In this document: in pieces, positions 1 to 64,000 of the stretch
Layout: each line of letters starts with the position of its first letter
Numbering within the stretch: the first letter of the stretch is position 1
DNA from: a virus
IMG/VR virus record: IMGVR_UViG_3300010399_000034
Coordinates: 1 to 64,000 of that record
Strand: one strand, 5' to 3'
Length of the DNA: 64,000 nucleotides
Made by a program: the position numbers and the translations under genes
Notes under the pieces: model-generated
The model's input: the letters and a program-made list of their open reading frames with translations, nothing else
Databases searched by the model: none
Told to the model about the DNA's origin: nothing

Positions 1-246
1 ACGTCGCTCACGACCGCATCGCGCCTCTGCGACCTGATCGATCAAGCGGACACCTCGCAGGGCAGCAACCCGTCGGTCCAGGGCGGTCCGTCGGCGTGGG
101 AGCTCGCGGCGGCGCGCTCCGAGCTCGCGCGACTCTACTCGCAGCAACAACAGCAAGCGCCTGCGGGGATGGACTGGACGAAGATCGCAATCGGCGCAGG
201 CATCCTCGGCGCCGTCGGTCTCGCGGCGTACGTCATCCTGAAGTGA
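1..246 (+). CDS. Partial (5'-truncated) protein with C-terminal membrane anchor
   Basis: Frame +1 open from base 1 to TGA 244-246, ending ...MDWTKIAIGAGILGAVGLAAYVILK*. Confidence 0.75.
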   Translation, partial: TSLTTASRLCDLIDQADTSQGSNPSVQGGPSAWELAAARSELARLYSQQQQQAPAGMDWTKIAIGAGILGAVGLAAYVILK

Positions 247-251
247 ACGAA

Positions 252-1799
252 ATGGTCATCCTGAACGGCGGTCTCGGTGATGCTTCCTCGTGCGCAGGTC
301 GTAGCTGGCCTGCGCCGTTCATTCAGAAGCGCGACATCAAGGCCTGTCGTCCGCTGATGACCTACTACAACGTTCCGTGCACTGCGGAGGTGATCGAGTG
401 TCTCCTCTTTCGCAAGGAGAAGTTCCTCGACAAGCAGCGCCAGCTCCGTGCGCTCTCGGGTCAACGGCCGGCGGGCGTCGATGAGCGAATGCGCTGGCTC
501 AAGTCGATGGCGTCGCTCATCGACGGCGCGCTCGATGACACGAACCTCCTGAACGTGTGGATGATCGGCGGGACGCCTCCGACCGACTACAACACGAAGG
601 CAGCGCTCGCGTCGCTCCCCGGCGATCTCTGGGCGAACGGCAATGCGTTCGTCAATACAATGCTGCGCTCGGCGGTCGACCGCGGCTATCCGTGCGTCAT
701 CTTCCCCGCCGGCTTCGGGTTCGTTGGCGACGAGCCTGCGGTAATGGGCGACGGCTCAGTTCGGCCGTTCGCCTACTTCCCGATGTACCACCGCGCGACG
801 GACTTCGTGCAGGACGTGCGCGGTCGTCCGCGTGCGCCGGTTGTCGTCACGCCCGGCACCTCCGGCGTGCGCGGTCTTCGCGGGCTCGGCTTCGGCGATG
901 GTCCTGGCGGCGCAGTCGATCCGCGCTCGTTGTCGCTCACCGCACGTGCTGCGGCGGGGACGGCTGGCGCCCCGGGAACAACGGCCGCGGTTCGTCGTGC
1001 GATGCAGACGAAGGGGTGGTTCCTCAACCCATTCTCGCTCGCACCGGAGATCCTCGCCGAGCATTTGCGACAACATCCTGGCACCGGCCTCGTCGTCGGA
1101 TCGATCCGCGTGCTGACTGACGCCGAGCGAACGTTCTGGACAAACCTCGGCGCGACGCCGCGCACCGACACCCGCGATGGTGTTCGCCAGGATGGCTGGA
1201 TGCAGCTCATGGTCCCCGCTGCGGGCGATATCATGGACTACTACGCGGCCGTCGCGCGCGACATCCAAGAGACCGCCTTCGAGGTCTTCGTGCTCTACGG
1301 CATGGAGAAGTGGGCGCAGAACCTGATGATCTGGGCGCAGAACGGCCGCGTGCAGATGCCCGTTCAGCAGTTCGTCGACACGATTCGCACGATCAACACT
1401 GCGCGTCTTCGCGCGACGTCGGGCGCATTCTTCGGCGTCTCGGCTGGGCTCGCTTCGGCAGTCAATCCGGTCGCAGGCGCCGTGATGCAGATCCTCGGCA
1501 CTGCTGCCGACGCGCTCGTCGCCGCTGTCGGTGCGGGTGTTGGCGGCTGGAACTGTCCGCTTCCGCTCACGCGTCGCAGCGCATCGGGCGACTGCGACTT
1601 CACGCACATCCTCGGGCCCGGCGCGCTTGAGCAGTCAGAGCGCCAGCGCGGCGGCATGGTGGAGTACTTCACGACGCCGCATCCCGCGCCGAGTGCGCCG
1701 TCGACGACGAGCTCGAGCAAGCCGTCGACTACGTTGATCCTCGGAGGCGTCGCGCTCGTCGCTGCCCTCGGCATCGGATACGTTCTACTCTCGGAGTGA
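252..1799 (+). CDS. Putative virion protein with C-terminal membrane anchor
   Basis: ATG 252 just after the previous stop; S/T linker then LILGGVALVAALGIGYVLL; GGLG and LRGLG motifs. Confidence 0.75.
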   Translation: MVILNGGLGDASSCAGRSWPAPFIQKRDIKACRPLMTYYNVPCTAEVIECLLFRKEKFLDKQRQLRALSGQRPAGVDERMRWLKSMASLIDGALDDTNLLNVWMIGGTPPTDYNTKAALASLPGDLWANGNAFVNTMLRSAVDRGYPCVIFPAGFGFVGDEPAVMGDGSVRPFAYFPMYHRATDFVQDVRGRPRAPVVVTPGTSGVRGLRGLGFGDGPGGAVDPRSLSLTARAAAGTAGAPGTTAAVRRAMQTKGWFLNPFSLAPEILAEHLRQHPGTGLVVGSIRVLTDAERTFWTNLGATPRTDTRDGVRQDGWMQLMVPAAGDIMDYYAAVARDIQETAFEVFVLYGMEKWAQNLMIWAQNGRVQMPVQQFVDTIRTINTARLRATSGAFFGVSAGLASAVNPVAGAVMQILGTAADALVAAVGAGVGGWNCPLPLTRRSASGDCDFTHILGPGALEQSERQRGGMVEYFTTPHPAPSAPSTTSSSKPSTTLILGGVALVAALGIGYVLLSE

Positions 1800-1802
1800 A
1801 AC

Positions 1803-2090
1803 ATGGCGATCATCTCGTTCGACGTTCGTGGTCTGGGTGACGTCAATATGACGATGCCAACGGTGCAGCTTACGTCGCAGGCGATGGCGGCACAGGTTGC
1901 AGCCATGCGCCGCGTCTCCGAGCAGAGCGGCCTACATCTCTACGAACGCCTCAACATCATGCCGCAGACGACCACGACGGCGGCAGGCTCGTTCATCGAT
2001 CAGTGGGGCATCCCGATCGCGGCCGGACTCGGCGCGTTCACGGTCGGCCTCGTAATCGCCAAGCTTGCAAGAAAGCGAAAGACGGCATGA
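1803..2090 (+). CDS. Small tail-anchored membrane protein
   Basis: VRGLGD near N-terminus; C-terminal TM followed by RKRK. Confidence 0.75.
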   Translation: MAIISFDVRGLGDVNMTMPTVQLTSQAMAAQVAAMRRVSEQSGLHLYERLNIMPQTTTTAAGSFIDQWGIPIAAGLGAFTVGLVIAKLARKRKTA

Positions 2091-2533
2091 CCCTCCCTAC
2101 GACGTACCATCCGGTCTATCAGGCAGCGACGCCCGACGTCGTGCGGCAGGAGATTCGCAATGCGGTGTACGAAGGTCGTGCTCCGCGCACCGCGCCAACG
2201 CGTGCCGAGCAGCAGACGACACAGGCGCAGACGCCGATGATCGCGCCGCTCGCGCAGCCGCGTATTCTCGCGACGGGCGCGGGGCGCGCTTCGCTCTTCG
2301 GGCCGGCTCAGGTTGGGATCATCCCGGGCAGCGGGCTCTCGCCGGCAGATCTTCCCGCAGGCAACACGTACGCGCAGCCGACTCCGGTCACGCCGTCGTC
2401 GCCGCTCAACGTCGTGCCGAACGGCACGCCGCTACAACAGGTCGCCGTTGTCGGTCGCAAGTACGCGCCATGGATTGCGGGCGCGATCGGGCTCGGCGCG
2501 GGGATCCTCGTCGCGCGTTTCATCTGGGGCTGA
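2087..2533 (+). CDS. Tail-anchored membrane protein
   Basis: ATGA overlap with previous gene; C-terminal WIAGAIGLGAGILVARFIW. Confidence 0.75.
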   Translation: MTLPTTYHPVYQAATPDVVRQEIRNAVYEGRAPRTAPTRAEQQTTQAQTPMIAPLAQPRILATGAGRASLFGPAQVGIIPGSGLSPADLPAGNTYAQPTPVTPSSPLNVVPNGTPLQQVAVVGRKYAPWIAGAIGLGAGILVARFIWG

Positions 2534-2617
2534 GCTCGAGCTCGCGCTGATCGGCAACCCGCGATCAATGGTTGCCTTCATCCAGAACGTGTAGGATAGT
2601 GTAGGTGCAGGTGGTAC

Positions 2618-2878
2618 ATGATCGTTGTGGAACAACGTAGTGCGACGTACGGACTCGGGGCGGCGCGATCGCCGACGATGGGTTGTCCCGGCGCGAAAAC
2701 GATCGTGCTGAACCGTGTTGCAGAGGCGGAGGGCGCTCGGCTCTCGGTCAGCAACGCGGGCACTGGCGCGGTCGGCGACGTCTTCTCGTCGGTTCCGACG
2801 TGGGCGTGGGTGGCGGGCGGTGCGCTCATCGCGGGGCTCGTCGCGGGCGCCGTCTACTTCAAGAAGCGAAAGGGCTGA
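2618..2878 (+). CDS. Small tail-anchored membrane protein
   Basis: YGLGA motif; C-terminal TM plus KKRKG. Confidence 0.75.
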   Translation: MIVVEQRSATYGLGAARSPTMGCPGAKTIVLNRVAEAEGARLSVSNAGTGAVGDVFSSVPTWAWVAGGALIAGLVAGAVYFKKRKG

Positions 2879-2881
2879 GCG

Positions 2882-3154
2882 ATGGCTCGCAAGAAGGTTC
2901 GTCGGAAGAAGACTGCGTGCGGCTCGCGCGGCCGCTTCAAGAGCGGCAAGCGCAAGGGACGTTGCCGCCCGAAGAAGGCGCACGCGAAGCGCGCACGTCG
3001 GAGTACGAAGACCAAGCGAGCGCGCCGTTTCTGCGTGCGCATCGCGGGCAAGAGGCGCTCGGTGAAGTGCTTCGCTTCGCAGAAGTCGGCAGCCCGCGCG
3101 ATGGGCAAGCTCTCCGCCGCTGGCGAGAACCCCGTCATGAAGATTCGCAAGTAA
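2882..3154 (+). CDS. Highly basic protamine-like protein (putative DNA-condensing core protein)
   Basis: 90 aa, very K/R-rich, paired Cys. Confidence 0.75.
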   Translation: MARKKVRRKKTACGSRGRFKSGKRKGRCRPKKAHAKRARRSTKTKRARRFCVRIAGKRRSVKCFASQKSAARAMGKLSAAGENPVMKIRK

Positions 3155-3166
3155 GGAGCGCAGCAG

Positions 3167-3268
3167 ATGGCTCGTCGTCGCAAGAAGAGCTCGTGCAAGT
3201 ACGGTCGGGTGAAGAGCGGACGTCGCAAGGGGCGTTGCAAGCTCCGCCGAGTCCGTCGTCGGAAGTGA
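3167..3268 (+). CDS. 33-aa protamine-like peptide (not in ORF track)
   Basis: AAGGAG RBS then MARRRKKSSCKYGRVKSGRRKGRCKLRRVRRRK*; similar to N-terminus of 2882-3154. Confidence 0.7.
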   Translation: MARRRKKSSCKYGRVKSGRRKGRCKLRRVRRRK

Positions 3269-3322
3269 TCGGTCAGGGTGACCTGGCTCTGTGAGGCGCT
3301 AGGGCGCCGGAGGAAGAAGACA

Positions 3323-3544
3323 ATGGCCAAGCGAAGGAAGCGCCGCGTGAAGCGTGCGAAGCGACGTTCGACCACCAAGCGCAAGTCGACTCGGCTGAAG
3401 GGCCGGCTCGTCTGCCCGAAGCGCTTCAAGGGCAAGAAGGTCCGTCGGCGCTCCGGCCACAAGGGCTGCTGGATCAAGCGCAAGGACGGCACGTTCCGCA
3501 TGATCAAGAAGGTCCGTCGCAAGGTCCGCCGGAAGAGGAAGTGA
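3323..3544 (+). CDS. Highly basic protamine-like protein
   Basis: GGAGG RBS; MAKRRKRR...VCPKRFKGKKVR... Confidence 0.75.
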   Translation: MAKRRKRRVKRAKRRSTTKRKSTRLKGRLVCPKRFKGKKVRRRSGHKGCWIKRKDGTFRMIKKVRRKVRRKRK

Positions 3545-3547
3545 TCC

Positions 3548-3757
3548 ATGGCGAAGCGTCGCAAGCGCGCGAAGAAGCGCAGCTCGAGTCGTGCGGTGTG
3601 CCCCAAGCGCTACAAGGGCGCGAAGGTGCGCAGCAAGAAGATGCGGGGTGGCACGCGCTGCTACATCGTTCGCAAGAGCGGGCAGTGGCGCTTCGTCCCC
3701 AAGAAGGGCGGCAAGTCCAAGAAGCGGGCGAAGTCGCGTCGGCGTAGCAAGCGCTGA
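3548..3757 (+). CDS. Highly basic protamine-like protein, paralog of 3323-3544
   Basis: MAKRRKR...VCPKRYKGAKVR... Confidence 0.75.
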   Translation: MAKRRKRAKKRSSSRAVCPKRYKGAKVRSKKMRGGTRCYIVRKSGQWRFVPKKGGKSKKRAKSRRRSKR

Positions 3758-3772
3758 TCGTAGGAGGGTCCG

Positions 3773-4486
3773 GTGCCCGATCCGATCACACAGAGCACGG
3801 CGAACGGCGAGTCCGTCACCCGTGCTCTTGCTTTCCTCGCTGCGAGCTACTTCGACCGGCTCGTCGCGGGAGATTGGGCGCGTGCGTCCGTTGTCCTCAA
3901 CGCGTTCTCGCAGGCGTACAACGTCCACCACGAAGCCTTCGTTGCGTACGCCGTGCGTCCAGGCGCAGACGCGTCGTGGCTGCCGGCGCGGATCGACGCG
4001 TTCTATACGCTCTCGACGCGCCGCGCTCTCGCAGCTGCGCTCGTCGTCGGTTTCGGAATCTCGTCGGCGATCGGCGAAGCGATGCCGGTCACTGTCGAGG
4101 TTGGCTCTGTCCGTCCGTGGTTCGAGCGCGTTCGTCCCGCGATCACTACGCCGGCTGATGCGTTCATGGACGCGATCGAACACGACTCGATGGGCACGCT
4201 CGGGACGAATATCATCTCGCGCGTCAACGGCATCCTCATGCGATCGACTGCCGAGGTCATCCGCGACGAACGCACGACGCCGTTCGATACGCCGCCTGCT
4301 GGGCCGGTGACGAACACAGACGCATCGCGAGGGCCGATCGTACAGGGTCCGTCGATCCTCGTGCATCCGACGCGCTTCGTCATGCCGACGTGGGGCTGGT
4401 GGGCGGTCGGGCTCGGCCTCGTCGCCGCTTCCGGTGTCGTGATCTACGGCGTCGTCGAGCGCGGATGGTTCGGGGGCAAGCGATGA
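3773..4486 (+). CDS. Tail-anchored membrane protein
   Basis: AGGAGG RBS, GTG start; C-terminal WWAVGLGLVAASGVVIYGVV. Confidence 0.75.
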   Translation: MPDPITQSTANGESVTRALAFLAASYFDRLVAGDWARASVVLNAFSQAYNVHHEAFVAYAVRPGADASWLPARIDAFYTLSTRRALAAALVVGFGISSAIGEAMPVTVEVGSVRPWFERVRPAITTPADAFMDAIEHDSMGTLGTNIISRVNGILMRSTAEVIRDERTTPFDTPPAGPVTNTDASRGPIVQGPSILVHPTRFVMPTWGWWAVGLGLVAASGVVIYGVVERGWFGGKR

Positions 4487-4629
4487 AGCGCCTCGCAAAG
4501 ACCTGTTACTACAAGGTCGCGGGCGTGAAGCGTCGCTTCAAGACGGCGCGTCGTGCAATGAAGGCGGCGCGTAAGCGCGGTCGCGGTGCTCGAGCGGTCA
4601 CTCAGGTGTGCCGTCTCGTTCTTGATTGA
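4483..4629 (+). CDS. Small basic protein
   Basis: ATGA overlap; MKRLAKTCYYKVAGVKRRFKTARRAM... Confidence 0.6.
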   Translation: MKRLAKTCYYKVAGVKRRFKTARRAMKAARKRGRGARAVTQVCRLVLD

Positions 4630-4646
4630 AAGGCTCGTGGCTCTCA

Positions 4647-5096
4647 ATGCGTGTCGTGACGATCGATGGTGGCTTCCGCGGACTCGGCGATGTTGCGCCG
4701 AGTGTTCGCAATGCTGCCGTCGCCGACTTCACGCGCGCCATCGCGCCGCTCGACGACATGCTCGAGCGCTACATCGCGTTTCGCGCGGCGGGCAACATCA
4801 GCGAGTCCGACGATCTGCGGATCATGGATCGCTATCATGTGCTCTCCGAGCGGATCGCGGCGCGTCTTCGTGACGCCGAAGGTCGGCTGAGCGAGAGCGC
4901 GATCGCGGCGTGGTCGAACGGCAATGCTGTCTACGTCAACGACGTGCGGCTCTGGATCAACGACGTCCGCCGCATCATGGGCGACGAGATCCAGAACCGC
5001 GGGCTTCGCACCTTCCTGATCGCGGCCGCTTCGATCACGGTGCTCGGCGGCGGCATGTACGTGATCTACCAGGCGACGAAGGGGAAGAAGCGATGA
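4647..5096 (+). CDS. Tail-anchored membrane protein
   Basis: FRGLGD near N-terminus; helical middle; C-terminal TM plus KGKKR. Confidence 0.75.
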   Translation: MRVVTIDGGFRGLGDVAPSVRNAAVADFTRAIAPLDDMLERYIAFRAAGNISESDDLRIMDRYHVLSERIAARLRDAEGRLSESAIAAWSNGNAVYVNDVRLWINDVRRIMGDEIQNRGLRTFLIAAASITVLGGGMYVIYQATKGKKR

Positions 5097-5866
5097 CCTA
5101 TCGTCAGCCGCATCCGTACGAGAGCATCGGGGACTTCGTTCCTGGCACCGTTGTTCGCTCCGACACGTATCTGCGCGGGCTCGGCTATCTTCCGGGACGC
5201 ACAGCAAATCGTCCCGTCGCGATCCCGCAGCTTGCAACGGGCCCGCGGCCGAGCGTGTTCTCGCGGCAGCCGTTTGCGCGTCCGGTTGCGATCCCGCAGC
5301 TCGCGCCGCGCGTCAACATCCGCGGCGTTGGCGGCAACGTTGTCGACTGCACATGCAGCCAGAACACGCTCGTGCGCCACGCGGCAGAGCATGCAGCGAT
5401 GCGGCAGGCGGGCGCGATGGGGCTCGGCGTGATCCCTGTCTGGTCGCGCGCCACGGTGATCCCGACGTGGTCGCCGTCATCTGTGATCCCAACGTGGCAG
5501 CCGCGTTCGTCGTACACGCTGCGCGGGCTCGGCGCGTGCGAGCCGGAGCTCGAAGCTGACATGCAGACGAACTGGAACCCAGGCGTTCGGTTCGGCACTG
5601 TTGGGGCGGGTACCGGTACTGGAAGCCCCGACGCTCTCTTTCGAGCCATGTTTTCGCGGCGGCAGTTTCCGACCGGAACGCCGAACCTTCATATGCAGTC
5701 GCCGATGTCTGCGATCGTGATGCGTGGACCGAACGACGATGCGGTTACCAGCTTCTTCATGCAGCCCGACGTGAAGCCGTGGTTGTACGTGGGCGGCACT
5801 GTCGGCGTGCTTGCTATCGTCGGCCTTATTTACTGGGCCGGAACGCGTCGTAAGCGACGCCGCTAG
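5093..5866 (+). CDS. Tail-anchored protein with internal repeats and several GLG motifs
   Basis: RPVAIPQLA x2, VIP(V/T)W x3, LRGLG x2; C-terminal TM plus RRKRRR. Confidence 0.75.
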   Translation: MTYRQPHPYESIGDFVPGTVVRSDTYLRGLGYLPGRTANRPVAIPQLATGPRPSVFSRQPFARPVAIPQLAPRVNIRGVGGNVVDCTCSQNTLVRHAAEHAAMRQAGAMGLGVIPVWSRATVIPTWSPSSVIPTWQPRSSYTLRGLGACEPELEADMQTNWNPGVRFGTVGAGTGTGSPDALFRAMFSRRQFPTGTPNLHMQSPMSAIVMRGPNDDAVTSFFMQPDVKPWLYVGGTVGVLAIVGLIYWAGTRRKRRR

Positions 5867-5879
5867 ATAAGAGCTTCGC

Positions 5880-5916
5880 TCTTCAAGAGCGAGAGCGGTT
5901 CTGCTCGTCTTGAAGA
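5880..5916 (+). terminator. Stem-loop after gene 5093-5866
   Basis: TCTTCAAGA...TCTTGAAGA inverted repeat; no clear U-tract. Confidence 0.4.
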
Positions 5917-5982
5917 TGTAGGTAAATGGGGTTGCATCTCGCACCGTGTAGGTGTTAGAACCACACTCAGGAGAAATCGATC

Positions 5983-6522
5983 ATGGCCAAGCGTAGGCGT
6001 CGTCGTCGGATTCGGATGCGCGGACTCGGGGCAATGGGTCCCGCGGCGCGCTCGCTCGTGCCGGTTGCAGCAGGCGGGATTCTTACCGCTGGCGTGACCC
6101 TCGGTCTTCGTGCGTTCCTACGGCCGGATCCGGGAACGTTGAGCGCGACGCTCTACCGCTTCGCTCCGTTGATCGGATCGGTCGCGGGGCTCGTCGGCGC
6201 GGGCGCCATGTACATGGTCGCCGGTCCGTCGGCGGGGCTCGCAGCGGGCCTCACCAGCGTCATCGGCGGCGGTGCGCTCTTCGGCGCGGAAGCGCTGAAT
6301 GCGGCGAAGCCCGGCGGTCTCCTCGCCGTCAGCGGCCCGACCGCGGCGCTTCCCGCGGGCGATGGCACCGCGGGCCTTCGTGCACTGCTCCCGCAGTACG
6401 GCACCGAAGGACTCGGCGCGATCGTCATGAGCCCTGTGGGCGACACCTACGGCGACAGCGTCAACGTCGCCGGGCTCGGCGCCGGCTACCGGCCCAACGC
6501 GTTCGGGAAGAACGCGTTCTGA
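5983..6522 (+). CDS. Multi-pass membrane protein with arginine-rich N-terminal leader
   Basis: AGGAG RBS; MAKRRRRRRIRMRGLG then 2-3 hydrophobic segments; further EGLG and AGLG. Confidence 0.75.
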   Translation: MAKRRRRRRIRMRGLGAMGPAARSLVPVAAGGILTAGVTLGLRAFLRPDPGTLSATLYRFAPLIGSVAGLVGAGAMYMVAGPSAGLAAGLTSVIGGGALFGAEALNAAKPGGLLAVSGPTAALPAGDGTAGLRALLPQYGTEGLGAIVMSPVGDTYGDSVNVAGLGAGYRPNAFGKNAF

Positions 6523-6609
6523 GTCTGGGCAGTCGGGTCGGCCGAGGACACACCACCGTTCAACTCCGACCCGCTGCTCCGGCACCACCAAGGACGACGA
6601 GAAACAACC

Positions 6610-7377
6610 ATGCAGAACGCAGCATGTTTCCCGGTGACGGTCGAGCTCGACGAGGCTGGTAAGCCCGTCCACGCGCTCAACCAGATCACCAAGGTTCGTC
6701 TCGCCGACGGGCGAGAAGTGGCGATCGTCGACTGGACGTGGCGCCCGCTCTACTCGACCATCGACACGTTCTCGGGGTGGACGAACCTCGAGATTCGCGC
6801 CTTCACGTACTCCGCGGGCGATCAGATCTCCTGGTCGAACGGCGGCACGGTGCGCGAGACCGCGACGCTCGTGCACACGAACATCTCCAGCGCCTCCGAG
6901 ATGGACGCGCTCGAAGAGTTCCTCGTGTACGGAATGTGCGTCGAGGTCTATCGCTGTCTCCAGAACACCGGCGCGAGCACGATCGACTTCAACGGCTCGG
7001 GCCTTCCCGGACCGCTGCCGCAGGTCTGGCACGTCGCGATGCTTCAGGCGGCGACGATCCTCGAGCTCGAGGTCTCGCAGAAGGCGTATCAGCAGGCTTC
7101 GACCGGCTGGTTCGCTGCGGGCTTCGGCGCGTACGGAACGGGTGTCGACGACACGAACGAGTTCATGTTCGGCAACAACGGGCATCCGAGCCGCGAAGCC
7201 GTCGACATGTACCCGGTCCCGGTCCACATCGGCGGCACCGAGAAGTACAACGTGATCCTGCACAACCCCCTCGGTCGTGCGATCAACTACGTCTCGGCGA
7301 CGAACGGTGCTCTCTCGAACATCGTCATCCGCCTCCGCATCAACCTGATGGGCCTCCACAAGCGGCCGAGCGCCTGA
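6610..7377 (+). CDS. Putative capsid protein 1 (single jelly-roll-like), paralog family A
   Basis: Beta-rich; shares KVRLADGR..W..PLYST and C-terminal GLxKRP with the next two genes. Confidence 0.6.
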   Translation: MQNAACFPVTVELDEAGKPVHALNQITKVRLADGREVAIVDWTWRPLYSTIDTFSGWTNLEIRAFTYSAGDQISWSNGGTVRETATLVHTNISSASEMDALEEFLVYGMCVEVYRCLQNTGASTIDFNGSGLPGPLPQVWHVAMLQAATILELEVSQKAYQQASTGWFAAGFGAYGTGVDDTNEFMFGNNGHPSREAVDMYPVPVHIGGTEKYNVILHNPLGRAINYVSATNGALSNIVIRLRINLMGLHKRPSA

Positions 7378-7398
7378 TCGGGCGGGAGTACACGCATC

Positions 7399-8115
7399 AT
7401 GGCTCAGCTAGACAAGATCAGATTCGCAGACGGCCGCGTGCAACGGCCGGGCGACTGGACGGCCTCGCCGCTCTACTCGACGGTCGAGATCGACGACGCG
7501 GCAGCGCTTCCTCCTCTCGACGGCTTCTCCTACGGCAACGGTGGCGATGTGCCGGGCTCGGTCGGTCCGCGACAGAGCACGATTGTCGACACCAACATGG
7601 AAGGCCAGGGCTCGATCCTCGCCGAGAACGAAGAGCTTCTCCTCTTCGGCCTCTGCATCGAGCTTATCCAGATCACCGCCGCGACCACGACGAACTTCTT
7701 CACGTCGCAGGAAGCGTGGTGTCCGGACCCGCCGCTCGTCAGCGCGACGAACTGTCAGCGCATTCTTCGCGACACCTTGGTGCGGATGAAGATCGCCGCG
7801 ACCAAGGACTACCTCGCGGTCCCGCTCGGGTGGCTGCCAGGTGCGCGTGGTGTCGACCACACGTACGGCTCGGCGCGCTCGGTCGGCTCGACGTGGACCG
7901 AAGGCGTCTTCGTCGGCTACAACGGCGCGAACTACGAGGGGGCGCATCGTCTCTTCGCGACGCCGCACCAGGTCGCACCGGGCGAGCAGTTCATCGTGCG
8001 CCTCGAGTTCCCCTTCGGGACGATCTCGGGCCTCGAGTTCGGCCTCCCGGATACGAGTGCGCGCATCAAGGCGCGTATCTACCAACGCGGTCTTCGCCGC
8101 CGCCCGGTCGCGTGA
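7399..8115 (+). CDS. Putative capsid protein 2 (single jelly-roll-like), paralog family A
   Basis: KIRFADGR..DW..PLYST, TNMEGQG, PHQVAPGEQFIVRL, GLRRRP. Confidence 0.6.
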   Translation: MAQLDKIRFADGRVQRPGDWTASPLYSTVEIDDAAALPPLDGFSYGNGGDVPGSVGPRQSTIVDTNMEGQGSILAENEELLLFGLCIELIQITAATTTNFFTSQEAWCPDPPLVSATNCQRILRDTLVRMKIAATKDYLAVPLGWLPGARGVDHTYGSARSVGSTWTEGVFVGYNGANYEGAHRLFATPHQVAPGEQFIVRLEFPFGTISGLEFGLPDTSARIKARIYQRGLRRRPVA

Positions 8116-8128
8116 AGAGGAAGCAAGC

Positions 8129-8827
8129 ATGTCCAGCCTGAACAAGGTCCGACTCGCAGACGGCAGAGAGATCGCGATCGCCGAGTGGTACCATCAGCCG
8201 CGCTACTCGACGATCGAGTTCGCCGCGACGTCCGCAGTGAACCTGCGGATGTGGAACTACACGGTCGGCAACAACGTCTCCTCGGTCGGTACGGCGGCAC
8301 GGCAATCGACCGAAGCCGACACGAACCAGATCAAGAAGAAGGCGATGAACATGGACGAAGCTCTCATCGTCATGGCCATCACCTACGAGATCTTCGCGCT
8401 CACGAGCGACGTCGACAACAGCGCGCTCGTCGTGGCGCCCGAGCCGATGACGCTCTCCACCGACGTCCGCCGTCTTCAGCACCAAGGCATCTTCGAGCTG
8501 AAGGTCGGCGCCGGCATCAAGAAGCCGCAGTACGAGGTTCCGTTCGCCTGGCTCTGCCAGTCGCCCGGCACCAAGGCCTACGCTTCGCCCGCCGGCACGA
8601 CGACGGTCCGCATCGACTACGGCACCGGCGGCGAGATCAGCGCCGACGATCAAGAGCTGCTCGCGCTTCCGATCTACATCGGCGGCTTCGGGCAGCAGGC
8701 CAAGCCGGGCAACGCAATGTTCTTCGAAGGCCGTTTCTACAACGGCGACGGCGGCGCCTTCACCGGGCTTCGGCAGAACATGCGGATCCGGTTCTACCTC
8801 GACGGCCTCCAGAAGCGGCCGGCCTGA
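8129..8827 (+). CDS. Putative capsid protein 3 (single jelly-roll-like), paralog family A
   Basis: GAGG RBS, ATG 8129; KVRLADGREIAIAEW..PRYST, LPIYIGG, GLQKRP. Confidence 0.6.
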   Translation: MSSLNKVRLADGREIAIAEWYHQPRYSTIEFAATSAVNLRMWNYTVGNNVSSVGTAARQSTEADTNQIKKKAMNMDEALIVMAITYEIFALTSDVDNSALVVAPEPMTLSTDVRRLQHQGIFELKVGAGIKKPQYEVPFAWLCQSPGTKAYASPAGTTTVRIDYGTGGEISADDQELLALPIYIGGFGQQAKPGNAMFFEGRFYNGDGGAFTGLRQNMRIRFYLDGLQKRPA

Positions 8828-8855
8828 TCTTTTCACGCGCTCCGGCGCGCGATAT

Positions 8856-8920
8856 GGAAGCCCCTCGGAAGGCGCTCACCTTCGGCAATCTGAGGGGCGC
8901 ATCTTCCGAGGGGTTTTCTC
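8856..8920 (+). terminator. Strong hairpin with T-rich tail after the three capsid paralogs
   Basis: GGAAGCCCCTCGGAAG...CTTCCGAGGGGTTTTC followed by TCTT. Confidence 0.55.
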
Positions 8921-8923
8921 TTC

Positions 8924-10063
8924 ATGCGCGCTGACGACGACACGCTCCTCCACGAACCTCGGGCCCTTTGGACCGTGCAGGCGTTGCTTGCCGAGGCGCT
9001 CGAGGCGAACGTCGAAGAAGACATCGTCGTCTCGACCGGGCGCGTGCTAGTCCCGAAGGACGACTTCAAGAACACGAGCCGCTATCCGATCACGCTGACA
9101 AAGATGTGCGTCTGCGCGATCGGCTACACGTATCGCGAGTACGAGTTCACGGCGACGCCGGAGGCCGTGCACAACTCGATGATGGCGGCACAGAACCAGG
9201 TGAAGATCTTCCTCTCGTCGCCGTATTCGTTTCATCTCGACCGCAACGACTTCATCGTCAATCAGGCGCCGCCCGATCCGACGGCCGAGCCTGGCATGCG
9301 CTACGACCCAACTATTGGAAGCTACTCTTCGGGCATCTGGGGGCTCAATCGCTGGACGTTCGATCGCTGCCTCTGGCTCCCGCGCAAGGCGACGCTTCAA
9401 CTCGACATCGGCACGTGGATCATTCCGGATCTCGGCTTCGGCGCGCCGCCGGCTATCTACACGTCGGTGCAGTTCGACGAGCCGCAGACTGGAATCCTCG
9501 GCGGTAACAATCGTCTCCGTGCACGCGCGGCGATCCCCGCTGTCTTCGATACGCATGCTGCCGCAGTCGGGATCCCTGCGCCTGACGCGTTCGGTGCTGG
9601 CAATGGCGGCACGAGCTTCGTGACCTACCCAGCCGAAGGGCTCTTCAAGCCGAACGTCTTCAACCGGCAGGAGAGCGATCGTGGCCAGGACATGAACGCC
9701 TTCACCGGCTTCGCCGTCGCGCTTGATCAGATCGACTACGACCTCGCGATTCAGGCACTCGGTGTGGACTTCGCCGCCAAGCCGATCGCGCCGATCGGGA
9801 CGCGCATCGTCACGCGCGCCAAGTGCAGCAACGGCGGTACGAACGAGTGGTGGTGGCGGCCTAACGCGCCGCTCTGTCTGGTCTCGCCGACGATGGGTCC
9901 GGCGACGGTCTACACTCTGCGCAAGCCCATCGTGCTCGGCCCCGGAGAGCAGCTCGAGGTGGAGCTTCAGGCGCCGCCGATCGTGACCATCGACGACACA
10001 CCCTTTCAACCCACCTACCAGATCGGTGTGTCGTTCACCGGCTACGCGACCATCGAAGGTTGA
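8924..10063 (+). CDS. Putative capsid/vertex protein with tandem beta-rich domains (family B)
   Basis: FKNTSRYPITLT, WTFDRCLWL, NGGTNEWW, PIVLGPGEQLEVEL, VSFTGY; aligns by eye with 10066-10998. Confidence 0.55.
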   Translation: MRADDDTLLHEPRALWTVQALLAEALEANVEEDIVVSTGRVLVPKDDFKNTSRYPITLTKMCVCAIGYTYREYEFTATPEAVHNSMMAAQNQVKIFLSSPYSFHLDRNDFIVNQAPPDPTAEPGMRYDPTIGSYSSGIWGLNRWTFDRCLWLPRKATLQLDIGTWIIPDLGFGAPPAIYTSVQFDEPQTGILGGNNRLRARAAIPAVFDTHAAAVGIPAPDAFGAGNGGTSFVTYPAEGLFKPNVFNRQESDRGQDMNAFTGFAVALDQIDYDLAIQALGVDFAAKPIAPIGTRIVTRAKCSNGGTNEWWWRPNAPLCLVSPTMGPATVYTLRKPIVLGPGEQLEVELQAPPIVTIDDTPFQPTYQIGVSFTGYATIEG

Positions 10064-10065
10064 TC

Positions 10066-10998
10066 ATGGACAAAAACGAGTACATGCAGCGCCTCGCCAA
10101 GCGCAACCTCGTCGAGAAGGACGCGAAGCACTTCGAGCCGCGCCTCTTCTTCGATTCGTTCGTGTTCGACGGGCAGACGGCACGCGTCTTCTCGCAGCCC
10201 GACGTCTATCGCAATGGCGAGAAGTTCCCGTTCCGGGTCACGCACCTCAGTGCGTCGATGCTCTTCACGTCGGACGAGCTTCAGAACCCGGTGGGCGGCG
10301 ACGAGCGGATGATTCAACGCTACTCGATGCGCATCAGGGCGCATGGCGTCTACTACCAGAACTCCGACGTCACACCGATCCCGCTTTGGGCGAATAAGCC
10401 GGTGGCTGCCGCAGACGTTACGACACTCTCGCAGTCGTGCTGGCGCTTCGACAAGCCTTTCATCCTCGGCAATCGTGACACCTTTCAAGTCGAGGTCTCG
10501 CTTATCGTTGCGCCCGACACCGATCTGACGGAGCGCGTCGCGGTGACTTTCGCGGGTCTAGGGCTCTACTCGCGGATGCCGAAGATCTTGACGAGCGAGA
10601 TCGATCTCGCGGACACGCTCGTCGCGACGATGGACACCAACGACTTCCGCAACGACGGCACCGAGCCGCTCGAAGTGACGCACATGGTCGTGCATCACAC
10701 GCCGTCGGTCGAAGTGACCAACCCAGTCGGCAACATCCGCAATGTCAAGCTGCGTGTGCGCGCCAATGGCAATGGTACCAATCAATGGTGGAACTGGACC
10801 GCGGTCTCGGCTGCGACGCAGCTCGTTCCAGCGCAGCTCTTCGGGCTCACGACGGGGCGCTCGGTCGTGCACGAGCTCCCCGGTGACGGCTGGCTCTGGT
10901 ATCCGAACGAAGGTGTGACGGTCGAGGTCGAGTCGCAGGACACGTCGCGCCGGGATACGGTGCTCATCGCCATGGCCGGCTACATCATGGTGACGTGA
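10066..10998 (+). CDS. Putative capsid/vertex protein with tandem beta-rich domains (family B)
   Basis: Internal repeat YRNGEKFPFRVTH / FRNDGTEPLEVTH and VAVTFAG / VLIAMAGY; GNGTNQWW. Confidence 0.55.
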   Translation: MDKNEYMQRLAKRNLVEKDAKHFEPRLFFDSFVFDGQTARVFSQPDVYRNGEKFPFRVTHLSASMLFTSDELQNPVGGDERMIQRYSMRIRAHGVYYQNSDVTPIPLWANKPVAAADVTTLSQSCWRFDKPFILGNRDTFQVEVSLIVAPDTDLTERVAVTFAGLGLYSRMPKILTSEIDLADTLVATMDTNDFRNDGTEPLEVTHMVVHHTPSVEVTNPVGNIRNVKLRVRANGNGTNQWWNWTAVSAATQLVPAQLFGLTTGRSVVHELPGDGWLWYPNEGVTVEVESQDTSRRDTVLIAMAGYIMVT

Positions 10999-11351
10999 TG
11001 CTGCGCAAGAAGACCGAGTGGTATCGGACGACGCTCACGACGCTGCCGAGCATCATCGTGCCGCAGGAAGAAGGCGTGGGAGGGCTGCGTCGTATCACGC
11101 TCCTCGTTCGCGACTCGGCGCAGATTCAGGTCGCGCTCGATAAGGAGGTCGTGCCGTACAAGCCGGTGTCCGACGTCGATCCGACGACGGACGAAGCTGG
11201 CTCGAACGAGATCGACGCGCGCGACGCGTATTGGCCCGAGCCTCCGGTGAATAAGCAGATCATCTTCGAGATCCTCCCAGATCAGTGGGTCGTCGGTCGC
11301 GCTGCGGACGAGCTGCACGAGCTCTCCGTCATCGTCGAGTACCTGGAGTAA
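10998..11351 (+). CDS. Small beta-rich putative virion protein
   Basis: Coupled start; alternating hydrophobic strands. Confidence 0.6.
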   Translation: MLRKKTEWYRTTLTTLPSIIVPQEEGVGGLRRITLLVRDSAQIQVALDKEVVPYKPVSDVDPTTDEAGSNEIDARDAYWPEPPVNKQIIFEILPDQWVVGRAADELHELSVIVEYLE

Positions 11352-11354
11352 GCC

Positions 11355-12158
11355 ATGGGCGCCGGACGAAGCGCAGACGTCTTCTCGATGCTGAGCGAGC
11401 TCAATCTGAGCGAGCAGAGCCTCACGCGTGCATGGGTCGCAGCGCAGTTCTTGGCGGCCAACGGCGCGCTCAACGAGCAGACGCGTCGCGCGGTGATGAC
11501 GCAGCGTGATGCCGTCTTCGGCATCCAGCAGACCATCTACAGCGCGATCCAGCGCGTCCTTGGGCCCATCGGGCAGAGCGATGCGATCCCGCAGCCGCGC
11601 CCGCTCCCGGATCTTCCACCTTCCGGCCAGCCCACGCAGCCGAACATGGTCCAAACGGACGGCCTCGGCATCGCGCCTGCGATCGTTTGGGCCGCTGCGG
11701 TCGTCGGCATCTTGATCCATCTCGCCGCGATCTACGCGGTCGTGCGCGTCATCCAGATCGGCGCCGACGCCGTCGTTCGGATGTACGCGATCCGTGAGAA
11801 CACCAAACGCCTCGATCTGCACACGCGCTCGCAGCAAGACCGCTTTCAACAGTGCCTTGCACAGACGCGCGATCCTGTACGCTGCGCCAATCTCTTTCCG
11901 CTCCCCGATCCGCAGCTCGAGGACACCACTGCGCATCTGCCGATGGACCCCGTCCTCCTCGGCGTCGGCATCGTCTCGGCGATCCTCTCGCTCGGTGTTG
12001 TCGGCTACGTCTTCTGGGAGTTCAGCTCTTCGACGCGCGGTGCGAGTGCGCCTTCGCGGATCTCGGGCGTGCGCGGGCATCCGCAGCTTCTCTCCGGGAC
12101 GGACGTGAGCCGCAGCCTTCGCGCCGACTTCGACGACGAAGAGGACGAGGACGACTGA
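11355..12158 (+). CDS. Membrane protein (two TM segments, acidic tail)
   Basis: DGLG immediately before TM1; DDEEDEDD C-terminus. Confidence 0.7.
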   Translation: MGAGRSADVFSMLSELNLSEQSLTRAWVAAQFLAANGALNEQTRRAVMTQRDAVFGIQQTIYSAIQRVLGPIGQSDAIPQPRPLPDLPPSGQPTQPNMVQTDGLGIAPAIVWAAAVVGILIHLAAIYAVVRVIQIGADAVVRMYAIRENTKRLDLHTRSQQDRFQQCLAQTRDPVRCANLFPLPDPQLEDTTAHLPMDPVLLGVGIVSAILSLGVVGYVFWEFSSSTRGASAPSRISGVRGHPQLLSGTDVSRSLRADFDDEEDEDD

Positions 12159-12571
12159 TGGCGCGCTTCTACACAGGCCATCCCAAGGTCGATGCGCGCT
12201 TCCCGCACTTCGCGCCGGTCCTCGGCGCGCAGCCGCTCGTGCACGAGCCGGGGCGCGGGCTCGAGAGCGTGCTCGGCGATGCGGAACCCGACGGCGTGCC
12301 GAGCCAGATCGTCGCGCCCGATCCGTGGCCTGAGGTCTCCGTCGGCGTCGCGACCGCGGCGCTCTCGGGCGGCCTCGTCGGCGGGATTGCAGCGGGGCAC
12401 TGGCCCGGCGCGTCGATCGGTGCCGGTCTCAGCACTGCGGCGTGGAGCGTGTTTACGCTCTTCGGGTCGTTCCACGATCTCGGCCCTCGAGCGCGTACCG
12501 TCCTTGGCGGTGCTGCCGTCACGGGCGTATTGATGACGGGTCTCGGATTTTGGCTGCGAGGTCGACGATGA
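12158..12571 (+). CDS. Multi-pass membrane protein
   Basis: TGATG overlap; three Gly-rich hydrophobic segments ending RGRR. Confidence 0.7.
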   Translation: MARFYTGHPKVDARFPHFAPVLGAQPLVHEPGRGLESVLGDAEPDGVPSQIVAPDPWPEVSVGVATAALSGGLVGGIAAGHWPGASIGAGLSTAAWSVFTLFGSFHDLGPRARTVLGGAAVTGVLMTGLGFWLRGRR

Positions 12572-12744
12572 GCACCTTCACGAATCTCTTTGCGGCGATC
12601 ACCGGCGCGGTTGCCGCGTCGCAGAAGAAGCCTCGTCGGCGCAACGGCGGCGTAGGAGGCGGTCGGCGTGGCAAACCCGAATGTACGCCCTGTGCGGCGA
12701 ACGCGTACGTCGAATCTCTTCGTCCAAAGACTCCTAAGCGCTGA
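12568..12744 (+). CDS. Small basic protein with CxxC
   Basis: ATGA overlap; MSTFTNLF...KKPRRR...CTPC. Confidence 0.5.
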   Translation: MSTFTNLFAAITGAVAASQKKPRRRNGGVGGGRRGKPECTPCAANAYVESLRPKTPKR

Positions 12745-12937
12745 GCCACGATGCGTCATCTGCGGCACTACGAAAGGTCTGCGGCCCGTCCAAGCGGCTG
12801 GGGATCTCTCCGTCTTGAGCTGCGAGATGCACGAGGGCCTCGCGCGCGTCGGAGTTCGCGGCGTGAAAGAAGCGCTGGCGTTCCTCAAGCCGAAGCTCGC
12901 TTCGTGGTTCGAACGCTTTCGCCGATGAGGGGGCACC

Positions 12938-13486
12938 GTGGCTGAAACCGACGCGCAAAAGAGCCGACGCCGAAATCGGATGGATGCTCGCAACGAGCAG
13001 GGCGATCTCGTCGCCTACGAAGACGAAGGTGGGCAGCGTCTCATCTGGACCGGCGACGAAGAAGCGCCGTACGTCAAGGTCGTCAACAGCATCGACGATC
13101 CTGTCGTCATCTCCCCCGTCGAAGGCGGGACAGCGGTCATCTTCTACCGCGGCACGGCGACGCAGCAGGTCGCGATCGCAACGGGCGCAGTCAAGGTCCG
13201 GCAGGTCCGTGCGATCCTCGAAGCGAGCGTTGTCACAGATCGCTTCTTCATGATCTTCGACGCGGCCGCGCCCGTGGCGAACGGGGCCACGCCTGTGTGG
13301 CAGGCGCTCGTTCCAGGCGGGCTTACAACGGTCACCACGCATGCAGAGGCGGGCGACGACTTCGAACCGATCGGTGGTCTTGCGCTCACGGACGGTTTCG
13401 TGCTTGCGATTTCTACGACGCCTGGAACGTTGACGTTGCCGGGTGTCGCCGATACGTACTTCGAGGCCACCTACACGACGAGTTGA
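12938..13486 (+). CDS. Putative penton/vertex base protein (beta-sandwich)
   Basis: GAGGGG RBS; all-beta pattern (FMIFDAAAPVANGATP...GLALTDGFVLAIST); directly upstream of the spike gene. Confidence 0.45.
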   Translation: MAETDAQKSRRRNRMDARNEQGDLVAYEDEGGQRLIWTGDEEAPYVKVVNSIDDPVVISPVEGGTAVIFYRGTATQQVAIATGAVKVRQVRAILEASVVTDRFFMIFDAAAPVANGATPVWQALVPGGLTTVTTHAEAGDDFEPIGGLALTDGFVLAISTTPGTLTLPGVADTYFEATYTTS

Positions 13487-13491
13487 GCAGT

Positions 13492-15426
13492 ATGGGCTAC
13501 TTTGCAATCCCCTCCGCAGGTATCGGCCTCCCGAGTTCCGGCGTCGGCATCGACCTCTACGTTCGCACGACCGGCGACGACAACAACCCAGGCACCGCAG
13601 CGTTGCCGCTATTGACGGTGACCGAAGCCGTTCGGCGGCTCGACTCGCTCGCCAAGATCACCGGCGTCAACGGCGTCGGCGCCACGGTGCACGTGGGCGC
13701 GGGCACCTTTCAATGGACCATGGGCCTTGGTCCGTTCTTCCTGAGCGAAGCGCTCTTCTTCATCGGGGATGGTGGCGGGCTCGTCGGCGATGACGGCTTC
13801 ACGGTACTTCTCGCGTCGACCGCGGCTCTTGCTGGCTCGGGTCTCGCAGTCGTCAAGTCGAGCGGGCTCACCGTTAATCAGTATCGCGGGAAGACGATCC
13901 AGATCCTCTCTGGCGCTGCCGCAGGCGATCGTCGAACGATTCGAAACAACACGGCGACGGACATCATCCCGTCCGGCAACTTCTCCGCCGCGATCGCGAC
14001 AAACGATACGTATCGGATCCTCGAACCGAACTGCTTCCTAGAGTTCGAGAGCTCCGCGACAGCCACGCCGCTGACGACCGACTTCCCACCAATCGCGAAG
14101 TCGTGTGGCGGCACAGTCGCGCAGGTCGACACGAACGGGACCGGCACTGCGACCGTCGCTCCGTCGATCTACTTCATCAACTTCCGTTTCCAGAACCGCA
14201 CCGGCGATGCGGATCCGACGGCTCGAATCTGCATCATCGATTCGGCGGTGACGTTCTTCGGCGTCGAGCTTAATGCTGTCACGTCGAAGACGATGATCCC
14301 CGTCGTCGACAAGACGTCCATCCTGCAAGCCGGGATGGACTTCCTCGCGAGCACGCTCTGTCTCGCTGTTCGTCCCTTCGAGGCAGGGCTCGCGACGAGC
14401 CGTACGTCGTGGTCGGGTTGGGGCGTCTCGGGCCAGGGCGCGGGCTCCATTCTCTGGAACGCGACCGCGCGCTTCATGGGCTACATCGTCGAGACGCACT
14501 CGCTCTCGATCGAGGACTGCGAGTGGCGAGCATGCGGTGGCTCGGTCCTCGCCGACGCCGCGATGATCATCGCGCGGTGGGGCCACTTCACGTGCCTCAC
14601 GTCGGGCGCTCCGACGTTCCTCATTCGCTCGGAAGCAACGGCGGCGAGCACGGCGGCGCTCCTCGTGCGCGGCAACGGTCAAGCGCAGCTCCTCAACTGC
14701 ACCATCGAGAAACAGAACCAAGGCTTCGCCATCCTTGTGCGCGGTGACGGCGGCGTCGTCAACGCGATTCCGGGGCAGGTGGGGCTCGGAACCGGCGTCA
14801 CGCTGACTGGAGAGACGAGCGGCACCGCGCCGACGAACGCGATCTGCGTGACGTACGGCGGCCAGCTCAGCTACATCGCGACGCCGACGATCTCTGGCTT
14901 CACGACGGGGACGCAGCTCTGTGTTCGGCAGAACGGCCCTGCGGGCACTGTCGTTCAGCAGTGCGACTTCACCGACCTTGCAACGAACGGTGACTGCCTC
15001 CCTGCACAGCCGATCAAGCAGACGTGGAACGCGCTCGGTGCGCTCTCCGGCTTCGCTGACGGCGTTGCCGGCACGTTCACCGTCGCAGGCAGCTTCGACG
15101 GTATGCGCGAGATCACGCGTACGGGGCTCTGGGATACGTTCCGACTTCGGCAACTGGTCGACGGCACCGCGGGCACAACGAGCGTCGAACTGTTCCGTCG
15201 CCGTGGCGGCGTTCTGACCTCGCTCGGGATCGTGTCGCGACTCTTCGGCGGTGGCGCTTTCGCGGAGGCGTCGTTGACGCCGGCTTCTGCTGCGCTTCGC
15301 GCGCTCTCCATCGGCGATGTGCTCGTCGTGCAGTTCACGGCGCGGCAGACGAACGGCGAGACGGTCACGGTCGAGCTCCTCGGCGACGTGGATGGCCGCT
15401 GGGGTCGTATCACGCGCGTCGCCTGA
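13492..15426 (+). CDS. Putative spike/receptor-binding protein with parallel beta-helix (pectin lyase-like) region
   Basis: LYVRTTGDDNNPGTAALPLLTVTEA matches the YV..G.D.N.GT...P..TI..A cap of beta-helix proteins; G/T/A-rich. Confidence 0.65.
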   Translation: MGYFAIPSAGIGLPSSGVGIDLYVRTTGDDNNPGTAALPLLTVTEAVRRLDSLAKITGVNGVGATVHVGAGTFQWTMGLGPFFLSEALFFIGDGGGLVGDDGFTVLLASTAALAGSGLAVVKSSGLTVNQYRGKTIQILSGAAAGDRRTIRNNTATDIIPSGNFSAAIATNDTYRILEPNCFLEFESSATATPLTTDFPPIAKSCGGTVAQVDTNGTGTATVAPSIYFINFRFQNRTGDADPTARICIIDSAVTFFGVELNAVTSKTMIPVVDKTSILQAGMDFLASTLCLAVRPFEAGLATSRTSWSGWGVSGQGAGSILWNATARFMGYIVETHSLSIEDCEWRACGGSVLADAAMIIARWGHFTCLTSGAPTFLIRSEATAASTAALLVRGNGQAQLLNCTIEKQNQGFAILVRGDGGVVNAIPGQVGLGTGVTLTGETSGTAPTNAICVTYGGQLSYIATPTISGFTTGTQLCVRQNGPAGTVVQQCDFTDLATNGDCLPAQPIKQTWNALGALSGFADGVAGTFTVAGSFDGMREITRTGLWDTFRLRQLVDGTAGTTSVELFRRRGGVLTSLGIVSRLFGGGAFAEASLTPASAALRALSIGDVLVVQFTARQTNGETVTVELLGDVDGRWGRITRVA

Positions 15427-15504
15427 GTCCTCGACATTTCAATGTTCGCAGGCTAGGGTTGTTTCTCTCCAGCAAGGGTGCTCGGAGCTAGAAGGGTGGT
15501 TTCA

Positions 15505-16419
15505 ATGCAGCAGAATGGTGGTCAACCTATGGTTGCCCCGCCGCACGGCGTTCGTACGCCGATCGACGGAGCACAGACGCAGCCGCTTGCCGTCGGAGGC
15601 TTCGCGCCGGTCAAGCCGGTGATGCCTTCGCCGGTGCAGTGGCCGCAGCCGCAGCAACAAGGCGGCTGGGCGCCGCCGCAAGCCGCTCCTGTTGTTCCCG
15701 CAGTGCCTCCGCTCGAGGCGCGTCTTCATCCGAACGATCGCGCGAACGTCGTCGAAGGCATCCGCGCAGGCGCTTCGGTCGCGGAGATCCTTCCGTACTT
15801 CGCCGCCGCGCAGCTCACGGTCGACGACCTCCGTGTGATCGCGAAGACCGCAGGGCTCGTGCTGAATGAGGGACAAGGTTCCGTGCAGGTGCCTGCCTCG
15901 CAACAGCCGTTGCCTCCGCCCGCAGCCGCACAACAGCCGGTGCAGCCCACGCAGGCAGGTGGACCCGTCGTCGAGAAGGTCGTGCAGCGGATCACGAAGA
16001 AGCACTGGCCTGCGATCGAAGCGCTCGTGACGCAAGGCGCGTCGGCAGCTCAGATCGCGCAGCAGCTCGGACTCCCCGAGTCCGGTGTCGAGCGTGCATG
16101 CAAGGAGCTCGCGAAGGCTCGGGGTCAGCAGCAGCCTGTGCAGCAGGCCATGGGCCCGACACCGGCTCCCGTCGCGGAGACGGGCGCGATGGTCGGCCAT
16201 CCGCCGCCGATCGAAGAGCCAGCAGCCGCGCGCGATACGTCTGTGGCGCAGAGTTTTGCCGCAAGTTACGGCGCGGCCGACGACGTGACCAACTACGATC
16301 AGCGGCTCTTGCGGTCGTTGGAGATGCTCGAGGCGGTTCGCGCACTCGGGCGTGAGCGCGGCTACTCCTATCAGGAGATCGAAGCTGCGGCCGGGCTGCT
16401 CCACGTCACGCGAAGCTGA
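15505..16419 (+). CDS. Q/P-rich protein with helix-turn-helix
   Basis: GASAAQIAQQLGLPESGVERAC HTH pattern among low-complexity linkers. Confidence 0.6.
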   Translation: MQQNGGQPMVAPPHGVRTPIDGAQTQPLAVGGFAPVKPVMPSPVQWPQPQQQGGWAPPQAAPVVPAVPPLEARLHPNDRANVVEGIRAGASVAEILPYFAAAQLTVDDLRVIAKTAGLVLNEGQGSVQVPASQQPLPPPAAAQQPVQPTQAGGPVVEKVVQRITKKHWPAIEALVTQGASAAQIAQQLGLPESGVERACKELAKARGQQQPVQQAMGPTPAPVAETGAMVGHPPPIEEPAAARDTSVAQSFAASYGAADDVTNYDQRLLRSLEMLEAVRALGRERGYSYQEIEAAAGLLHVTRS

Positions 16420-16754
16420 TGGTCGCGGTGGTCGCGCTCAGGGGTTCGCGCAATACACAGATCGCCTACCTCTACGAATGGATCCGCGGTCTCGATGGTG
16501 CGCGCCTGCGCATCCGCGAGCTCGAGCCGAACCCGCGGATCCATCGTGAGGAGGACGAGCGCATCGCGGTTTACACGGGCGAGGCGTTCGTCCGACGAGG
16601 CGTCCTTGGTGAGCCCGAATACGACTTTCCGGACGGGCGGCTCTTGATCATCCTCTGCTTCACCGGGCCCGAGGTCAGCGTCGAGTGGGTGTGCCCGACG
16701 CATGCAGGGCTCGCGCAGACGGCAATCGCCCGACTTCGCGAACGATTCGGCTGA
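16419..16754 (+). CDS. Hypothetical protein
   Basis: TGATG coupling to the previous gene. Confidence 0.6.
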   Translation: MVAVVALRGSRNTQIAYLYEWIRGLDGARLRIRELEPNPRIHREEDERIAVYTGEAFVRRGVLGEPEYDFPDGRLLIILCFTGPEVSVEWVCPTHAGLAQTAIARLRERFG

Positions 16755-16796
16755 GCTAGCCCAGCGCCGCCGGGCGGGGTAGGATGGTGTAGGCGT

Positions 16797-17048
16797 ATGT
16801 ACTACATTGCCCCCGTCCGGCGGCTTGCTCTTGCGGGCCCAGCGCCGAAACGCGTCCCGATGGATTCGTTCGTCCGGATCGCGGCGCCGCTCGTGACGGG
16901 GCTTCTGAGCGTCGTGGGGATCGTCTACGCGGCTCGCGGCAACAGCAAGGCCGCGATGATCTTCGCGCTCTCGGGGCTCACGCTCAGCGCCGTCGTCGCG
17001 TCTGGGCAAGCGCTCGTGCTCGAAGAGGAGCGGGGGAGGATCGGATGA
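16797..17048 (+). CDS. Small two-TM membrane protein
   Basis: Two hydrophobic segments. Confidence 0.65.
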   Translation: MYYIAPVRRLALAGPAPKRVPMDSFVRIAAPLVTGLLSVVGIVYAARGNSKAAMIFALSGLTLSAVVASGQALVLEEERGRIG

Positions 17049-17581
17049 TCGTCACGATTGCAGTGCGCACGGTGCAGCGCGGGCTCTACACGCAGAACCG
17101 CGCGAACCCGCGCGTCCTCTCGCCGGGCACCGTCGATGGACGCTGGGGGCCGCGTACACAGGCGTCGCTCGACAGCTTCGTGCGGCTCTACGGCGATCCG
17201 GCGCACGTCGGATTGATCCGCAGCGGCTACATCAACTACCCGGTGGGTGCGGGCGCGATCACGCTCGATGGGATCGTCGCCTCGCAGCTCACTGAAGCGG
17301 CGCGCGAGTTCAACGGCCCTGAGGTGCAGGACATCGCCACCGCCGACGAGATCGTGGCGACGCGCGAGAATCAGTCGGCGCAGGTCGTCGGCAGTCCGTT
17401 CGGCCCGGCGACGGTGATCGCTCGCAGCGATCCGATGCGCACCTCGTCGTTTCTGCCGATCATGATGGGCCTCGGTGCAGCGGGGCTCCTCTTCGGTCTC
17501 GGATACCTCTTCTGGAAGGGCTCCAAGGGCGGTCGTCGCGGGCGAACTCCGCGTAGCCGCGCAACCGTCGTTCACTGGTAG
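17045..17581 (+). CDS. Peptidoglycan-binding domain protein with C-terminal membrane anchor
   Basis: VRTVQRGL...VDGRWGPRTQASL (PG_binding_1 DG.xG..T motif); TM plus basic tail. Confidence 0.7.
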   Translation: MIVTIAVRTVQRGLYTQNRANPRVLSPGTVDGRWGPRTQASLDSFVRLYGDPAHVGLIRSGYINYPVGAGAITLDGIVASQLTEAAREFNGPEVQDIATADEIVATRENQSAQVVGSPFGPATVIARSDPMRTSSFLPIMMGLGAAGLLFGLGYLFWKGSKGGRRGRTPRSRATVVHW

Positions 17582-17590
17582 GAGAGACGC

Positions 17591-17971
17591 ATGATCAAGT
17601 ACGCACTCTTTTTCGGCGTGGGCGCAGCGGGCGGAGCGATCGCGACGGTCACCGCGTGGCTCATCGTCTCGAAGGCGCTCGATCGGCAGTTCGACAGCGC
17701 GGCGGGTGAGTTCGTCACGCGTGGCTCGGCCGAGCTTCGTCGGACGCTCGATACCGAGATTCCGGCCCGCGTCGGCGCGGCGATCGATCAGAAGTTCGCC
17801 GAGGCAGGCATCACGCGGCAGACGGGGCAGCAGCTCACGACGCTGCTCGACGCCGCCGATCGCATCGGGCTTATCGGGCTGAGCGGTCGTCCGAACGCGC
17901 CGCGCACCGTGCGTTGGGGTCGGCCGAACACGCCGAACGCGGCACGTCCGTGGTTCATGGGCCGGGCATGA
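17591..17971 (+). CDS. N-terminally anchored membrane protein
   Basis: AGGAG RBS; N-terminal hydrophobic segment. Confidence 0.65.
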   Translation: MIKYALFFGVGAAGGAIATVTAWLIVSKALDRQFDSAAGEFVTRGSAELRRTLDTEIPARVGAAIDQKFAEAGITRQTGQQLTTLLDAADRIGLIGLSGRPNAPRTVRWGRPNTPNAARPWFMGRA

Positions 17972-18279
17972 CTGAGCTCAAGCCGTGGTTCTGGGTGTTC
18001 GGGGGCAGTCTCGCGGCGAGTGGGATCCTGCTCACGTTCCTCATCCTCGAGAAGAAGAAAGCGCTCGAACAGCGCGCGAACGAGCTGCGCATGCAACTCA
18101 CCGCGCAGAGTGGTACGAGCGTCTACGCGCAGCAGATGACGCAGATGCGGCACGATCTCGAGACGTACACGGACACGCTCGCGCATCGCGCTGCCGACGA
18201 TCACATTGGCCGTTACTACGGGCTCACGCCCGAGCGGATGACGAACATTCAGCGGCTTGCAAGGCAGCTCGGCCTCTGA
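17968..18279 (+). CDS. N-terminally anchored membrane protein
   Basis: ATGA overlap; WFWVFGGSLAASGILLTFLIL then coiled coil. Confidence 0.65.
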   Translation: MTELKPWFWVFGGSLAASGILLTFLILEKKKALEQRANELRMQLTAQSGTSVYAQQMTQMRHDLETYTDTLAHRAADDHIGRYYGLTPERMTNIQRLARQLGL

Positions 18280-18668
18280 TGCGTTGTCCGATCCAGCGCG
18301 AGTTTCTGCGGCTGATCAACATGTCGCCCGCCGAGATGCGCCGTTGGACCAAGGACACCAAGTCGCGCTGCTACAACTACACCGAGGACGCGCCGCGTAC
18401 GCGCAAGATCGCCGATCTGAAAGCGAAGAACAGAAAGCGCTGGACCTCTGAAGACTGCGCGCTCGCCTCGGCTGCGGTCGCGTACGTGAAGCGCATGAAG
18501 AGCGCGGCTTCGGGTAAGCAGCTCTGTCACCCGCAGATCACCGGGTCCTTGCGGAGCTGGGGCCATCGATCGCGCTGTGCGCCTCGTAAGTGCGAGCAGC
18601 TGAGCGAGACGAAGCTCGCCGGTACGCCTCGTGTTGCATGGCGGAAGATTCCAATCAAGAAGCCTTGA
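18279..18668 (+). CDS. DUF3140-like protein
   Basis: EFLRLINMSPAEMRRW...AYVKR...SLRSWGH matches the DUF3140 pattern (F..LVNM...EL..W...SL.NWGH). Confidence 0.6.
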   Translation: MRCPIQREFLRLINMSPAEMRRWTKDTKSRCYNYTEDAPRTRKIADLKAKNRKRWTSEDCALASAAVAYVKRMKSAASGKQLCHPQITGSLRSWGHRSRCAPRKCEQLSETKLAGTPRVAWRKIPIKKP

Positions 18669-18701
18669 CGGGCATTCAGTGTTCGGGCAGGTTCGGTCAA
18701 G

Positions 18702-18914
18702 ATGTCGACGAAAGTGAACGGTCGTCCGCACAGTCTCAAGGATGCGCCTGTCGTGGTCTGCGCGATATGCGAGTGGCCGTTTGACAAGAGCCTCGTCGGG
18801 CTGAGCTGTGTCGGGCATATCGGCGTTCACGCGAAGGCGATCCGCTCCCGCGAGCTTCTTCGTTCGGTCGTACAAGACAATGCCTCCGAACATCTGCGGC
18901 TCTACGGACGATGA
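18702..18914 (+). CDS. Small zinc-finger-like protein
   Basis: CAIC...HIGVH. Confidence 0.45.
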   Translation: MSTKVNGRPHSLKDAPVVVCAICEWPFDKSLVGLSCVGHIGVHAKAIRSRELLRSVVQDNASEHLRLYGR

Positions 18915-18917
18915 GCG

Positions 18918-21461
18918 GTGAGAGTCGCCGGCTTCGTCAAGGTCCGTAACGAGATCATCCGGGAGGGGAACCTCTACCGCTTGCTCGCGCAGCTCGAGCA
19001 GCTCTGCGACTGCGGCGTGATCTGCGACGACGCGTCGACCGACGGCACCAAGGAAGCGATCGACCGCTGGATCGATGCACAGAGCGACCACGCCGCGTCG
19101 GAGCTCAAAGACAACCTTCCGTGGATCCCGCTCCACGTCGAGCCCAAGGAGCAGAACTTCGCGAACGAGATGACCGTCAAGCAGGAGATGCTAGACGTCC
19201 TTCATCACTTCTCGTCCGACCTTGGCTGGCGGCCAGACTGGATCCTCTGGATGGACGGCGACGAGCTCTTCGAGCAACGCGCCTTCGATGACGGCGGCGG
19301 TGCGTGGACTGCTGGCGTTATTCGCTTTCGCGCGTGGTTGGATGCCATGGAGCGGGAGACGTCGGTCGACGTCTGGGCCTTTCACTACACGCAGCTCTGG
19401 CGCGGGCTCGAGTGGGCGCGGGTCGATGATGGCTTCGACGACGGGTGGTTCTGGAAGCTCTGGCGCTACAGCCCCGAGCTCTCGTTCACGACGGCCGACG
19501 GCGCGCTTCATCGAGCACAGTTCCCGCAGAACTTCATGGACCCGATCATGCGCGCTGTGAATCGACACGGCGGCAGTCACGGCAAGGCGCAGCGCGCTCC
19601 GTGGGAAGTGCTGCACCTCGGCAACGTAGGCAAGAATCTGATCTGGAAGGCGATCCAATACAGGAACTCCGGGCTGCTCGAGCCGCTCTCGCTCAAGCGG
19701 CACCTCTATTTCGGTTCGCGGGCTCAGTACCGAAGGGTGCCGGAAGAGATCCTTCCGGGTTCGGTCGAGCTCCTCGCGATGGCATCTATGGCTGAAGACA
19801 CGGTGGGAAGAAGCATGGTCTTTACATCTGACGAGCGTGCACTGATCGAGCGCATGGGTGACATGAAGAAGCGGGAGGGGCTCTTCGTCGTGATCGTGCC
19901 GACGTACAACCGCGGCATGCTTCTCGATCGCACGCTTCAATCCGTGCTCGATCAGAGCATCAACGATTGGGTCTGTGTCGTGCTCGACGACGGATCGACC
20001 GACGAGACGCCAGCCGTGATGAAGCGCTGGACCAACAAGGATCCGCGCTTCTTCTACTGTCGCTACGAAGAGAACCGTGGCGGCGTCGCGATGAACGAGA
20101 TCGGGATGCGCATGAGTGTCGAGTTCGGCGAGTTCTGGGTTCGCCTCGGCTCGGACGACTATTTCAAGTCGCACAAGCTCGAGCTCGACAGGCTCGCTTT
20201 CAACTTCGGTGCAGCGGCGTGCTACGGCCCGTACCGCGATCTGCACGGCACGGATTCCGAGCGCGAGCTGCGCGGTCTGCCGACGGATGCTCGTGGCGCG
20301 CTCCTCTCGGACGGCTTCGCGGCAGGTTGGGCGAACGTCGCAGTCCGAACGAGCGTGCTCGAGAAGGTGCTCGAGGTCTTCGGCTCTTTCTGCGATCCAG
20401 CCATTCGCAACATGGAGGACTGGCCAGTCAATGCGCGGATCGCGCGCATCGTCGAGTTCGCGTGGCGCGGCTTCGTTCCGCGCGAACGCGGTGCGGATAC
20501 GGGCGAGTTCCTCTTCGGTCTCGGGCAGGCGCTCGAGTCGCGTAATCTGCTCGGCGAGCATGACGTCGATCTTCTCCTCCATGACGCCGTCTGGCACATC
20601 GGCGCCGACGGCGCATCGCAGAAGGGCGATCAGTGCGCGAAGGATACGGCTGTCGTCGTGAAGCAGCTCGTCGCAGATAACGATCGCCTTCGCCCCGCGC
20701 CACGTGCGGAGAAGAAGATCGTTCGTGCGCGCTACACGCTTCAGAATAAACCGGTCTTCACACCAGCCGTGGGTCCTGCCGACGCCGATCCAGAAGAGCT
20801 GCCGAAGCCGGCAGCATACAGTGAGCCCCGAACGCTCACGTACAAGCAGGACGACATGCTCAGCGCGCAGCGTGCGTTGATCGCGCAGCTCATCCCGCAC
20901 TTGAAGTGGCGTCATCACGGCATCGGCGCACTTCAGGCGTACGTGCTCGAGAAGGGCGAGCCGGAGATGCGCATTCACATCTGGCATCCGCGTCTCGTGA
21001 TGCCCGGCAAGCTCTCGATGCACGATCACCGCTTCGACATGACGAGCGACGTGCTCCTCGGCGAGATCGATCACGTCGAGATGATCCTCACGCCGGACGA
21101 GAGCGGCACCTATCAGAAGTGGGCGATCATGAACGCGCGTCGTGCCGAAGAAGGCAAACAGATCAACGAAGCGCTCACGCTTCAGCCGGGCCGCTTCAAC
21201 TCGCGTGACGTGGCGTACACGATCAAGGCCGGCGAGAGCTATCACTTCCCGCGTCGCTGCTTTCATCGATCCGCGATTCGTGGGCTCGCGGTGACGCTCG
21301 TGACCAAGTGGCGGCAAGAAGATCGGTACGCCTACGTGCTCTCGCCGTTCGGCGTCGACCCGGTCTACGGCTTCGACTTCGACAAGACGCGCGTGGATAC
21401 AGGCTCGGTGCTCGAGGAAGCGCGTACTGCGCTTCTCGCTGCGGTGCTTCAAAGCAGGTGA
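18918..21461 (+). CDS. Tandem GT2 glycosyltransferase with C-terminal cupin-like domain
   Basis: VKVRNE...DDASTDGT...MDGDE and VIVPTYNR...DDGSTDET...GSDD; C-terminal IHIWH...HDHRF...FH. Confidence 0.85.
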   Translation: MRVAGFVKVRNEIIREGNLYRLLAQLEQLCDCGVICDDASTDGTKEAIDRWIDAQSDHAASELKDNLPWIPLHVEPKEQNFANEMTVKQEMLDVLHHFSSDLGWRPDWILWMDGDELFEQRAFDDGGGAWTAGVIRFRAWLDAMERETSVDVWAFHYTQLWRGLEWARVDDGFDDGWFWKLWRYSPELSFTTADGALHRAQFPQNFMDPIMRAVNRHGGSHGKAQRAPWEVLHLGNVGKNLIWKAIQYRNSGLLEPLSLKRHLYFGSRAQYRRVPEEILPGSVELLAMASMAEDTVGRSMVFTSDERALIERMGDMKKREGLFVVIVPTYNRGMLLDRTLQSVLDQSINDWVCVVLDDGSTDETPAVMKRWTNKDPRFFYCRYEENRGGVAMNEIGMRMSVEFGEFWVRLGSDDYFKSHKLELDRLAFNFGAAACYGPYRDLHGTDSERELRGLPTDARGALLSDGFAAGWANVAVRTSVLEKVLEVFGSFCDPAIRNMEDWPVNARIARIVEFAWRGFVPRERGADTGEFLFGLGQALESRNLLGEHDVDLLLHDAVWHIGADGASQKGDQCAKDTAVVVKQLVADNDRLRPAPRAEKKIVRARYTLQNKPVFTPAVGPADADPEELPKPAAYSEPRTLTYKQDDMLSAQRALIAQLIPHLKWRHHGIGALQAYVLEKGEPEMRIHIWHPRLVMPGKLSMHDHRFDMTSDVLLGEIDHVEMILTPDESGTYQKWAIMNARRAEEGKQINEALTLQPGRFNSRDVAYTIKAGESYHFPRRCFHRSAIRGLAVTLVTKWRQEDRYAYVLSPFGVDPVYGFDFDKTRVDTGSVLEEARTALLAAVLQSR

Positions 21462-21464
21462 TTT

Positions 21465-22808
21465 ATGGAGAAGAAGATTGCGATCCACGGTCTCGGCTAC
21501 GTCGGTCTGACGGCCGCAGTGCACTGGGCTCGAGCCGGGTGGACGGTCTTCGCCTTCGATCTCGACACGCGCGTCATCGAGGCCTTGCGCGCTGGTAAGC
21601 CCCGTGCAGGCGAGTTCCTTGGCTACCTCGACGAAGACGTAGGGCGACTTGTGGACGCAGGTCTGCTTCTTCCAACGCACCTCTTCGCCGATACGCTCGA
21701 GTGCCTCGTTCATTCGATCGCGGTGCCGACGGAGAAGGAGGGCTTCCCGCACGACGGGATCGTACTGAAGCTCCTCGATCGGCTGCTTCGCAAGACGCAG
21801 CCCGGGACGACGATCCTCGTCGAGTCCACGCTCACGCCTGGCACGATCGATCGGCTCTTCACGACCGAGCTCGAAGATCCGCTCGAGCCAAGTGGCAAGT
21901 GCTTGCGTGTCGATTTTATGCCGCTTGGCGTTGACAGCAGCGGGCAGGATATTCCAGGGCTGCCGCGACGTTACCTCGCGGTCTGTCCGCGACGCGATTG
22001 GTTCGCGAGCGAAGAGCACAGCCTTTCAACGCTGCGACGCAACGTCGGCGGCGTCACACCGGCATGTACATCGCGCGCCGTCGAGCTCCTGCTCCACGTC
22101 TCTCCGAACATCGACACGGCTGACCATCGCACGATCGAGATCACTAAGGCGCTCGAGAACGCGTGGCTGCACGCGTCGATCGGCATCGCACACGAGCTCG
22201 CGCTCAACCTGAAGAACGGCGCAGACGTCTCCCGCGCTGTCGAGCTCGCATCGACGCACTGGCGACTTCCGGCGCTCTTCTCATCGGCTGGCGCAGGTGG
22301 CCGCTGTGTACCACTCGGGACGCGTTATTTGCTCGATGCGTCGGGACCTGGCGGCATCTTCGAGGCCGTCAATACAGCCGAGCGTCACATCCGCGTCGGC
22401 GTTGCATCGGCGGTCGCGCAGCGTCGTGCGAAGACGGCGCTCGTTCTCGGCGTTGCGTACCGTCCGAACTTTCGCGATGCGGGACTCTCGCCAGGTCTCG
22501 ACGCTGCTCGCTACATGCGACAGGCCTTCGGTGTCGAGGTCACGGTCGCCGATCCAATGTGGTCGCGTGACGAGCTCGCGAACATCGCCGGCTTTCCGGT
22601 GCTCGATGGGCTCGACGTCAGCGCGTTCGACGCAGTCATCCTCGCGACGCCGCACGCGTGCTGGACGACGCCGTACAGCTTCGAGGGCTGGCGCGCCGGG
22701 CAGCTCGTCCTCGACACGCAGCGGACGTGGTTCGCGACGCATCTCGATTGGGCGGCACGCGGCATCGAGTACAGCTACGTCGGCGCGCCTGGATGGTTGA
22801 AGTCGTGA
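21465..22808 (+). CDS. wecC: Nucleotide-sugar dehydrogenase (UDP-glucose/GDP-mannose DH family, WecC-like)
   Basis: GLGYVG Rossmann motif, IAVPT, VESTLTPGT, K.LEN, GGRCVP catalytic Cys, LGVAYR. Confidence 0.8.
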   Translation: MEKKIAIHGLGYVGLTAAVHWARAGWTVFAFDLDTRVIEALRAGKPRAGEFLGYLDEDVGRLVDAGLLLPTHLFADTLECLVHSIAVPTEKEGFPHDGIVLKLLDRLLRKTQPGTTILVESTLTPGTIDRLFTTELEDPLEPSGKCLRVDFMPLGVDSSGQDIPGLPRRYLAVCPRRDWFASEEHSLSTLRRNVGGVTPACTSRAVELLLHVSPNIDTADHRTIEITKALENAWLHASIGIAHELALNLKNGADVSRAVELASTHWRLPALFSSAGAGGRCVPLGTRYLLDASGPGGIFEAVNTAERHIRVGVASAVAQRRAKTALVLGVAYRPNFRDAGLSPGLDAARYMRQAFGVEVTVADPMWSRDELANIAGFPVLDGLDVSAFDAVILATPHACWTTPYSFEGWRAGQLVLDTQRTWFATHLDWAARGIEYSYVGAPGWLKS

Positions 22809-23692
22809 CGAAGTACGTCTCGCTCTCCACGGATCAGAAGGTCGCGTATGCGATCTGGGCGCCGCTCGTCGTTCGCTTCTGGCGGCACCTCGGCTATACG
22901 CCGATCGTCTTCGTGCACCATGGCGATTGGAGCGGGCGATTCGAAGACTTCGTTCTGGCAACGCTCGTCAAGACTCCCGGTGTTCGACTCGAGTATGTCC
23001 CGCGCACCGAGCCGCTCTCGGTCGGGAACACGATGCGTGTCGCGCGACTTGCCGCGGGCTCGCTAGCCGGCATTCAGCCCGACGACTTCATTATCACGGC
23101 CGACATCGACATGGCGCCGATCTCGCGCGCGTTCTTCGAACGCGACCCGGCGCAGATCTGGCTCTTGCGTGCGGACATGTACGGCGGGATTCCTGGCGCC
23201 GCAGGCCTCTTACATGACAAGCAGCCGGCGTTGATCTGCGGACAGTTTCGGCTTCCGCTCTGCTACATCGGGATGCCTGCAATCGTCTGGCAGAAGATCA
23301 TGCCGTACGCCGACGGCGATCCGATCCGCTCCATTCGCAACATCAACCACGGGCTCGGCTGGGATGCTCACGATCACGACGAGGCGTGTACGTCGGCGCG
23401 CTTGCTTCTCTCGAGCTGGGGCGCGGGCCCGCTCGTCTGGCAGGAAGATGGGACGTGGAAGCAAGGCGCGCTGAACATCATCCCGAAGACCGACTGGCCC
23501 AAGGGGACGCCGATCGGGATGCTCCTCGGCGGACAAGCTCGCACGTACAAGGAGCTTGACCCTAGCATTGTAGACTGGCATATGAAGGAAGTCGGGCGCT
23601 GGGTTGGAAGCGCCCTCTCTGTCTTCTGGCCGGAAGAGAAGGACTTCATCGACTCGTACTGGCCTGAAGCGTGTCGGCTCGCAGGGGTGTGA
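22805..23692 (+). CDS. Putative glycosyltransferase (GT-A, DxD)
   Basis: GTGA overlap; FIITADIDMAP DxD motif; position inside sugar cluster. Confidence 0.55.
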   Translation: MTKYVSLSTDQKVAYAIWAPLVVRFWRHLGYTPIVFVHHGDWSGRFEDFVLATLVKTPGVRLEYVPRTEPLSVGNTMRVARLAAGSLAGIQPDDFIITADIDMAPISRAFFERDPAQIWLLRADMYGGIPGAAGLLHDKQPALICGQFRLPLCYIGMPAIVWQKIMPYADGDPIRSIRNINHGLGWDAHDHDEACTSARLLLSSWGAGPLVWQEDGTWKQGALNIIPKTDWPKGTPIGMLLGGQARTYKELDPSIVDWHMKEVGRWVGSALSVFWPEEKDFIDSYWPEACRLAGV

Positions 23693-24036
23693 TCGTGCGT
23701 CTTCTCGGGTGGAGCTCGGTGCTTCTTGGATGCGTCTCGGTGCATCCATCGTTGCGCGTCGTCCCGGCGTTGGAGATCGACGATCCGACGTACGCGCAGG
23801 CGCAGCGCGGGTGTGTCGAAGCTCGTGCGCATGCTGCGGGTGACGAGGACGCGCTCTTCGAGGTTGATCGCATCTGCCAGACGGTGGAGGTCGGCTTCGC
23901 GTTCTTGCGCGAGCACCCAACGATGACGGCCGAGCGCGCGATCGATGAAGGCGTGCACGGTGTCGACGCCGAGGCCCTCAGTGCAGGCCTCGGCGCGTGG
24001 ATGGAGCTCCAAGAGCTCGTGCGAGGCCTCCGATGA
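23689..24036 (+). CDS. Hypothetical protein, possible lipoprotein
   Basis: GTGA overlap; VLLGC lipobox-like. Confidence 0.45.
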   Translation: MIVRLLGWSSVLLGCVSVHPSLRVVPALEIDDPTYAQAQRGCVEARAHAAGDEDALFEVDRICQTVEVGFAFLREHPTMTAERAIDEGVHGVDAEALSAGLGAWMELQELVRGLR

Positions 24037-24692
24037 GAGAAGCAGTCTGGAACGCCTTCCAATGGCTTCAGACGGACGGCGCTTACCCGAACGGGCCGCA
24101 GCCTGCCGCGCTCTGCCACGTCTACCGCGCAGCGAACGAGGGTTGGCTGCCGAAGGACGTCGATGTCACACGCATCCTTGTTGTAGGGCCCGGGTCGCAT
24201 CACGAAGTCGACCTCCTCGTCTCGAAGCTCGGGCAGACGGCGCGTGTGACTGTGCTGACTGCGTACGAGGGCGAAAGCTACGAAGGGTACGGGCACGTCA
24301 GCGACGACGTTCACGACACGGATCTGCCCTCCGCGTATTTTGATCTGATCTTCAGCTCGAACGTCTTCGAGCACGTCTTCGCGCCGTACGTTGCGCTGAT
24401 GGAGTGTCGGCGGCTTCTTCGCAAGGGCGGTTACTTCTACGCGATCGTGCCGACGTTCGACACGGCCGGCGGCGGCGTCACGCCGTGGCACATCTCCTGT
24501 CTCGCAGGAAAGCATTGGTCCGAGCTCCTCAACAAGACCGGCTTCGTCTGTGAGCGCATCGAACACGTCGGCGAAACGCTCGAAGGCGGCGCGCTCGAGA
24601 TGTACTTCCACATCCGTGCTCGTGCTGTCGACCTTCAAGAGCCACACGCCGAAGTCATGCGCCGACTGATCGAAGCGAAGGAATCACGATGA
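24033..24692 (+). CDS. Class I SAM-dependent methyltransferase
   Basis: LVVGPGS, FDLIFSSNVFEH, LLRKGG. Confidence 0.8.
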   Translation: MREAVWNAFQWLQTDGAYPNGPQPAALCHVYRAANEGWLPKDVDVTRILVVGPGSHHEVDLLVSKLGQTARVTVLTAYEGESYEGYGHVSDDVHDTDLPSAYFDLIFSSNVFEHVFAPYVALMECRRLLRKGGYFYAIVPTFDTAGGGVTPWHISCLAGKHWSELLNKTGFVCERIEHVGETLEGGALEMYFHIRARAVDLQEPHAEVMRRLIEAKESR

Positions 24693-25396
24693 ACATTGAC
24701 AAGGCTCGTTCGTTCTGGAAGGTCGCGCGCGACTTCCCGCCCGAGAAGGAGACCGTCTATCCCGCACACGCGAAGGCGCACCACTTCGACGAGCAGGCGA
24801 AAGGACGCGTGCTCGAGTACGGCTGCGGCGGTGGGAGCGACACGATCTCGCTGCTTAGGCGTGGTGCCGAAGTCTTCTTCGTCGACATCGTCTCGGAGAA
24901 CGTAGCGACGACGCGCGAGCGCGTGACGCAGTGGTGCCGTGATCAAAAGGGCGTTGCCCCCGAAGGGCGCGCTGTGGCCGCCGGCTGCATCCTCGAGCGC
25001 TCCGAAGACCTTCCGTTCGAAGAGGCGTGCTTCGATTCGGTCAACTGCCACGGCGTGCTGCACCACATTCCAGTCACGACGATGTTCGATGTGATCCAGG
25101 AAATGCTCCGCGTGCTCAAGCCGGGCGGGCATCTCTACGCGATGCTCTATACCGAACATCTCTGGAAGAAGTGCTGGCCGACGATGGAGGGGCTGATCAA
25201 CCAACGCAGGTGGGCCGACGATCGCGCCTTCGGCTACATGACCGACGGCGGCAACGATTCGGACTGGTGCATCGCGCGGTCGTACACTGAAGCGGAAGGC
25301 CGCGAGCTCTTCGAGGAGCTCGGCTTCGAGTTCGTAGAGGCGACCGAGTACAACGACGCCGATTTTCGGACCTTCGTCTTGAGGAAGCCGCTGTGA
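24689..25396 (+). CDS. Class I SAM-dependent methyltransferase
   Basis: VLEYGCGGG, LPFEEACFD, GVLHH, RVLKPGG. Confidence 0.9.
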   Translation: MNIDKARSFWKVARDFPPEKETVYPAHAKAHHFDEQAKGRVLEYGCGGGSDTISLLRRGAEVFFVDIVSENVATTRERVTQWCRDQKGVAPEGRAVAAGCILERSEDLPFEEACFDSVNCHGVLHHIPVTTMFDVIQEMLRVLKPGGHLYAMLYTEHLWKKCWPTMEGLINQRRWADDRAFGYMTDGGNDSDWCIARSYTEAEGRELFEELGFEFVEATEYNDADFRTFVLRKPL

Positions 25397-26070
25397 CAGA
25401 TGAACGAACGAAGGTCGATCACGACGTTCAGGCCTGGTACGCCGATCCGTCGCGTTGGGCGCCGCAGGGCAAGAGCTACGAATGGCCGGATCGCGTGCTC
25501 CTCGCCGACGGCGAACAACAAGGCGCGTTGGTGCACAACAAGGACGTGCTCAATCTCGGCTGCTTCTATCCCGAGGACGAGCTTTACTTCGGGCATACCG
25601 CTCGGACGTGGACGGCGATCGACTTCGTGCCAGACGTGATCGCGCTCTGTCTCTCACGCTTCGAGTGGACGAAGAATGTCAGCTTTCTCGTCGCCGACAT
25701 GCGGGCGCTTCCGTTCGCCGACGCGTCCTTCGACGTGGTGACCGACTTCTCGTCGGGCGATCATCTTCTTCGCGAGGACTGGCACAAGGTCATCACCGAA
25801 GCGCATCGTGTCCTTCGTCCCGCCGGGCACTTTCTCGTCTGCTACGCCAACCGTGCGGCCTTTGAAGCGCTCGGGCCGTACTGGAAAGAGTGTGGCGACC
25901 GCCCCGGGGACTACGGCTACGTTCGGACGGATACGAAAGAGGCCATGCAGCAGATGCTCGAGGAGCGCGGCTTCATGGTGATCAAGCACTCGCACGACAA
26001 CGTCGGACAGCTCCGTTCGGGGATGTTGGCGGTGAAGCGCTCGCCAGCGCGTACGTCCAGTCGCCCGTAG
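25393..26070 (+). CDS. Class I SAM-dependent methyltransferase
   Basis: VLNLGC, ADMRALPFADASFD, RVLRPAG. Confidence 0.85.
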   Translation: MTDERTKVDHDVQAWYADPSRWAPQGKSYEWPDRVLLADGEQQGALVHNKDVLNLGCFYPEDELYFGHTARTWTAIDFVPDVIALCLSRFEWTKNVSFLVADMRALPFADASFDVVTDFSSGDHLLREDWHKVITEAHRVLRPAGHFLVCYANRAAFEALGPYWKECGDRPGDYGYVRTDTKEAMQQMLEERGFMVIKHSHDNVGQLRSGMLAVKRSPARTSSRP

Positions 26071-26101
26071 TGCAGTGCTAGACTGCAAGTCGAGGTGAGC
26101 A

Positions 26102-26857
26102 ATGCCGAGTGAAGCGAACGACGAACGGATTTGGTGGGATGCGGCCGCGGTCGACATTCAATCCGCGAAGGGCAAGATCGCAGCGGACGAGTCAGCGTGG
26201 AGCGGCGAGCTCCTCGAGCGTTGCCTCGAGCAGATCATACCGACACTCGATGCTCACTGCGATCGGGCGAAGCCGGCGTGCGTCCTCGATCTCGGCTGCG
26301 GCATAGGGCGGCTCACGATTCCGATCTCGCAACGACGGCTCAACTGGACGCTGCACGGCGTGGACATCTCGTGGAACATGATCGAGCTTGCCTACAAGCT
26401 CGACGCCCACATTCAATGGAGCACGTGCAACGGACGAACGCTGCCGTACGACGAAGCAGCATTCGATGCCGTGTACTCGATGATCACACTTCAGCACCTC
26501 CCGCGCGAAGCGCAGCGTGGCTACATCCATGAAGTCGCGCGTGTGCTTCTTCCAGGAGGCGTCTTTCGCTTCCAGGTGCTTGAAGGAACGGCTGAGTCGT
26601 TCATGTGGAACGAACTAGACGAGGCGTATCTTCATGCGTCGTGTGCGGCGACAGGGTTGAAGATCACTGCGCTCAATCGCGTCGCACCGCTTTCGGGCGG
26701 CGATGCGAAGGTGCTCTGGGTGACCGCGGTGAAGCGTGACGCCACTCCGCCGGCGGCCGAGGAGCTCACGCCTGCCGAGGTGCCTTCGAAGAAGCCGAAG
26801 GCGGCCACCAAGAAGGACGTGAAGAAGACGACAACCAAGCGCGGGAGGAAGTCATGA
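26102..26857 (+). CDS. Class I SAM-dependent methyltransferase with K-rich tail
   Basis: VLDLGCGIGR, GVDIS, LQH, RVLLPGG; C-terminal KKPKAATKK... Confidence 0.9.
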   Translation: MPSEANDERIWWDAAAVDIQSAKGKIAADESAWSGELLERCLEQIIPTLDAHCDRAKPACVLDLGCGIGRLTIPISQRRLNWTLHGVDISWNMIELAYKLDAHIQWSTCNGRTLPYDEAAFDAVYSMITLQHLPREAQRGYIHEVARVLLPGGVFRFQVLEGTAESFMWNELDEAYLHASCAATGLKITALNRVAPLSGGDAKVLWVTAVKRDATPPAAEELTPAEVPSKKPKAATKKDVKKTTTKRGRKS

Positions 26858-26973
26858 ATCTCGACCTGAAACAGCCAGCGAGTTTCCTTCTGTGGAGCGT
26901 TGCGGTGTTGGTGTTCGCTGTGATCGCACGTCTGGGGTGGGAGCTTGGTGGTCGGCTCTGGACGATCTTCTGA
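26854..26973 (+). CDS. 39-aa membrane peptide (not in ORF track)
   Basis: GGAGG RBS; ATGA and TGATG overlaps on both sides; MNLDLKQPASFLLWSVAVLVFAVIARLGWELGGRLWTIF*. Confidence 0.55.
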   Translation: MNLDLKQPASFLLWSVAVLVFAVIARLGWELGGRLWTIF

Positions 26974-28037
26974 TGCGCACGCAGATCACACACCTGAAGC
27001 TCGCGCGCTATCCGGAGCTCCTCGCCGGGCCCGTGCGTCCAATACATTGGGACGTCGACCCGAGCTCGGTGTGCGATCATCGCTGCCGCGGATGCCCGTA
27101 CATCTTCGACGGGCCTATCGATCCGATGCTCGGTGTCGTTCGTCCCGAGTCGCACGTTGCGCGTCGTACGCTACTCGAGCTCGCGACCTTCTTGCGCTTC
27201 CTCGACCAGGCGGTCGAGAACGGTTGTAAGGCCATCACGTTCGTCGGCGGAGGCGAGCCGACGATCCATCCTGACTTCACGCGCATGATGCAGGCTGCAA
27301 CGGAACGCGGTGTGAAGTTCGGGGTCATCACGCACCTCGGGCGCAAGTACAGTCCGGACTTCTTCAAAGCACTCGCGCACGCGACGTGGGTGCGCGTCAG
27401 CGTGAACGCGGGGACGCCGGACACGTACCAGCGCCATCAGGGCAAGGACCACTTCACGCAGGCGATCGACAACATGGAGACGGCGGCCGAGCACGGGACG
27501 CGCGTCGGCATGTCGTTCTTGATCACGAACGACAACTACGAAGAGATCGTGCTCGCAGCGGCGCATACCAAGGCCGTCGGCGGCCACTTCATTCAGTACA
27601 AGCCGATCATCGAGCTCGAGCTCGGTAAGGCCTACGAGGGCATCGAAGAGGCGATCGCGAAGCGGCTCGAGGCCGCTCGTGGTCTCGTCGAAGACGGCTT
27701 CCAGGTCATCGATCAGTGGTCCTCGCGCTTCGAGGAGCTCCGTCGCCACGAGCGTGGCGAGTTCAAGGGGCTGTGTCACGTCCCACGTTTCAATCCGAAG
27801 CTCGGCGCCAACGGCATCGTCTACACGTGCTGCGAGCTCGCATACTCCGAAGAGGGCGCGATCGGCTCCATCTACGACGAGCCGCTAGTCGACATCCTCG
27901 AGCGCGCTGGTAAGAAGTGTATGGAGATGAGCAAGTGCCCGCACTGTTGGGACAAGCCTCTCAACACGCTGATCAACGAAGGTCGCCTCGGCGAGGCGCA
28001 GGTCCCGCCCGAGAGCATCGACAAGGAGTTCGTGTGA
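26973..28037 (+). CDS. Radical SAM protein with SPASM/twitch domain
   Basis: CDHRCRGC (CxxxCxxC), GGGEP, C-terminal CHVP...GIVYTCC...CPHC. Confidence 0.9.
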   Translation: MRTQITHLKLARYPELLAGPVRPIHWDVDPSSVCDHRCRGCPYIFDGPIDPMLGVVRPESHVARRTLLELATFLRFLDQAVENGCKAITFVGGGEPTIHPDFTRMMQAATERGVKFGVITHLGRKYSPDFFKALAHATWVRVSVNAGTPDTYQRHQGKDHFTQAIDNMETAAEHGTRVGMSFLITNDNYEEIVLAAAHTKAVGGHFIQYKPIIELELGKAYEGIEEAIAKRLEAARGLVEDGFQVIDQWSSRFEELRRHERGEFKGLCHVPRFNPKLGANGIVYTCCELAYSEEGAIGSIYDEPLVDILERAGKKCMEMSKCPHCWDKPLNTLINEGRLGEAQVPPESIDKEFV

Positions 28038-28315
28038 GCCGGCCGACTATCAGTGATTCGGAATACTGGGCGGCTGTAAAGGCCGTTCCGCCACCAATCG
28101 GAACGCAGTGGGAGTCCGATCCTTCTGCGTCGAGCGATCGACTGCGCTTGTTTCGCAACCAAGGCGGTGAGATTTGCGTCGTCTATCCCGACGGTGTGTG
28201 GGCTGTTGACGAACGTGGCGGCTACAACTTCTGTGCGCGTGGCCGAGAGGTCGATCTACACTCTGCGATGCGTCGTGCATTGCGTGTCGCGGAAGCGCTT
28301 GGTTGGTTCGAATGA
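28034..28315 (+). CDS. Hypothetical protein
   Basis: GTGA/ATGA coupling on both sides. Confidence 0.5.
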   Translation: MSRPTISDSEYWAAVKAVPPPIGTQWESDPSASSDRLRLFRNQGGEICVVYPDGVWAVDERGGYNFCARGREVDLHSAMRRALRVAEALGWFE

Positions 28316-29418
28316 AGCGCGTCCTCGTCATCCTCGGCACGCGTCCCGAAGCGATCAAGCTCTGGCCGGTGATCAATACGCTCCGCTCGCGCGATCTCGA
28401 CGTGCGTGTTGCCTCGACGAATCAGCAGCCGGATCTTCTTCAGCCGATCCTCGACGAGCTCGGCATTGATGAGGAGTACGCGCCATTGCCCGCGTTCGAA
28501 TCGGCGCTCGAAGGAAAGCCACTCGATGCGCGACTCGGTGCGTGGATCACCTGGCTCGGCGAGATCGTGCGCATCGCTCGCCCAGATCTTGTCATCGTCC
28601 AGGGCGACACCACGACCGCGCTCGCAGGTGCGCTCGCTGCCTTCTACAACCAAGTGCCGATCGCGCACGTCGAGGCCGGCCTACGCACGTACGACCTGAC
28701 GAGTCCGTTCCCGGAAGAGGCGAATCGGCAGATGATCGCGCGGCTCGCAACGCTGCACTTCGCTCCGACCAAGGCAGCTCGTGCGGCGCTTCGAATGGAG
28801 CTTCGAGACGGTTGGCGCTCCATGGTCGAAGCGGACGCAGACAAGCCCACACGCGGCATCTTCCTCGTCGGCAACACCTCGGTCGACGCGCTGCACATGG
28901 CAATGAAGCTTCCTGGGTTGTCGCACGAGCTGCCGCCCGCAGACATCCTCGTGACCTTCCATCGACGCGAGTCGTGGCCGGAAGCGAAGCAGGTCGTCCA
29001 CGCGGTAGACGAGCTCGCGAAGAGCGGACGCAAGGTCACTTGGGTGCTTCACAAGAACGTCGTCGGCGACATTGCAATGCAGGAGGCGCGACACATGCGC
29101 CTTGTTCCGGCGCTCCCCTATGGCGCCTTCGTCGATCAGCTCCTCAACGCCAAGCTCGTGATCACCGACTCGGGTGGCGTTGTCGAGGAAGCCGTCACGA
29201 TCGGCGTTCCGACGATCATGCTTCGCAATGCCACGGAGCGTAGCGAAGCGCTCGATGCTGGCGCGGATATCCTAGGTCTCGATGAGCTCCACCTGCTCGA
29301 ACGTGCTGTCGATGCGCAGCTCACGCGCGGCCGCAATCCATCCGACGTCTTCGGCGACGGCAAAACCGCAGAACGCATTGCCGATCGCGTCTGCGACTTC
29401 CTGCGTGCGAAACGCTGA
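28312..29418 (+). CDS. wecB: UDP-N-acetylglucosamine 2-epimerase (non-hydrolysing)
   Basis: GTRPEAIK, VQGDTTT, HVEAGLRT, PFPEEANR, TFHRRE, TDSGG..EEA, TERSE, FGDG. Confidence 0.95.
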   Translation: MKRVLVILGTRPEAIKLWPVINTLRSRDLDVRVASTNQQPDLLQPILDELGIDEEYAPLPAFESALEGKPLDARLGAWITWLGEIVRIARPDLVIVQGDTTTALAGALAAFYNQVPIAHVEAGLRTYDLTSPFPEEANRQMIARLATLHFAPTKAARAALRMELRDGWRSMVEADADKPTRGIFLVGNTSVDALHMAMKLPGLSHELPPADILVTFHRRESWPEAKQVVHAVDELAKSGRKVTWVLHKNVVGDIAMQEARHMRLVPALPYGAFVDQLLNAKLVITDSGGVVEEAVTIGVPTIMLRNATERSEALDAGADILGLDELHLLERAVDAQLTRGRNPSDVFGDGKTAERIADRVCDFLRAKR

Positions 29419-29771
29419 TGATCAACACGCTCAAGTTCCCCGACGGAACCGAGGTCGCGCTCTCGGATTGGAAGGAGGCTCCGCCTGTCTGGAGTACGCT
29501 CTACGCGCCGTGGGTCGAGTACGAGGACGGCCGCGTGCTGATCACGCCCGGCGGCTCCACGTCGTACTGCGATGGACAGCAAACCAGCAAGGGTTTCATC
29601 GGCGACTGTTCTCCGGAGGAATACGCTGTGTGGGCGAATCTTTCAGGGCGCGACCTCTGGCGCTTCTCCTGCTTCGTACGCGAATACGCTGGTCGTAGTG
29701 GATGCCGGCGGAGACGAACGCCGCAGTGGGTACGCCTCGTCGCCTTCATCATCGAGCACAACCCACAATGA
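29418..29771 (+). CDS. Small protein with capsid-family-A-like N-terminal motif
   Basis: LKFPDGTEVALSDWKEAPPVWST. Confidence 0.55.
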   Translation: MINTLKFPDGTEVALSDWKEAPPVWSTLYAPWVEYEDGRVLITPGGSTSYCDGQQTSKGFIGDCSPEEYAVWANLSGRDLWRFSCFVREYAGRSGCRRRRTPQWVRLVAFIIEHNPQ

Positions 29772-29992
29772 AGAAGCTGACAGTTGACATGCTCGACGTG
29801 CTTACGAGCATCGTCGCTGCTGAAGCCCACGGCCGCACGGTGTGGATGCATGGCTCTGCGGTTGCAGCATTGCAGAAGCGTGGCTTGATCGAGCTAGCGA
29901 ATCATAACGGCGTGTTGCACTGGGCGATCACGACGGCTGGACGAGAAGCGTTGAAGACGGGCAATGACGGAGCGAGGGGCCGACGATGCTAA
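29768..29992 (+). CDS. Small winged-helix-like protein
   Basis: ALQKRGLIE...WAITTAGREAL. Confidence 0.5.
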   Translation: MKKLTVDMLDVLTSIVAAEAHGRTVWMHGSAVAALQKRGLIELANHNGVLHWAITTAGREALKTGNDGARGRRC

Positions 29993-30312
29993 TCCGCGAC
30001 CAAGGCGGTCGACAGCGTGAACTCGGCGAGAGCGATCCGATTCGCCTTACAGACGGGACGAGCGTTCGGCTCTGCGACTGGGCGCATCTTCCGCTCTTCC
30101 CTGGCGTCTACGAGAACCACGACGAAGGTGGGCTGCTGATCTATCCAGGACCCGGCCACCTCGGCATGTTCACTGAAACGGAGTGGGCTGAGAAGATGAA
30201 CCGTCCGCTCTGGGCGATTCAGCGGATGGTCGACGCGTACCAGTCGCGTCGAGCTCGGGGCTTGCCGGCCCTGACGCAGTGGCGACAGCTCACTCGACGG
30301 AGGCGGCGGTGA
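29986..30312 (+). CDS. Small protein, paralog of 29418-29771
   Basis: IRLTDGTSVRLCDWAHLPL; EWA...RPLW vs VWA...RDLW. Confidence 0.55.
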   Translation: MLIRDQGGRQRELGESDPIRLTDGTSVRLCDWAHLPLFPGVYENHDEGGLLIYPGPGHLGMFTETEWAEKMNRPLWAIQRMVDAYQSRRARGLPALTQWRQLTRRRRR

Positions 30313-30707
30313 AAGACTATCAATGCGTCTACGACGTCAGCTTCAAGCTCTGGCACCTCACGCAGCGACAAGCCGATCCGCCGAGTAAGACCGAACCGTG
30401 GTGCTGGACGAGCTGCTACGTTGTGGCGATCCCGAAGCACGGCTACGAGAAGCGCCGGCCGACGTGCGAAGAGTGCCTTGGCCACGTCACGAAGTTCGAA
30501 CGCACCGGCGAAGCGGGCAAGACGCCAGAGCAGATCAATCGAGAGAACGGCCTCGGCTTCCAGGGCGCCAAGCAGTACAAGATGGTGCCACCAGGCGAGC
30601 TCGCGTCAGTTGCTTCGGAGCTATGGCTTGGGGGTGTAGAAGATCAGCTCGACGCGCTCTTCGTTGGCCGCACGAGTCGACGTGCTAGACTTGCAAGACG
30701 GCGATGA
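30309..30707 (+). CDS. Hypothetical Cys-containing protein
   Basis: GTGA overlap; WH...C...PTCEEC. Confidence 0.5.
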   Translation: MKDYQCVYDVSFKLWHLTQRQADPPSKTEPWCWTSCYVVAIPKHGYEKRRPTCEECLGHVTKFERTGEAGKTPEQINRENGLGFQGAKQYKMVPPGELASVASELWLGGVEDQLDALFVGRTSRRARLARRR

Positions 30708-31114
30708 TTCTGTTCGATCAACGCGACGGTATGTTGACGCTGACCTTCCCGAGCCGGCTTCGGCATGACGAGTTCAAGATCGGTCTTCAGCGGCTCATGG
30801 AGACCTGCAATGACGTCGACCTCCAAGGTGGTAAGCTCGTCATCATCGCCGATGTCCGTGTTGCAGAGGTGCCTAGTGCGACCGAACGTCGGCTCGTTGG
30901 CGAAGCGATCCGTGCAAACGACAACTGCCTGCGGCGGATCCTTTGCGGCTGGGCGGTCGTTACCGACTCGCTCCTGCATCGCGGCGTGATCACGGCCATC
31001 AGCTGGATCTCGCCATCGCCCTGTCCGCTCAGTACGTTCTCATCCGTCTCGCGAGCAGAGGCCTGGGCACAGCGTCAACTCTCCGGCGTCGGCTCCTCGT
31101 CATCGTCGTCCTGA
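30704..31114 (+). CDS. STAS/SEC14-like small protein (myxobacterial type)
   Basis: LVIIADVR...PSATERR...AVVTDS..RGVITAISW..P..P...F.S...AEAW. Confidence 0.55.
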   Translation: MILFDQRDGMLTLTFPSRLRHDEFKIGLQRLMETCNDVDLQGGKLVIIADVRVAEVPSATERRLVGEAIRANDNCLRRILCGWAVVTDSLLHRGVITAISWISPSPCPLSTFSSVSRAEAWAQRQLSGVGSSSSSS

Positions 31115-31509
31115 TCCTCGTCGCGGTGGGCCGGCATGTTCGGGATCGTCGTCGTCCAGCCGCGCAGATACTTGTTCTCTGCCTGAAGCCGAGCATTCCG
31201 CCCTGTGAGCTTCACATGCTCACGGTGAAGCGCAGCGAGCTGCATCTCGAGCTCGTTCACCCGATCGAACATCTCTTCGATGATCTTGGGCTGCGCCTCG
31301 GCCTGCACAAGCGCGAAGCGCCCGGAGTCTTCTCGGATCTGCTTGTCACGTTCGGCTTCACGGTCGCGAGCCGCCTTCTGCGCCTCTCTTTCGGCCTTGT
31401 CTTGCGCCATCCGCCGTGCGGCTCGTCCCTTGGCCCAGTGCCCCGCAGCGCCGGCTACGAGGCTCAGCGCGACGATGCCTAGATCCTTGGTGAGCTCGAG
31501 AACGTCCAC
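31075..31509 (-). CDS. Membrane-anchored coiled-coil protein
   Basis: N-terminal TM, coiled coil, acidic tail. Confidence 0.6.
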   Translation of the reverse strand: MDVLELTKDLGIVALSLVAGAAGHWAKGRAARRMAQDKAEREAQKAARDREAERDKQIREDSGRFALVQAEAQPKIIEEMFDRVNELEMQLAALHREHVKLTGRNARLQAENKYLRGWTTTIPNMPAHRDEDQDDDDEEPTPES

Positions 31510-31542
31510 GTGTAGGAGTATGTCCTACACCTGCGGGAAGTT

Positions 31543-31992
31543 CTAGCCGTCGATCGGTCTGCGGATGCGCAGTGGCGGCGCTGACGCTAACAGCGGGCAC
31601 GGTCCGAACATGTGCCGATGCTCTTTGATGAAGATCCGCGCTTCTTCCTCGAAGAACGCATGTAGGAGCTTCGCGATCTCGTCGCAATGCTCTTCGGCGC
31701 ACGTGATGTCGAGCGAGTCGTGAAGCCACGCGAACGTGGCCGTCGGATCGATCTCCGCCGCACGACGGACGAGCACAACGTACCGGTTTAGGGTCGGCTT
31801 GCGTGGAAGGTCGATCGTCTTGAACGTCGGCGTGCCAGCCCATTCGGAGGCTTGCAGGACTGGCGGCAGCGCCGGTTGCAGCTTCGGCTCTTCGAGCCTT
31901 CGTCCGGTGCGCGACATCTTGAATGTGCACTTCTCGCACGCGTACGAGATCAAGAGCTCGACCAGCTTCGATCCACAGTCGGGGCAGTTCAT
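31543..31992 (-). CDS. Zn-ribbon protein
   Basis: CPDCGSKLVELLISYACEKC. Confidence 0.6.
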   Translation of the reverse strand: MNCPDCGSKLVELLISYACEKCTFKMSRTGRRLEEPKLQPALPPVLQASEWAGTPTFKTIDLPRKPTLNRYVVLVRRAAEIDPTATFAWLHDSLDITCAEEHCDEIAKLLHAFFEEEARIFIKEHRHMFGPCPLLASAPPLRIRRPIDG

Positions 31993-32777
31993 GTCTTCTC
32001 CGGTTCGTCCCAACGAAGCGTGTATCGACGCTTCGGCTTGAGGCCCAAAGCTTCCGCGGCACGAACGACAGCGATGTCTTCACGGATCCACTCGCGTCGC
32101 TCTGTTGTATTGCCGAGCAGCCCGTTGTAAAGATGGCCATTGTGGCGCTCGATGAAACCGTCCGGGATGTCGTTCGCGAGCAGATTTTCAGCCTTGGCGA
32201 GAAGCTTTGCGTGGCGCATCACTCGCGTCTCCGCTCTTGCCGCTCCTGGTAGCGGACCGACGACTTGTAGTCCTCGATGTCCATCACGTTGCCGCTGTAG
32301 CACGCACCGAGCGCCTCTGGATTGAGCTCGTAGCCGGGGCAGCTCGAGAGGAGCTCGCCCTCGGCGGCGCGACAGACCGTGCAGAGCGCGAGCCCTCCGG
32401 CGCAGATGTGGCAGCGCTCGCTGTCGCAGGCGTGGAAGTTGTGCTTGATGCCGCTCATTCGCGGACCTCCCACGTCGAGAGCCCGATCGCATCGCATTCG
32501 GCTTGCGTCAGGTGATGCCACCTGACGAGCGTTTCGATCGACTCTTCGGTTGTCATCTGCGCGTCGTCGGCATGCGCACCAGGCCTTTCGAACTGCCGGC
32601 CGACGTTGACCGCTACTTCGATCTCGTATTCGAGGAGCTGCCTCTCGGCTTCGTCCAAAGCTCGAAAACTCGCGTGTGAAACGATCCAGCGCGTGTGAAG
32701 GCCAATCCACTCGCGTGGCGTCACTCGAAGAACTACGTACTTGTCGCGATCGTCGAACAGGTAGCTGCGTACGAGTT

Positions 32778-33173
32778 TCATTGACACACCGTCGGCAAGC
32801 AGTAGATCGCAGCGTCGTTGTGGAACTCCTCGCACGAGTTGACGTCGAGGCTTGCGAAGCAGCGCTCAAGCTCCTCTTCGTCACACGTGCCGCGCACCCA
32901 TGGGCAGCTCGGCATCGGACAGCCAGGCTCGATCGAGCCGTCGAGCACGCCGACGTTCCACTCGAGCGTGAACTCGTTGCAGGCTTGTGCGGCTGTAGTC
33001 TGCTGCTCGGCCGGCGCGCACGAGCTCGAGAGGATCGCGATCACGATTGCGAGAACTAGGATCCCGAGCGCGTAGAGGCAGCCCGTCGTATTGATCACGA
33101 CATGACGCTTGGCGCCCTCCGCGTTCGTCATTGTGAACGTTACTTCGAACAACGGCTTCTTCTCGTCGCTCAT
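32778..33173 (-). CDS. Cys-rich putative lipoprotein
   Basis: Hydrophobic stretch ending LSSSC; many Cys. Confidence 0.55.
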   Translation of the reverse strand: MSDEKKPLFEVTFTMTNAEGAKRHVVINTTGCLYALGILVLAIVIAILSSSCAPAEQQTTAAQACNEFTLEWNVGVLDGSIEPGCPMPSCPWVRGTCDEEELERCFASLDVNSCEEFHNDAAIYCLPTVCQ

Positions 33174-33535
33174 GGCTTTGAGCCCTCCCCGCGGATCTCT
33201 ACGTACGCTTCGAGCGCAGCGAGGACTTCAGCTTTCGCGGCGCGAAAGATCGTATAGCTTTCTGGGCGGGACCTGTGCGGTCCGACATTGAAGAGTGCCG
33301 CAACAGCGTCCGCGAGCTTGTCGGCCGCTTCGAGTTGCTCCGTCGGCCAGTCGATCGGCTCGTCGTCTTCGATTCGACGCCCGAACGCTGCCTCAGCGAC
33401 CGTTTGTTCGGTCATCTCGGACAGCCACTTGCGGAGCGCAGGGAACGCGTTGAAGAACTCTTCGCGAAGAGCAGCTCGCGTCGCTTCTCGCGAAACTCCG
33501 AACCCACCGAAGGGCTTCTTCTCATCATCGGCCAT
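33170..33535 (-). CDS. Hypothetical protein
   Basis: ORF track; AAAGG RBS; ATGA coupling downstream. Confidence 0.55.
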   Translation of the reverse strand: MADDEKKPFGGFGVSREATRAALREEFFNAFPALRKWLSEMTEQTVAEAAFGRRIEDDEPIDWPTEQLEAADKLADAVAALFNVGPHRSRPESYTIFRAAKAEVLAALEAYVEIRGEGSKP

Positions 33536-33829
33536 TGCTTATGCCTTTCGTTAGTTCCCCCAAAGCCATAGCTCCAAACCCGCGCCTCATCGTGGCCCCT
33601 CGTCCGTCGGCGGCATCTCGAGCGGGCTCACCGTCACACCCTCGATCCAACCGGCCTCTCGCACGAAGTCCCGTACGATCCTACGCCAAGGATTCGGCTT
33701 GATCTGCCCGCGCATTCGAAAGCAGCTCGCGCAGAGCTTATAGCCTTCGAAGAAGCCCGCCGGTTTGCCGTTCATTTGCCCAAGGCAGCATTGACATTGA
33801 TGCCGCTTCCGCTTCTTCACGTCGGTGGC

Positions 33830-34108
33830 TCAGAAGCGGAGGTCCATCGCCCTGACAGCTCGGATCTTGATCTCGGCATCCGCGACCTCGCCGCCAATGA
33901 AGCCGAACTGTCGGATAGCGCTCTCGAGCGTGTCGGCCGCGTCGATGCCGCAACGTGCGCAGGCGTGCACCAGTGCTTCCATGAGTGGGCGTGTCTCTCG
34001 GTCGTGCTGTGCGAGCAGGTACGCTGTGCCGATGATGCCACAGTAGTAGGCCTGCTGTTCGCGCTTCACATCTTCGTTCGAACCTTCGATCACGTTTAGC
34101 TTGTCCAT
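33830..34108 (-). CDS. Hypothetical protein
   Basis: GAGGG RBS, MDKLNV start. Confidence 0.5.
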   Translation of the reverse strand: MDKLNVIEGSNEDVKREQQAYYCGIIGTAYLLAQHDRETRPLMEALVHACARCGIDAADTLESAIRQFGFIGGEVADAEIKIRAVRAMDLRF

Positions 34109-34232
34109 TTCACCCTCTCTTGTTGTTAGGACAGGATCTCGATCAGCATGCGGACGATTGCGACCTTGGCGACGTCGAAGTAGCCGCGGGAGGCTGCAAG
34201 CACTGCGATGCTGCGCCAGTATTGCATGTTGT

Positions 34233-34637
34233 TCATGTGTCATCGCTGCACGGTGGGAGCCCGAGGACGCTGCGGACTTGTTCACGATCGCGCGGTTGTT
34301 CTTTCCACGAACGGGTTCGACTTGCGCGGTGGTGCTCGATGAACTCCTTGAACGAGCCGAAGACGAGCGCGCGATCGGGCTCGACCTTCGGTGCGTCTTT
34401 GAAGCGTGGAAGCTTCAGGACGTTGCGCGCGAGGATCAGCGAGCCGATGCAGTGCTCGCCGCGCTCGCGGCTCTCCCACTTCGTGAGCCACTCCGGATCT
34501 TCGTAGTCGATCGACTCGTGGCACGGGAGCGCTTCGTCACGTGCGATCGAGAGTGCGAACTCTTCGGGCATGGCTGCGCCGAGCCAGCCTGGCAACGACG
34601 TCCGGCGGAACGGGCAACTCCTGCAAGGCTTCTTCAT
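34233..34637 (-). CDS. Cys/His-rich protein (DUF6283-like)
   Basis: PCRSCPFRR...GW...LPCH...HCIGSL. Confidence 0.5.
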   Translation of the reverse strand: MKKPCRSCPFRRTSLPGWLGAAMPEEFALSIARDEALPCHESIDYEDPEWLTKWESRERGEHCIGSLILARNVLKLPRFKDAPKVEPDRALVFGSFKEFIEHHRASRTRSWKEQPRDREQVRSVLGLPPCSDDT

Positions 34638-35542
34638 GTCTCGAACTTCGAGAGCTTGCGGACGCCGTCCGTGTCGTAGCCGAGCTCGCGCAACGTAGAG
34701 ATGAGGCCGCGGACCTGCTTGGCGCGGCTCTCTTCGCCGAGGACCCAATGAAGGAGCGCCCGCGCGTCGTTCGAGAGTCCACCGAGGAAGTCCTCGTTCT
34801 CGGCGAGCTTGCGCAGGACGGCGGTCCCCGGGCGCGCTGCACGGACCTCGCCCGTGGCGTGTCCATTCCCGTTGCTCTTGCGCATCTTCGTCTGGCGCTT
34901 CGCTTCTTCGACGGTGACGCCGAGCGTGGCGTACTCCTCAGCCTTCTCGCGCTGCTGTTCGCGTGGCAGATCGCGCAGGGTCATGGCGGCGGTCTGCGAG
35001 AGCCGGCGGTCGTGAACGAGGCGCTGTACCTGATCGTCGAGGTCGAGCAGGTTGAGCAGCGTCTTCACGCTCGGAAGCGGCAGACCCATCGTGACCGCTA
35101 CGTCCTCTTCGGACCGCCCGAGATCGAGGTAGCGCTGCGCCTTGCGCGCCCGGATGATCGGCGAGTCGTCGACCCTGTTTTCGTTCTCGGCGAGCGTGAT
35201 CCCGAACGCGTCGCCGTCGCTCGTCCGCTTCACCATGCACGGGACCTTGATCGGCTCGCCGCCGGCTGCGACGAGGCGTTTGTTCGCTTCGCGTGCTCCG
35301 CGGACGCGTTGGCGGCCTGCGATGACCTCGACCTGTTCCCCGTTCTTGCGAACGAGCACCGGCTCGAGCACGCCATAGCACATGATGTTCTTGACCCACT
35401 CTTCGGTGAGTCCGAGATGGATCCGCTCGTCGTAGAGCGGGTGTTCGCGCCCATCTTTCGTGTCGAGCCCAACGATCGTCAGGTCGTCCGGGTCCATGCC
35501 GAACGCATTGAGCCTCGAGCCCTCGAGTGCCTGCTTAGCCAT
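34634..35542 (-). CDS. parB: ParB/Srx-family protein with HTH
   Basis: GVLEPVLVRK...VIAGRQRVRGA, LAENENR, GRSEEDVAVTMG HTH. Confidence 0.85.
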   Translation of the reverse strand: MAKQALEGSRLNAFGMDPDDLTIVGLDTKDGREHPLYDERIHLGLTEEWVKNIMCYGVLEPVLVRKNGEQVEVIAGRQRVRGAREANKRLVAAGGEPIKVPCMVKRTSDGDAFGITLAENENRVDDSPIIRARKAQRYLDLGRSEEDVAVTMGLPLPSVKTLLNLLDLDDQVQRLVHDRRLSQTAAMTLRDLPREQQREKAEEYATLGVTVEEAKRQTKMRKSNGNGHATGEVRAARPGTAVLRKLAENEDFLGGLSNDARALLHWVLGEESRAKQVRGLISTLRELGYDTDGVRKLSKFET

Positions 35543-35566
35543 TGTTCACCACCCTTCTTTCAACGA

Positions 35567-35728
35567 TCCCGCCCGGCCGAGTCGAACGGCCGATCCGCGT
35601 CTCACATGTGCTCTCGCTCTTTCATTACGGGGTGCCTGGCTGGCTGCCCCGTTCGAGGTGCCCGCTAGACGGCGCCGCACAGTCGATGAATGCGAGGGCG
35701 CGCTTATACGCGGCGAACCCACGGCGGG
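35567..35728 (-). ncRNA. tRNA-like structured element with long insertion
   Basis: Acceptor CCCGCC/GGCGGG+A; T-arm CGGCCG-TTCGACT-CGGCCG; long stem CCGCGT/ACGCGG; fills the intergenic gap. Confidence 0.5.
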
Positions 35729-35733
35729 TAGTT

Positions 35734-36033
35734 CTAACGCTTGTTCAATCGACGCTGCTCGACCCCTTCATAGATGTTCAATCGACGCTGCTCCTCGAGC
35801 ATTGCCCGGCGCTCCGTTTCGATCTTGTTGAGGTCGATCTCGAAGTAGCGCGAAAGGATTGTCTCGACCCCTTCATAGATGCGTTCGTACTCTGCGCGCT
35901 GGTCATTCCAGCGACACAGCCTGATGGCTTCTTCCTGCGCTTCCAACCAATCGAGGAACGCACCGATCTTCTGCGAGTCGTCTTTGATCGCGTGCAAGCG
36001 CGTGTGCTCCGGGTACGGGTCGTTGTCGGGCAT
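35734..36033 (-). CDS. Hypothetical protein with C-terminal duplication
   Basis: MPDNDPYPEH...IYEGVE and EQRRLN repeated. Confidence 0.6.
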   Translation of the reverse strand: MPDNDPYPEHTRLHAIKDDSQKIGAFLDWLEAQEEAIRLCRWNDQRAEYERIYEGVETILSRYFEIDLNKIETERRAMLEEQRRLNIYEGVEQRRLNKR

Positions 36034-36569
36034 CGCTACTCGTCCTCCTCGTCCATCACGTCCATTGCGTGGTCCGCTGCGAGGCGGCGTGCTGCTTGGA
36101 GATGAATCGACGCCTTCTTGATGATCTCGCGTTGTCCTTCCACCGAGGACCGGCCCGCCTCGCCGGAGTCGACACACGGCGTAAGGAGCGCGATGTCTAC
36201 CATCCAGACGAAACCGTCGCGTGCCTTTACCCAGGCCTTCGGTCCGGTGACGTCTTGGACCAACGCACGCGCCGTGAGCGATCCTCGCGGCGCCCAGACG
36301 TAATCGCCCTTCTGCACGTTCGCCACTTCCGGCGCCCTGAACGGCGGACGCTTCCCACTCGAGTCGATCACGATCACCACCCTTTCAACGCTCTCAGCGT
36401 TTGCTCTTCCGAGGACCACCCTTGCTCTTCTTCCGTTCCTTCCGGCGTCGGAGCGTCTTTGGATTGCCGTTCGCCGGCTTGGTCGAGATCTCGACGGGCG
36501 TGCTCTCGAGGAGCGCATCGAGACCGGCGATGCCCGCATTCAACGGGATGCGAATCCGCGGTACGAGCT

Positions 36570-37448
36570 TCATGCGTCCCTCATCTTCTTCCGGACCTGC
36601 CGGAGTAGCTTTGCCGACTCGAGCGCGGCTGCTTCGTCGAGGTAGCCGTCGGTCGTCTCGGGCGAGTCGTGGTTCAAGATCTTCTGAACAGCGAACCTGT
36701 TACCAGAGATCATGCCTGCTTGCAATGCTACGGTGCGACGAAGCCGATGCAAATAGATTCTGTCCTCGATGCCCGCAGCGGCCGCGAGCTCGTGAAGCTT
36801 GCGCCGACAGGCCTGATACGCTGCGCCGTTCGCGGTCCAGTCGTCCGTCTTGCTGACGGCCGTGGCGACGAGCTGACCTTCGCCGAGGCGATCGCGCAGG
36901 CGCTTCCATTCCCGCTTGGCGCCGAGCACCGAATAGACGATCGGCTTACTCCCCTTCACCACGATCCGTGTGATCCCGTCCTCGCGTGCGAATCCGGCAT
37001 CGATGACCCCAGCGTCGGTCCGCAGCACGTCCGAGACGCGCAGAGCCGAGCTGCACATCACGTCGATCACCCGGCCGGCCGTCGTCTCGTCTGCCTCTAC
37101 GAGTCGAAGGAACGGCCTCCACAGCTCGATCGGGATGGACACGGCCTCCTTGAGCCGCTTGGGCTCCTTGCGCCTCTTCCTCTTGCGGTGCGACGCCGGC
37201 TCGGGCGGGAGCTCGGCGGGCGGTGGAAGCCTGTTCCGGCGCCCCTCAGATTCGCAGAAGTCGGCCCAGAGGGCCCACGCCCAGCGGTAGTCACGCAGGC
37301 GCTTGCGGAGCATTTGCGAGGCCGGCGGGCTCGTCCCGTGGTCGCGCATCGTCCTCACGTCGTTCGCAGCCTTCCGCGCCGAGGTGATCGCCAGCTTCTC
37401 GCGATCGATCATCCACGCACGAAAGCGGTCGAGTGCTTCGGCGTTCAC
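36570..37448 (-). CDS. Tyrosine recombinase/integrase
   Basis: Catalytic set R (LRVSD), K (VKGSK), HxxR (HRLRR), H (LNH), Y (TDGY); GTG start overlapping the upstream stop. Confidence 0.85.
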   Translation of the reverse strand: MNAEALDRFRAWMIDREKLAITSARKAANDVRTMRDHGTSPPASQMLRKRLRDYRWAWALWADFCESEGRRNRLPPPAELPPEPASHRKRKRRKEPKRLKEAVSIPIELWRPFLRLVEADETTAGRVIDVMCSSALRVSDVLRTDAGVIDAGFAREDGITRIVVKGSKPIVYSVLGAKREWKRLRDRLGEGQLVATAVSKTDDWTANGAAYQACRRKLHELAAAAGIEDRIYLHRLRRTVALQAGMISGNRFAVQKILNHDSPETTDGYLDEAAALESAKLLRQVRKKMRDA

Positions 37449-37936
37449 TTGGCCCTCGTGTATTCGTGGCCGCTCTCGGTGAGCTGCCAGATGCTTCCAC
37501 CGCGATACGCGCCAACGGAGAATGCGAGATCGCGACGTTTGAGCGCGTACAACGTCGCGTGGTGAAACGACCGCACCGATCCGCCGTGATCGATCGCGCG
37601 AAGGCACGCGAGCTGCACCTTGTTCAGGCGCCACTGGCGCGGGCGTGGACTCCGGATCTCGACGACGCGCTTGGTGATCGAAGGCCCCATGCAGCAAAGC
37701 CGAGCTCGGCCGAAGAACGAATCGTTCAGCGCGCACGTGCGGATCGCCGTCGCCGCGTTCTTCTGTTGCGCCCAAAGCAGCGCGCAGCGGACATGGAACG
37801 TCCAGCACCCGAGCTGCACCGGGTTGAATGCGAGCTTCTTACAGCGATCGCACGGCACCATCTTGCGGACTTCGTGCGATGTCTTCGGGCGATCGCATCG
37901 GCACGGCCCTTCTTTGATTTTGAGCTTGGGCATCAC
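37445..37936 (-). CDS. Cys-rich protein with C-terminal winged-helix-like segment
   Basis: CDRC..., LYALKRRDLA...WQLTESGHEY. Confidence 0.5.
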   Translation of the reverse strand: MMPKLKIKEGPCRCDRPKTSHEVRKMVPCDRCKKLAFNPVQLGCWTFHVRCALLWAQQKNAATAIRTCALNDSFFGRARLCCMGPSITKRVVEIRSPRPRQWRLNKVQLACLRAIDHGGSVRSFHHATLYALKRRDLAFSVGAYRGGSIWQLTESGHEYTRAK

Positions 37937-38286
37937 GCTGGCTCCAAATGCACGCGGTTAGGTCCGGGTGTATGCGTCGCGTCCGGGTAGACTTCGAACA
38001 GGCGATCGGCGAGCTCGATGTCTCGCACGCTGCCAGTGCTCTGCCGCCAATGGAACGGTTCCGGTGAGAGCACAACGCGGATAGGCTTCGCATCGAGGCC
38101 CGCAGCGGCGCGCCACTTCTCGGCGTCACGCACCGTCTTGAAGACGTATTCGCAGCTCCCGTTCGGGCGAGCGCGCCAAACGATGTAGCCGCGGTGCGGC
38201 TCCGGCGCCGACGCGCCTTCGCATCGATCGCAGACCGACGAGAGCAGGAGCTCTACCATCGGCTCTTTGCATGTGGGGCAGATCAC
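37933..38286 (-). CDS. Zn-ribbon protein; N-terminus paralogous to 31543-31992
   Basis: CPTCKEPMVELLLSSVCDRC. Confidence 0.6.
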   Translation of the reverse strand: MICPTCKEPMVELLLSSVCDRCEGASAPEPHRGYIVWRARPNGSCEYVFKTVRDAEKWRAAAGLDAKPIRVVLSPEPFHWRQSTGSVRDIELADRLFEVYPDATHTPGPNRVHLEPA

Positions 38287-38788
38287 GGTGCGCCCTTCTT
38301 CGCTTTGCGCTTCGCGCACATCGTTGCCGCATCGAAGCGGAGTTTGCGCGCCATCGTTTCGTGCTTCTCGGCACTCGCAATCTTCACGCAGATGGAGCAC
38401 GACTTTGGGCGGTAGACGCCGTCGGCGTGCATCCACACGCTTCGATGTGCGATGTGTCCGCAGCGCGGACAGGCGTGCTTTACCTTCGCCATTTGCGCGA
38501 CGCCGCTCACGCCCCGTCGTCCTCGTTCGTATGCTCGAGGAAGCGCGCTCGATCAGCGCTCTTGCGAATCTGCTCGCGCAGGCTCTTCAGCTCTTCGAGA
38601 TCGAGCGACCACTCGAGCAAGATCGGCGTGAGCAGATTCGTGATCGCCCCGCGGATTGCGGGCGTATGAAAGTCGATTCCGTGCGCCTCGCATTGCCGCT
38701 CCGCTGCGGCGAGCGCCTCATCCCGGCTCATCATGATCACCACCTCCATGCGATCCGCGAGCGTTCGCGGATCGGAGCAGGCTGCGAT

Positions 38789-39373
38789 CTACTTCAGAAG
38801 ATGCAGGAGCGCGCCGATCTTCTCGGCACGCTCACGCGCCTGCGCTGCGCGCTTGCTCGCGTTGCCGTTGGCGTATTCGGACAGGTGGCGCAGGATGTGC
38901 CCGACGATCGGGTTGATCTCGTATTCGCTTGCGACTTCCTGGATCGTGAGCTCACGCTCGGACGACTCCCACGCGGAGATCGATCCTTGCCAGCGCGACC
39001 ACGATCCCGTGTATTCGAGCTCTACGAAACTGCCGTCATCGCGAATGAAGAGATCGGTACCCTCGTACGCCCCGCTGTTGGAACGCGGATTGTCCTCGAT
39101 CGCGCCGGGCCATTTGTCCGAGACGCACATGCCACGCCACGCGGCACGCTTGCTGCTCTCGCGTTGCGAGTCCGTCGCTAGGCCCGTGCAGCGATATTCG
39201 ATCTTCGGCCGACTACACAACGCCGGTAGCGCTCCGCCGAGCTTGGCGATGACCGCTTCGAGTAAGAGCGCATCCGCTTTGTTCTCTTCGGCGATCGCGC
39301 TCACGAGCGCGACGTGCTGCGCCTCGACCGTCTTTGCAAGCGTCTCGATCTGATTCAACGTTTCGGTTTCCAT
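38789..39373 (-). CDS. Hypothetical protein
   Basis: GAGGAGG RBS; 194 aa. Confidence 0.65.
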   Translation of the reverse strand: METETLNQIETLAKTVEAQHVALVSAIAEENKADALLLEAVIAKLGGALPALCSRPKIEYRCTGLATDSQRESSKRAAWRGMCVSDKWPGAIEDNPRSNSGAYEGTDLFIRDDGSFVELEYTGSWSRWQGSISAWESSERELTIQEVASEYEINPIVGHILRHLSEYANGNASKRAAQARERAEKIGALLHLLK

Positions 39374-39420
39374 GGTGTCCTCCTCGAACGAATGCCGCGG
39401 CTCCTCACCGTGGCAAGCGC

Positions 39421-39476
39421 TTGATCTGCGCTCGGACAGCGCTCTCGCGTGAGAGCACCTACCGGCCGAAGATCAA
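39421..39476 (-). repeat. Conserved intergenic hairpin, copy A
   Basis: TTGATCTT CGGCCGGTAGG TGCTCTC-ACGC-GAGAGCG CTGTCC GAGCG CAGATCAA. Confidence 0.8.
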
Positions 39477-39721
39477 TCCTGTCGAGCGGCCTCCCGCCAC
39501 TGGTAGCGCTGCGTTGCTTCGTTGACCTCGAGTGCCGCATTGATGAGCTCGCTCATCGTATAGGTCCGTTGAAACCGATACGGCAGCGCATCGTCGAGCC
39601 GTCGCTCGGCTTGATCCGTTTCGCCCCAACCACCCTCAGGGCAGCCTACGAAGCTTCCGAGAGCTCGACGGATGTTCGGGTTGTTGAGCGCTTGATTGAG
39701 CGTCTGTTTCTTCTCGGACAT
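39473..39721 (-). CDS. Hypothetical protein
   Basis: GGGGAG RBS; MSEKKQ start. Confidence 0.55.
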   Translation of the reverse strand: MSEKKQTLNQALNNPNIRRALGSFVGCPEGGWGETDQAERRLDDALPYRFQRTYTMSELINAALEVNEATQRYQWREAARQD

Positions 39722-39732
39722 CGCTCCCCCTT

Positions 39733-40116
39733 TCACTCGCACGCTTCGGTGCACTCCGGCGATTCCAAGATCGCGCGGACGTTGACACAGTTGTCGCCCT
39801 GCTCCGCGAGCTCGCGTGCGCAGAACGCCACCGCTTCCGCATTGCAGACTCCGGCGAACGGGCACGCGACATCGCACTCGTTCGCGACCATTTCGCATGC
39901 CTCGGCCGTGTCGATCGTCTCGGGGCCCGCGTCGAGCGCCTGCCCGGCGTCCGCGCCCGAGTCGCAGTCGTGAAGGCACGTGATCGGATGCCCGTCGATC
40001 GGTTCGAGTTGCCCGGCGTCGTTCACGAGCTCGGGGCCCGCATCCGTTTCGGCAGGAACGTGACACACGCCGCATCCGCCGAGCATGAGCACGCACGCAA
40101 TCAAGAGTCGTCGCAT
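39733..40116 (-). CDS. Cys-rich lipoprotein with DAG repeats (myxobacterial style)
   Basis: MRRLLIACVLMLGGC lipobox; DAG x4; paired Cys. Confidence 0.65.
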   Translation of the reverse strand: MRRLLIACVLMLGGCGVCHVPAETDAGPELVNDAGQLEPIDGHPITCLHDCDSGADAGQALDAGPETIDTAEACEMVANECDVACPFAGVCNAEAVAFCARELAEQGDNCVNVRAILESPECTEACE

Positions 40117-40130
40117 TTGGAAACCTCCCA

Positions 40131-40216
40131 TGGAGCGCCCGGGGGCTCGAACCCCGGACACAGGACTCAGCATGCGATCTTCGCCGCAGCAGCCTGCATG
40201 CACCAACGTGCGCCCC
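40131..40216 (-). ncRNA. tRNA-like RNA with Ala-type acceptor stem and no D-stem
   Basis: GGGGCGC/GCGCTCC-A (G3.U70, A73); T-arm CCGGGG-TTCGAGC-CCCCGG. Confidence 0.6.
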
Positions 40217-40222
40217 GAAGAA

Positions 40223-40660
40223 TCAGCCTAGCCATTCATGCTTGAGGCTATACCCTCGCGCGTAGCACTCCGGCGTAGGCTTGTTGGCAGCCTTGAAGCT
40301 CCCGGACGTGGTCCGCTCCTCTCCACCGCCTTTCGATTCCGGATGAAGCGTCAGGCTCAGCTCGTGAACGAGCGCAAAGCCCATATCCATGCCGCACCCA
40401 CTGATGCCCACAGCTTCGCGTCGTTCGTCGAATCGATATCCGAGCGCCTTAGCTACGTTGTAGCTGAGCCACAAATGATCGATGCGGCCCTCATCTCCAC
40501 ACTTGAACACGTAGAGATCGATCGCGCGGTACATGCCCGAGCGAGCGACGTGCCGAAGGACGCACGTCACGACGGATCCGGGCGGAAGAATCTCCCGCAA
40601 GCGCTCGATCGCCTCTTGCCGCTCCGCTTCTTTCTCTTTCTTGCTCGCCACGATTTCCAC
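40223..40660 (-). CDS. Phage hypothetical protein
   Basis: LRHVARSGMYRAI...GCGMDMGF. Confidence 0.7.
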   Translation of the reverse strand: MEIVASKKEKEAERQEAIERLREILPPGSVVTCVLRHVARSGMYRAIDLYVFKCGDEGRIDHLWLSYNVAKALGYRFDERREAVGISGCGMDMGFALVHELSLTLHPESKGGGEERTTSGSFKAANKPTPECYARGYSLKHEWLG

Positions 40661-40670
40661 CCTTTCAGCG

Positions 40671-40729
40671 TTGAATCCCGCTCGGAGTCCGCGTGTCAGC
40701 TAGACGCGCGGCTACCGGCCGCTATTCAA
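40671..40729 (-). repeat. Conserved intergenic hairpin, copy D
   Basis: TTGAATAG CGGCCGGTAG CCGCGCGTC-TAGCT-GACACGCGG ACTCC GAGCG GGATTCAA. Confidence 0.75.
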
Positions 40730-40731
40730 TG

Positions 40732-41145
40732 CTACCCCTGCGCTGCTTCGATTTCTTCCCATGAATCAGGGTCCACGTAGGTGTCCACGAGGTACTCTTC
40801 TGCTTCCGCGTTCGTCTCGAACGGGCCCGCCCATTCGGTGCAGTCCATGTAACCGGAAGCGCTCAGCCGAGCGAAATAGCCGTGGACGTATTCCGCATCG
40901 GCAAGGCCCTCGACCCCGTTCGGATGATCGAGTTCATCCGGCGTCCCTTCGCAGTAGTCTTGCACCGCATCGATCGTCGGATAGCCGTGCTCTTGCGCCT
41001 TTTCGTCACCGATCAGATCGGCGGGGACCGTGTACGTTTCGCCACCATTGCAGCTCACAGCCCATGCGCCCATGAGCTCGATCTCGGGGGACATGAACTG
41101 CGCTTCCAAGTGCGCCATGCCCTTCGCTCGTTCGTTGTTGTCCAT
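40732..41145 (-). CDS. Acidic phage hypothetical protein
   Basis: GGGAG RBS; FARLSASGYMDCTEWAGPF. Confidence 0.7.
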   Translation of the reverse strand: MDNNERAKGMAHLEAQFMSPEIELMGAWAVSCNGGETYTVPADLIGDEKAQEHGYPTIDAVQDYCEGTPDELDHPNGVEGLADAEYVHGYFARLSASGYMDCTEWAGPFETNAEAEEYLVDTYVDPDSWEEIEAAQG

Positions 41146-41161
41146 CGTGTTCTCCCTTCGG

Positions 41162-41216
41162 TTGAATCCGCTCGGACGAACGCGAGCCGAGCTCGCGTCC
41201 TACCGGCCGGGTTCAA
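41162..41216 (-). repeat. Conserved intergenic hairpin, copy C
   Basis: TTGAACC CGGCCGGTAGG ACGCGAGC-TCG-GCTCGCGT TCGTCC GAGCG GATTCAA. Confidence 0.8.
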
Positions 41217-41986
41217 GCTTCGCAAACCTCCCACGCGCGTTTCGCAGGATCGGTCGGAGGCCTGTAGTGTCCCCCAGCGCAAAGCAGCCCGCAGCGCTTA
41301 CAGGTCCGGCGTGGCGACGTCCAGCGGCGCGCTACCGCCCAATAGGGCTCGACCAACGGATCATCGTCGAGCGCGCTCCATCCGTGGTACGACGCGGCCA
41401 GTTCGTACAGATAACAGACATCGCGCGGGAGTCCGCTCAGGGCCGCTTCGAAGATCTCCCACGGATCTTGATCCGTGTAACGCGCGATGCTCTCCCATTC
41501 GCACCAGTCGAGCGCGCTCCGAATGTCCTCGGGAGTTGCGCCTACGGGAACCCTGTAGACTTCGAGCCCCGTCTTTCGATACGCGCGCTGCTCCTCACGC
41601 GTGCCGTATTCGTCGCCGTCCGTTTCGGCGCCTTCGATCCCGGGCGTGTATTCGAGCATGAGCTCGCACCCGTAGCGCGAGCGGACCTTGACCAGCGCTC
41701 CGCCCCCGTGATCCTCGGGCGAGGTATCACCGATCCGCTCGATCACGGTCCGGCGTACACCGCGAGGCTTGCGCTCGTGCATGCCGACGAGGGAGGCGCG
41801 AAGCTCGCGCGCACGTACATCGCCACTCTCCGGGCGCCCTGCGACGTAGTCCGCGGGATCGCCCTTCGGCTCGTATCCGCCCGCTGCGCGCCACGCTGCG
41901 TAATCGCGCAGAGCCGCTCGCGCTTCGCTGTACTCACCACGAACGAACGCGCGTTGCGCGCGTTGTAGACATGCTTCCGGATCCAT
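41213..41986 (-). CDS. Hypothetical early protein
   Basis: GGGAGGGG RBS; MDPEACL start. Confidence 0.65.
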   Translation of the reverse strand: MDPEACLQRAQRAFVRGEYSEARAALRDYAAWRAAGGYEPKGDPADYVAGRPESGDVRARELRASLVGMHERKPRGVRRTVIERIGDTSPEDHGGGALVKVRSRYGCELMLEYTPGIEGAETDGDEYGTREEQRAYRKTGLEVYRVPVGATPEDIRSALDWCEWESIARYTDQDPWEIFEAALSGLPRDVCYLYELAASYHGWSALDDDPLVEPYWAVARRWTSPRRTCKRCGLLCAGGHYRPPTDPAKRAWEVCEA

Positions 41987-42004
41987 GATCAACCCCTCCC
42001 TTCT

Positions 42005-42060
42005 TTGATCTGCGCTCGCACGGTGCGCTCGGATGGAGCGCACCTAGCGGCCGTAGATCA
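42005..42060 (-). repeat. Conserved intergenic hairpin, copy B
   Basis: TGATCTA CGGCCGCTAGG TGCGCTC-CATCC-GAGCGCA CCGTGC GAGCG CAGATCAA. Confidence 0.8.
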
Positions 42061-42240
42061 CTCAAGATCGAAAGCGATCAACTCAGCCATCATGCCGGGG
42101 CGCTCCGCGTTCAGTACGCGGAATGCGGCCGCTTCGTTGACCGCATACGCGCTGAACGTCTCGCCGTCCGCGCACTTGTAGTAGTAGCGCGATCCGCCAC
42201 CGGCCTGCCGTGCGCGTTCCTCCTGAGTCTGCCGCTCCAT
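42058..42240 (-). CDS. Small early protein (first gene of leftward operon)
   Basis: AGAGGGG RBS; 60 aa. Confidence 0.6.
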   Translation of the reverse strand: MERQTQEERARQAGGGSRYYYKCADGETFSAYAVNEAAAFRVLNAERPGMMAELIAFDLE

Positions 42241-42288
42241 CCGATCCCCTCTTTCCGGCCGGCTTCCGCCGCGCTCGAATCCTAGTAT

Positions 42289-42304
42289 TGCATGCGGCGG
42301 GCCA
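42289..42304 (-). promoter_or_regulatory. Sigma54-like (-24/-12) promoter, leftward
   Basis: TGGCCCGCCGCATGCA = GG-N10-GC. Confidence 0.55.
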
Positions 42305-42341
42305 AGTCAGCTAGGCACCCTTGCTAGCTGACAAAAGGCCC

Positions 42342-42461
42342 TGTCGGACTATAGTCCGACAACGCGATCGGCCTCGAGCTCGCACCCACACCTACATGTA
42401 GCCCTGTGAAGAAAAAGGCCCTCAAACCGTGCCGATCCGGCCCAGACTACATGTAGGTGTG
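42342..42461. promoter_or_regulatory. Palindromic operator/enhancer cluster
   Basis: Perfect 20-bp palindrome TGTCGGACTATAGTCCGACA (42342-42361); 15-bp inverted pair CACACCTACATGTAG (42387-42401) / CTACATGTAGGTGTG (42447-42461). Confidence 0.65.
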
Positions 42462-42484
42462 AGCCGGCTCGGCGCGATCCAAGC

Positions 42485-42500
42485 TGGCACGGCGCTAGCA
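42485..42500 (+). promoter_or_regulatory. Sigma54-like (-24/-12) promoter, rightward
   Basis: TGGCACGGCGCTAGCA vs consensus TGGCACG-N4-TTGCA. Confidence 0.6.
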
Positions 42501-42513
42501 TTGTAAGGGTTCC

Positions 42514-42777
42514 ATGGAAGGCGGAACGGCGAGTAGGACGGTGTGGATCGAGCGGAGCAAGGTCTACCCCGCTCCCGGCTCGAACCCGCGCTATCAATGG
42601 CGCTGGATCTACCGCCTCCGTTGCGAGGGTTTCACCGGCCCGACCTGGACTATGCCGGACGGCCGCTCGGGTGCAGTGTCCTTCGAAGGGCAGACCCTCA
42701 GCACCATCCGCCAAACGGCGGCGAAGATCGCTCGCGAGCACGGCGCGGCCGTCCGCGAAGCATGGAAGGAAGGCTGA
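42514..42777 (+). CDS. Small early protein (first gene of rightward operon)
   Basis: ORF track; directly follows the promoter. Confidence 0.55.
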   Translation: MEGGTASRTVWIERSKVYPAPGSNPRYQWRWIYRLRCEGFTGPTWTMPDGRSGAVSFEGQTLSTIRQTAAKIAREHGAAVREAWKEG

Positions 42778-42779
42778 TC

Positions 42780-43430
42780 ATGAAGCGCTACAGCGAATGG
42801 TCCCCGAGTCCGCACGACACCAAGGGGCTCAATCTGCCGGACCGGCAGGACTGGATCGTGGTCCCCACGATTCGCGCGCGCGACTCGGGCCCGCTGGACG
42901 AGTCCAACTTCGCTGTGGCTCTCGCGACGCTCGGCGGCGAGAACGCCGGAGAAGACGAGAACGGCGAGAACGGCATGATCGAGACGCACTCGTTCAATCA
43001 CTGGGCGTGCGGATGGTTCGAGATCATCCTGGCTCACCCTTCGCGCGAGCTCGAAGTACAGGCGATCGCCGATCGGCTCGAAAACTATCCGATCTTGGAC
43101 GAGAACGACCTGTCGGAGCGTGAGCTCGAAGCAGAAGGGGAGGGATGGGAGAGCTACGCCCGGCGCGACGTCACGCGCAAGCTAGTCGAGGATTTCGGCC
43201 TCAGCGATGCGGCGGAAGCCTTGCTCGACGAATCGGGCGAGACGATCTACGCGGCGTTGATCTGCGGGCACCACTACTCGGAAGGGATCAAGACTCAGAT
43301 CCAGGTCGAGCACGACGACGAAGGGCCTCGCTTCGATACGGATCAACTCGATCCGATGACGCGCGAGGAAATGGCGTTGCTTCTTCGGCTCTGCCGCAAA
43401 GAGAAGCGCGCCGCGATGGCCAAAGTCTGA
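42780..43430 (+). CDS. Phage hypothetical protein
   Basis: AAGGAAGG RBS; RDS..LDESNF...FNHWACGWFE. Confidence 0.7.
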   Translation: MKRYSEWSPSPHDTKGLNLPDRQDWIVVPTIRARDSGPLDESNFAVALATLGGENAGEDENGENGMIETHSFNHWACGWFEIILAHPSRELEVQAIADRLENYPILDENDLSERELEAEGEGWESYARRDVTRKLVEDFGLSDAAEALLDESGETIYAALICGHHYSEGIKTQIQVEHDDEGPRFDTDQLDPMTREEMALLLRLCRKEKRAAMAKV

Positions 43431-43506
43431 TCTTCGCGTTCGCTCCGGCGCACGAGTCCTACTCGTGCTCCGCGTGAGACTGCGAAGTCTGAAGGGAAGG
43501 GTTTCA

Positions 43507-43932
43507 ATGCGTGGGATCAAGGTTCCGAGCGCGGCGCGGCTCTGCACGGCGTTCCCGCAGCTCGAACGTGAGCAAGCTTTGTTGATCCGGAAGCTCGCGC
43601 ACGTGCGCGATGAACCGGAACGGCTCGGCGCATTGCTCGAAAAGGAGTGTCCGGAAACGGACGCGTATCGGCGCCGCTGCTACAACGATCCGCTCGATTC
43701 ACGGATGTGGCGCACTACGCTGGTGCTCCATGCGATCGATCTGATCCTCGGAACGTCCGGCGTAGAAGTCTTGGGCGAGCCCGAAGATTTCAGATCGGCG
43801 CCTCCGTACGAATACTGCAATACCGGCGATTCGTACGGCACGACGTTGGTCTACCACCGCGACGCGGACGCGATCCGGATCGGAAGCTGGGCTGACATCG
43901 CAGAACGGATGCCCGAGAAAGGCGAGGGTTGA
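43507..43932 (+). CDS. Phage hypothetical protein
   Basis: AAGGGAAGG RBS; YCNTGDSYGTTL. Confidence 0.7.
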   Translation: MRGIKVPSAARLCTAFPQLEREQALLIRKLAHVRDEPERLGALLEKECPETDAYRRRCYNDPLDSRMWRTTLVLHAIDLILGTSGVEVLGEPEDFRSAPPYEYCNTGDSYGTTLVYHRDADAIRIGSWADIAERMPEKGEG

Positions 43933-43934
43933 TC

Positions 43935-44237
43935 ATGGACTGGAAACAACGACACACCGAAGCTATGCGCGCTCCGCGTGGACGCGAGCTCGCGATCGTC
44001 CGCATGCTGCAAGCGTGGGAGCTGTACCGCGAGCAGCACCGACAAGCCTACGAATCCGGGATCGGAGATGACGGCGTGCTCGGGCCCGAATGGGCGGCAA
44101 TCGGTTTCGCGATCCGCGGACTCCTGAACGGAGATTGCGGACGCTTGGACTGCGGCACGATCGACGGCGGGATCTGCGACGCGCTTACCGCCGAGGGCTT
44201 CGATCCGTACATCGAGGGCGAACGTCTACCGCGTTGA
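43935..44237 (+). CDS. Phage hypothetical protein
   Basis: GAGGG RBS; IGDDGVLGPEW...LLNGDCGRLDCGT. Confidence 0.65.
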   Translation: MDWKQRHTEAMRAPRGRELAIVRMLQAWELYREQHRQAYESGIGDDGVLGPEWAAIGFAIRGLLNGDCGRLDCGTIDGGICDALTAEGFDPYIEGERLPR

Positions 44238-44288
44238 ATCTGGCCGCTAGGCGCTGAGTCATGCTCGGCGCCGTGCGAGCGGAGTCAA
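44234..44288 (+). repeat. Conserved intergenic hairpin, copy E
   Basis: TTGAATC TGGCCGCTAGG CGCTGAG-TCATG-CTCGGCG CCGTGC GAGCG GAGTCAA. Confidence 0.8.
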
Positions 44289-44307
44289 CAACAGAAGGGA
44301 AGGGTGC

Positions 44308-44745
44308 ATGAACGAGCGAGATCTCCCGCGCACGCCGCGCAAGCGGCCGCGCCGAACGGTCGAGAAGAAGCTGCGCGAGCTTCGCGCGGACGAGGTTACG
44401 TTCACGCTCGAGATCGAGCCGGAATGCGAGCCGTATGTCGGGAACTGCTCGGCGATCGATCCCGAGACGGATCGCGAGCAAGAGGACTGGATCCGGCGCG
44501 AGCTCGACGCCGGCAACGTCGCCGCATGGTGCTCGGTTGTCGTGCGAGCCACATGGGAAACGCCTACCGGCCGCACGATCGTCGGGATCGCTTCCCTTGG
44601 CGCGTGCTCCTACCGCAGCGTCATGGAGATCCGCCGCGAGCTGTATCCAGAGATGTGCGAGAACGCTCTCGACGATCTCAATCGCTCGATCGGAGCAATC
44701 TTCGATTCCGCGGATGCGCTCCGCAACGCGTTGAAAGAGGTCTAG
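44308..44745 (+). CDS. Phage hypothetical protein
   Basis: AAGGGAAGG RBS; AWC.VVVRA...G.ASLGACSY. Confidence 0.65.
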   Translation: MNERDLPRTPRKRPRRTVEKKLRELRADEVTFTLEIEPECEPYVGNCSAIDPETDREQEDWIRRELDAGNVAAWCSVVVRATWETPTGRTIVGIASLGACSYRSVMEIRRELYPEMCENALDDLNRSIGAIFDSADALRNALKEV

Positions 44746-44747
44746 CC

Positions 44748-46547
44748 GTGCACCTTACAATCTACGCGCGCAAATCCGAGAACGAGCGGCCGAAGGACCG
44801 GCCGATCCACGTCCGGAAGCACGGCGCGTTCGCGACGTCTGCGGGCGGAGGGCCGTCGTACCCGGCGACCGTATCGCTCCGCTTCGAGCTCGAAGAAGAA
44901 GCGAAATGGGGCCATCCCGTCGTCTGGATCAGTAACATGTCCGCGGATGAAGCGGCCGAGCTCGGGAGCATGCTGCTCAACGCAGCCGATCGCGCTCGCG
45001 CGCTCGCACGAGGGGAGAAGTAGCCATGGATCGCAACGCTGCTGATTACGATCGATACCACGGGCCGGACGCGCGGGAGAAGCCCGCTACGATCAAGGTC
45101 GAGATCGAGATCGACGAATCAGAGGTCATGGCGTGCATCGAGTCCGCGCTCGGGAGTCACACCTACGGGATCGGCTACTGGGGCGAAGTGAAGTACGGAG
45201 AACACGCGACGTGCGTCCGCGAGCGCGAAGACGAGGAGGATCCCGAAGTGCCGGGACCCTGGCGCGCACTCGACGATGCTGCGATCAAGCGTGGTCTCGC
45301 CGTGCTCGCGAGGATTCAACCCAAGCTCTTCGGACGATTGCTCGCCGGACAGGGCGATGGACCGCTCGGCGATCTCTTGATCCAGTGCGCGCTATTCGGA
45401 GAGGAGCGTTACGGATGAGCCGGAAGATCGTTCACACGATGAGCGACGGAACGAGGATCGAGCTCGAACGCGAGGCGTACGTCTCCGTCATTGCAACAGA
45501 CGCGCGCAGCGCGCTCGCGTTCTTCGGATTCCGCCCTGGCGAAGCGTGGGCGGTCGACGCCGGCCCGCCGGCCGATCCGCACCGCTGGAAGCCGAACGCG
45601 CGCCGCTGGCACGTGTACCGCAACAAGGGGGACATGCCGTCATGAACACGCTCCCGCCGCGCCGAGCTACGTTCGGACGCTGCCACGCGTGCAAGGTGAT
45701 CTGGCGCTGGCCGAGTCACAAATACGCCCGTGTGCGCGATGCGCACTGCCCGCGATGCGGCACCAAGCTCGCACGGACTGCCGAAGCGCTCGTGAAGCGC
45801 ATTCCCGTTGTCGATGGAACGCCAACCTTTCGCCGGAGCATGCTCGGATGAAAGACGAAGATCGCAGACCGCTCGCGCAGATCGCGCGTAGCATCGAGCT
45901 CCGCCGCGCCGAGATCCTCTTTCCCGGAGGTGGAGCCGGGCCCGAAGGCGATGCGTCACGAGACGCATCGGAGTGTCCGCTCGCCGAGCAGCACTATCTG
46001 CTCGCGCTGAGCGCGCTCGAACAAGCCGAACGCCATTTCCTCCTTGCTGCGACGTTCGCCACACGCGCGATCGCGGAGAAGCAGGGCCGTCGATGAAGGT
46101 GACTGCTGAAGGCATCGAGCTGACCGGCGATGAAGTCGCTACCGCGATCGACGCCTATCTCGTGGCGCACAACGTTCACGTGAGCGGGCCGCGCACGATC
46201 CGCGTCAATGGCGAGCTGTGCAAGACCGGGCTCGTCTACGTAGACCCATCGGGGTTCGTCAACTACGACGGAGAGATCTTCCGGACCATGAGGCAACGAT
46301 GACAATCTGGCTTGCATGGGACCACGAGCACCACGTCGGGCGCGGTGGAGTCCTCGAGATCTTCGCCTCGCGCGAAGCGGCGCTGCGCTTCCTTCAGGAG
46401 CGCGTTGCCGTCCTCGTGGACTCGTGCGGCTTCGAGCTCGAATACGCGCGAAGCGAATGGCGCCTCGCTGAAGCGGAGCTTCAGTCGTCGGGACGATACG
46501 TCTTTCCGAGCGCCGTCATGCCTGGAGCATGGGCCTCGTCCGGTTGA
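44748..46547 (+). other. Run of seven small translationally coupled hypothetical genes (44748-45023, 45026-45418, 45415-45645, 45642-45851, 45848-46096, 46093-46302, 46299-46547)
   Basis: Successive ATGA overlaps; 45642-45851 has a CxxC..CxxC Zn ribbon. Confidence 0.6.
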
Positions 46548-46578
46548 GCACCACGCACCCACGTTGTACGCTCGAGGC

Positions 46579-47214
46579 GTGCCCTGCACATACTATCCGC
46601 CCGTTGCGCCCGGACTCGGCCGACTGAGCTCGCGCTACGGCGTGCGGCCTGCGCGCCGGCCTCCACACGCGCCGACGTTCCACGCGGGGATCGACATCTC
46701 GATCCCTGGCCATCGGCCCGGCGAGGTTCCCGTCTACTCGGTCGCGGATGCGCTTGTCGAGCGTCTGCCGCTCCATACGACGCGCAGAGGCCCGTTCGAC
46801 GGCTACGGGAACGCTGTCGTCCTGAAGCACATCGGCTCGGCCGATGCGGGCTTCTGGACGTTCTATTGCCACCTGGACCACCACGCGCCGTACATGCAGC
46901 AGTTTCTCGGAACGCAGCGCGTGCTGCCTGCCGGATCGGTGGTCGGGTTCGTTGGTAACACGACGAACGACAAGTTTCCGGGGATGCACTGGCACCTCCA
47001 TTTCGAGGTGCGTCACGCGACGCGTGCAGGCGCCTCGCCGCTCCCGGGACCGTATCAGGTCTACAACGACGACCCGCAAGCGTGGTTGGCACAGCGCGGG
47101 ATCACGTTCTCCGGCGCGAATATCGTGGTCGACGGGCAACGCGCATGCGTTCCTGTCTACGCGCTCTCGGACGCGTTGGTACGTCAAGCGCTCCTCGTGG
47201 GAGGTAACGCGTGA
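46579..47214 (+). CDS. M23 family metallopeptidase (endolysin-like); start uncertain
   Basis: FHAGIDI (HxxxD), GYGNAVVLKH, YCHL, HWHLHFEV (HxH). Confidence 0.85.
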   Translation: MPCTYYPPVAPGLGRLSSRYGVRPARRPPHAPTFHAGIDISIPGHRPGEVPVYSVADALVERLPLHTTRRGPFDGYGNAVVLKHIGSADAGFWTFYCHLDHHAPYMQQFLGTQRVLPAGSVVGFVGNTTNDKFPGMHWHLHFEVRHATRAGASPLPGPYQVYNDDPQAWLAQRGITFSGANIVVDGQRACVPVYALSDALVRQALLVGGNA

Positions 47215-47351
47215 ATCCCGAATACGAGCCCGTGATGGACGATCCGGATCTCGCCGTCAGCTTCGACTGGAAGGTGTTCGGTCTCGCGCTCGTTGGGGGC
47301 GTGAGCGTGCTCGGCCTCGGTTACGGATTGTGGCTCGCTTTCCGGAGGTAA
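47211..47351 (+). CDS. 46-aa tail-anchored membrane peptide (not in ORF track)
   Basis: GGAGG RBS, GTGA overlap; ...FDWKVFGLALVGGVSVLGLGYGLWLAFRR*. Confidence 0.55.
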   Translation: MNPEYEPVMDDPDLAVSFDWKVFGLALVGGVSVLGLGYGLWLAFRR

Positions 47352-47354
47352 CCC

Positions 47355-47630
47355 GTGAGCGAACGAGCGAAGGCGATGATCGAGCTCGTAGAGCGCGACT
47401 CGTGGGACGATCTCGATCCGGCAGAGCGCGCCGTGTTCGGCGAATGGCTGCGCGAGATCGTCTACAACCCGACGACAGGCAAGATGGAGCAGCACCTCGC
47501 CGAGGGACACGACCTCTATCTGCTGCTGCGCTCCGCGTGGCGGAAGTGGACGCGCAAGGTACGCACCTCGAGCTCGCAAACGTTCCAGTCGATCAAGGAC
47601 ACGCCGAAGCTGCCTGACGACGAGAAGTGA
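47355..47630 (+). CDS. Hypothetical protein
   Basis: GGAGG RBS, GTG start. Confidence 0.55.
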   Translation: MSERAKAMIELVERDSWDDLDPAERAVFGEWLREIVYNPTTGKMEQHLAEGHDLYLLLRSAWRKWTRKVRTSSSQTFQSIKDTPKLPDDEK

Positions 47631-47858
47631 GCGTTGCGTGAAGCCGCGCTTCCTATTTCGCAGCGCACGACGTGCGAAGGACAGCTCGCCAACGGTGCGG
47701 ATCAACCTGACGAATACGAAGCTCGAAGCCGCGGATAAACTGGCGCTTCGGATCGCCGACTACTTCAACGCGCCACCGGATTCGGCTGAACGTGCAATCG
47801 CACGTGACCGCGTGCTTCTCGCACTCGAGAACTATCACGAGCTCCGCCGAACGCCCGG

Positions 47859-48695
47859 CTAGAGCACGACGAACGGGCGGATCTCGTCGATCACTTCGAG
47901 CGCGTACGCGTGCTTGAAGCGAAAGAAGTGTTTGCCCGCCCAGAAGCGGATGTGGTTACAGCCCACGCCAGTCGCGCTCGCGATCGCCTTCATCATCGCG
48001 TCGTGCGGTGGCAGGTTGGTGAAGCGCTGATGGTAAGCTGCGTGCCCCGAGACGATGCGCTGCTTCGGGAAGCGCTCGCGCGCGAGAAGGATCGATTCAC
48101 GCGGGTAGCGATCGGGGCCGAGCGGCCCGAACGCTGGGACCGCCTGCCCGTCGTGCGATGCGACCGCGTAGTTCTGTGAGACGAGCACATCGGCGAGCTT
48201 CACGAGCTCGGCCGCGCTGGAATAGGCGCTCGGGAAGACGGTGACCTCGGTGCGCACGCCCGGCTTTCGTAGAACGCGCATCGTGTCCGCCGCCGCTTCG
48301 CCGAGCGTCGCGTAGCCGACCAGAAACTTCTTCGCCCATTTGCCGGCGGGTTCCGCATCGGCCTCGATTGCGATCGGCTTGAGCGCGTCGGCAAGCTCCA
48401 TGATCTTCGCCTCGAGCTCGGCGATCGGATGCTTCTGCGCGGGTGTCCACACCGTCATGATCCGATCGTGCGCCGGGAACGCAGCGAAGAACTCTTTCAA
48501 CTGTGCGGCGCTCCAACGCGCGTCCTTGATCCCTGGCTTGGGCCCGTCGACCATGACGGCGAGCTCGCGGAACGGGAGCGCGTGGATCGCGTCGATGTAC
48601 GCCGGCTTGAGGACGTCGTGCGGAGGATCATCGATCCAAACTCCGAGCTTCAACGGACCGCACTGCACGAGCGCCTCTTTCAACACGCCGTCCAT
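47859..48695 (-). CDS. Putative glycoside hydrolase-like (TIM-barrel) protein
   Basis: Alternating beta/alpha pattern; IEADAE, VSQNY, IRFWA. Confidence 0.45.
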   Translation of the reverse strand: MDGVLKEALVQCGPLKLGVWIDDPPHDVLKPAYIDAIHALPFRELAVMVDGPKPGIKDARWSAAQLKEFFAAFPAHDRIMTVWTPAQKHPIAELEAKIMELADALKPIAIEADAEPAGKWAKKFLVGYATLGEAAADTMRVLRKPGVRTEVTVFPSAYSSAAELVKLADVLVSQNYAVASHDGQAVPAFGPLGPDRYPRESILLARERFPKQRIVSGHAAYHQRFTNLPPHDAMMKAIASATGVGCNHIRFWAGKHFFRFKHAYALEVIDEIRPFVVL

Positions 48696-48930
48696 GCCCC
48701 GCTCTCGTCTTTCTGGAGGACGACTTCGTAGCGTCCACCTACCGCAGCGTCTTCGACAACGAAAGCCACATGCGCGCAATCGACGTGGCCGTCTGGGCAG
48801 CTCTCCGCGCTGCCGAACTCGTTGCAGTACAAAGTCGCCAGCCGGACCAACGCCTCGTTGAGCGCTTCGTCCGTGTGAAGACTACGAGCTAGGGCCTGCC
48901 GTGGGTACTCTTCAGCAAACCAGATGCGCA

Positions 48931-49548
48931 TCACCGCCTCCAGATCATCCAGCCGAGCCAGCCGAGCATGCCCACGATGCCGACCGTGCCGATGATCGCA
49001 GCGACGCGGCTCGGCGGATCGGTTGGAAGAAGGTGAACGCCGAAGATCTGCTGCTCGAGACGACGAGCCCACGTGCGGCTTCCTTCGCGCGTGAAGTGCA
49101 CGCCGTCTTGTGTGTGCGGAAGATCGGCAGTCATCGCACCGCCGTCGATCCAGTCGAAGCCGAGCTGTCCGCTCATCACACGCTGCTGCGCGTCGACTTC
49201 GCGCTTGCGCGTCTGGATCTCTGGCACGCTCGAATGCGCCGGTCCTACCCAGACGATCCGTGGCGTGCCGTACGTACGAAGCTGCGCGACGACGAGCCGG
49301 ATCTTGTCGCGTAGCGCGTCGACCGGCATGTCGTTTCCGCCGAGCACGACGACGACGAAGCTCGGCCGACCTTGCACGACGTCGACCGCGGCACGTGTCG
49401 CAGCGAAGCGCGACGTGCTCCACCCGACGTTGCCGATGTAGCCGTCGAGTGCAAAGCCGTGCGCAGCGAAGAACTCGCGCAGATGCGGCTCGAGCCCCAC
49501 GGCTTGCGAATCGCCGATCAACGCCCAGGTGTGTGCGACGTCGCTCAT
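48931..49548 (-). CDS. SGNH/GDSL hydrolase with C-terminal membrane anchor
   Basis: LIGDS, GNVG, LGGND, DGVHF blocks; C-terminal TM plus RR. Confidence 0.85.
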   Translation of the reverse strand: MSDVAHTWALIGDSQAVGLEPHLREFFAAHGFALDGYIGNVGWSTSRFAATRAAVDVVQGRPSFVVVVLGGNDMPVDALRDKIRLVVAQLRTYGTPRIVWVGPAHSSVPEIQTRKREVDAQQRVMSGQLGFDWIDGGAMTADLPHTQDGVHFTREGSRTWARRLEQQIFGVHLLPTDPPSRVAAIIGTVGIVGMLGWLGWMIWRR

Positions 49549-50020
49549 GTTTCCTCTGGAAGCGGCAACGGAGTGAAGACTTCGTCGGCTTTGCTCAACG
49601 CCTCTCGACGCGTATCCCATAACCCGATCCGAAGAAGCGCGGCTCCGGGCGGACGCGGCTTCGGCCCGTCCACGCCGAGATGGAACGTGTTCCCGTGCTG
49701 ATAAACGAGCACGGTAAAGGGCCCATAGCTCTTTGCCTGGATCGGCTTCGTGAGCGACATGCTTCAGTCCTTCGGAGGCGGCGCGTAGCCGACGAACTTC
49801 ACAGCGCCGCCACAAGCACAACGCGCATCCGTCGCCCGCCTGAAAGTCGTTCCAACGAGGATGTCCGTGACACCACCAAGCCGCGCTCCGCACTTCTCGC
49901 ACTTCCAGAACGAGCCCCACTTCGCCTGGAAGGCGTCACGCTGCCGCTTCAACGCAGCACGTTGCGCAGCACGCATCTGCTCGGACAGCTCCACCACACG
50001 CGCATCGAGCTCGGCTTGAT

Positions 50021-50635
50021 TCATCGGTGCCTCCAGATGAACCAAGCTGCCGTACCGAAGACCGCGAGTCCAGCGACGAAGCCGCCAACGACGTACGGCC
50101 AGGTGCTCGGTCCGAGCGCGACGTAGTTGTTCGGCCAGCGCGCCGATTCGGGCGTGATGATGTAGCAGCAGCCAACGAGCTGCGAGCCAGGATGCGCGGC
50201 AACGTATTCCCGCGCACGATCGCCGACGGCGAAGTTGACCACGCGAGGAACAGGATTGGCGAGCGATCCCTTGCTCAGTGCAGCAATCGCCGCCTTCACG
50301 TCGGCGCTGAACGTCGCCGGATCGCGCGAGCTCATCTCTTCGCGTCGATCGAGCAGACGCTCGGCACAGTCCGGAGTGCCGTAGCCGCTTCCACCCGTCG
50401 CGCACTTGTCCCCGCCACGCATCCATCGCGGATTGACCGGCTGGCTGAACGCGCGAACGAAGCTCGTCAGCGTCGGAAATGTGTGCCTGAACGCGGGCAG
50501 CGAGAAGCGCTGAAGCATCGCCCAGATGACGGCTCGCGGGTCGCCCCCTTCGCCCTGCGCCGCACGACCGAGCCAGAGGAGATCTTCCGCTGTGATCTCG
50601 TAGTCCTTCTTCCCGTCGATGTAGAGCGCCGTCAC
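50021..50635 (-). CDS. Cell-wall hydrolase-like (SleB/Hydrolase_2-like) protein with C-terminal anchor
   Basis: LLWLGRAAQGEGG..AVIWAMLQR resembles LAR....EA.GE...AV..V..NR; TM plus RHR. Confidence 0.45.
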   Translation of the reverse strand: MTALYIDGKKDYEITAEDLLWLGRAAQGEGGDPRAVIWAMLQRFSLPAFRHTFPTLTSFVRAFSQPVNPRWMRGGDKCATGGSGYGTPDCAERLLDRREEMSSRDPATFSADVKAAIAALSKGSLANPVPRVVNFAVGDRAREYVAAHPGSQLVGCCYIITPESARWPNNYVALGPSTWPYVVGGFVAGLAVFGTAAWFIWRHR

Positions 50636-50731
50636 GCCTACAGAGTACGACGAGGCCGGAAAAGAGGCTACCTGACGCTAGCGCGAAGGAACGCGGAGCA
50701 GCCGACTTGATCAGTTGCTCCGCTCGATGGC

Positions 50732-52216
50732 TCAGAGATGCGACTCGAGAATGTACGCAGTGATGTCGTCGACATCGCCAGGAGAGAGGATGAACGCCTC
50801 CCAGTTCGGATCGCCGAAGGCACGCAGTGCGAGCGCGACTTGTTCGCTGCCGACCGCCACCGCGTCGACCTGATCGTGCACGGTCGCTTCCACATTGTCG
50901 TGCAAGAAGCGCTGCCGATGCGAGACGCCGCGCAGGGTCGCGATCATGAACTGTGGAAGCGCAACGCCTGGCGACAAGCCGCACGAGGCGGGGACCTCGC
51001 CACACGGATCCCCGGTGCGCAGCGGACGCCCCGGATCATGCGCGTGGATAACGAACTCACCTGCGGGCGTCGCGAAGCGGTACGTGCGGAAGGGCAGCTC
51101 GGCCGTCGGTTGCAGCCCGCCCATCGCCGACGTGCGGTGAAGGCAGACTAGGCCGACGCCCGGGTAGTCGATAGGACCCTCCATGTCGACGTACGGCGCG
51201 CAGGTCCCGCTCGGACCAGGGGGCTGTCCGTTCGAACACGGGCATCCACCAGACGGGAGCGGCGGATACGGCGGCTGAAGCGGGTTGAACGGTGAAGTAC
51301 GCATCATCATCGGACCGCCGTGGCAGCTCGCGCAGAAGCCACGATGCGCCATGTCCGTGCTCAACATGGGTTGCTCGATCAAGAACTCGCGACCGCGCAG
51401 ACACGCTGCCGTCGCGTGCGGAGGGCACTCCGGCGGACCGGGCTCCGCGCCACCACGCGCCATCTCCGCGAGCTCGGGCGAGCTGAAGAGCGAACGCTGG
51501 AAGTTCGCGATGTCCGTTCGCTGCTGAGCGGTGAACGGGATCGTCGGCTGGAAGTGATCGTTGAGCGCGCTCCCAGCTTGATGCGCAAGCTCGAGCTCCC
51601 GCCCATCCCACATGATCCCGCCTCCGCGGTGATAGCCGAGCGGCGCGGTGCCGGGCTCCTTGAGCGCGACATTCAAGACGTGCGGTGAGGAGCGCCGTAC
51701 GATCACCTGGATACGGCCGTCGGGCAGCATGGTGATGTCGGGGTCGGTCCCGAGCTCGTCCACCGTAACGTTCGGCGGCAGGATGACCGGGATGCGGATG
51801 AGCGCGTGATCACGCAACACCGAGAAGTCGGCGCCCACGCCATCGTTCGAATCGATCGACCTGAAGAGTGGGTCCGTCGGGTCGACTGCAAAGACGGCTT
51901 GCGCAAACTCGTCGCTCAGATCGAACGTCGCGTGCTCCTGGACGAAGTGTGCCCCAGTCAACGCAGCGAGAAGCGGCGGCTGCCCTTCCATGATCCCGGT
52001 TCGATAACCGATGTTGAATGCACGCTCGACGGTCGTATGACACGACGCGCACGCGCGTCCATTCGTCCCGGGAGGCGAGTTATTGAAGAGCGCCCGTCCT
52101 CTCGCGATGCTCGCCAGCATCGACAGGTCGAGATCAGCCTCCGTACGATCGACAGGACCCGGATCCGCACAACCGCAAATCAACGCAGCTACTAGTGTCA
52201 ACAAGACTTGTCGCAT
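50732..52216 (-). CDS. Di-heme cytochrome c peroxidase/MauG-like lipoprotein
   Basis: LICGC lipobox; two CxxCH (ACASCH, FCASCH); MWDGR; TLRGV...FLHD. Confidence 0.8.
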   Translation of the reverse strand: MRQVLLTLVAALICGCADPGPVDRTEADLDLSMLASIARGRALFNNSPPGTNGRACASCHTTVERAFNIGYRTGIMEGQPPLLAALTGAHFVQEHATFDLSDEFAQAVFAVDPTDPLFRSIDSNDGVGADFSVLRDHALIRIPVILPPNVTVDELGTDPDITMLPDGRIQVIVRRSSPHVLNVALKEPGTAPLGYHRGGGIMWDGRELELAHQAGSALNDHFQPTIPFTAQQRTDIANFQRSLFSSPELAEMARGGAEPGPPECPPHATAACLRGREFLIEQPMLSTDMAHRGFCASCHGGPMMMRTSPFNPLQPPYPPLPSGGCPCSNGQPPGPSGTCAPYVDMEGPIDYPGVGLVCLHRTSAMGGLQPTAELPFRTYRFATPAGEFVIHAHDPGRPLRTGDPCGEVPASCGLSPGVALPQFMIATLRGVSHRQRFLHDNVEATVHDQVDAVAVGSEQVALALRAFGDPNWEAFILSPGDVDDITAYILESHL

Positions 52217-52969
52217 GTTCTCTCCTTTGCGCGCCCAGTATGACGCACAGCTCCTATACCGTGGAGTCGTTACTTCACACGCACTGCGCGGTAGGCGCGG
52301 AGTGCGCGGTCGACCTCGCCGCCTGATTCGACGTGTGCACCCGGCCGAGTCGCCACCGCATCCGCGAGAGCGTCGGCGGCCTCGAGCTGCGCCAGAAACG
52401 CTGCGATCGCCGCCCGCTGTGTTGAAAGTCCGATGCGCGCATCATGGAGCTTGCGCTCAGCCGCGTTCGCGTCTTCATTCGCCTGCGTCAGCGCGCAGTC
52501 ACGGCAGTGGTTGCGTGCGTCGACTCCGTGCTCGCAGTTGTCCATCAGCCCATCTCTCCATTCAGCTTCGCGCGGAGGGCTTCGAGTGCATCGTCAAGCT
52601 CCAGCCTGGCCATCGACGCGTCGCGGCGGCCATCGCGCACCTCCACCGCCGCCCGCACGACGGCGACGATCTCAGCGTGAGCTCTCTCGTAAGCGCCTCG
52701 AGCGATGGCCTGATGAAAAACGTCGGCCATCGTGCCGGTGCTCGACAGTCCGGCGAGCCAACACGCAATCGGATCAGGCATGGGACCAGCGGACTCGACG
52801 TGACTCGCTTTGACGGCAAGGCCCGCAACATCCACGCGCGGTCCGTAGCACACGGCAGCGATTGACTCGGCGCGTACGCAGCGACACGGGTGTGTGGCGC
52901 TGACGTCGGAAACGAAGCCGCGTCCGCAACACCACAAGCACTTGCTATCGACCGTGAGGATGTGGCGTG

Positions 52970-53458
52970 TCATCCGTACGCCCCGCTGAGCCAGACATCG
53001 AGCTCAGGCTCTACGAGCACGAAGCGATCGTCGAGATGGCGCTCGAGGATTGGAAGCACGTCGGCCTTGCGAAGACGCCCATTGCCGCAGCCAACGAGCG
53101 GCAGAGCGACAGAGGAGCCGTCCAGCGTGAGCGCCGCGAGCTGGCGCGCCGAGCGTTCGATGAGCTCGAGCGAGCTGTCCTGCCGCCACGACAAGAACGG
53201 AAACTGCGTGACGAGTGGCTTAGTCGGGAAGAAGATCATGTCGGATACGCCAATCGTCACAGGCGTCTCTTCGCCGCCACGCATGCACTCGCGCCCCCAC
53301 CACGTCTCGTAATCGTACGAGCCCAAATCGCAGAGCTGCTTCGCGATGCCGCGGCCCATGACGGCCTTGCCGTTGCGGCGCCACCCGATGTTGACCGGGA
53401 TCACGCGGTACTTGCAGCCGTGCTCTTCCGCCCAGAGATCGCTGTAGACGTGCCGCAT
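52970..53458 (-). CDS. Macrodomain (ADP-ribose binding/hydrolase) protein
   Basis: IPVN...AVMGRGIAKQ, FFPTK..W...S.LE.I, VALPLVGCGNGRL. Confidence 0.8.
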   Translation of the reverse strand: MRHVYSDLWAEEHGCKYRVIPVNIGWRRNGKAVMGRGIAKQLCDLGSYDYETWWGRECMRGGEETPVTIGVSDMIFFPTKPLVTQFPFLSWRQDSSLELIERSARQLAALTLDGSSVALPLVGCGNGRLRKADVLPILERHLDDRFVLVEPELDVWLSGAYG

Positions 53459-53811
53459 CACTTCGGCTCGACGCACGGCTCGAACCGCTTCTCGAACACG
53501 TCTTGTCGAATCTTCGTCTTCCGTTGCGTTCCGACGCGCGCCACAACGACGTAGCGCTGACTCGCACGTTCGTGTCTGAAGCCGACAACCTTGACGATTC
53601 TGTGTTCGCGCTTGTCCTTGTCGCGATACAGCTGTCCAACCTCGATCTTCATCGCGGCACCGCCCTTCCAACGCCGCTTACAATACGAGAAAGGAAGAGG
53701 CCCGTCCAGCATTGTTTACTGTGCGGGCCTCACAGCGGGATCGAGCACGCTCGTCCCGGCCAAGTCAGTGGCTTGGAGCTATGGCTTTGGGGGTCTTGCA
53801 AGACTAGCGCA

Positions 53812-54402
53812 TCAAGACGGGTCTGCCAACGCGTATCCCGTGTTCAACGTTCCGCGGCAAACGAGCGGCACGAGTCCGTGCGCGAGCGCGTTCGCGTGAT
53901 CCTCCGCCGAGCCCCATGTGAATACTGCGCCGTCACAGGGCTCGAGCCGAAGTCGCCCAGTGACAAGCCGAAGCGAAACAGTACGGATCTGCTGCCAGCG
54001 ACGCGTGAAGCGGCCCCACTCGAGATCTTCAGGCCAGCCTTCCGGCTGTGTGTCGTTGTCCTGCAAGTAGCGACTGTACCTACAGTTGCCTTGTGCTTCT
54101 TGTTCGCTCATCGGCCGATCGGTGAGCACGCACGACGAGTGCGCACGAAGCCACGCGAGTCGACTCTCGTCGGTGCGCGCTCTGTTTCGCGCGGCCTGCC
54201 AGATGAGGGCACAATCCTCTGGAGCTGCCGCAGAGAGGCTCGCCTCGTTCACGCATACGCGGCTCACTGCCAACGCAAGCTCGCGTTGCACTTCGTCTTG
54301 CGCATGCCCGTGCGGCGGTGATACGCAGAGACAGAGCTGCGGGACGATCAATGCAACGAGCAGCCAGAACCCGACTTCGAGCTTTTCCATACAACCCTCC
54401 AA
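53812..54402 (-). CDS. Secreted/membrane protein, possibly cell-wall hydrolase-like
   Basis: N-terminal hydrophobic segment; LAVSRVCVNEAS...ALIWQAARNR resembles 50021-50635. Confidence 0.45.
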   Translation of the reverse strand: MEGCMEKLEVGFWLLVALIVPQLCLCVSPPHGHAQDEVQRELALAVSRVCVNEASLSAAAPEDCALIWQAARNRARTDESRLAWLRAHSSCVLTDRPMSEQEAQGNCRYSRYLQDNDTQPEGWPEDLEWGRFTRRWQQIRTVSLRLVTGRLRLEPCDGAVFTWGSAEDHANALAHGLVPLVCRGTLNTGYALADPS

Positions 54403-54433
54403 CCCGCCGTCGTAGGCGAATAGACGAGGGCGG

Positions 54434-54595
54434 TCAAGCTCGGCGACGTCGGGCGCGATCGCGATTCACGGTGGCGGCTGCGATTCGCTTACAGACGATC
54501 GCGGCTTTCTTCGTGCGGCGACGAGCGCGCTTACAAGACACGAGGATGTGCTTGTATTTGCGCTCGTCTTTTGCCGTCCACGAGCCGCGAGGCAT
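54434..54595 (-). CDS. Small basic protein
   Basis: MPRGSWTAKDERKYKHI...IAAATVNRDRA resembles a small conserved bacterial family (W..K.ER.Y.HI...IAA.TVN). Confidence 0.55.
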   Translation of the reverse strand: MPRGSWTAKDERKYKHILVSCKRARRRTKKAAIVCKRIAAATVNRDRARRRRA

Positions 54596-55041
54596 CAGCG
54601 CCGCCGCATCGCCTTGTAGGCGCGATATCCGCCCCAGCCGAGAAGACCGGCGCCGATCAGCACGTACGCCGTGCCCACGAGCGTCGAGCCGCCGAGGCCG
54701 GCGACCGGCGTTTCCATCGCGGGCGGCGCCGCTTCGGGCGTGCTCGAGAGGAAGAGCGTTCCGAGGCCGGCGCCGAGGCCCGCGAGCCCGCTCGAGAGCA
54801 GCGCTCCGGTTCCTGCCGCCTTCCACGAGCCCGCCGACGCGCCCGCGAGCGCGCCACCGTAGAGGCCCGCGCTCAGCATCACGCCGGCCGGCGCGATCGG
54901 GCCCATGCCCGCGATCATCTCTCCGGCCGCGTTGGCGCCTTGCGCAAGACCGCCTGTGAGCGGCTCCATGACCACTGCACCGAGCCCGCGCATGCCTGCC
55001 ACGTTCATCGGTCCGCAGTTCACACAGTTTCCTAGCATCAT
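54595..55041 (-). CDS. Gly-rich membrane protein with MRGLG motif
   Basis: Three hydrophobic segments; C-terminal RRR. Confidence 0.65.
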   Translation of the reverse strand: MMLGNCVNCGPMNVAGMRGLGAVVMEPLTGGLAQGANAAGEMIAGMGPIAPAGVMLSAGLYGGALAGASAGSWKAAGTGALLSSGLAGLGAGLGTLFLSSTPEAAPPAMETPVAGLGGSTLVGTAYVLIGAGLLGWGGYRAYKAMRRR

Positions 55042-55412
55042 GATGTTGCTCTCCTGATCCAGTAGTAGCCGACCATGCCGGCCGTGATCGTCGCGGAACC
55101 GGCGAACGAAAGCCCGAGGAGCTCGTAGACGCTCAGATCGATCCGCATGACCTTCGAGGTCACCCAGATCCCCGGGATGATGAAGCAGCCGCGCAGAAGC
55201 GTCAGGCCGACAAGACGAAGCATCGAGCCTGACTCCCCGTCGAGGACCGCGAGGACGGCGTAGCTCGAGGGCGGCGAGCCATGCTCACCTGTCGGAGAGG
55301 CTTGCTGCGCGGGCGTGTCTTGCCCGAGCGGCATCGTGGGCGGGCCGAAGCCCTGCCGCCACATCGGCGCGATGCGCATGAAACCTTGCGTACGGAACGC
55401 GTCTTCCATCAC
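55038..55412 (-). CDS. Two-TM membrane protein
   Basis: Hydrophobic segments; basic tail. Confidence 0.6.
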   Translation of the reverse strand: MMEDAFRTQGFMRIAPMWRQGFGPPTMPLGQDTPAQQASPTGEHGSPPSSYAVLAVLDGESGSMLRLVGLTLLRGCFIIPGIWVTSKVMRIDLSVYELLGLSFAGSATITAGMVGYYWIRRATS

Positions 55413-55604
55413 CCCTCGTGTAGCTTCTCGGCGAGCTGCTTACGGAGCTCTGCCTTCTGTCGCGCGTGTTCGACGTCAGCTTTCATCTTCGCCGGAAGAA
55501 CGTCGACCAGATGCCTGGCATTGTCGTCTCCGTTGACGAACGCCGCCACGGCCTTGATCACCCAGCCAGCGATCTCCGCGCCGAGCTCGATCGCCTCTTT
55601 GACT

Positions 55605-56135
55605 TCACTGACCGTCGGATCCGCCATCGTCTTCTCCTGCGTCGTGCGTGCACGACGACTGCGCGAAGCCACCGAGCGCCTGGACGGCGTCCACGAACGT
55701 GTCCGGCAGATCGATCCCGCCAACCTCTTCGATAGTGCTCACGACGTCGCTCAGCGCGGTCAGCGCGCACGCCGCAGCAGAATAGAAGGTGAGCTCGGCG
55801 TCGTTCACGCCTGCCTTCCATTCATCGAGGGCACGCTCGACGGCGAGAAGAAGGCCACGAGCGACCCGCACGACGCGCCGTGCCCGGTTGGTCGGCGTCA
55901 TCAGCTCTTCGAAGCGGGCGAGCCCCTGCTCGATCGTGGTGATCGTGCCGGCGTCGACCTCGCGGATGACCTGCTCGCGCGCCTCGGGCCCGCGCACCTC
56001 TATCTGGTGCGCGATCCCCTCGTCGGCCACGTTGAGGCCTTCGCCGAGCTGTTCGAGGACCGTGCGCGCTCCGGCCGGCGGACCCCCGCAGCTCGCGAGC
56101 AGAAGGAGCACGGCGCTGACATTACTGCTTTTCAT
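55605..56135 (-). CDS. Lipoprotein (possible lysis accessory)
   Basis: VLLLLASC lipobox; helical. Confidence 0.6.
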   Translation of the reverse strand: MKSSNVSAVLLLLASCGGPPAGARTVLEQLGEGLNVADEGIAHQIEVRGPEAREQVIREVDAGTITTIEQGLARFEELMTPTNRARRVVRVARGLLLAVERALDEWKAGVNDAELTFYSAAACALTALSDVVSTIEEVGGIDLPDTFVDAVQALGGFAQSSCTHDAGEDDGGSDGQ

Positions 56136-56419
56136 CGGGGGTCCCTCTCCTCTTGCTTCACGACCGGAGCCAACGCGGGCGAGCGCGCGATGCCGTGTGG
56201 CACGAACAGCTTAGCGATCTCGAAGACCGCGACGACGCCGTCCAGAAACCGCACGAGCTTATCGTCGGCCTGGGTCGACGTCTTCTTCGCACGCTCCTTG
56301 ATCGTGGTCTCGTTGAGGCGGTAGACGCCAACGAACGCGGTCAGCGTGCCGAAGATGGCCCAGCCCGTCTCTGCCGGATGCGCGAACACCCAGGCCCATG
56401 CCGTTGCGAGAAAGCCCAT
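56132..56419 (-). CDS. Holin-like membrane protein
   Basis: Small, N-terminal TM, T.TQADDK..motif; next to lipoprotein. Confidence 0.5.
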   Translation of the reverse strand: MGFLATAWAWVFAHPAETGWAIFGTLTAFVGVYRLNETTIKERAKKTSTQADDKLVRFLDGVVAVFEIAKLFVPHGIARSPALAPVVKQEERDPR

Positions 56420-56601
56420 ACGCCCTCAAGCAGAGAATACCGCCGAGGATGTAGGTGCGGCAACTACACCGCTCTACATGGTCCGCCAGCAACAAAGACA
56501 GCGATCTCTACCGCCCTCGGTGACCGCCTGTCTGCCACGGAGATAGCGGTCCGGCACGAAGCAGTAGATGTGCCCGAGGATGAAGCAAGTCGCGCGGACT
56601 G

Positions 56602-57015
56602 TCACTCTTCGTCCTTCTTTCCGCCCTCGAGCACCTTGAAGCCGGCGCGTCGTTCTTCCGCTGCAAGAGCAGGCGGCGCCGACTTGGCGAGCTCCGCCTT
56701 CCACGGCCACTGAACGATCATCGTGTCGGTCGCGTGCTGCGACAGCACGTCGATCGTGCTCATCGCGACGACGGCCGACCACGGAACGACGCAATGGAAC
56801 GGCGTGCGGTCGAACGAAAGCGTCCCAGAGAAGCCCTCGCTGTTGAAGATGAGATCTGGGATCGGGATCGCGAGGTGTCGCCCGAGATGAACGAAAAGGA
56901 TCTCGCCTTGCAAGTGTGAAGGAAGACGTACGCCGTGTCCGCGCAGCAAGATCCAGATCTTGAAGACGAGCTCGGTGTCGAGCAGCTCCTCGAAGACTTT
57001 CTTCTTGGCGAGCAT
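56602..57015 (-). CDS. sspB: ClpXP specificity factor SspB-like protein
   Basis: GVRLPSHL...PIPDL...GFSGTLSFDRTPFHCVVPWSAV; C-terminal FKVLEGGK. Confidence 0.7.
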   Translation of the reverse strand: MLAKKKVFEELLDTELVFKIWILLRGHGVRLPSHLQGEILFVHLGRHLAIPIPDLIFNSEGFSGTLSFDRTPFHCVVPWSAVVAMSTIDVLSQHATDTMIVQWPWKAELAKSAPPALAAEERRAGFKVLEGGKKDEE

Positions 57016-57398
57016 CAGCCCCTCGTTCGCTTTCGGCTGCGGCGCCCCCGGCCGGAGAGCCCTTCGAGGACTTCCCCCTCGACGACGTCTGCGCCTGGTG
57101 CAGGAAGCGCGCGAGTCGGCGGCTCGACAGCGACGCCCGCATCGGAAGAACCACCGAGCAGCTCCTCGACTAGGATCTCACGCACGCGTCGCCTGATGCG
57201 CTGCATCTTCTCTTGAAGCATGGCTTGGAACGCCGCGATCTCTTCTCCGATCGCAGCCTCCAACGCTGGCGTCTCGACGGCACGTTGCAAGATGAAGCGG
57301 ATCGTCTGCGACCGCTGATAGCCACGACTCGCGCCGAGCTGATCGATCTTAGCGATGAGCTCATCCGGAACGCGAATGCTGATTTTGTGGTCCGCCAT
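57015..57398 (-). CDS. Ribbon-helix-helix (CopG/Arc-like) regulator
   Basis: KISIRVPDELIAKID...RSQTIRFIL. Confidence 0.75.
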   Translation of the reverse strand: MADHKISIRVPDELIAKIDQLGASRGYQRSQTIRFILQRAVETPALEAAIGEEIAAFQAMLQEKMQRIRRRVREILVEELLGGSSDAGVAVEPPTRALPAPGADVVEGEVLEGLSGRGRRSRKRTRG

Positions 57399-57431
57399 GT
57401 CCTACGAGGTTACGTCATGCGAATGCGTCCG

Positions 57432-57683
57432 TCACCACGACTCGACACGCACGAAACGCGGCACCGTGTGTCCGTCGATGTCGCGAACGTTTTCGAAGAA
57501 CTCACCCGCGCTGCGTATTCGCATTCGATCATCGTCTGCGCTTTGGATCGACTCGTACACAATGAACTCGATAGCACCGTCGGCCACGCCGGCAGCACTG
57601 CCATGCACAGCAACGCCGTGAATGAAGTAAACGCCTCCCTTCCAATGCCGATAGAAGCCACGGACCTCGGAGCTCATCATCAC
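57432..57683 (-). CDS. DUF1653-like protein
   Basis: GFYRHWKGGVY...IVYE...IRSAGEF. Confidence 0.7.
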   Translation of the reverse strand: MMMSSEVRGFYRHWKGGVYFIHGVAVHGSAAGVADGAIEFIVYESIQSADDDRMRIRSAGEFFENVRDIDGHTVPRFVRVESW

Positions 57684-58090
57684 TCGTTCTCCGGCTTGCG
57701 GTTCTCGGATCGTTCGACCGTGAAATGACCCTCCGGATATCTGGCTTTCAACTTCGCGACGTTCCGCTCGGCGATCTCGCTGAGCTTGATCCCAAGCCCA
57801 GTCGCGCCTTCAGCGAGGTACCAGAGGAGATCGCCGTACTCCTTGATCAGATACTCGCGGTCGAGGTGCTTGCCGTGAAAGCGGATGTGTTTCACGTGTT
57901 CCATGATCTCGCCCGCCTCCGACGCGATGCCGCAGGCGCTGTGGTCGATGCGAACAAACTCCTCCGTAATGACGGCGTGTGCATCGAGAATCGGATCTAT
58001 AAAAGGCGGATCTACGACCCTCGTGTCAGCAGCCACGTTTCGCACCGACGACGTCGTTGCAGCCCAGGCCTGATATTCGTCGAACGTCAT
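57680..58090 (-). CDS. MazG-like nucleotide pyrophosphohydrolase
   Basis: MTFDEYQ..A..T, GIASEAGE, KEYGDLLWY, NVAKLKARYP. Confidence 0.85.
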   Translation of the reverse strand: MTFDEYQAWAATTSSVRNVAADTRVVDPPFIDPILDAHAVITEEFVRIDHSACGIASEAGEIMEHVKHIRFHGKHLDREYLIKEYGDLLWYLAEGATGLGIKLSEIAERNVAKLKARYPEGHFTVERSENRKPENE

Positions 58091-59026
58091 GCTGCTGACT
58101 CCTTCGCTTTCAACTCGCGTACGGCAGCCTCGATCTTGCCGCACCACATGTTCATCTGCCAGACGAGCCCGCCGATCGAGTCGCTAGTCGTCCCCTCGAA
58201 GCCGAGCTTCAGGAGATGCTTGCACGCGCCCTCGAGCGTGCTGTGATACGGCGCCTTCGCCGGCCGCCACTGCGACAGCTCGTTTCGCTCTTTGATGAAC
58301 GCGCGCATGACGACGGTGAAGTTGTAGCCGTCGCAGTCGACCCCGTAGACCGACCCGCTCGGATGTTGAATCTGGAAGAGCAGGCTCATGGCGACTGCTT
58401 ATCTTTCGCGTCGAGTACCAACAGCACGCGCTTCTCCGCAGGGATGAGATCCATGATCTCTTCGAAGGTCGGCGCCGGCTGCTCGCCGAGAAGCTCGCGG
58501 CAGAGACCGTCGTAGTTGAGTGCGAACTCGTGCGTGAACACCGGACGTTCGAGCGCCTTTTCCATCGCTTCGTGGAAGACGGCGAACGGCATGCAGAGAC
58601 GATCCTCGAAGAGCTGAAACATCGCGAGCTCACGAGGCGGCTTCCCCTCCCACCACTTCGAGTCGCACAACGCGATAGCCTGTTCTCGGGTCAACTGAGA
58701 TTCTTTGGGACCTGACATTATGCACCTCCTTGAAAGAGCCCAGCGCCACGCAGCTTGCGTCGGACGTGAGCGGCCGCGTACTCAGAGCAACACCTTGCGC
58801 AGATCGTTTTTCCATCGGCTGCCGGACGACTGCCGCACGCCTGGCACCGGCCCTCGAACTTCATCTTCGCGCGCCAAACGCGCTTCTGTGCAGGCTCGCT
58901 CGGCGAACGCTTACGCTTTGGTTTGTGCGCAAAGTGCCACCAGCAATGGTGGTTTCCGCGCCCGCTGATCTTCGGACTCTTGCAGCCGTCAACGCGGCAC
59001 GGCACCGAGTGCTTTTGACCGCTCAC
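58087..59026 (-). other. Three small coupled hypothetical genes (58087-58389, 58386-58718, 58718-59026)
   Basis: Overlapping start/stop junctions; 58718-59026 is Cys-rich. Confidence 0.55.
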
Positions 59027-59063
59027 GCGCTCTCGCTTTCTGCGACCTCGGGACGGATCATTG

Positions 59064-59537
59064 TCATCGCTGCTCCTTCAACTGTTGAATGCGGCGCTCG
59101 AGATACCACGCAGCTTTTCGTAAATCTTCGATCTCCTTCGTTGGATCCTTCTTCCCAGCGCGAGAGATGTACTTCACTGCATTGCCGAGACAGAAGTCGA
59201 GCTTCCACGCCTCGATCACTTTGATCGCTTCGTACGTCGTGTCGCCGCCGTAGTACGAAGGGTGATCTACGTCGGAACACGCGACGAACTTGTTGAGCTT
59301 CACGAGTCTTGCATGCTCGTTGACCCCATCCAAGATGGTGTCGAAGTTCCCAGCCCAGGCGCCGTCTTTGCGTCTGATGAAAAACGACACGCGATCCACA
59401 TGCGAGACCCGGCGGAACTCAAGCTCCGGTTCTCCGCGTACTGCTGCATACTCGAGCCACGGGCAATCACTTGTGTGCGCGCAGCAGCCTTCCACGTAAG
59501 GCGCGCCACAGTCTACACAACGCTTCTTCTCCGACAT
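59064..59537 (-). CDS. DUF3310-domain protein with N-terminal Zn finger
   Basis: VDHPSYY...FCLGNAVKYISRAGKK...EDLRKAAWYL. Confidence 0.8.
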   Translation of the reverse strand: MSEKKRCVDCGAPYVEGCCAHTSDCPWLEYAAVRGEPELEFRRVSHVDRVSFFIRRKDGAWAGNFDTILDGVNEHARLVKLNKFVACSDVDHPSYYGGDTTYEAIKVIEAWKLDFCLGNAVKYISRAGKKDPTKEIEDLRKAAWYLERRIQQLKEQR

Positions 59538-59676
59538 GCGCGTCTCCTGCTGATCCACCAGATCGTCGATCCATTGAATGCGTCGCTGAATCATCGTTGC
59601 GAACCTAACCTTGGATTGGCGTGCAGAGCACCGCAATGCCCCGCCTTACCCCGCAGCGCAAAGCCGCACAAAGTCC

Positions 59677-62526
59677 TCACACCGAATACCAGTCATCGCC
59701 GATCTTGGCGACGGCAGGAAATGGCATCGCATCTGCCCCAGGAACCAATGTTAGCTTCTGCGACATACAACGCTCGAGGAGCGCCGCGACCTTGTCGGCT
59801 TTGTGCTCGTCGCATTCAACGTAGATCGCGTCGTGGACCTGCGCGATGATGATCGCAGTCGGGTCGACGCTCGGAAGTTGATGCGCAAGTTCGAGCATCG
59901 AGAGGTTCATCATCGATGCGACCGTTGAGTTCTTGCTGATGATTCCTGCACTGTCGTAGCGGTGGAGGTCGTGCTGGACAGCAAGCGTGTACAAGTCTGC
60001 GCTTTCCTCGAGCTGACACACTGCCGCAACGGTCCCGGTCGAATAGAGCTCAGCGTCGCGCCAGTCACCAGCAGCCTCCGTCATACGCTGAAGCGTGTGC
60101 GGGTTCGTTGTACCGCCGTGCGCCAACCGAGACCAAAGCACGTACATGCTCCGCTCCGTGGCGTACGAGAACGGGTTTCGTGGGTAGGTTTCAAGAAACC
60201 GATCACGCGCGGCACGACCAAGACGATCATCACGACTGAAACGTTGTCGATCCGTTGGATCGCCGTAAGCGAGCTGGCTCCGCAGCAGGGAGCCAGCGAA
60301 GTTCAGCCGCCACGCCATGTGTCCATCGCGATCGGAGACATACGGTCCGTCGATACGCGAGGTCACGCCGCAACTTCGTGCGAGCAGTTGCAGGTCACGA
60401 AGCAGCTCTAGGTTCGGCGTGTTGGAAGACGGCTGCCCCATAGACAGCGTTCCGTCAGCGTCCATGTAGCCGAGAAGGAACGCTTTTCGCGCCGACAAGC
60501 AAGCACGCCAGATCGAATCTGGTACGCGTTTCGTCTTGGCACGCCAAGTCGGGTCAACCCCCCAGGAGGGGAGAAGCTGTCGAAGGCGACTATCTGCGGC
60601 CACGCTGATTGCCGTCAATGGTCCGTGAACCTGGGCCTTCCAGAGGCCGCCGTATTGTATCGCCCAGCGTGTAAAGGACGCAGCGTACTCGTCATGCGCG
60701 AAGCGTTTTACACGTGTACCGAAGCACCACACAAGTTGGTCTGTGGAGCCGGTTCGTTGCGACCACGACCCGTTTCCGATCCAATACCCGAGCCAGTACG
60801 CGTCGGCGTCATTGAAAGGGGCACCGAACTCCTGCGCTGAGGCAAGCGGCTGCGCAATACGGTCGCCTTCACGTAACTCTCCAACAGCGCGCCATTCGAA
60901 CTCGATTCCGTCGTCACGAAGCACGCGAAGATAGTGTTCTTCGTTCGTCTGAAGTACATGCCCGTTGGTGAGCTTCGTCTCCCATAGTTGCTCAGTCCGC
61001 TTTCCAAGCGTCATCGATGGAGCCCATTGATTTGGCGCGCCGAGCGACGCGGAGCACGTCGCATGTTCCACCGGGAGATAGCCTTCTGTTGTAAGAACGC
61101 GCGTCCCGCCTCGAACGCACTGCATCTTGTAGTTGTATACAACTGTCGCATCGATCAAGAGAAGCGGGAACTCGCGACGACGACCGATGAGCGCGTCGGT
61201 GACACGGCCAGTTCGCTTGGCTTCAGTGAGCTCGCGCTCGCGCCACGGCCGCACCGACGGGAACGCTTTGAAGATCGCGGCGAGGATCGTCTCGACCGTC
61301 GCGATGTCGATCGGCATGCCCTCGTAGCCGCCGTCGTAGATGGAGTTGAGGATCGTCTCCGACCCAGCGCCGTAGAAGCTGCCGTAGATGACGCGCTTCT
61401 CGAGATCGCGCAGCGCTGACCGCGTCTTGTCGTCGGCCTTGAGGTAGCCGTCCTTGAACGCGATCGCGCTCACGTACGCGTGTGGGTCGCAGTCGGGCTC
61501 GTACTTGCGCGCTTCGTCAGCGTTGACGCAGAGCGAGATGAGCTTCTCGTCGCCGCAGAGCGCACCGAGCACGCGAAGCTCAGCCTGTCCGAGGTCGGCG
61601 CCGACGATCTTGCGGCCCGGCGGCGCGACGATGCACTCGCGGATGCCGGGCACCTCGAGCGTGATCTTCCCTGGCTTCGCCTTCGCGAGGAAGATCTCGT
61701 CGCCAGGAAAGAGCGGAAGCTGCCATGGACCGCCGTGCGGTCGGCCCTTGCTGTCGAGTGCCTCGAAGATCGCAAGCATGAGAAGGATGCGCTTCCCCCA
61801 GTTCATTAGGTTCGGCTCGCTGCTCCATCTCCCGGTCCTCGCACCGAGCGGCTTCCAACGCACGCGGATGCGCCAGTCCTGCGAGACCGGCATCCCCTCG
61901 ATGTACGTCGACTTGATCTTCTCCCAGCGACGATAGTCAAGGAGCAGATCGACGAACGGATGACCCTTGTAAGAGAGCAACGACGATTTATCTGTCGATG
62001 GCTGCCCTTGTGGATGCGTCTTGCTCGGGTCGGTGTACTTCATCGGAAGCAGCCGACACGGCCCGTTCTTGTCGTAGAGCGCCCACGCGAGCTGCGGAGG
62101 ACTCGTAGGGCTAAAGTCTGGCCGACCCGTGAATGCACGCAGGAGCTCGACCGAACGCGCCATGTAGAAATCAGAACGCTGCGACCAGCGGATCCACCGT
62201 TCTCGACTCACTGGCAAGCCGGCGCGCTCGACGTCCTTCGCGACGTGGAACATCCCGACGTCGAGGTCATGGACGAAGCGTGCGTTCTCTGCTTCGAGCT
62301 CGGTGAGCTGCGAGAGCATGGAGAGCGTCGTATTGTAAACGTCGCGACCGTTGTAAGCGAAGAGCTGCTCGTTCGACTCCCAGACCTGCTGCCCGCCCTT
62401 CTCCTTCGGCGGCTTCCACGGCGGCGTGTCGGTGTAGCAGCCGGCGATGTGTTGCAAGCGATGAGGCTCGTCGGGATGAACGGCGTTGTGCGCGATCTCG
62501 GTGTCGTAGACGTAGCCGCGAGTCAT
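59677..62526 (-). CDS. polA: Family A DNA polymerase (C-terminal exonuclease half plus polymerase) containing an intein
   Basis: RTGRWSSEPNL, motif A ADLGQAELR, motif B R..EK..IYG..YG, motif C QVHDAI. Confidence 0.9.
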   Translation of the reverse strand: MTRGYVYDTEIAHNAVHPDEPHRLQHIAGCYTDTPPWKPPKEKGGQQVWESNEQLFAYNGRDVYNTTLSMLSQLTELEAENARFVHDLDVGMFHVAKDVERAGLPVSRERWIRWSQRSDFYMARSVELLRAFTGRPDFSPTSPPQLAWALYDKNGPCRLLPMKYTDPSKTHPQGQPSTDKSSLLSYKGHPFVDLLLDYRRWEKIKSTYIEGMPVSQDWRIRVRWKPLGARTGRWSSEPNLMNWGKRILLMLAIFEALDSKGRPHGGPWQLPLFPGDEIFLAKAKPGKITLEVPGIRECIVAPPGRKIVGADLGQAELRVLGALCGDEKLISLCVNADEARKYEPDCDPHAYVSAIAFKDGYLKADDKTRSALRDLEKRVIYGSFYGAGSETILNSIYDGGYEGMPIDIATVETILAAIFKAFPSVRPWRERELTEAKRTGRVTDALIGRRREFPLLLIDATVVYNYKMQCVRGGTRVLTTEGYLPVEHATCSASLGAPNQWAPSMTLGKRTEQLWETKLTNGHVLQTNEEHYLRVLRDDGIEFEWRAVGELREGDRIAQPLASAQEFGAPFNDADAYWLGYWIGNGSWSQRTGSTDQLVWCFGTRVKRFAHDEYAASFTRWAIQYGGLWKAQVHGPLTAISVAADSRLRQLLPSWGVDPTWRAKTKRVPDSIWRACLSARKAFLLGYMDADGTLSMGQPSSNTPNLELLRDLQLLARSCGVTSRIDGPYVSDRDGHMAWRLNFAGSLLRSQLAYGDPTDRQRFSRDDRLGRAARDRFLETYPRNPFSYATERSMYVLWSRLAHGGTTNPHTLQRMTEAAGDWRDAELYSTGTVAAVCQLEESADLYTLAVQHDLHRYDSAGIISKNSTVASMMNLSMLELAHQLPSVDPTAIIIAQVHDAIYVECDEHKADKVAALLERCMSQKLTLVPGADAMPFPAVAKIGDDWYSV
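59929..61119 (-). mobile_element. Intein with LAGLIDADG homing endonuclease in the DNA polymerase
   Basis: ...YKMQ|CVRGGTRVLTTEG...GIISKN|STV; AYWLGYWIGNG and AFLLGYMDADG; 397 aa. Confidence 0.9.
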
Positions 62527-63983
62527 GCGACACCCCACACGCTCTGTATGACCTGCGTGTCGTAAATCCCGTTTTGAAAACACTTCTTGAAGCGCTCGTC
62601 TTGCAACCAGCGAACGACTGTCTCGAGCAGCGGATCACCGCGCTTCATCCCGATCGTGTTGAGAACGACGGCCGCTTCGCGTTGCGTCCAGTCGACTGTC
62701 GGTCGTCCCTTGTGCAGCCCGATGCAACGAATCTCCGTGACGGTCCACGGATCCTTCGAGTCGGTCTCGATGTCGACCGACGTGAAGAGTGGCGGCGTTT
62801 CATCGCCGAAGAGGTAGCGTTCCAGAAACTCGAGTGAAGCCTTGTAAGCTTCGGTCTTGACCAACGGCGCCTGATACTCCTGACCCGTACGAGCGAGCTC
62901 CGCCTCGAGCCCACACTCCATGTGATCGGGAAGAACGATGTACTGGTACTCCCACTTCGCATCTTCGGTCAGGAGCCGTTGCGCCTTGCGCAGATGTGCG
63001 AGCGACGCGTTGATCATGAACTGCCCGGCGGCCGTCTTCTTCTCCTTGCCGTCTGGCTGCCGTAGAAGGAACGCTGGGTGGTACGTCGGGATCACGTACG
63101 CGCACGGGAGATCCACGCGCGCGAACTCGTCCATCTTCGCGTAGTCGGGCGCGTGCCGACCACGATAGAGCGCGCCTGCTGACGCCATCAGCTTGTGCTG
63201 CGTCTTCCAGAGCTGAAGCTCGACCTGCTGTGTCTTGCGCCCAGCACACGTCGGACAGCGCTTCTTGCGCTTCTCGATCGTAACGGTGTCGTATCGGTGA
63301 CTCCATGCCGGAGCCATTGTCCCGCCGCCCTCGATACGGTCTTCATTCAACGCGCGATCGCTCACGAGGCCAGCGCAGACAAAGTCAGACAGGCCAGCCG
63401 CGCGAGCAGAGACCTGCTGTCCGCACCACGCGTCCCAACCCGGCGGAAGAAGCTGTTCGCTCTTACACTGCGCGCACTTCCACCACGCGAGCGTCATCTC
63501 GCCATTGCACTGCGGGCAGTTGAGGGGCTTGCCGGCAGAGTCCTTGAAGAGCGGAACGCGCGCCGTCTTGGCGACGAAGCGTCCGGTAAGCGCGGAGAGC
63601 GCGCCAGCTCCGAGCGCGACGATGACGCGCGGCTGAAGCATCTCGATCTCGGCGAGAAGGCGAGGACGACACTTCGGGATCGCCGCTTCGACTTGGTCGT
63701 CCTTCGTACCATGCTCAGGGAGGCAAAGCTCAGCGTTGGAAACGTAACAATGTCGTCGCTCTATACCAACCATCGAAAGGAGCTTGTCGAGCAGACTGCC
63801 GGAGCGGCCAACGAAGGGCACTTTGAGTTGTGCCTCCTGGAGACCTGGTCCTTCGCCGACGAGCATCAGCCCGTTGAACTCGTCAGGGCGCTGCGAAAGG
63901 CAGATCGTACGATCGCGCCGACCGACGAGCGGACAGCCCGCACAATCAGCGATCCGATGGTCGTACACGTACTGATACGCCAT
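62523..63983 (-). CDS. Uracil-DNA glycosylase family 4-like domain with Zn-ribbon insertion fused to N-terminal half of 3'-5' exonuclease
   Basis: CAGC, LVGEGPG..E....PFVGRSG, PTYHPAFLLR; then VDIETD (ExoI) and FQNGIYD (ExoII). Confidence 0.85.
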   Translation of the reverse strand: MAYQYVYDHRIADCAGCPLVGRRDRTICLSQRPDEFNGLMLVGEGPGLQEAQLKVPFVGRSGSLLDKLLSMVGIERRHCYVSNAELCLPEHGTKDDQVEAAIPKCRPRLLAEIEMLQPRVIVALGAGALSALTGRFVAKTARVPLFKDSAGKPLNCPQCNGEMTLAWWKCAQCKSEQLLPPGWDAWCGQQVSARAAGLSDFVCAGLVSDRALNEDRIEGGGTMAPAWSHRYDTVTIEKRKKRCPTCAGRKTQQVELQLWKTQHKLMASAGALYRGRHAPDYAKMDEFARVDLPCAYVIPTYHPAFLLRQPDGKEKKTAAGQFMINASLAHLRKAQRLLTEDAKWEYQYIVLPDHMECGLEAELARTGQEYQAPLVKTEAYKASLEFLERYLFGDETPPLFTSVDIETDSKDPWTVTEIRCIGLHKGRPTVDWTQREAAVVLNTIGMKRGDPLLETVVRWLQDERFKKCFQNGIYDTQVIQSVWGVA

Positions 63984-64000
63984 CCGCCGCAGCGGAACGA

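Follow-up and report, generated by a model that had tools for sequence, protein, structure and literature searches.

The first 64,000 nt (hereafter the window) of the 86.8-kb virus record IMGVR_UViG_3300010399_000034 (G000), from an uncultured soil phage, contained two divergent early operons punctuated by similar hairpins, and the question raised by this locus was what these hairpins do. An earlier note on the DNA had listed five of them and had offered three options: (i) RNase III-type processing sites, (ii) a protein-binding cis RNA, and (iii) attC-like folded single-stranded DNA sites recombined by a nearby tyrosine recombinase, as in an integron.

Covariance model R1 identified exactly five hairpin copies (A to E) in the 86.8-kb record, scoring 61.8–75.6 bits (Table 1), and no further copy in the remaining 22.8 kb; the next five matches were the opposite strands of the same five copies (13.1–17.4 bits), and the rest of the window gave at most 11.4 bits. 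A two-box pattern had four matches in the window versus none in 100 shuffles, and a slightly looser version of it had five matches in the whole record and none in the backwards-read control; the 9-mer GGCCGSTAG alone showed no enrichment (35 matches with up to one mismatch versus 30.2 expected). The folding energies of the copies ranged from -28.8 to -37.0 kcal/mol (z -3.3 to -6.1), and none of 200 shuffles folded as stably as any of the five. All five hairpins of the earlier note were thus found at their places, with R1, shuffle and folding tests in agreement. A GG/CC to GC/GC swap, assigned there to copies B and E, did exist but was located in D and E, while A, B, and C read GGCCGG...TCCGAGCG. 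A sixth, looser hairpin listed there was rejected as a family member: it could not be aligned, R1 was silent, and its fold was weak, with 3 of 200 shuffles folding equally well.

Table 1. Coordinates of the hairpin copies and surrounding features in the window
Feature	Position	Strand	Score or source
Leftward early operon, punctuated by D, C, B, and A	38789-42240	-	ORF lists
ORF, 194 aa	38789-39373	-	Leftward early operon
Hairpin copy A	39419-39478	-	R1 71.2 bits; MFE -33.2 kcal/mol, z -4.7
ORF, 82 aa	39473-39721	-	Leftward early operon
ORF, 127 aa, lipoprotein-like signal	39733-40116	-	Leftward early operon
ORF, 145 aa, phrog_12365	40223-40660	-	Leftward early operon
Hairpin copy B	40669-40731	-	R1 61.8 bits; MFE -28.8 kcal/mol, z -3.3
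ORF, 137 aa	40732-41145	-	Leftward early operon
Hairpin copy C	41160-41218	-	R1 68.8 bits; MFE -32.0 kcal/mol, z -3.8
ORF, 257 aa	41213-41986	-	Leftward early operon
Hairpin copy D	42003-42063	-	R1 75.6 bits; MFE -35.1 kcal/mol, z -6.1
ORF, 60 aa	42058-42240	-	Leftward early operon
Divergent control gap between operons; one sigma-70-like site, several palindromes	42241-42513		Consensus scan; palindromes read from sequence
Rightward early operon, holding E; ORFs 42514-42777, 42780-43430, 43507-43932, 43935-44237, and 44308-44745	42514-44745	+	ORF lists
Looser hairpin of the earlier note, an ordinary intergenic hairpin	43432-43477	+	No R1 match; z -2.6
Hairpin copy E, rightward arm	44232-44290	+	R1 68.7 bits; MFE -37.0 kcal/mol, z -5.7

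All five window copies lay between a stop codon and the next ribosome-binding site (RBS), the placement of a T7-type site. The upstream TGA stop was inside the 5' foot in four of them (A, C, D, and E), while in copy B a TAG stop ended one base ahead of the hairpin; a GAAGGGAG-type Shine–Dalgarno sequence began 2–7 nt past the hairpin in four of five, and in copy A the next start codon (39373) was 46 nt downstream. In the leftward operon, (i) copy D followed the first gene, with the TGA of ORF 42058-42240 in its foot and RBS AAGGGAGG past its 3' end; (ii) the foot of copy C held the TGA of ORF 41213-41986, with RBS GAAGGGAG beginning 2–3 nt later; (iii) copy B had the TAG of ORF 40732-41145 just ahead and RBS AAGGGTGG after; and (iv) the 5' foot of copy A held the TGA of ORF 39473-39721. 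In the rightward operon, the foot of copy E held the TGA of ORF 43935-44237 and was followed by RBS GAAGGGAAGGG and an ATG at 44308. Co-orientation with transcription and a stop in or adjoining the foot, as described in the earlier note, held for every window copy, and a closely following RBS for all except copy A.

A consensus scan of 38700-44800 revealed one promoter-like site, namely the sigma-70-like CTGACA-16-TATAGT at 42328-42355(+) in the divergent gap, plus six terminator-like sites, and neither a promoter-like site nor a T-run terminator was present inside any hairpin; the hairpin is neither promoter nor intrinsic terminator. Pfam assigned no family to any of the seven leftward-operon ORFs or to the rightward-operon ORFs tested, and PHROGs matched one of the seven leftward ones.

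The hairpin family comprised 31 distinct copies in at least nine uncultured viral or soil contigs, ten of them in G001, a record rated 100% complete; members scored at least 36 bits, save one short-stemmed G006 copy at 28.0. The shared architecture, spanning about 22–28 stacked steps in MFE folds and in the covariation-supported structure, was composed of (i) a foot (P1 plus P2) holding or abutting the upstream stop codon, which read YGACCYRGCC ... GAGYGGGCC in the family or UUGAW ... WUCAA in G000; (ii) a first invariant 2x2 internal loop 5'-GC/AG-3'; (iii) a 3-bp helix P3, free to covary, between the two loops; (iv) a second invariant 2x2 loop 5'-UA/(C or G)U-3'; and (v) a long apical stem-loop free in sequence, with apical loops differing in sequence and length among copies. 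Conserved runs were about 9–13 nt on each side. Every helix varied, and seven fixed unpaired letters sat in the two loops: G13, C14, U18, A19, U100, and G105 showed no change in any of 32 rows, and A104 was kept in 31 of them. Within G000, the most alike pairs were A/D and C/E, and copy B was the most diverged, its loop 2 reading UAG/ACU. The foot carried UGA and loop 2 carried UAG, giving stops in two frames. The (G or C)UAG ahead of the apical stem offered a lead towards REP/RAYT- or IS200/IS605-type hairpins, whose copies are near-identical, carry a conserved tetranucleotide at the foot, and go with a Y1 transposase; here, however, apical stems differed between copies in one genome.

Pairing was retained across this variation, as the earlier note had seen for the apical stem in five copies. 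Among the 31 distinct copies, in alignment A5 (itself fitted to the covariance model), 92.2% of helix cells were standard pairs, versus 64.4% after shuffling (a level of pairing as high as observed being reached in 0 of 500 shuffles) and 29–42% with partners slid. Changes on both sides were found in 17 of 18 pairs (18 of 20 in the extended structure), counts that are not independent events since copies in one genome are related through duplication; for instance, the middle pair of P3 was GC in 15, CG in 11, AU in 3, and UA in 2 copies, and the closing pair of P2 was GC in 25, AU in 5, and GU in 1. RNAalifold recovered P3 and P4 unaided. The element is strand specific: opposite strands scored 13–17 versus 62–76 bits, helix cells contained 21 G.U versus 6 A.C, and the hairpin strand was the coding strand of the neighbours in all 25 copies (of 31) checked against ORF maps. 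A crude regular expression located a Shine–Dalgarno-like tetramer no more than 24 nt away in 25 of 31 copies. The hairpins of the window are best explained as five copies of one structured RNA, carried by the two divergent early polycistronic messages.

Rfam 15 gave no match in the window at gathering scores, and the six weak matches obtained in 39000-44600 at E up to 10 overlapped no hairpin; the family, clearly structured and carrying seven unpaired letters that are fixed, is absent from the Rfam catalogue. No protein common to G000 and the other carriers was detected, and an RNase III domain was found in none of five carrier records. A search for a host counterpart of the motif, covering five complete bacterial genomes plus 34 hits of the pattern among representative genomes, gave scores no higher than 31.7 bits and thus no counterpart. 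In three related phages, an AAA ATPase gene (38–50% identity) had a copy upstream in every case, with the core kept and the apical stem differing, which argues for long-term retention of the element.

Integron-like recombination was the least compatible with these data. The layout does resemble that of attC sites (unpaired letters in a foot that is conserved, and a terminal structure that varies, past the cassette stop codon and before the next RBS), and a tyrosine recombinase was encoded at 36573-37808, 1.6 kb from copy A. However, PF00589 was detected in one of five carrier records, and G001, for all its copies, had none; the G000 enzyme scored 34 bits against an Xer-type model with a cut-off of 220, and its listed matches were generic Xer-type models, far below cut-offs, with no integron-integrase model among them. 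The core sites R''/R' of attC read RYYYAAC ... GTTRRRY, different from the feet YGACC...GGGCC or UUGAW...WUCAA. Moreover, the four minus-arm copies and one plus-arm copy each followed transcription rather than forming one array of a single orientation beside the recombinase gene and attI, and option (iii) is regarded as highly improbable. A milder proposal, that the hairpins are portable module boundaries whose flanks serve as short homologies for swapping accessory genes within or between phages, in the way of the PeSLs of T4-type phages, any RNA role being secondary, would account for a family spread over phages without shared proteins, for copies flanking non-homologous small ORFs in related phages, for a gene of 459 aa that has copies on either side in G001 and lies elsewhere, with none, in G003, and for the likeness of C and E across the two arms. 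These PeSLs, consisting of a promoter plus a terminator-like stem-loop (PMC2839356, PMC4122927), are likewise repeated regulatory motifs flanking small variable early genes in hyperplastic regions, but no hairpin copy contained a promoter-like or T-run terminator site. The conserved runs are also short for homologous exchange, and covariation, G.U excess over A.C, and strand specificity show selection on a folded single strand, none of which is needed by plain recombination homology, making this proposal unlikely.

Two further alternatives place the function in the RNA. A passive role, as a factor-independent mRNA stabiliser, 3' exonuclease block or ribosome read-through barrier, or else a small self-cleaving ribozyme, would suit the high stability of the hairpins and their stops in two frames; still, seven invariant unpaired letters would be needless in a passive hairpin, no Rfam ribozyme family matched even at E up to 10, and two 2x2 loops 3 bp apart would make a very small core for catalysis, so that such a role appears quite improbable. 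An operator for a sequence-specific RNA-binding protein, either host-derived or a small phage protein that evolves fast, which would read the invariant loops and, without cutting, control mRNA lifetime, anti-termination or how the gene that follows is translated, is a serious if doubtful candidate. Fixed loop letters among varying helices are typical of protein-recognition sites, and the RBS lies nearby. Lambda-type nut sites (boxA plus boxB) are also RNA hairpins found on each arm of a divergent early region, where they are recognised in cis while the message is being transcribed; each operon has one such site, however, and its conserved part is the boxB loop, to which an arginine-rich N-type protein binds. 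Here up to 10 copies were present per operon, apical loops varied, and internal loops were fixed. An anti-termination loader would normally be required once in an operon, not ahead of most genes. No candidate protein was common to the carrier phages, no Pfam RNA-binding domain was found in 20 G000 proteins tested, and no clear arginine-rich motif was seen by eye in the first small early proteins.

The reading tentatively preferred here, though held at less than even confidence, is that of a strand-specific RNA punctuation element acting as a candidate host-factor binding or cutting site, with RNase III as the leading candidate. RNase III sites (R0.3, R0.5, R1, R1.1, and R1.3) are reportedly located between phage T7 early genes, as described by Dunn and Studier in 1983. 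The likeness lies in hairpins that recur between cistrons in the direction of transcription, span about two helical turns and carry internal loops, within an early polycistronic message from the host polymerase, and in copies within one genome being related in sequence and structure; an irregular helix of at least about 20 bp interrupted by an internal loop, as at T7 sites, was seen in the MFE folds and the covariation-supported structure. The length of about 22–28 stacked steps also fits what a double-strand RNase needs. The family has no evident sequence relation to the T7 sites, and its two small symmetric loops stay the same in phages between which no shared protein was detected. Bacterial RNase III has weak sequence specificity, and to our knowledge it does not require invariant small symmetric loops; seven invariant unpaired letters exceed the needs of a generic RNase III site and could equally mean a partner with more sequence specificity.

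SAS/ESAS repeats of Cluster K mycobacteriophages offer another parallel: according to Pope et al. (2011; PMC3203893), these are repeated in one orientation in larger intergenic gaps just ahead of start codons and join an imperfect inverted repeat, variable in its middle, to a conserved motif that includes the RBS; the host genome lacks them, and the authors report little support for an mRNA hairpin in ESAS. The layout near the start codon is analogous, but covariation is strong in the present family, and the 13-mer SAS GGGATAGGAGCCC given in that paper (PMC3203893) was absent, its place near the start being taken by GAAGGGAG in G000 and by G001's own motif YCUGAGAGGAG. Model R2, run with filters off on TM4 1-50000, gave a best match of 15.3 bits (E 0.09, minus strand).

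Options (i) and (ii) of the earlier note both fit a strand-specific, co-oriented, intercistronic element whose irregular helix spans about two turns and combines stems that covary with loops that do not change, and the findings would be compatible with either. Under the preferred host-factor reading, the element probably marks a putative site where such a factor binds or cuts the early message. The factor would read the two fixed loops on a double-stranded scaffold; if it is RNase III, cutting would occur in or beside an internal loop, as at T7 early sites, and the long early message would thereby be divided into units, each with a protective hairpin at its end and its own ribosome site just past its start, so that accessory genes would be expressed and stabilised independently of each other. 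As far as searched, the factor appears not to be phage-encoded, given the lack of a protein common to G000 and the other carriers and of RNase III domains in the five carrier records; RNase III cutting would hence need the host enzyme. A bolder version, possible but doubtful, holds that one sequence-specific factor, in the simplest case a host protein with no previous link to phage mRNAs, would recognise the two invariant loops; in that case the hairpin would act as a portable expression handle travelling with accessory-gene cassettes, and would represent a cis-regulatory code across phage lineages that share a host but no detectable protein, rather than an RNase III site confined to one lineage.

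Small genes of unknown function abound in the early regions of phages, and their mode of expression from a long transcript is known in only a few model phages. The present family, well defined and with seven fixed letters, provides a ready mutant set for a cleavage or binding assay. Its presence in phages that have no detectable protein in common with G000 suggests that a host factor, or cassette exchange together with its punctuation, shapes the early regions of soil phages, and if the partner is found, the motif could mark shared host range among uncultured phages.

The IMG/VR virus record G000, of soil-metagenome origin, had 86,806 bases, of which the window covers the first 64,000, a 123-base direct terminal repeat and a G+C content of about 63%, and its two early operons diverged at about 42.3 kb: (i) a leftward operon starting at 42240 and reaching about 38.8 kb, and (ii) a rightward operon from 42514 upward. 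A hairpin was repeated through these operons, and the five copies on both arms described in the earlier note were borne out by pattern counts, folding and model scores: a two-box pattern had four matches in the window versus none in 100 shuffles, and a slightly looser version had five over the full record, its reversed control having none; each copy folded into one long hairpin (-28.8 to -37.0 kcal/mol), with 0 of 200 shuffles as stable; and R1, a covariance model built from these five copies, scored them at 61.8-75.6 bits, the runners-up in the window being their own opposite strands (13.1-17.4 bits). R1 stayed at or below 11.4 bits elsewhere in the window and found no additional copy in the remainder of the record. 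The looser hairpin at 43432-43477, proposed earlier as a similar element, fell outside the family by alignment, folding and R1. The 9-mer GGCCGSTAG by itself was not enriched; two more exact GGCCGGTAG 9-mers (6486-6494 and 44564-44572, minus) lay outside any hairpin, and both fit with chance.

Hairpin copies and neighboring features of the window
Feature	Position	Strand	Basis
Hairpin copy A	39419-39478	minus	sequence
Hairpin copy B	40669-40731	minus	sequence
Hairpin copy C	41160-41218	minus	sequence
Hairpin copy D	42003-42063	minus	sequence
Hairpin copy E	44232-44290	plus	sequence
ParB-family protein (ParB_N + HTH_ParB)	34637-35542	minus	domain matches
Tyrosine recombinase	36573-37808	minus	domain matches
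Sigma-70-like site	42328-42355	plus	
Perfect palindrome, 9-bp stem	42341-42362		
15-nt inverted repeat	42387-42401 / 42447-42461		
tRNA-3'-end-like piece	about 40131-40160	minus	
Lipoprotein-like ORF, 127 aa	39736-40116	minus	
First ORF, 567 aa	96-1796	plus	
CCP_MauG-like protein, 494 aa	50735-52216	minus	

The element was a strand-specific, covarying, two-turn irregular hairpin set between one gene's stop codon and the ribosome site of the next, and from foot to top it displayed helices P1 to P4 with two 2x2 internal loops: (i) P1, the 5'-most helix, UUGAW/WUCAA in G000, followed by a short irregular stretch; (ii) P2 (YR/YG, 2-4 bp); (iii) loop 1, 5'-GC-3' facing 5'-AG-3'; (iv) P3, of exactly 3 bp; (v) loop 2, 5'-UA-3' facing 5'-(C or G)U-3'; and (vi) P4, mostly 8-12 bp of free sequence, closed by an apical loop of mainly 3-5 nt. 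P1 contained the TGA stop of the upstream gene in four of the five window copies, while in copy B a TAG ended one base earlier. A GAAGGGAG-type ribosome site began 2-7 nt 3' of the hairpin, again in four of the five, as read from the sequence; script-derived distances to ribosome sites over the wider set of copies were crude. The UAG within the hairpin acts as a stop. A consensus scan found neither promoter-like sites nor T-runs inside any window hairpin. In another uncultured viral record, G001, YCUGAGAGGAG lay before ATG, 9-25 nt 3' of nearly every copy in the stretch L132 (70001-86416), and was often part of a longer motif, CCGCUAYCUGAGAGGAG. In one copy of a further record, G003 (stretch L152, 6298-6400, minus), the apical loop was replaced by about 51 additional bases that may fold into a branched top; large insertions are therefore tolerated at the apical end.

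The remaining landmarks of the region were also surveyed. The divergent gap (42241-42513) contained the region's only sigma-70-like site, overlapped by the palindrome, together with the inverted repeat, each arm of which contained CTACATGTAG; the palindrome and the inverted repeat look like operator sites. The gap at 40119-40222 (minus), which separates ORF 40223-40660 from the lipoprotein-like ORF, contained about 30 nt resembling a tRNA T-arm plus 3' acceptor strand; ARAGORN found no tRNA in the window, and the tyrosine recombinase might use this piece as its attP core. A search of 401 Myxococcota genomes gave only 27-33-nt matches to it, in 2 of the 401, and was uninformative on the host. 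The lipoprotein-like ORF had a lipoprotein-type signal at its start (MRRLLIACVLMLGGCG), appeared cysteine-rich by eye from the DNA, and matched no family. The ParB-family and recombinase genes adjoined each other just left of the hairpin region, and because the two stand side by side a temperate or plasmid-like lifestyle is suggested. The first ORF matched no Pfam family, and the 494-aa protein had weak CCP_MauG (di-heme cytochrome c peroxidase) and cytochrome c matches, an unusual gene for a phage.

A loose pattern hit more than 113 loci in viral contigs, nearly all by chance; when 100 of these loci were scored, R1 gave five matches at E up to 0.1, and R2, a second covariance model built from 16 matches, gave none at E up to 0.001. 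Several true copies were nevertheless among the loose-pattern loci, in G001 (86,416 bases with terminal repeats; completeness rating 100%). R2, paired with pattern searches in collections of viral, genome and metagenome sequences, assigned five copies to G000, ten to G001 (77.5-86.0 kb, all minus), three plus one weak match to G003, one to G004 and two to G006 (two further carrier contigs), seven to metagenome contig Ga0126379_10000183, and one to each of three short soil contigs, giving the alignment A5 of 31 distinct copies. True members scored 36-67 bits (28 for one short-stemmed G006 copy), and pattern matches without the fold scored at most 32 bits. Two viral contigs matched the G000-type pattern and the model confirmed neither; relatives of the G000 locus sought with its 257-aa protein were not found.

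The covariance-model check proposed earlier extended from the five copies, which R1 picks out, to A5, where covariation held. Standard pairs filled 92.2% of A5 helix cells versus 64.4% when shuffled (0 of 500 shuffles reached the observed value) and 29-42% with partners slid, and 17 of 18 pairs (18 of 20 after adding two foot pairs) changed on both sides; these figures come from an alignment fitted to the model, in which within-genome copies are related by duplication and cells are not independent events. Pair variants recurred across several lineages. The middle pair of P3 was GC in 15 copies, CG in 11, AU in three and UA in two; the closing pair of P2 was GC in 25, AU in five and GU in one, and this covariation favored the 2x2 loop register over a bulged-A alternative. 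RNAalifold independently recovered P3 and P4, and in the lower part it preferred the bulged-A register. The G-C to C-G swap among the window copies was real, though located in D and E and not, as the earlier note had it, in B and E. Among the unpaired letters, G13, C14, U18, A19, U100 and G105 did not vary in any of the 32 rows, while A104 was constant in 31 of 32. Judging from these comparisons, the hairpin structure is under selection.

An element read in the transcript fits the data, because (i) the opposite strand scored far lower, (ii) helix cells contained 21 G.U versus 6 A.C, and (iii) the hairpin lay on the sense strand of its neighbors for the 25 of 31 copies compared with ORF maps, including copy E on the other arm; the form read may alternatively be single-stranded DNA of the same sense. 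No RNA run was listed as containing the window.

The carriers were further compared at the protein level. G001, G003 and the Ga0126379 contig were mutual relatives, and an orthologous position had retained the hairpin despite long divergence: in all three, a copy preceded the AAA ATPase gene (38-50% identity), with the same core but different apical stems, while their remaining copies flanked non-homologous small ORFs. Blastn of G000 against G001 gave no matches, tblastn of 603 G000 ORFs against G001 reached a best E of only 2.9e-4, all-against-all blastp among the five records gave no pair involving G000 at E up to 1e-4, and a protein search limited to the neighborhood, with E allowed up to 0.05, yielded only short matches, judged to be chance. 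By these searches, G000 has no detectable protein in common with any other carrier. Cultured phages gave distant tblastn matches only (below 46% identity for one G000 protein and below 38% for one G001 protein).

No Rfam family matched the hairpin, even at E up to 10, and the motif was absent from the literature consulted on conserved intergenic stem-loops, RNase III and phage early genes. With filters off, R2 reached at most 12.3 bits on 24.7 kb of rRNA operon sequence from three bacterial genomes. One 11.6-bit match within a 23S gene, which we take to lie in the L1-stalk/H79 region, had the core letters; its two halves fell in different rRNA helices, and rRNA mimicry was dropped. The strict G001-type pattern occurred at 34 loci in representative bacterial genomes, and none of them was a convincing host counterpart, the best R2 score being 31.7 bits; five of these genomes, scanned whole with 150 first-look candidates scored per genome, returned the same two weak matches only. 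In the text passages compared, the nearest published analogue in layout was the ESAS, a repeated start-associated element, of the Cluster K mycobacteriophage TM4, and the G001 hairpin followed by YCUGAGAGGAG before ATG resembled the layout of the SAS elements of that cluster (PMC3203893). A model search of 50 kb of TM4 gave no match to the hairpin, the best score being 15.3 bits.

The place, size and layout of the hairpin matched those of the T7 early sites, and for this reason RNase III was taken as the leading candidate for its partner. A host factor would recognize the fixed loops on a helical scaffold, RNase III would be the enzyme cutting there, and each unit released by cutting would carry a hairpin cap at its 3' end and a short leader before a strong ribosome site; we put this forward tentatively, as a reading with a real but less than even prospect. 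An RNase III domain was found in none of the five carrier records. The main doubt is that RNase III is not known to require fixed letters. The loop letters were invariant across phages without shared proteins, and this would point either to a partner more sequence-specific than RNase III, which we rate somewhat below the RNase III reading, or to an element that spread together with gene cassettes, which seems improbable.

Two further accounts were given still less weight. A passive structure or a ribozyme, taken jointly, would be a slightly poorer prospect than cassette spread. The option of attC-like sites, by which the hairpins would serve an integron-like system, went unsupported and is very improbable, since a tyrosine recombinase was present in G000 alone among the five carrier records and was a generic Xer-like enzyme.

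Repeated intercistronic punctuation is known from T7, and the hairpin is of that kind, while in sequence and structure it forms a new family without an Rfam entry. What makes it unusual is that phages without detectable shared proteins have the fixed double-loop core in common.

Follow-up and report, generated by a model that had tools for sequence, protein, structure and literature searches.

A tRNA-like, non-decoding element between two genes of an uncultured soil virus, a candidate RNA processing signal

Between two genes of an uncultured virus from soil lies a stretch of 86 nt that has the ends of an alanine tRNA and no canonical anticodon loop, and this raises the question of whether it is a tRNA, a small relative of tmRNA, a relic, or a structure that the virus uses for another purpose. 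The window analysed here comprises the first 64 kb (64,000 nt) of an 86,806-bp IMG/VR viral record, which has direct terminal repeats and a G+C content of 63%. As read from the sequence, the element extends over positions 40131 to 40216 of the minus strand (nt 1 = 40216, nt 86 = 40131), and the 86 nt quoted in a preliminary description of this DNA were verified letter for letter. The genome of 86,806 bp contains it only once. When the sole public run with this sequence, a DNA run that is probably the source soil sample, was assembled independently (Logan), positions 39300 to 41300 were reproduced with zero differences. Since the independent contig is identical over 2 kb, an assembly artefact is excluded for the element.

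The element occupies an intergenic gap of 106 nt and lies on the same strand as both flanking genes. It starts 6 nt after the stop codon (TGA, 40223-40225) of the upstream gene (40223-40660, minus strand), which codes for a protein of 145 aa belonging to phrog_12365, a family of function not known. Homologues of this family are found in phages of many hosts and are always annotated as hypothetical, as is each of the proteins of Gordonia, Caulobacter and other phages that matched the upstream protein in the phage GenBank collection. On the other side, a single T separates the element from the Shine-Dalgarno (SD) sequence GGGAGG (40124-40129) of the downstream gene (39733-40116, minus strand, ATG at 40116). 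Its product is a predicted lipoprotein of 127 aa (MRRLLIACVLMLGGC..., signal peptide judged by eye), for which searches of Pfam and PHROG gave zero matches. A gene coding for a tyrosine integrase (36570-37808, minus strand; PF00589, 33.1 bits; phrog_216) is located on the same strand 2.3 kb beyond the element. No sigma-70-like promoter or intrinsic terminator was found at the element, and ARAGORN detected no tRNA gene elsewhere in the virus genome.

The 7-bp acceptor stem with G3:U70 and A73 that had been described for this sequence can be formed, by pairing of G1-C7 (GGGGCGC, 40210-40216, minus strand; G3 at 40214) with G79-C85 (GCGCTCC, 40132-40138, minus strand), where G3:U83 is the equivalent of G3:U70, the U lying at 40134. 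The discriminator A (A86, equivalent to A73) lies at 40131 on the minus strand, and no CCA is encoded after it, the T and GGGAGG coming next. In the folding ensemble, however, a 5-bp acceptor is preferred: pairs 1-5 have a probability of 1.0 in isolation, while a D-like hairpin of 4 bp (nt 6-9/14-17, probability about 0.99) is in competition with pairs 6-7. The 10-nt unpaired D region of the preliminary description, that is, the linker ACGTTGGTGC (nt 8-17; 40200-40209, minus strand), is therefore one reading only, and RNAfold favours the hairpin of which the linker would form the 3' part. The minimum free energy (MFE) fold, with the 5-bp acceptor, the 4-bp D-like hairpin and an 8-bp T stem, has -45.5 kcal/mol versus -41.2 kcal/mol for the fold with the 7-bp acceptor and the unpaired D region. 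As regards features of tmRNA type, the alanine acceptor is thus present and the unpaired D region is the less stable option. The linker also contains a UGG, and on comparison by eye U12-G13-G14 lines up with the uGG in the tmRNA consensus of Rfam.

Where a tRNA has its anticodon arm and variable region, nt 18-59 (40158-40199, minus strand) form a long irregular arm, as had been proposed, of about 15 bp with an apical triloop. Alternative folds of this arm have 7-nt loops that lack U33, and nowhere in nt 18-59 is there the standard anticodon loop of 7 nt with U33 on a 5-bp stem. The T-arm (40139-40157, minus strand) was also found as described, with the loop TTCGAGC flanked by the 6-bp stem CCGGGG/CCCCGG, which is extended to 8 bp in the MFE fold. 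Within it, GGTTCGAGCCC at 40143-40153 is a perfect GGTTCRANYCC and has the GTTCRANYC loop and the G53:C61 pair by which T-arms of tRNAs are recognised. The T hairpin has a probability of 0.79-1.0 across five flank lengths. Acceptor and T stem together stack to 13 bp (7+6 or 5+8), one more than the 12 bp that tRNA and tmRNA have. The MFE corresponds to a z-score of -2.17, and 5 of 200 shuffled sequences folded equally well. When longer transcript flanks were included, the probability of the acceptor pairs became lower, but genuine tRNAs were equally erratic, six out of seven falling to 0.1 or below for at least one flank length. Since the seven genuine tRNAs fluctuate just as much, folding in context is uninformative.

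Standard detectors do not recognise the element. ARAGORN with default settings called no tRNA or tmRNA at all, whether in the window or in the whole genome, and its only call under relaxed settings (-ps90) was a tRNA-Asp(atc) whose acceptor is mismatched. The tmRNA mode gave nothing either; an mRNA-like domain with tag frame and pseudoknots is absent from an element that measures 86 nt in all. A search of the 64-kb window with Rfam at gathering thresholds gave zero matches. Neither the tRNA model RF00005 nor the tmRNA model RF00023 matched at E<=10 in scans of the whole genome and of segments of 551 nt and 104 nt, and both models gave matches in 14 of 14 known genomes used as controls. The best Rfam match to the element, through its T-arm and closing stem, was to mascRNA-menRNA (MEN-beta, RF01684). 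Membership of this eukaryotic family was rejected, since a score of 16.3 bits against a gathering threshold of 42.5 (E 0.32-1.7) is not meaningful.

Since the detectors see nothing, the likeness to tRNA might be a coincidence, and the element a generic intercistronic structure that serves as mRNA stabiliser or spacer. Some of the statistics would suit such an explanation. A loose version of the geometry had 2 hits in the real genome versus a mean of 0.39 for 200 shuffled genomes, 27.5% of which had at least one. Taken alone, the GGTTCRANYCC motif shows no enrichment (1 in the genome versus 0.56 expected), and the modest z-score is in keeping with GC-rich DNA that folds easily. Under strict criteria, by which a T stem of Watson-Crick pairs only, including G53:C61, has to enclose a TTCRANN loop and directly adjoin a 7-bp acceptor with at most one G:U, the only hit in the genome was the element itself, whereas none of 300 dinucleotide shuffles had any. 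As these criteria were defined after the element had been seen, a control with natural sequences was added. Natural DNA of viral and metagenomic origin, 2.0 Mb from 254 loci, contained 59 distinct strict hits; 56 fell within tRNAs called by ARAGORN, and the remaining three have the appearance of odd tRNA-like genes on contigs that also carry tRNAs. Some of the 254 loci had been retrieved by T-arm patterns, which inflates the count of tRNAs and leaves the count of non-tRNA hits unaffected. Because strict hits in natural DNA are found almost exclusively in tRNAs, we regard the acceptor/T-arm module as a specific tRNA signature, and on this ground it is highly probable that the element is derived from a tRNA or mimics one. 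The alanine identity set (GGGGC..., G3:U70, A73) that is present here likewise speaks against a generic structure.

Relatives of the element were searched for with covariance models, patterns and protein markers. The covariance model of the element matched in one of 50 whole viral records, its own genome, with 115 bits, and a further 170 loci yielded nothing credible, the best non-self hit being a true phage tRNA-Ala(UGC) with 22.7 bits. Patterns of the 3' end with the 13-bp spacing matched none of 2.9 million viral contigs, compared with 18 hits for a pattern with canonical spacing, most of which resemble 3' fragments, several of them near locus ends. When the element's own 3' end was recast at canonical spacing, again 0 viral matches were obtained. 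None of the 13 metagenome loci with the 3'-end pattern looked like the element, and in 10 of them the 5' acceptor strand was absent from the approximately 100 nt scanned upstream. Matches to a degenerate pattern in 21 loci were all dismissed on inspection as ordinary tRNAs or chance.

The neighbourhood of the upstream gene was equally barren. ARAGORN found no tRNA in 80 viral loci with phrog_12365 homologues of 35-50% identity (81 scanned, including the virus itself). A scan of these loci with relaxed geometry produced 163 raw hits, which were judged spurious on inspection; the sole hits in syntenic position (L038, L041, L043 and L066, identical over the stretch shown) were discarded, as they overlap a small ORF and an ordinary hairpin. 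Among 5.8 billion proteins, no homologue of the upstream protein exceeded 53% identity except those of the same virus, the closest non-self homologues having 51-53%; the four members of its protein cluster are this same virus with differing start calls, one of them with a divergent C-terminus. Positions 36500-44000 had no DNA match in the phage GenBank collection, and DNA polymerase A, used as a lineage marker, revealed no close relative. Judged by these searches, the virus is of a lineage without known relatives. Among the outcomes that the preliminary description had named as speaking against its proposal, a score as an ordinary tRNA was not seen; as to a pseudo-tRNA with no conservation, no relatives were found. 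Because no relatives are detectable, the role of the element is still a guess.

What the surroundings offer instead is a pattern of gene junctions. Five hairpin repeats of about 56 nt are present in the window, four at junctions of minus-strand genes (39421-39476, 40671-40729, 41162-41216 and 42005-42060, the second being nearest to the element) and one of the same repeat family on the plus strand (44234-44288). They have an outer stem TTGAW/WTCAA, internal-loop motifs GGCCGSTAG / YSCGAGCG and a central stem that is variable in sequence and always paired. In seven copies, the five described here and two in locus L105 of another 86-kb virus, 15 out of 20 pairs of the predicted structure were seen to have undergone compensatory changes. 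Between 42060 and 39421 on the minus strand, a structured element is present at five junctions, a hairpin at four of them and the tRNA-like element at the remaining one; these elements start at the upstream stop or 0-6 nt past it and end just before the next SD sequence. From this shared position we deduce that the element is located where the virus places cis-acting RNA structures. The genes concerned probably form a polycistronic early operon that is read leftward from near 42.3 kb through the integrase gene. The tightly coupled junction at about 39733 is without a structured element, so that punctuation by such structures is not obligatory. The hairpin motif is shared with genome G001 (86,416 bp), found through L105. 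As tblastx gave only scattered fragments of about 30 bits, G001 is no demonstrable relative; it also lacks a phrog_12365 homologue, and searches with DNA and with the model of the element gave no match. A 'tRNA-Ala' called in G001 by ARAGORN was judged a false positive, located inside an open reading frame and with a non-alanine acceptor.

Our tentative preference, held with somewhat less than even confidence, is that the element is a tRNA-derived, non-decoding structure whose removal by RNase P and a 3' nuclease separates two cistrons. Among the roles listed in the preliminary description, an RNase P/Z processing signal best fits the placement at a junction beside four covarying hairpins, and it is a role that we still infer. 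The reading is favoured by the strict geometry, the T-arm motif, the position between stop codon and SD sequence, the hairpins at nearby junctions and the lack of a promoter or terminator. In addition, selection on structure would seem to fit better than neutral decay, since three helices are intact around a middle part unrelated to tRNA-Ala. Starting from the observed sequence, its tRNA-specific geometry, its placement and the failure to find relatives or matches to tRNA and tmRNA models, we infer transcription, cleavage, CCA addition, charging and a benefit to the virus, as follows. The element would be transcribed within the leftward early operon, and its acceptor/T-arm minihelix would present host tRNA-maturation enzymes with a type of substrate that they accept. 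RNase P would cut on the 5' side of G1, 6 nt past the upstream stop, and the 3' side would be trimmed by RNase Z or a 3' exonuclease up to the discriminator A, 1 nt ahead of the SD sequence of the lipoprotein gene. Cleavage would uncouple the upstream mRNA from the lipoprotein mRNA, a punctuating role that the four neighbouring covarying hairpins would presumably share. The freed RNA of about 86 nt could gain CCA and then alanine. Alanyl-tRNA synthetase (AlaRS) charges acceptor/T minihelices with G3:U70 and needs little else, and with G3:U70 and A73 in place, charging of the element is conceivable.

Known systems provide parallels for such a signal. Substrates of RNase P other than tRNA precursors are reported in PMC11143913 to include pre-tmRNA, phage M3 RNA, the C4 RNA of P1/P7 and polycistronic operon mRNAs, and C4 and the M3 RNA of phi80 resemble the element in being non-tRNA substrates within phage or operon transcripts. 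The C4 antisense RNA pairs with a target on its own transcript, whereas the only complement of our element, 14 nt matching the apex of the long arm (42718-42731, minus strand), was rejected as an antisense partner and is probably due to chance. Genome-wide, a complement as good was found for 12% of the shuffled elements (n = 500) and 17% of the natural windows (n = 400) and, in a local control, for 24 of 1000 natural windows; the site moreover lies on the antisense strand of a probable gene of the plus strand (GC3 0.80 versus 0.55). A further parallel is offered by the t-elements of plant mitochondria, which according to PMC1920247 were found by means of GGTTCRANYCC, guide cleavage by RNase P/Z at the ends of mRNAs and gain C/A residues that the DNA does not encode. 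As t-elements are described there, the element is like them in its non-canonical tRNA-like fold, the GGTTCRANYCC T-arm and a position at an mRNA (cistron) boundary within multi-gene transcripts. The t-elements in that report are organellar with mapped ends, whereas the element is viral with predicted ends, and the comparison does not imply homology.

Several observations speak against excision. Conservation could not be demonstrated, the strict criteria were post hoc, and the folding ensemble prefers an acceptor of 5 bp only; the 13-bp stack would be one above the normal measure of tRNA-processing enzymes. The modest z-score, the unenriched GGTTCRANYCC motif and the unstructured junction at about 39733 have to be counted on the same side.

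Alternatively, the element may be a functionless relic of a phage tRNA-Ala gene with scrambled D and anticodon arms, in which any cleavage by tRNA enzymes is incidental. In its GGGGC start, G3:U70 and A73 the element agrees with tRNA-Ala, and its T-arm is identical to that of real tRNA-Ala genes; the differences are the missing D arm and anticodon loop, the lack of an RF00005 match (E<=10) and the 13-bp stack. The best non-self hit of the covariance model was, as mentioned, a true tRNA-Ala, and the long arm contains an ATCGCAT, to be compared with ATCGCAC, which in locus L251 forms the anticodon loop of a real tRNA-Ala(CGC). An unconserved orphan in a genome with no other tRNA would also be in line with a relic. 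Yet all 13 acceptor/T pairs and the arm of about 15 bp are intact, and decay would be expected to hit stems like loops. The middle 52 nt have no residual similarity to four genuine tRNA-Ala genes, the scores being no higher than those of shuffled sequences (a fraction of 0.11-0.66 of 500 shuffles equalled or exceeded them), and a relic would hardly lie so exactly between stop codon and SD sequence, in the manner of the functional-looking hairpins at nearby junctions. We therefore consider the relic unlikely.

A further possibility, raised in the preliminary description as a mini-tmRNA mimic and decoy of SmpB or AlaRS, is that the freed RNA acts in trans by binding SmpB, and perhaps AlaRS and EF-Tu, so as to dampen ribosome rescue and tagging in the host. 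There is a precedent in Mycobacterium phage DS6A, whose RNA is classified as 'TLD only', with little beyond the tRNA-like domain (TLD), in PMC4131195; the same source relates that a similar molecule strongly inhibits tmRNA, perhaps via titration of SmpB. The case of DS6A is repeated in PMC11915505, which counts nine 'Standard, no CDS' tmRNAs. We located the RNA of DS6A at JN698994 28478-28557 (L260:579-658), where it is 80 nt long, unannotated and intergenic. Its layout runs parallel to that of the element, with a 7-bp alanine-type acceptor with G3:U70, about 10 unpaired nt that include UGG, a long helix where the anticodon arm would be, and a T-arm. The sizes are close (80 versus 86 nt), the starts lie about 10 and 6 nt past the upstream stop, respectively, both RNAs are phage-encoded, intergenic, unannotated and without encoded CCA, and ARAGORN misses both of them.

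As a positive control for RF00023, the DS6A RNA obtained 43.2 bits (E 1.3e-15), the model aligning it while skipping the whole middle, whereas the element had no match at E<=10. Conversely, the covariance model of the element gave the DS6A RNA only 14.7 bits. The stack is 13 bp in the element versus 12 bp in DS6A and tmRNA, and the 7-bp acceptor of DS6A is kept in the ensemble (P>=0.91) while the element loses pairs 6-7. The 3' end of the element abuts an SD sequence, whereas a spacer of about 120 nt follows the DS6A RNA. Finally, the virus has no SmpB gene, and the 'SspB-like adaptor' that had been seen at 56758-56874 turned out to be a sub-threshold Pfam match of 13.3 bits against a cut-off of 27. 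Searches for virus-encoded SmpB, a tRNA_SAD/AlaX-type domain, a CCA-adding enzyme and RtcB found none, a PolyA_pol match of 11.9 bits being below the cut-off. With no RF00023 match, 13 bp in the stack, no SmpB and no conservation, the mimic is possible and unsupported, and we hold it to be quite unlikely. As far as models can tell, the element falls outside the tmRNA family, although it may act like a TLD-only RNA. The lack of detectable homology and the 13-bp stack have also led us to contemplate a tmRNA-independent origin. An anticodon-less RNA that accepts alanine would then, after excision from the early transcript, titrate SmpB, AlaRS or EF-Tu and so shut down ribosome rescue in the host, convergent with the decoy of DS6A, and would be part of a wider, largely unannotated class of alanine-type tRNA mimics in phages; we put this forward as a speculation to which little weight should be given.

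The generic intercistronic structure with a fortuitous likeness to tRNA, for which loose geometry, motif frequency, easy folding and the lack of tRNA or tmRNA model matches could be claimed, is improbable in view of the 0/300 shuffles and 56/59 natural hits obtained with strict geometry. Very improbable is a remnant of integration, an attP in which the nearby integrase uses a 3' end copied from a tRNA or tmRNA gene of the host. The tyrosine integrase 2.3 kb away on the same strand would suit such a site, as would the 3' fragments of alanine-type tRNA/tmRNA genes with the same T-arm known from other viral and metagenome contigs, several of them near locus ends and most without the 5' acceptor strand; unlike these fragments, the element has both acceptor strands, its 13-bp spacing is non-canonical, it is not adjacent to int, and the 21-mer from T-loop to 3' end has a single occurrence in 185,579 species genomes, where neither a T stem nor a tRNA accompanies it (the host may be unsampled). 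The decoy for anticodon nucleases that had also been proposed is unlikely, because the element has no anticodon stem-loop that could be offered for cutting.

Taken together, the element is a real, tRNA-type, non-decoding structured orphan, and most likely a processing signal of the t-element kind. It approaches two known kinds of RNA, the mini-tmRNA-like RNAs of phages and the t-element-like RNAs. A single unconserved instance motivates an experiment and cannot settle the question. The element shows that such an RNA is possible without detectable tmRNA ancestry, in a lineage without known relatives, and standard annotation overlooks it, just as ARAGORN overlooks the published mini-tmRNA of DS6A. 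If phages repeatedly carry non-decoding look-alikes of alanine tRNA, processing of messengers or interference with ribosome rescue by such RNAs may be under-counted.

A family of hairpin repeats was found at gene junctions of the window, with copies on the minus strand at 39421-39476, 40671-40729, 41162-41216 and 42005-42060 and on the plus strand at 44234-44288. Every copy in the window is positioned with a stop codon on one side and the next SD on the other. A second DTR virus of ~86 kb also carries the repeat, in two copies on the minus strand (11423-11462 and 13810-13845 of its locus L105), and no protein similarity between the two viruses could be detected. When the seven copies were compared, the central stem was seen to covary, with compensatory changes in 15 of 20 predicted pairs, and the internal-loop motifs GGCCGSTAG / YSCGAGCG were a conserved feature of the family. 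A search of the window against Rfam returned no match for the repeat.

The 60-aa gene at 42058-42240 seems to be the first gene of the minus-strand operon, and the adjoining stretch 42241-42513 is probably a divergent control region. Here, a match to a sigma-70-like promoter (42328-42355, plus strand) overlaps a terminator-like hairpin (42341-42362, minus strand). At 2.5 kb upstream of the tRNA-like element, the minus strand at 42718-42731, antisense to a probable plus-strand gene, shows perfect 14-nt complementarity to nt 30-43 of the element, the apex of its long arm. Given this antisense position, and since 24 of 1000 natural windows show at least equal local complementarity, this match is probably due to chance. 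The protein of the gene that lies 5' of the element falls in a 90% cluster of which one member in the database, P0123, has the same first ~110 residues followed by a different and shorter C-terminus, and looks like a frameshifted read or a variant from the same virus.

The preliminary description had also attributed an SspB-like adaptor to this genome. This is not established: the sole SspB-like signal of the genome, a partial Pfam match at 56758-56874 (minus strand) within a 191-aa open frame, scores 13.3 bits, under the Pfam cut-off of 27 bits. Further along, a 968-aa family-A DNA polymerase ORF (59677-62583, minus strand) adjoins a gene of the uracil-DNA-glycosylase superfamily (62523-63983). 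Residues 699-761 of the polymerase ORF form a LAGLIDADG-type domain, which suggests an intein or an inserted homing endonuclease.

Other tRNA-like sequences were encountered in the fetched loci. Three tRNA-shaped sequences with perfect acceptor and T-arm (L085:5941-6023, L085:6601-6675 and L097:12315-12390) were not called by ARAGORN; one of them has a TCT anticodon loop and seems to lack the D arm, and their viral contigs also contain ordinary tRNAs. In the 86,416-bp record G001, ARAGORN at default called a 98-nt 'tRNA-Ala(ggc)' at 39897-39994 (about 297-394 of L223), which we judged to be a spurious call caused by GC-rich coding DNA, as it lies inside an open reading frame, its acceptor starts with TGACGAG and its stems are mismatched. 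Complete, ARAGORN-called tRNA-Ala genes with one additional C at the T-loop/T-stem border were found in L251, L252 and L253, where TTCGAG is followed by six C's, so that either the T loop has 8 nt or the sixth pair is mispaired. Many loci among the viral contigs L228-L245 and the metagenome contigs L246-L258 contain just the 3' portion of a tRNA or tmRNA gene of the Ala type. These fragments terminate in ...GCTCCACCA or ...GCTCCATACC, most are missing the 5' acceptor strand, and several are located close to the ends of their loci. Their appearance is that of att sites, from prophages that use tRNA-Ala or ssrA as the place of integration.
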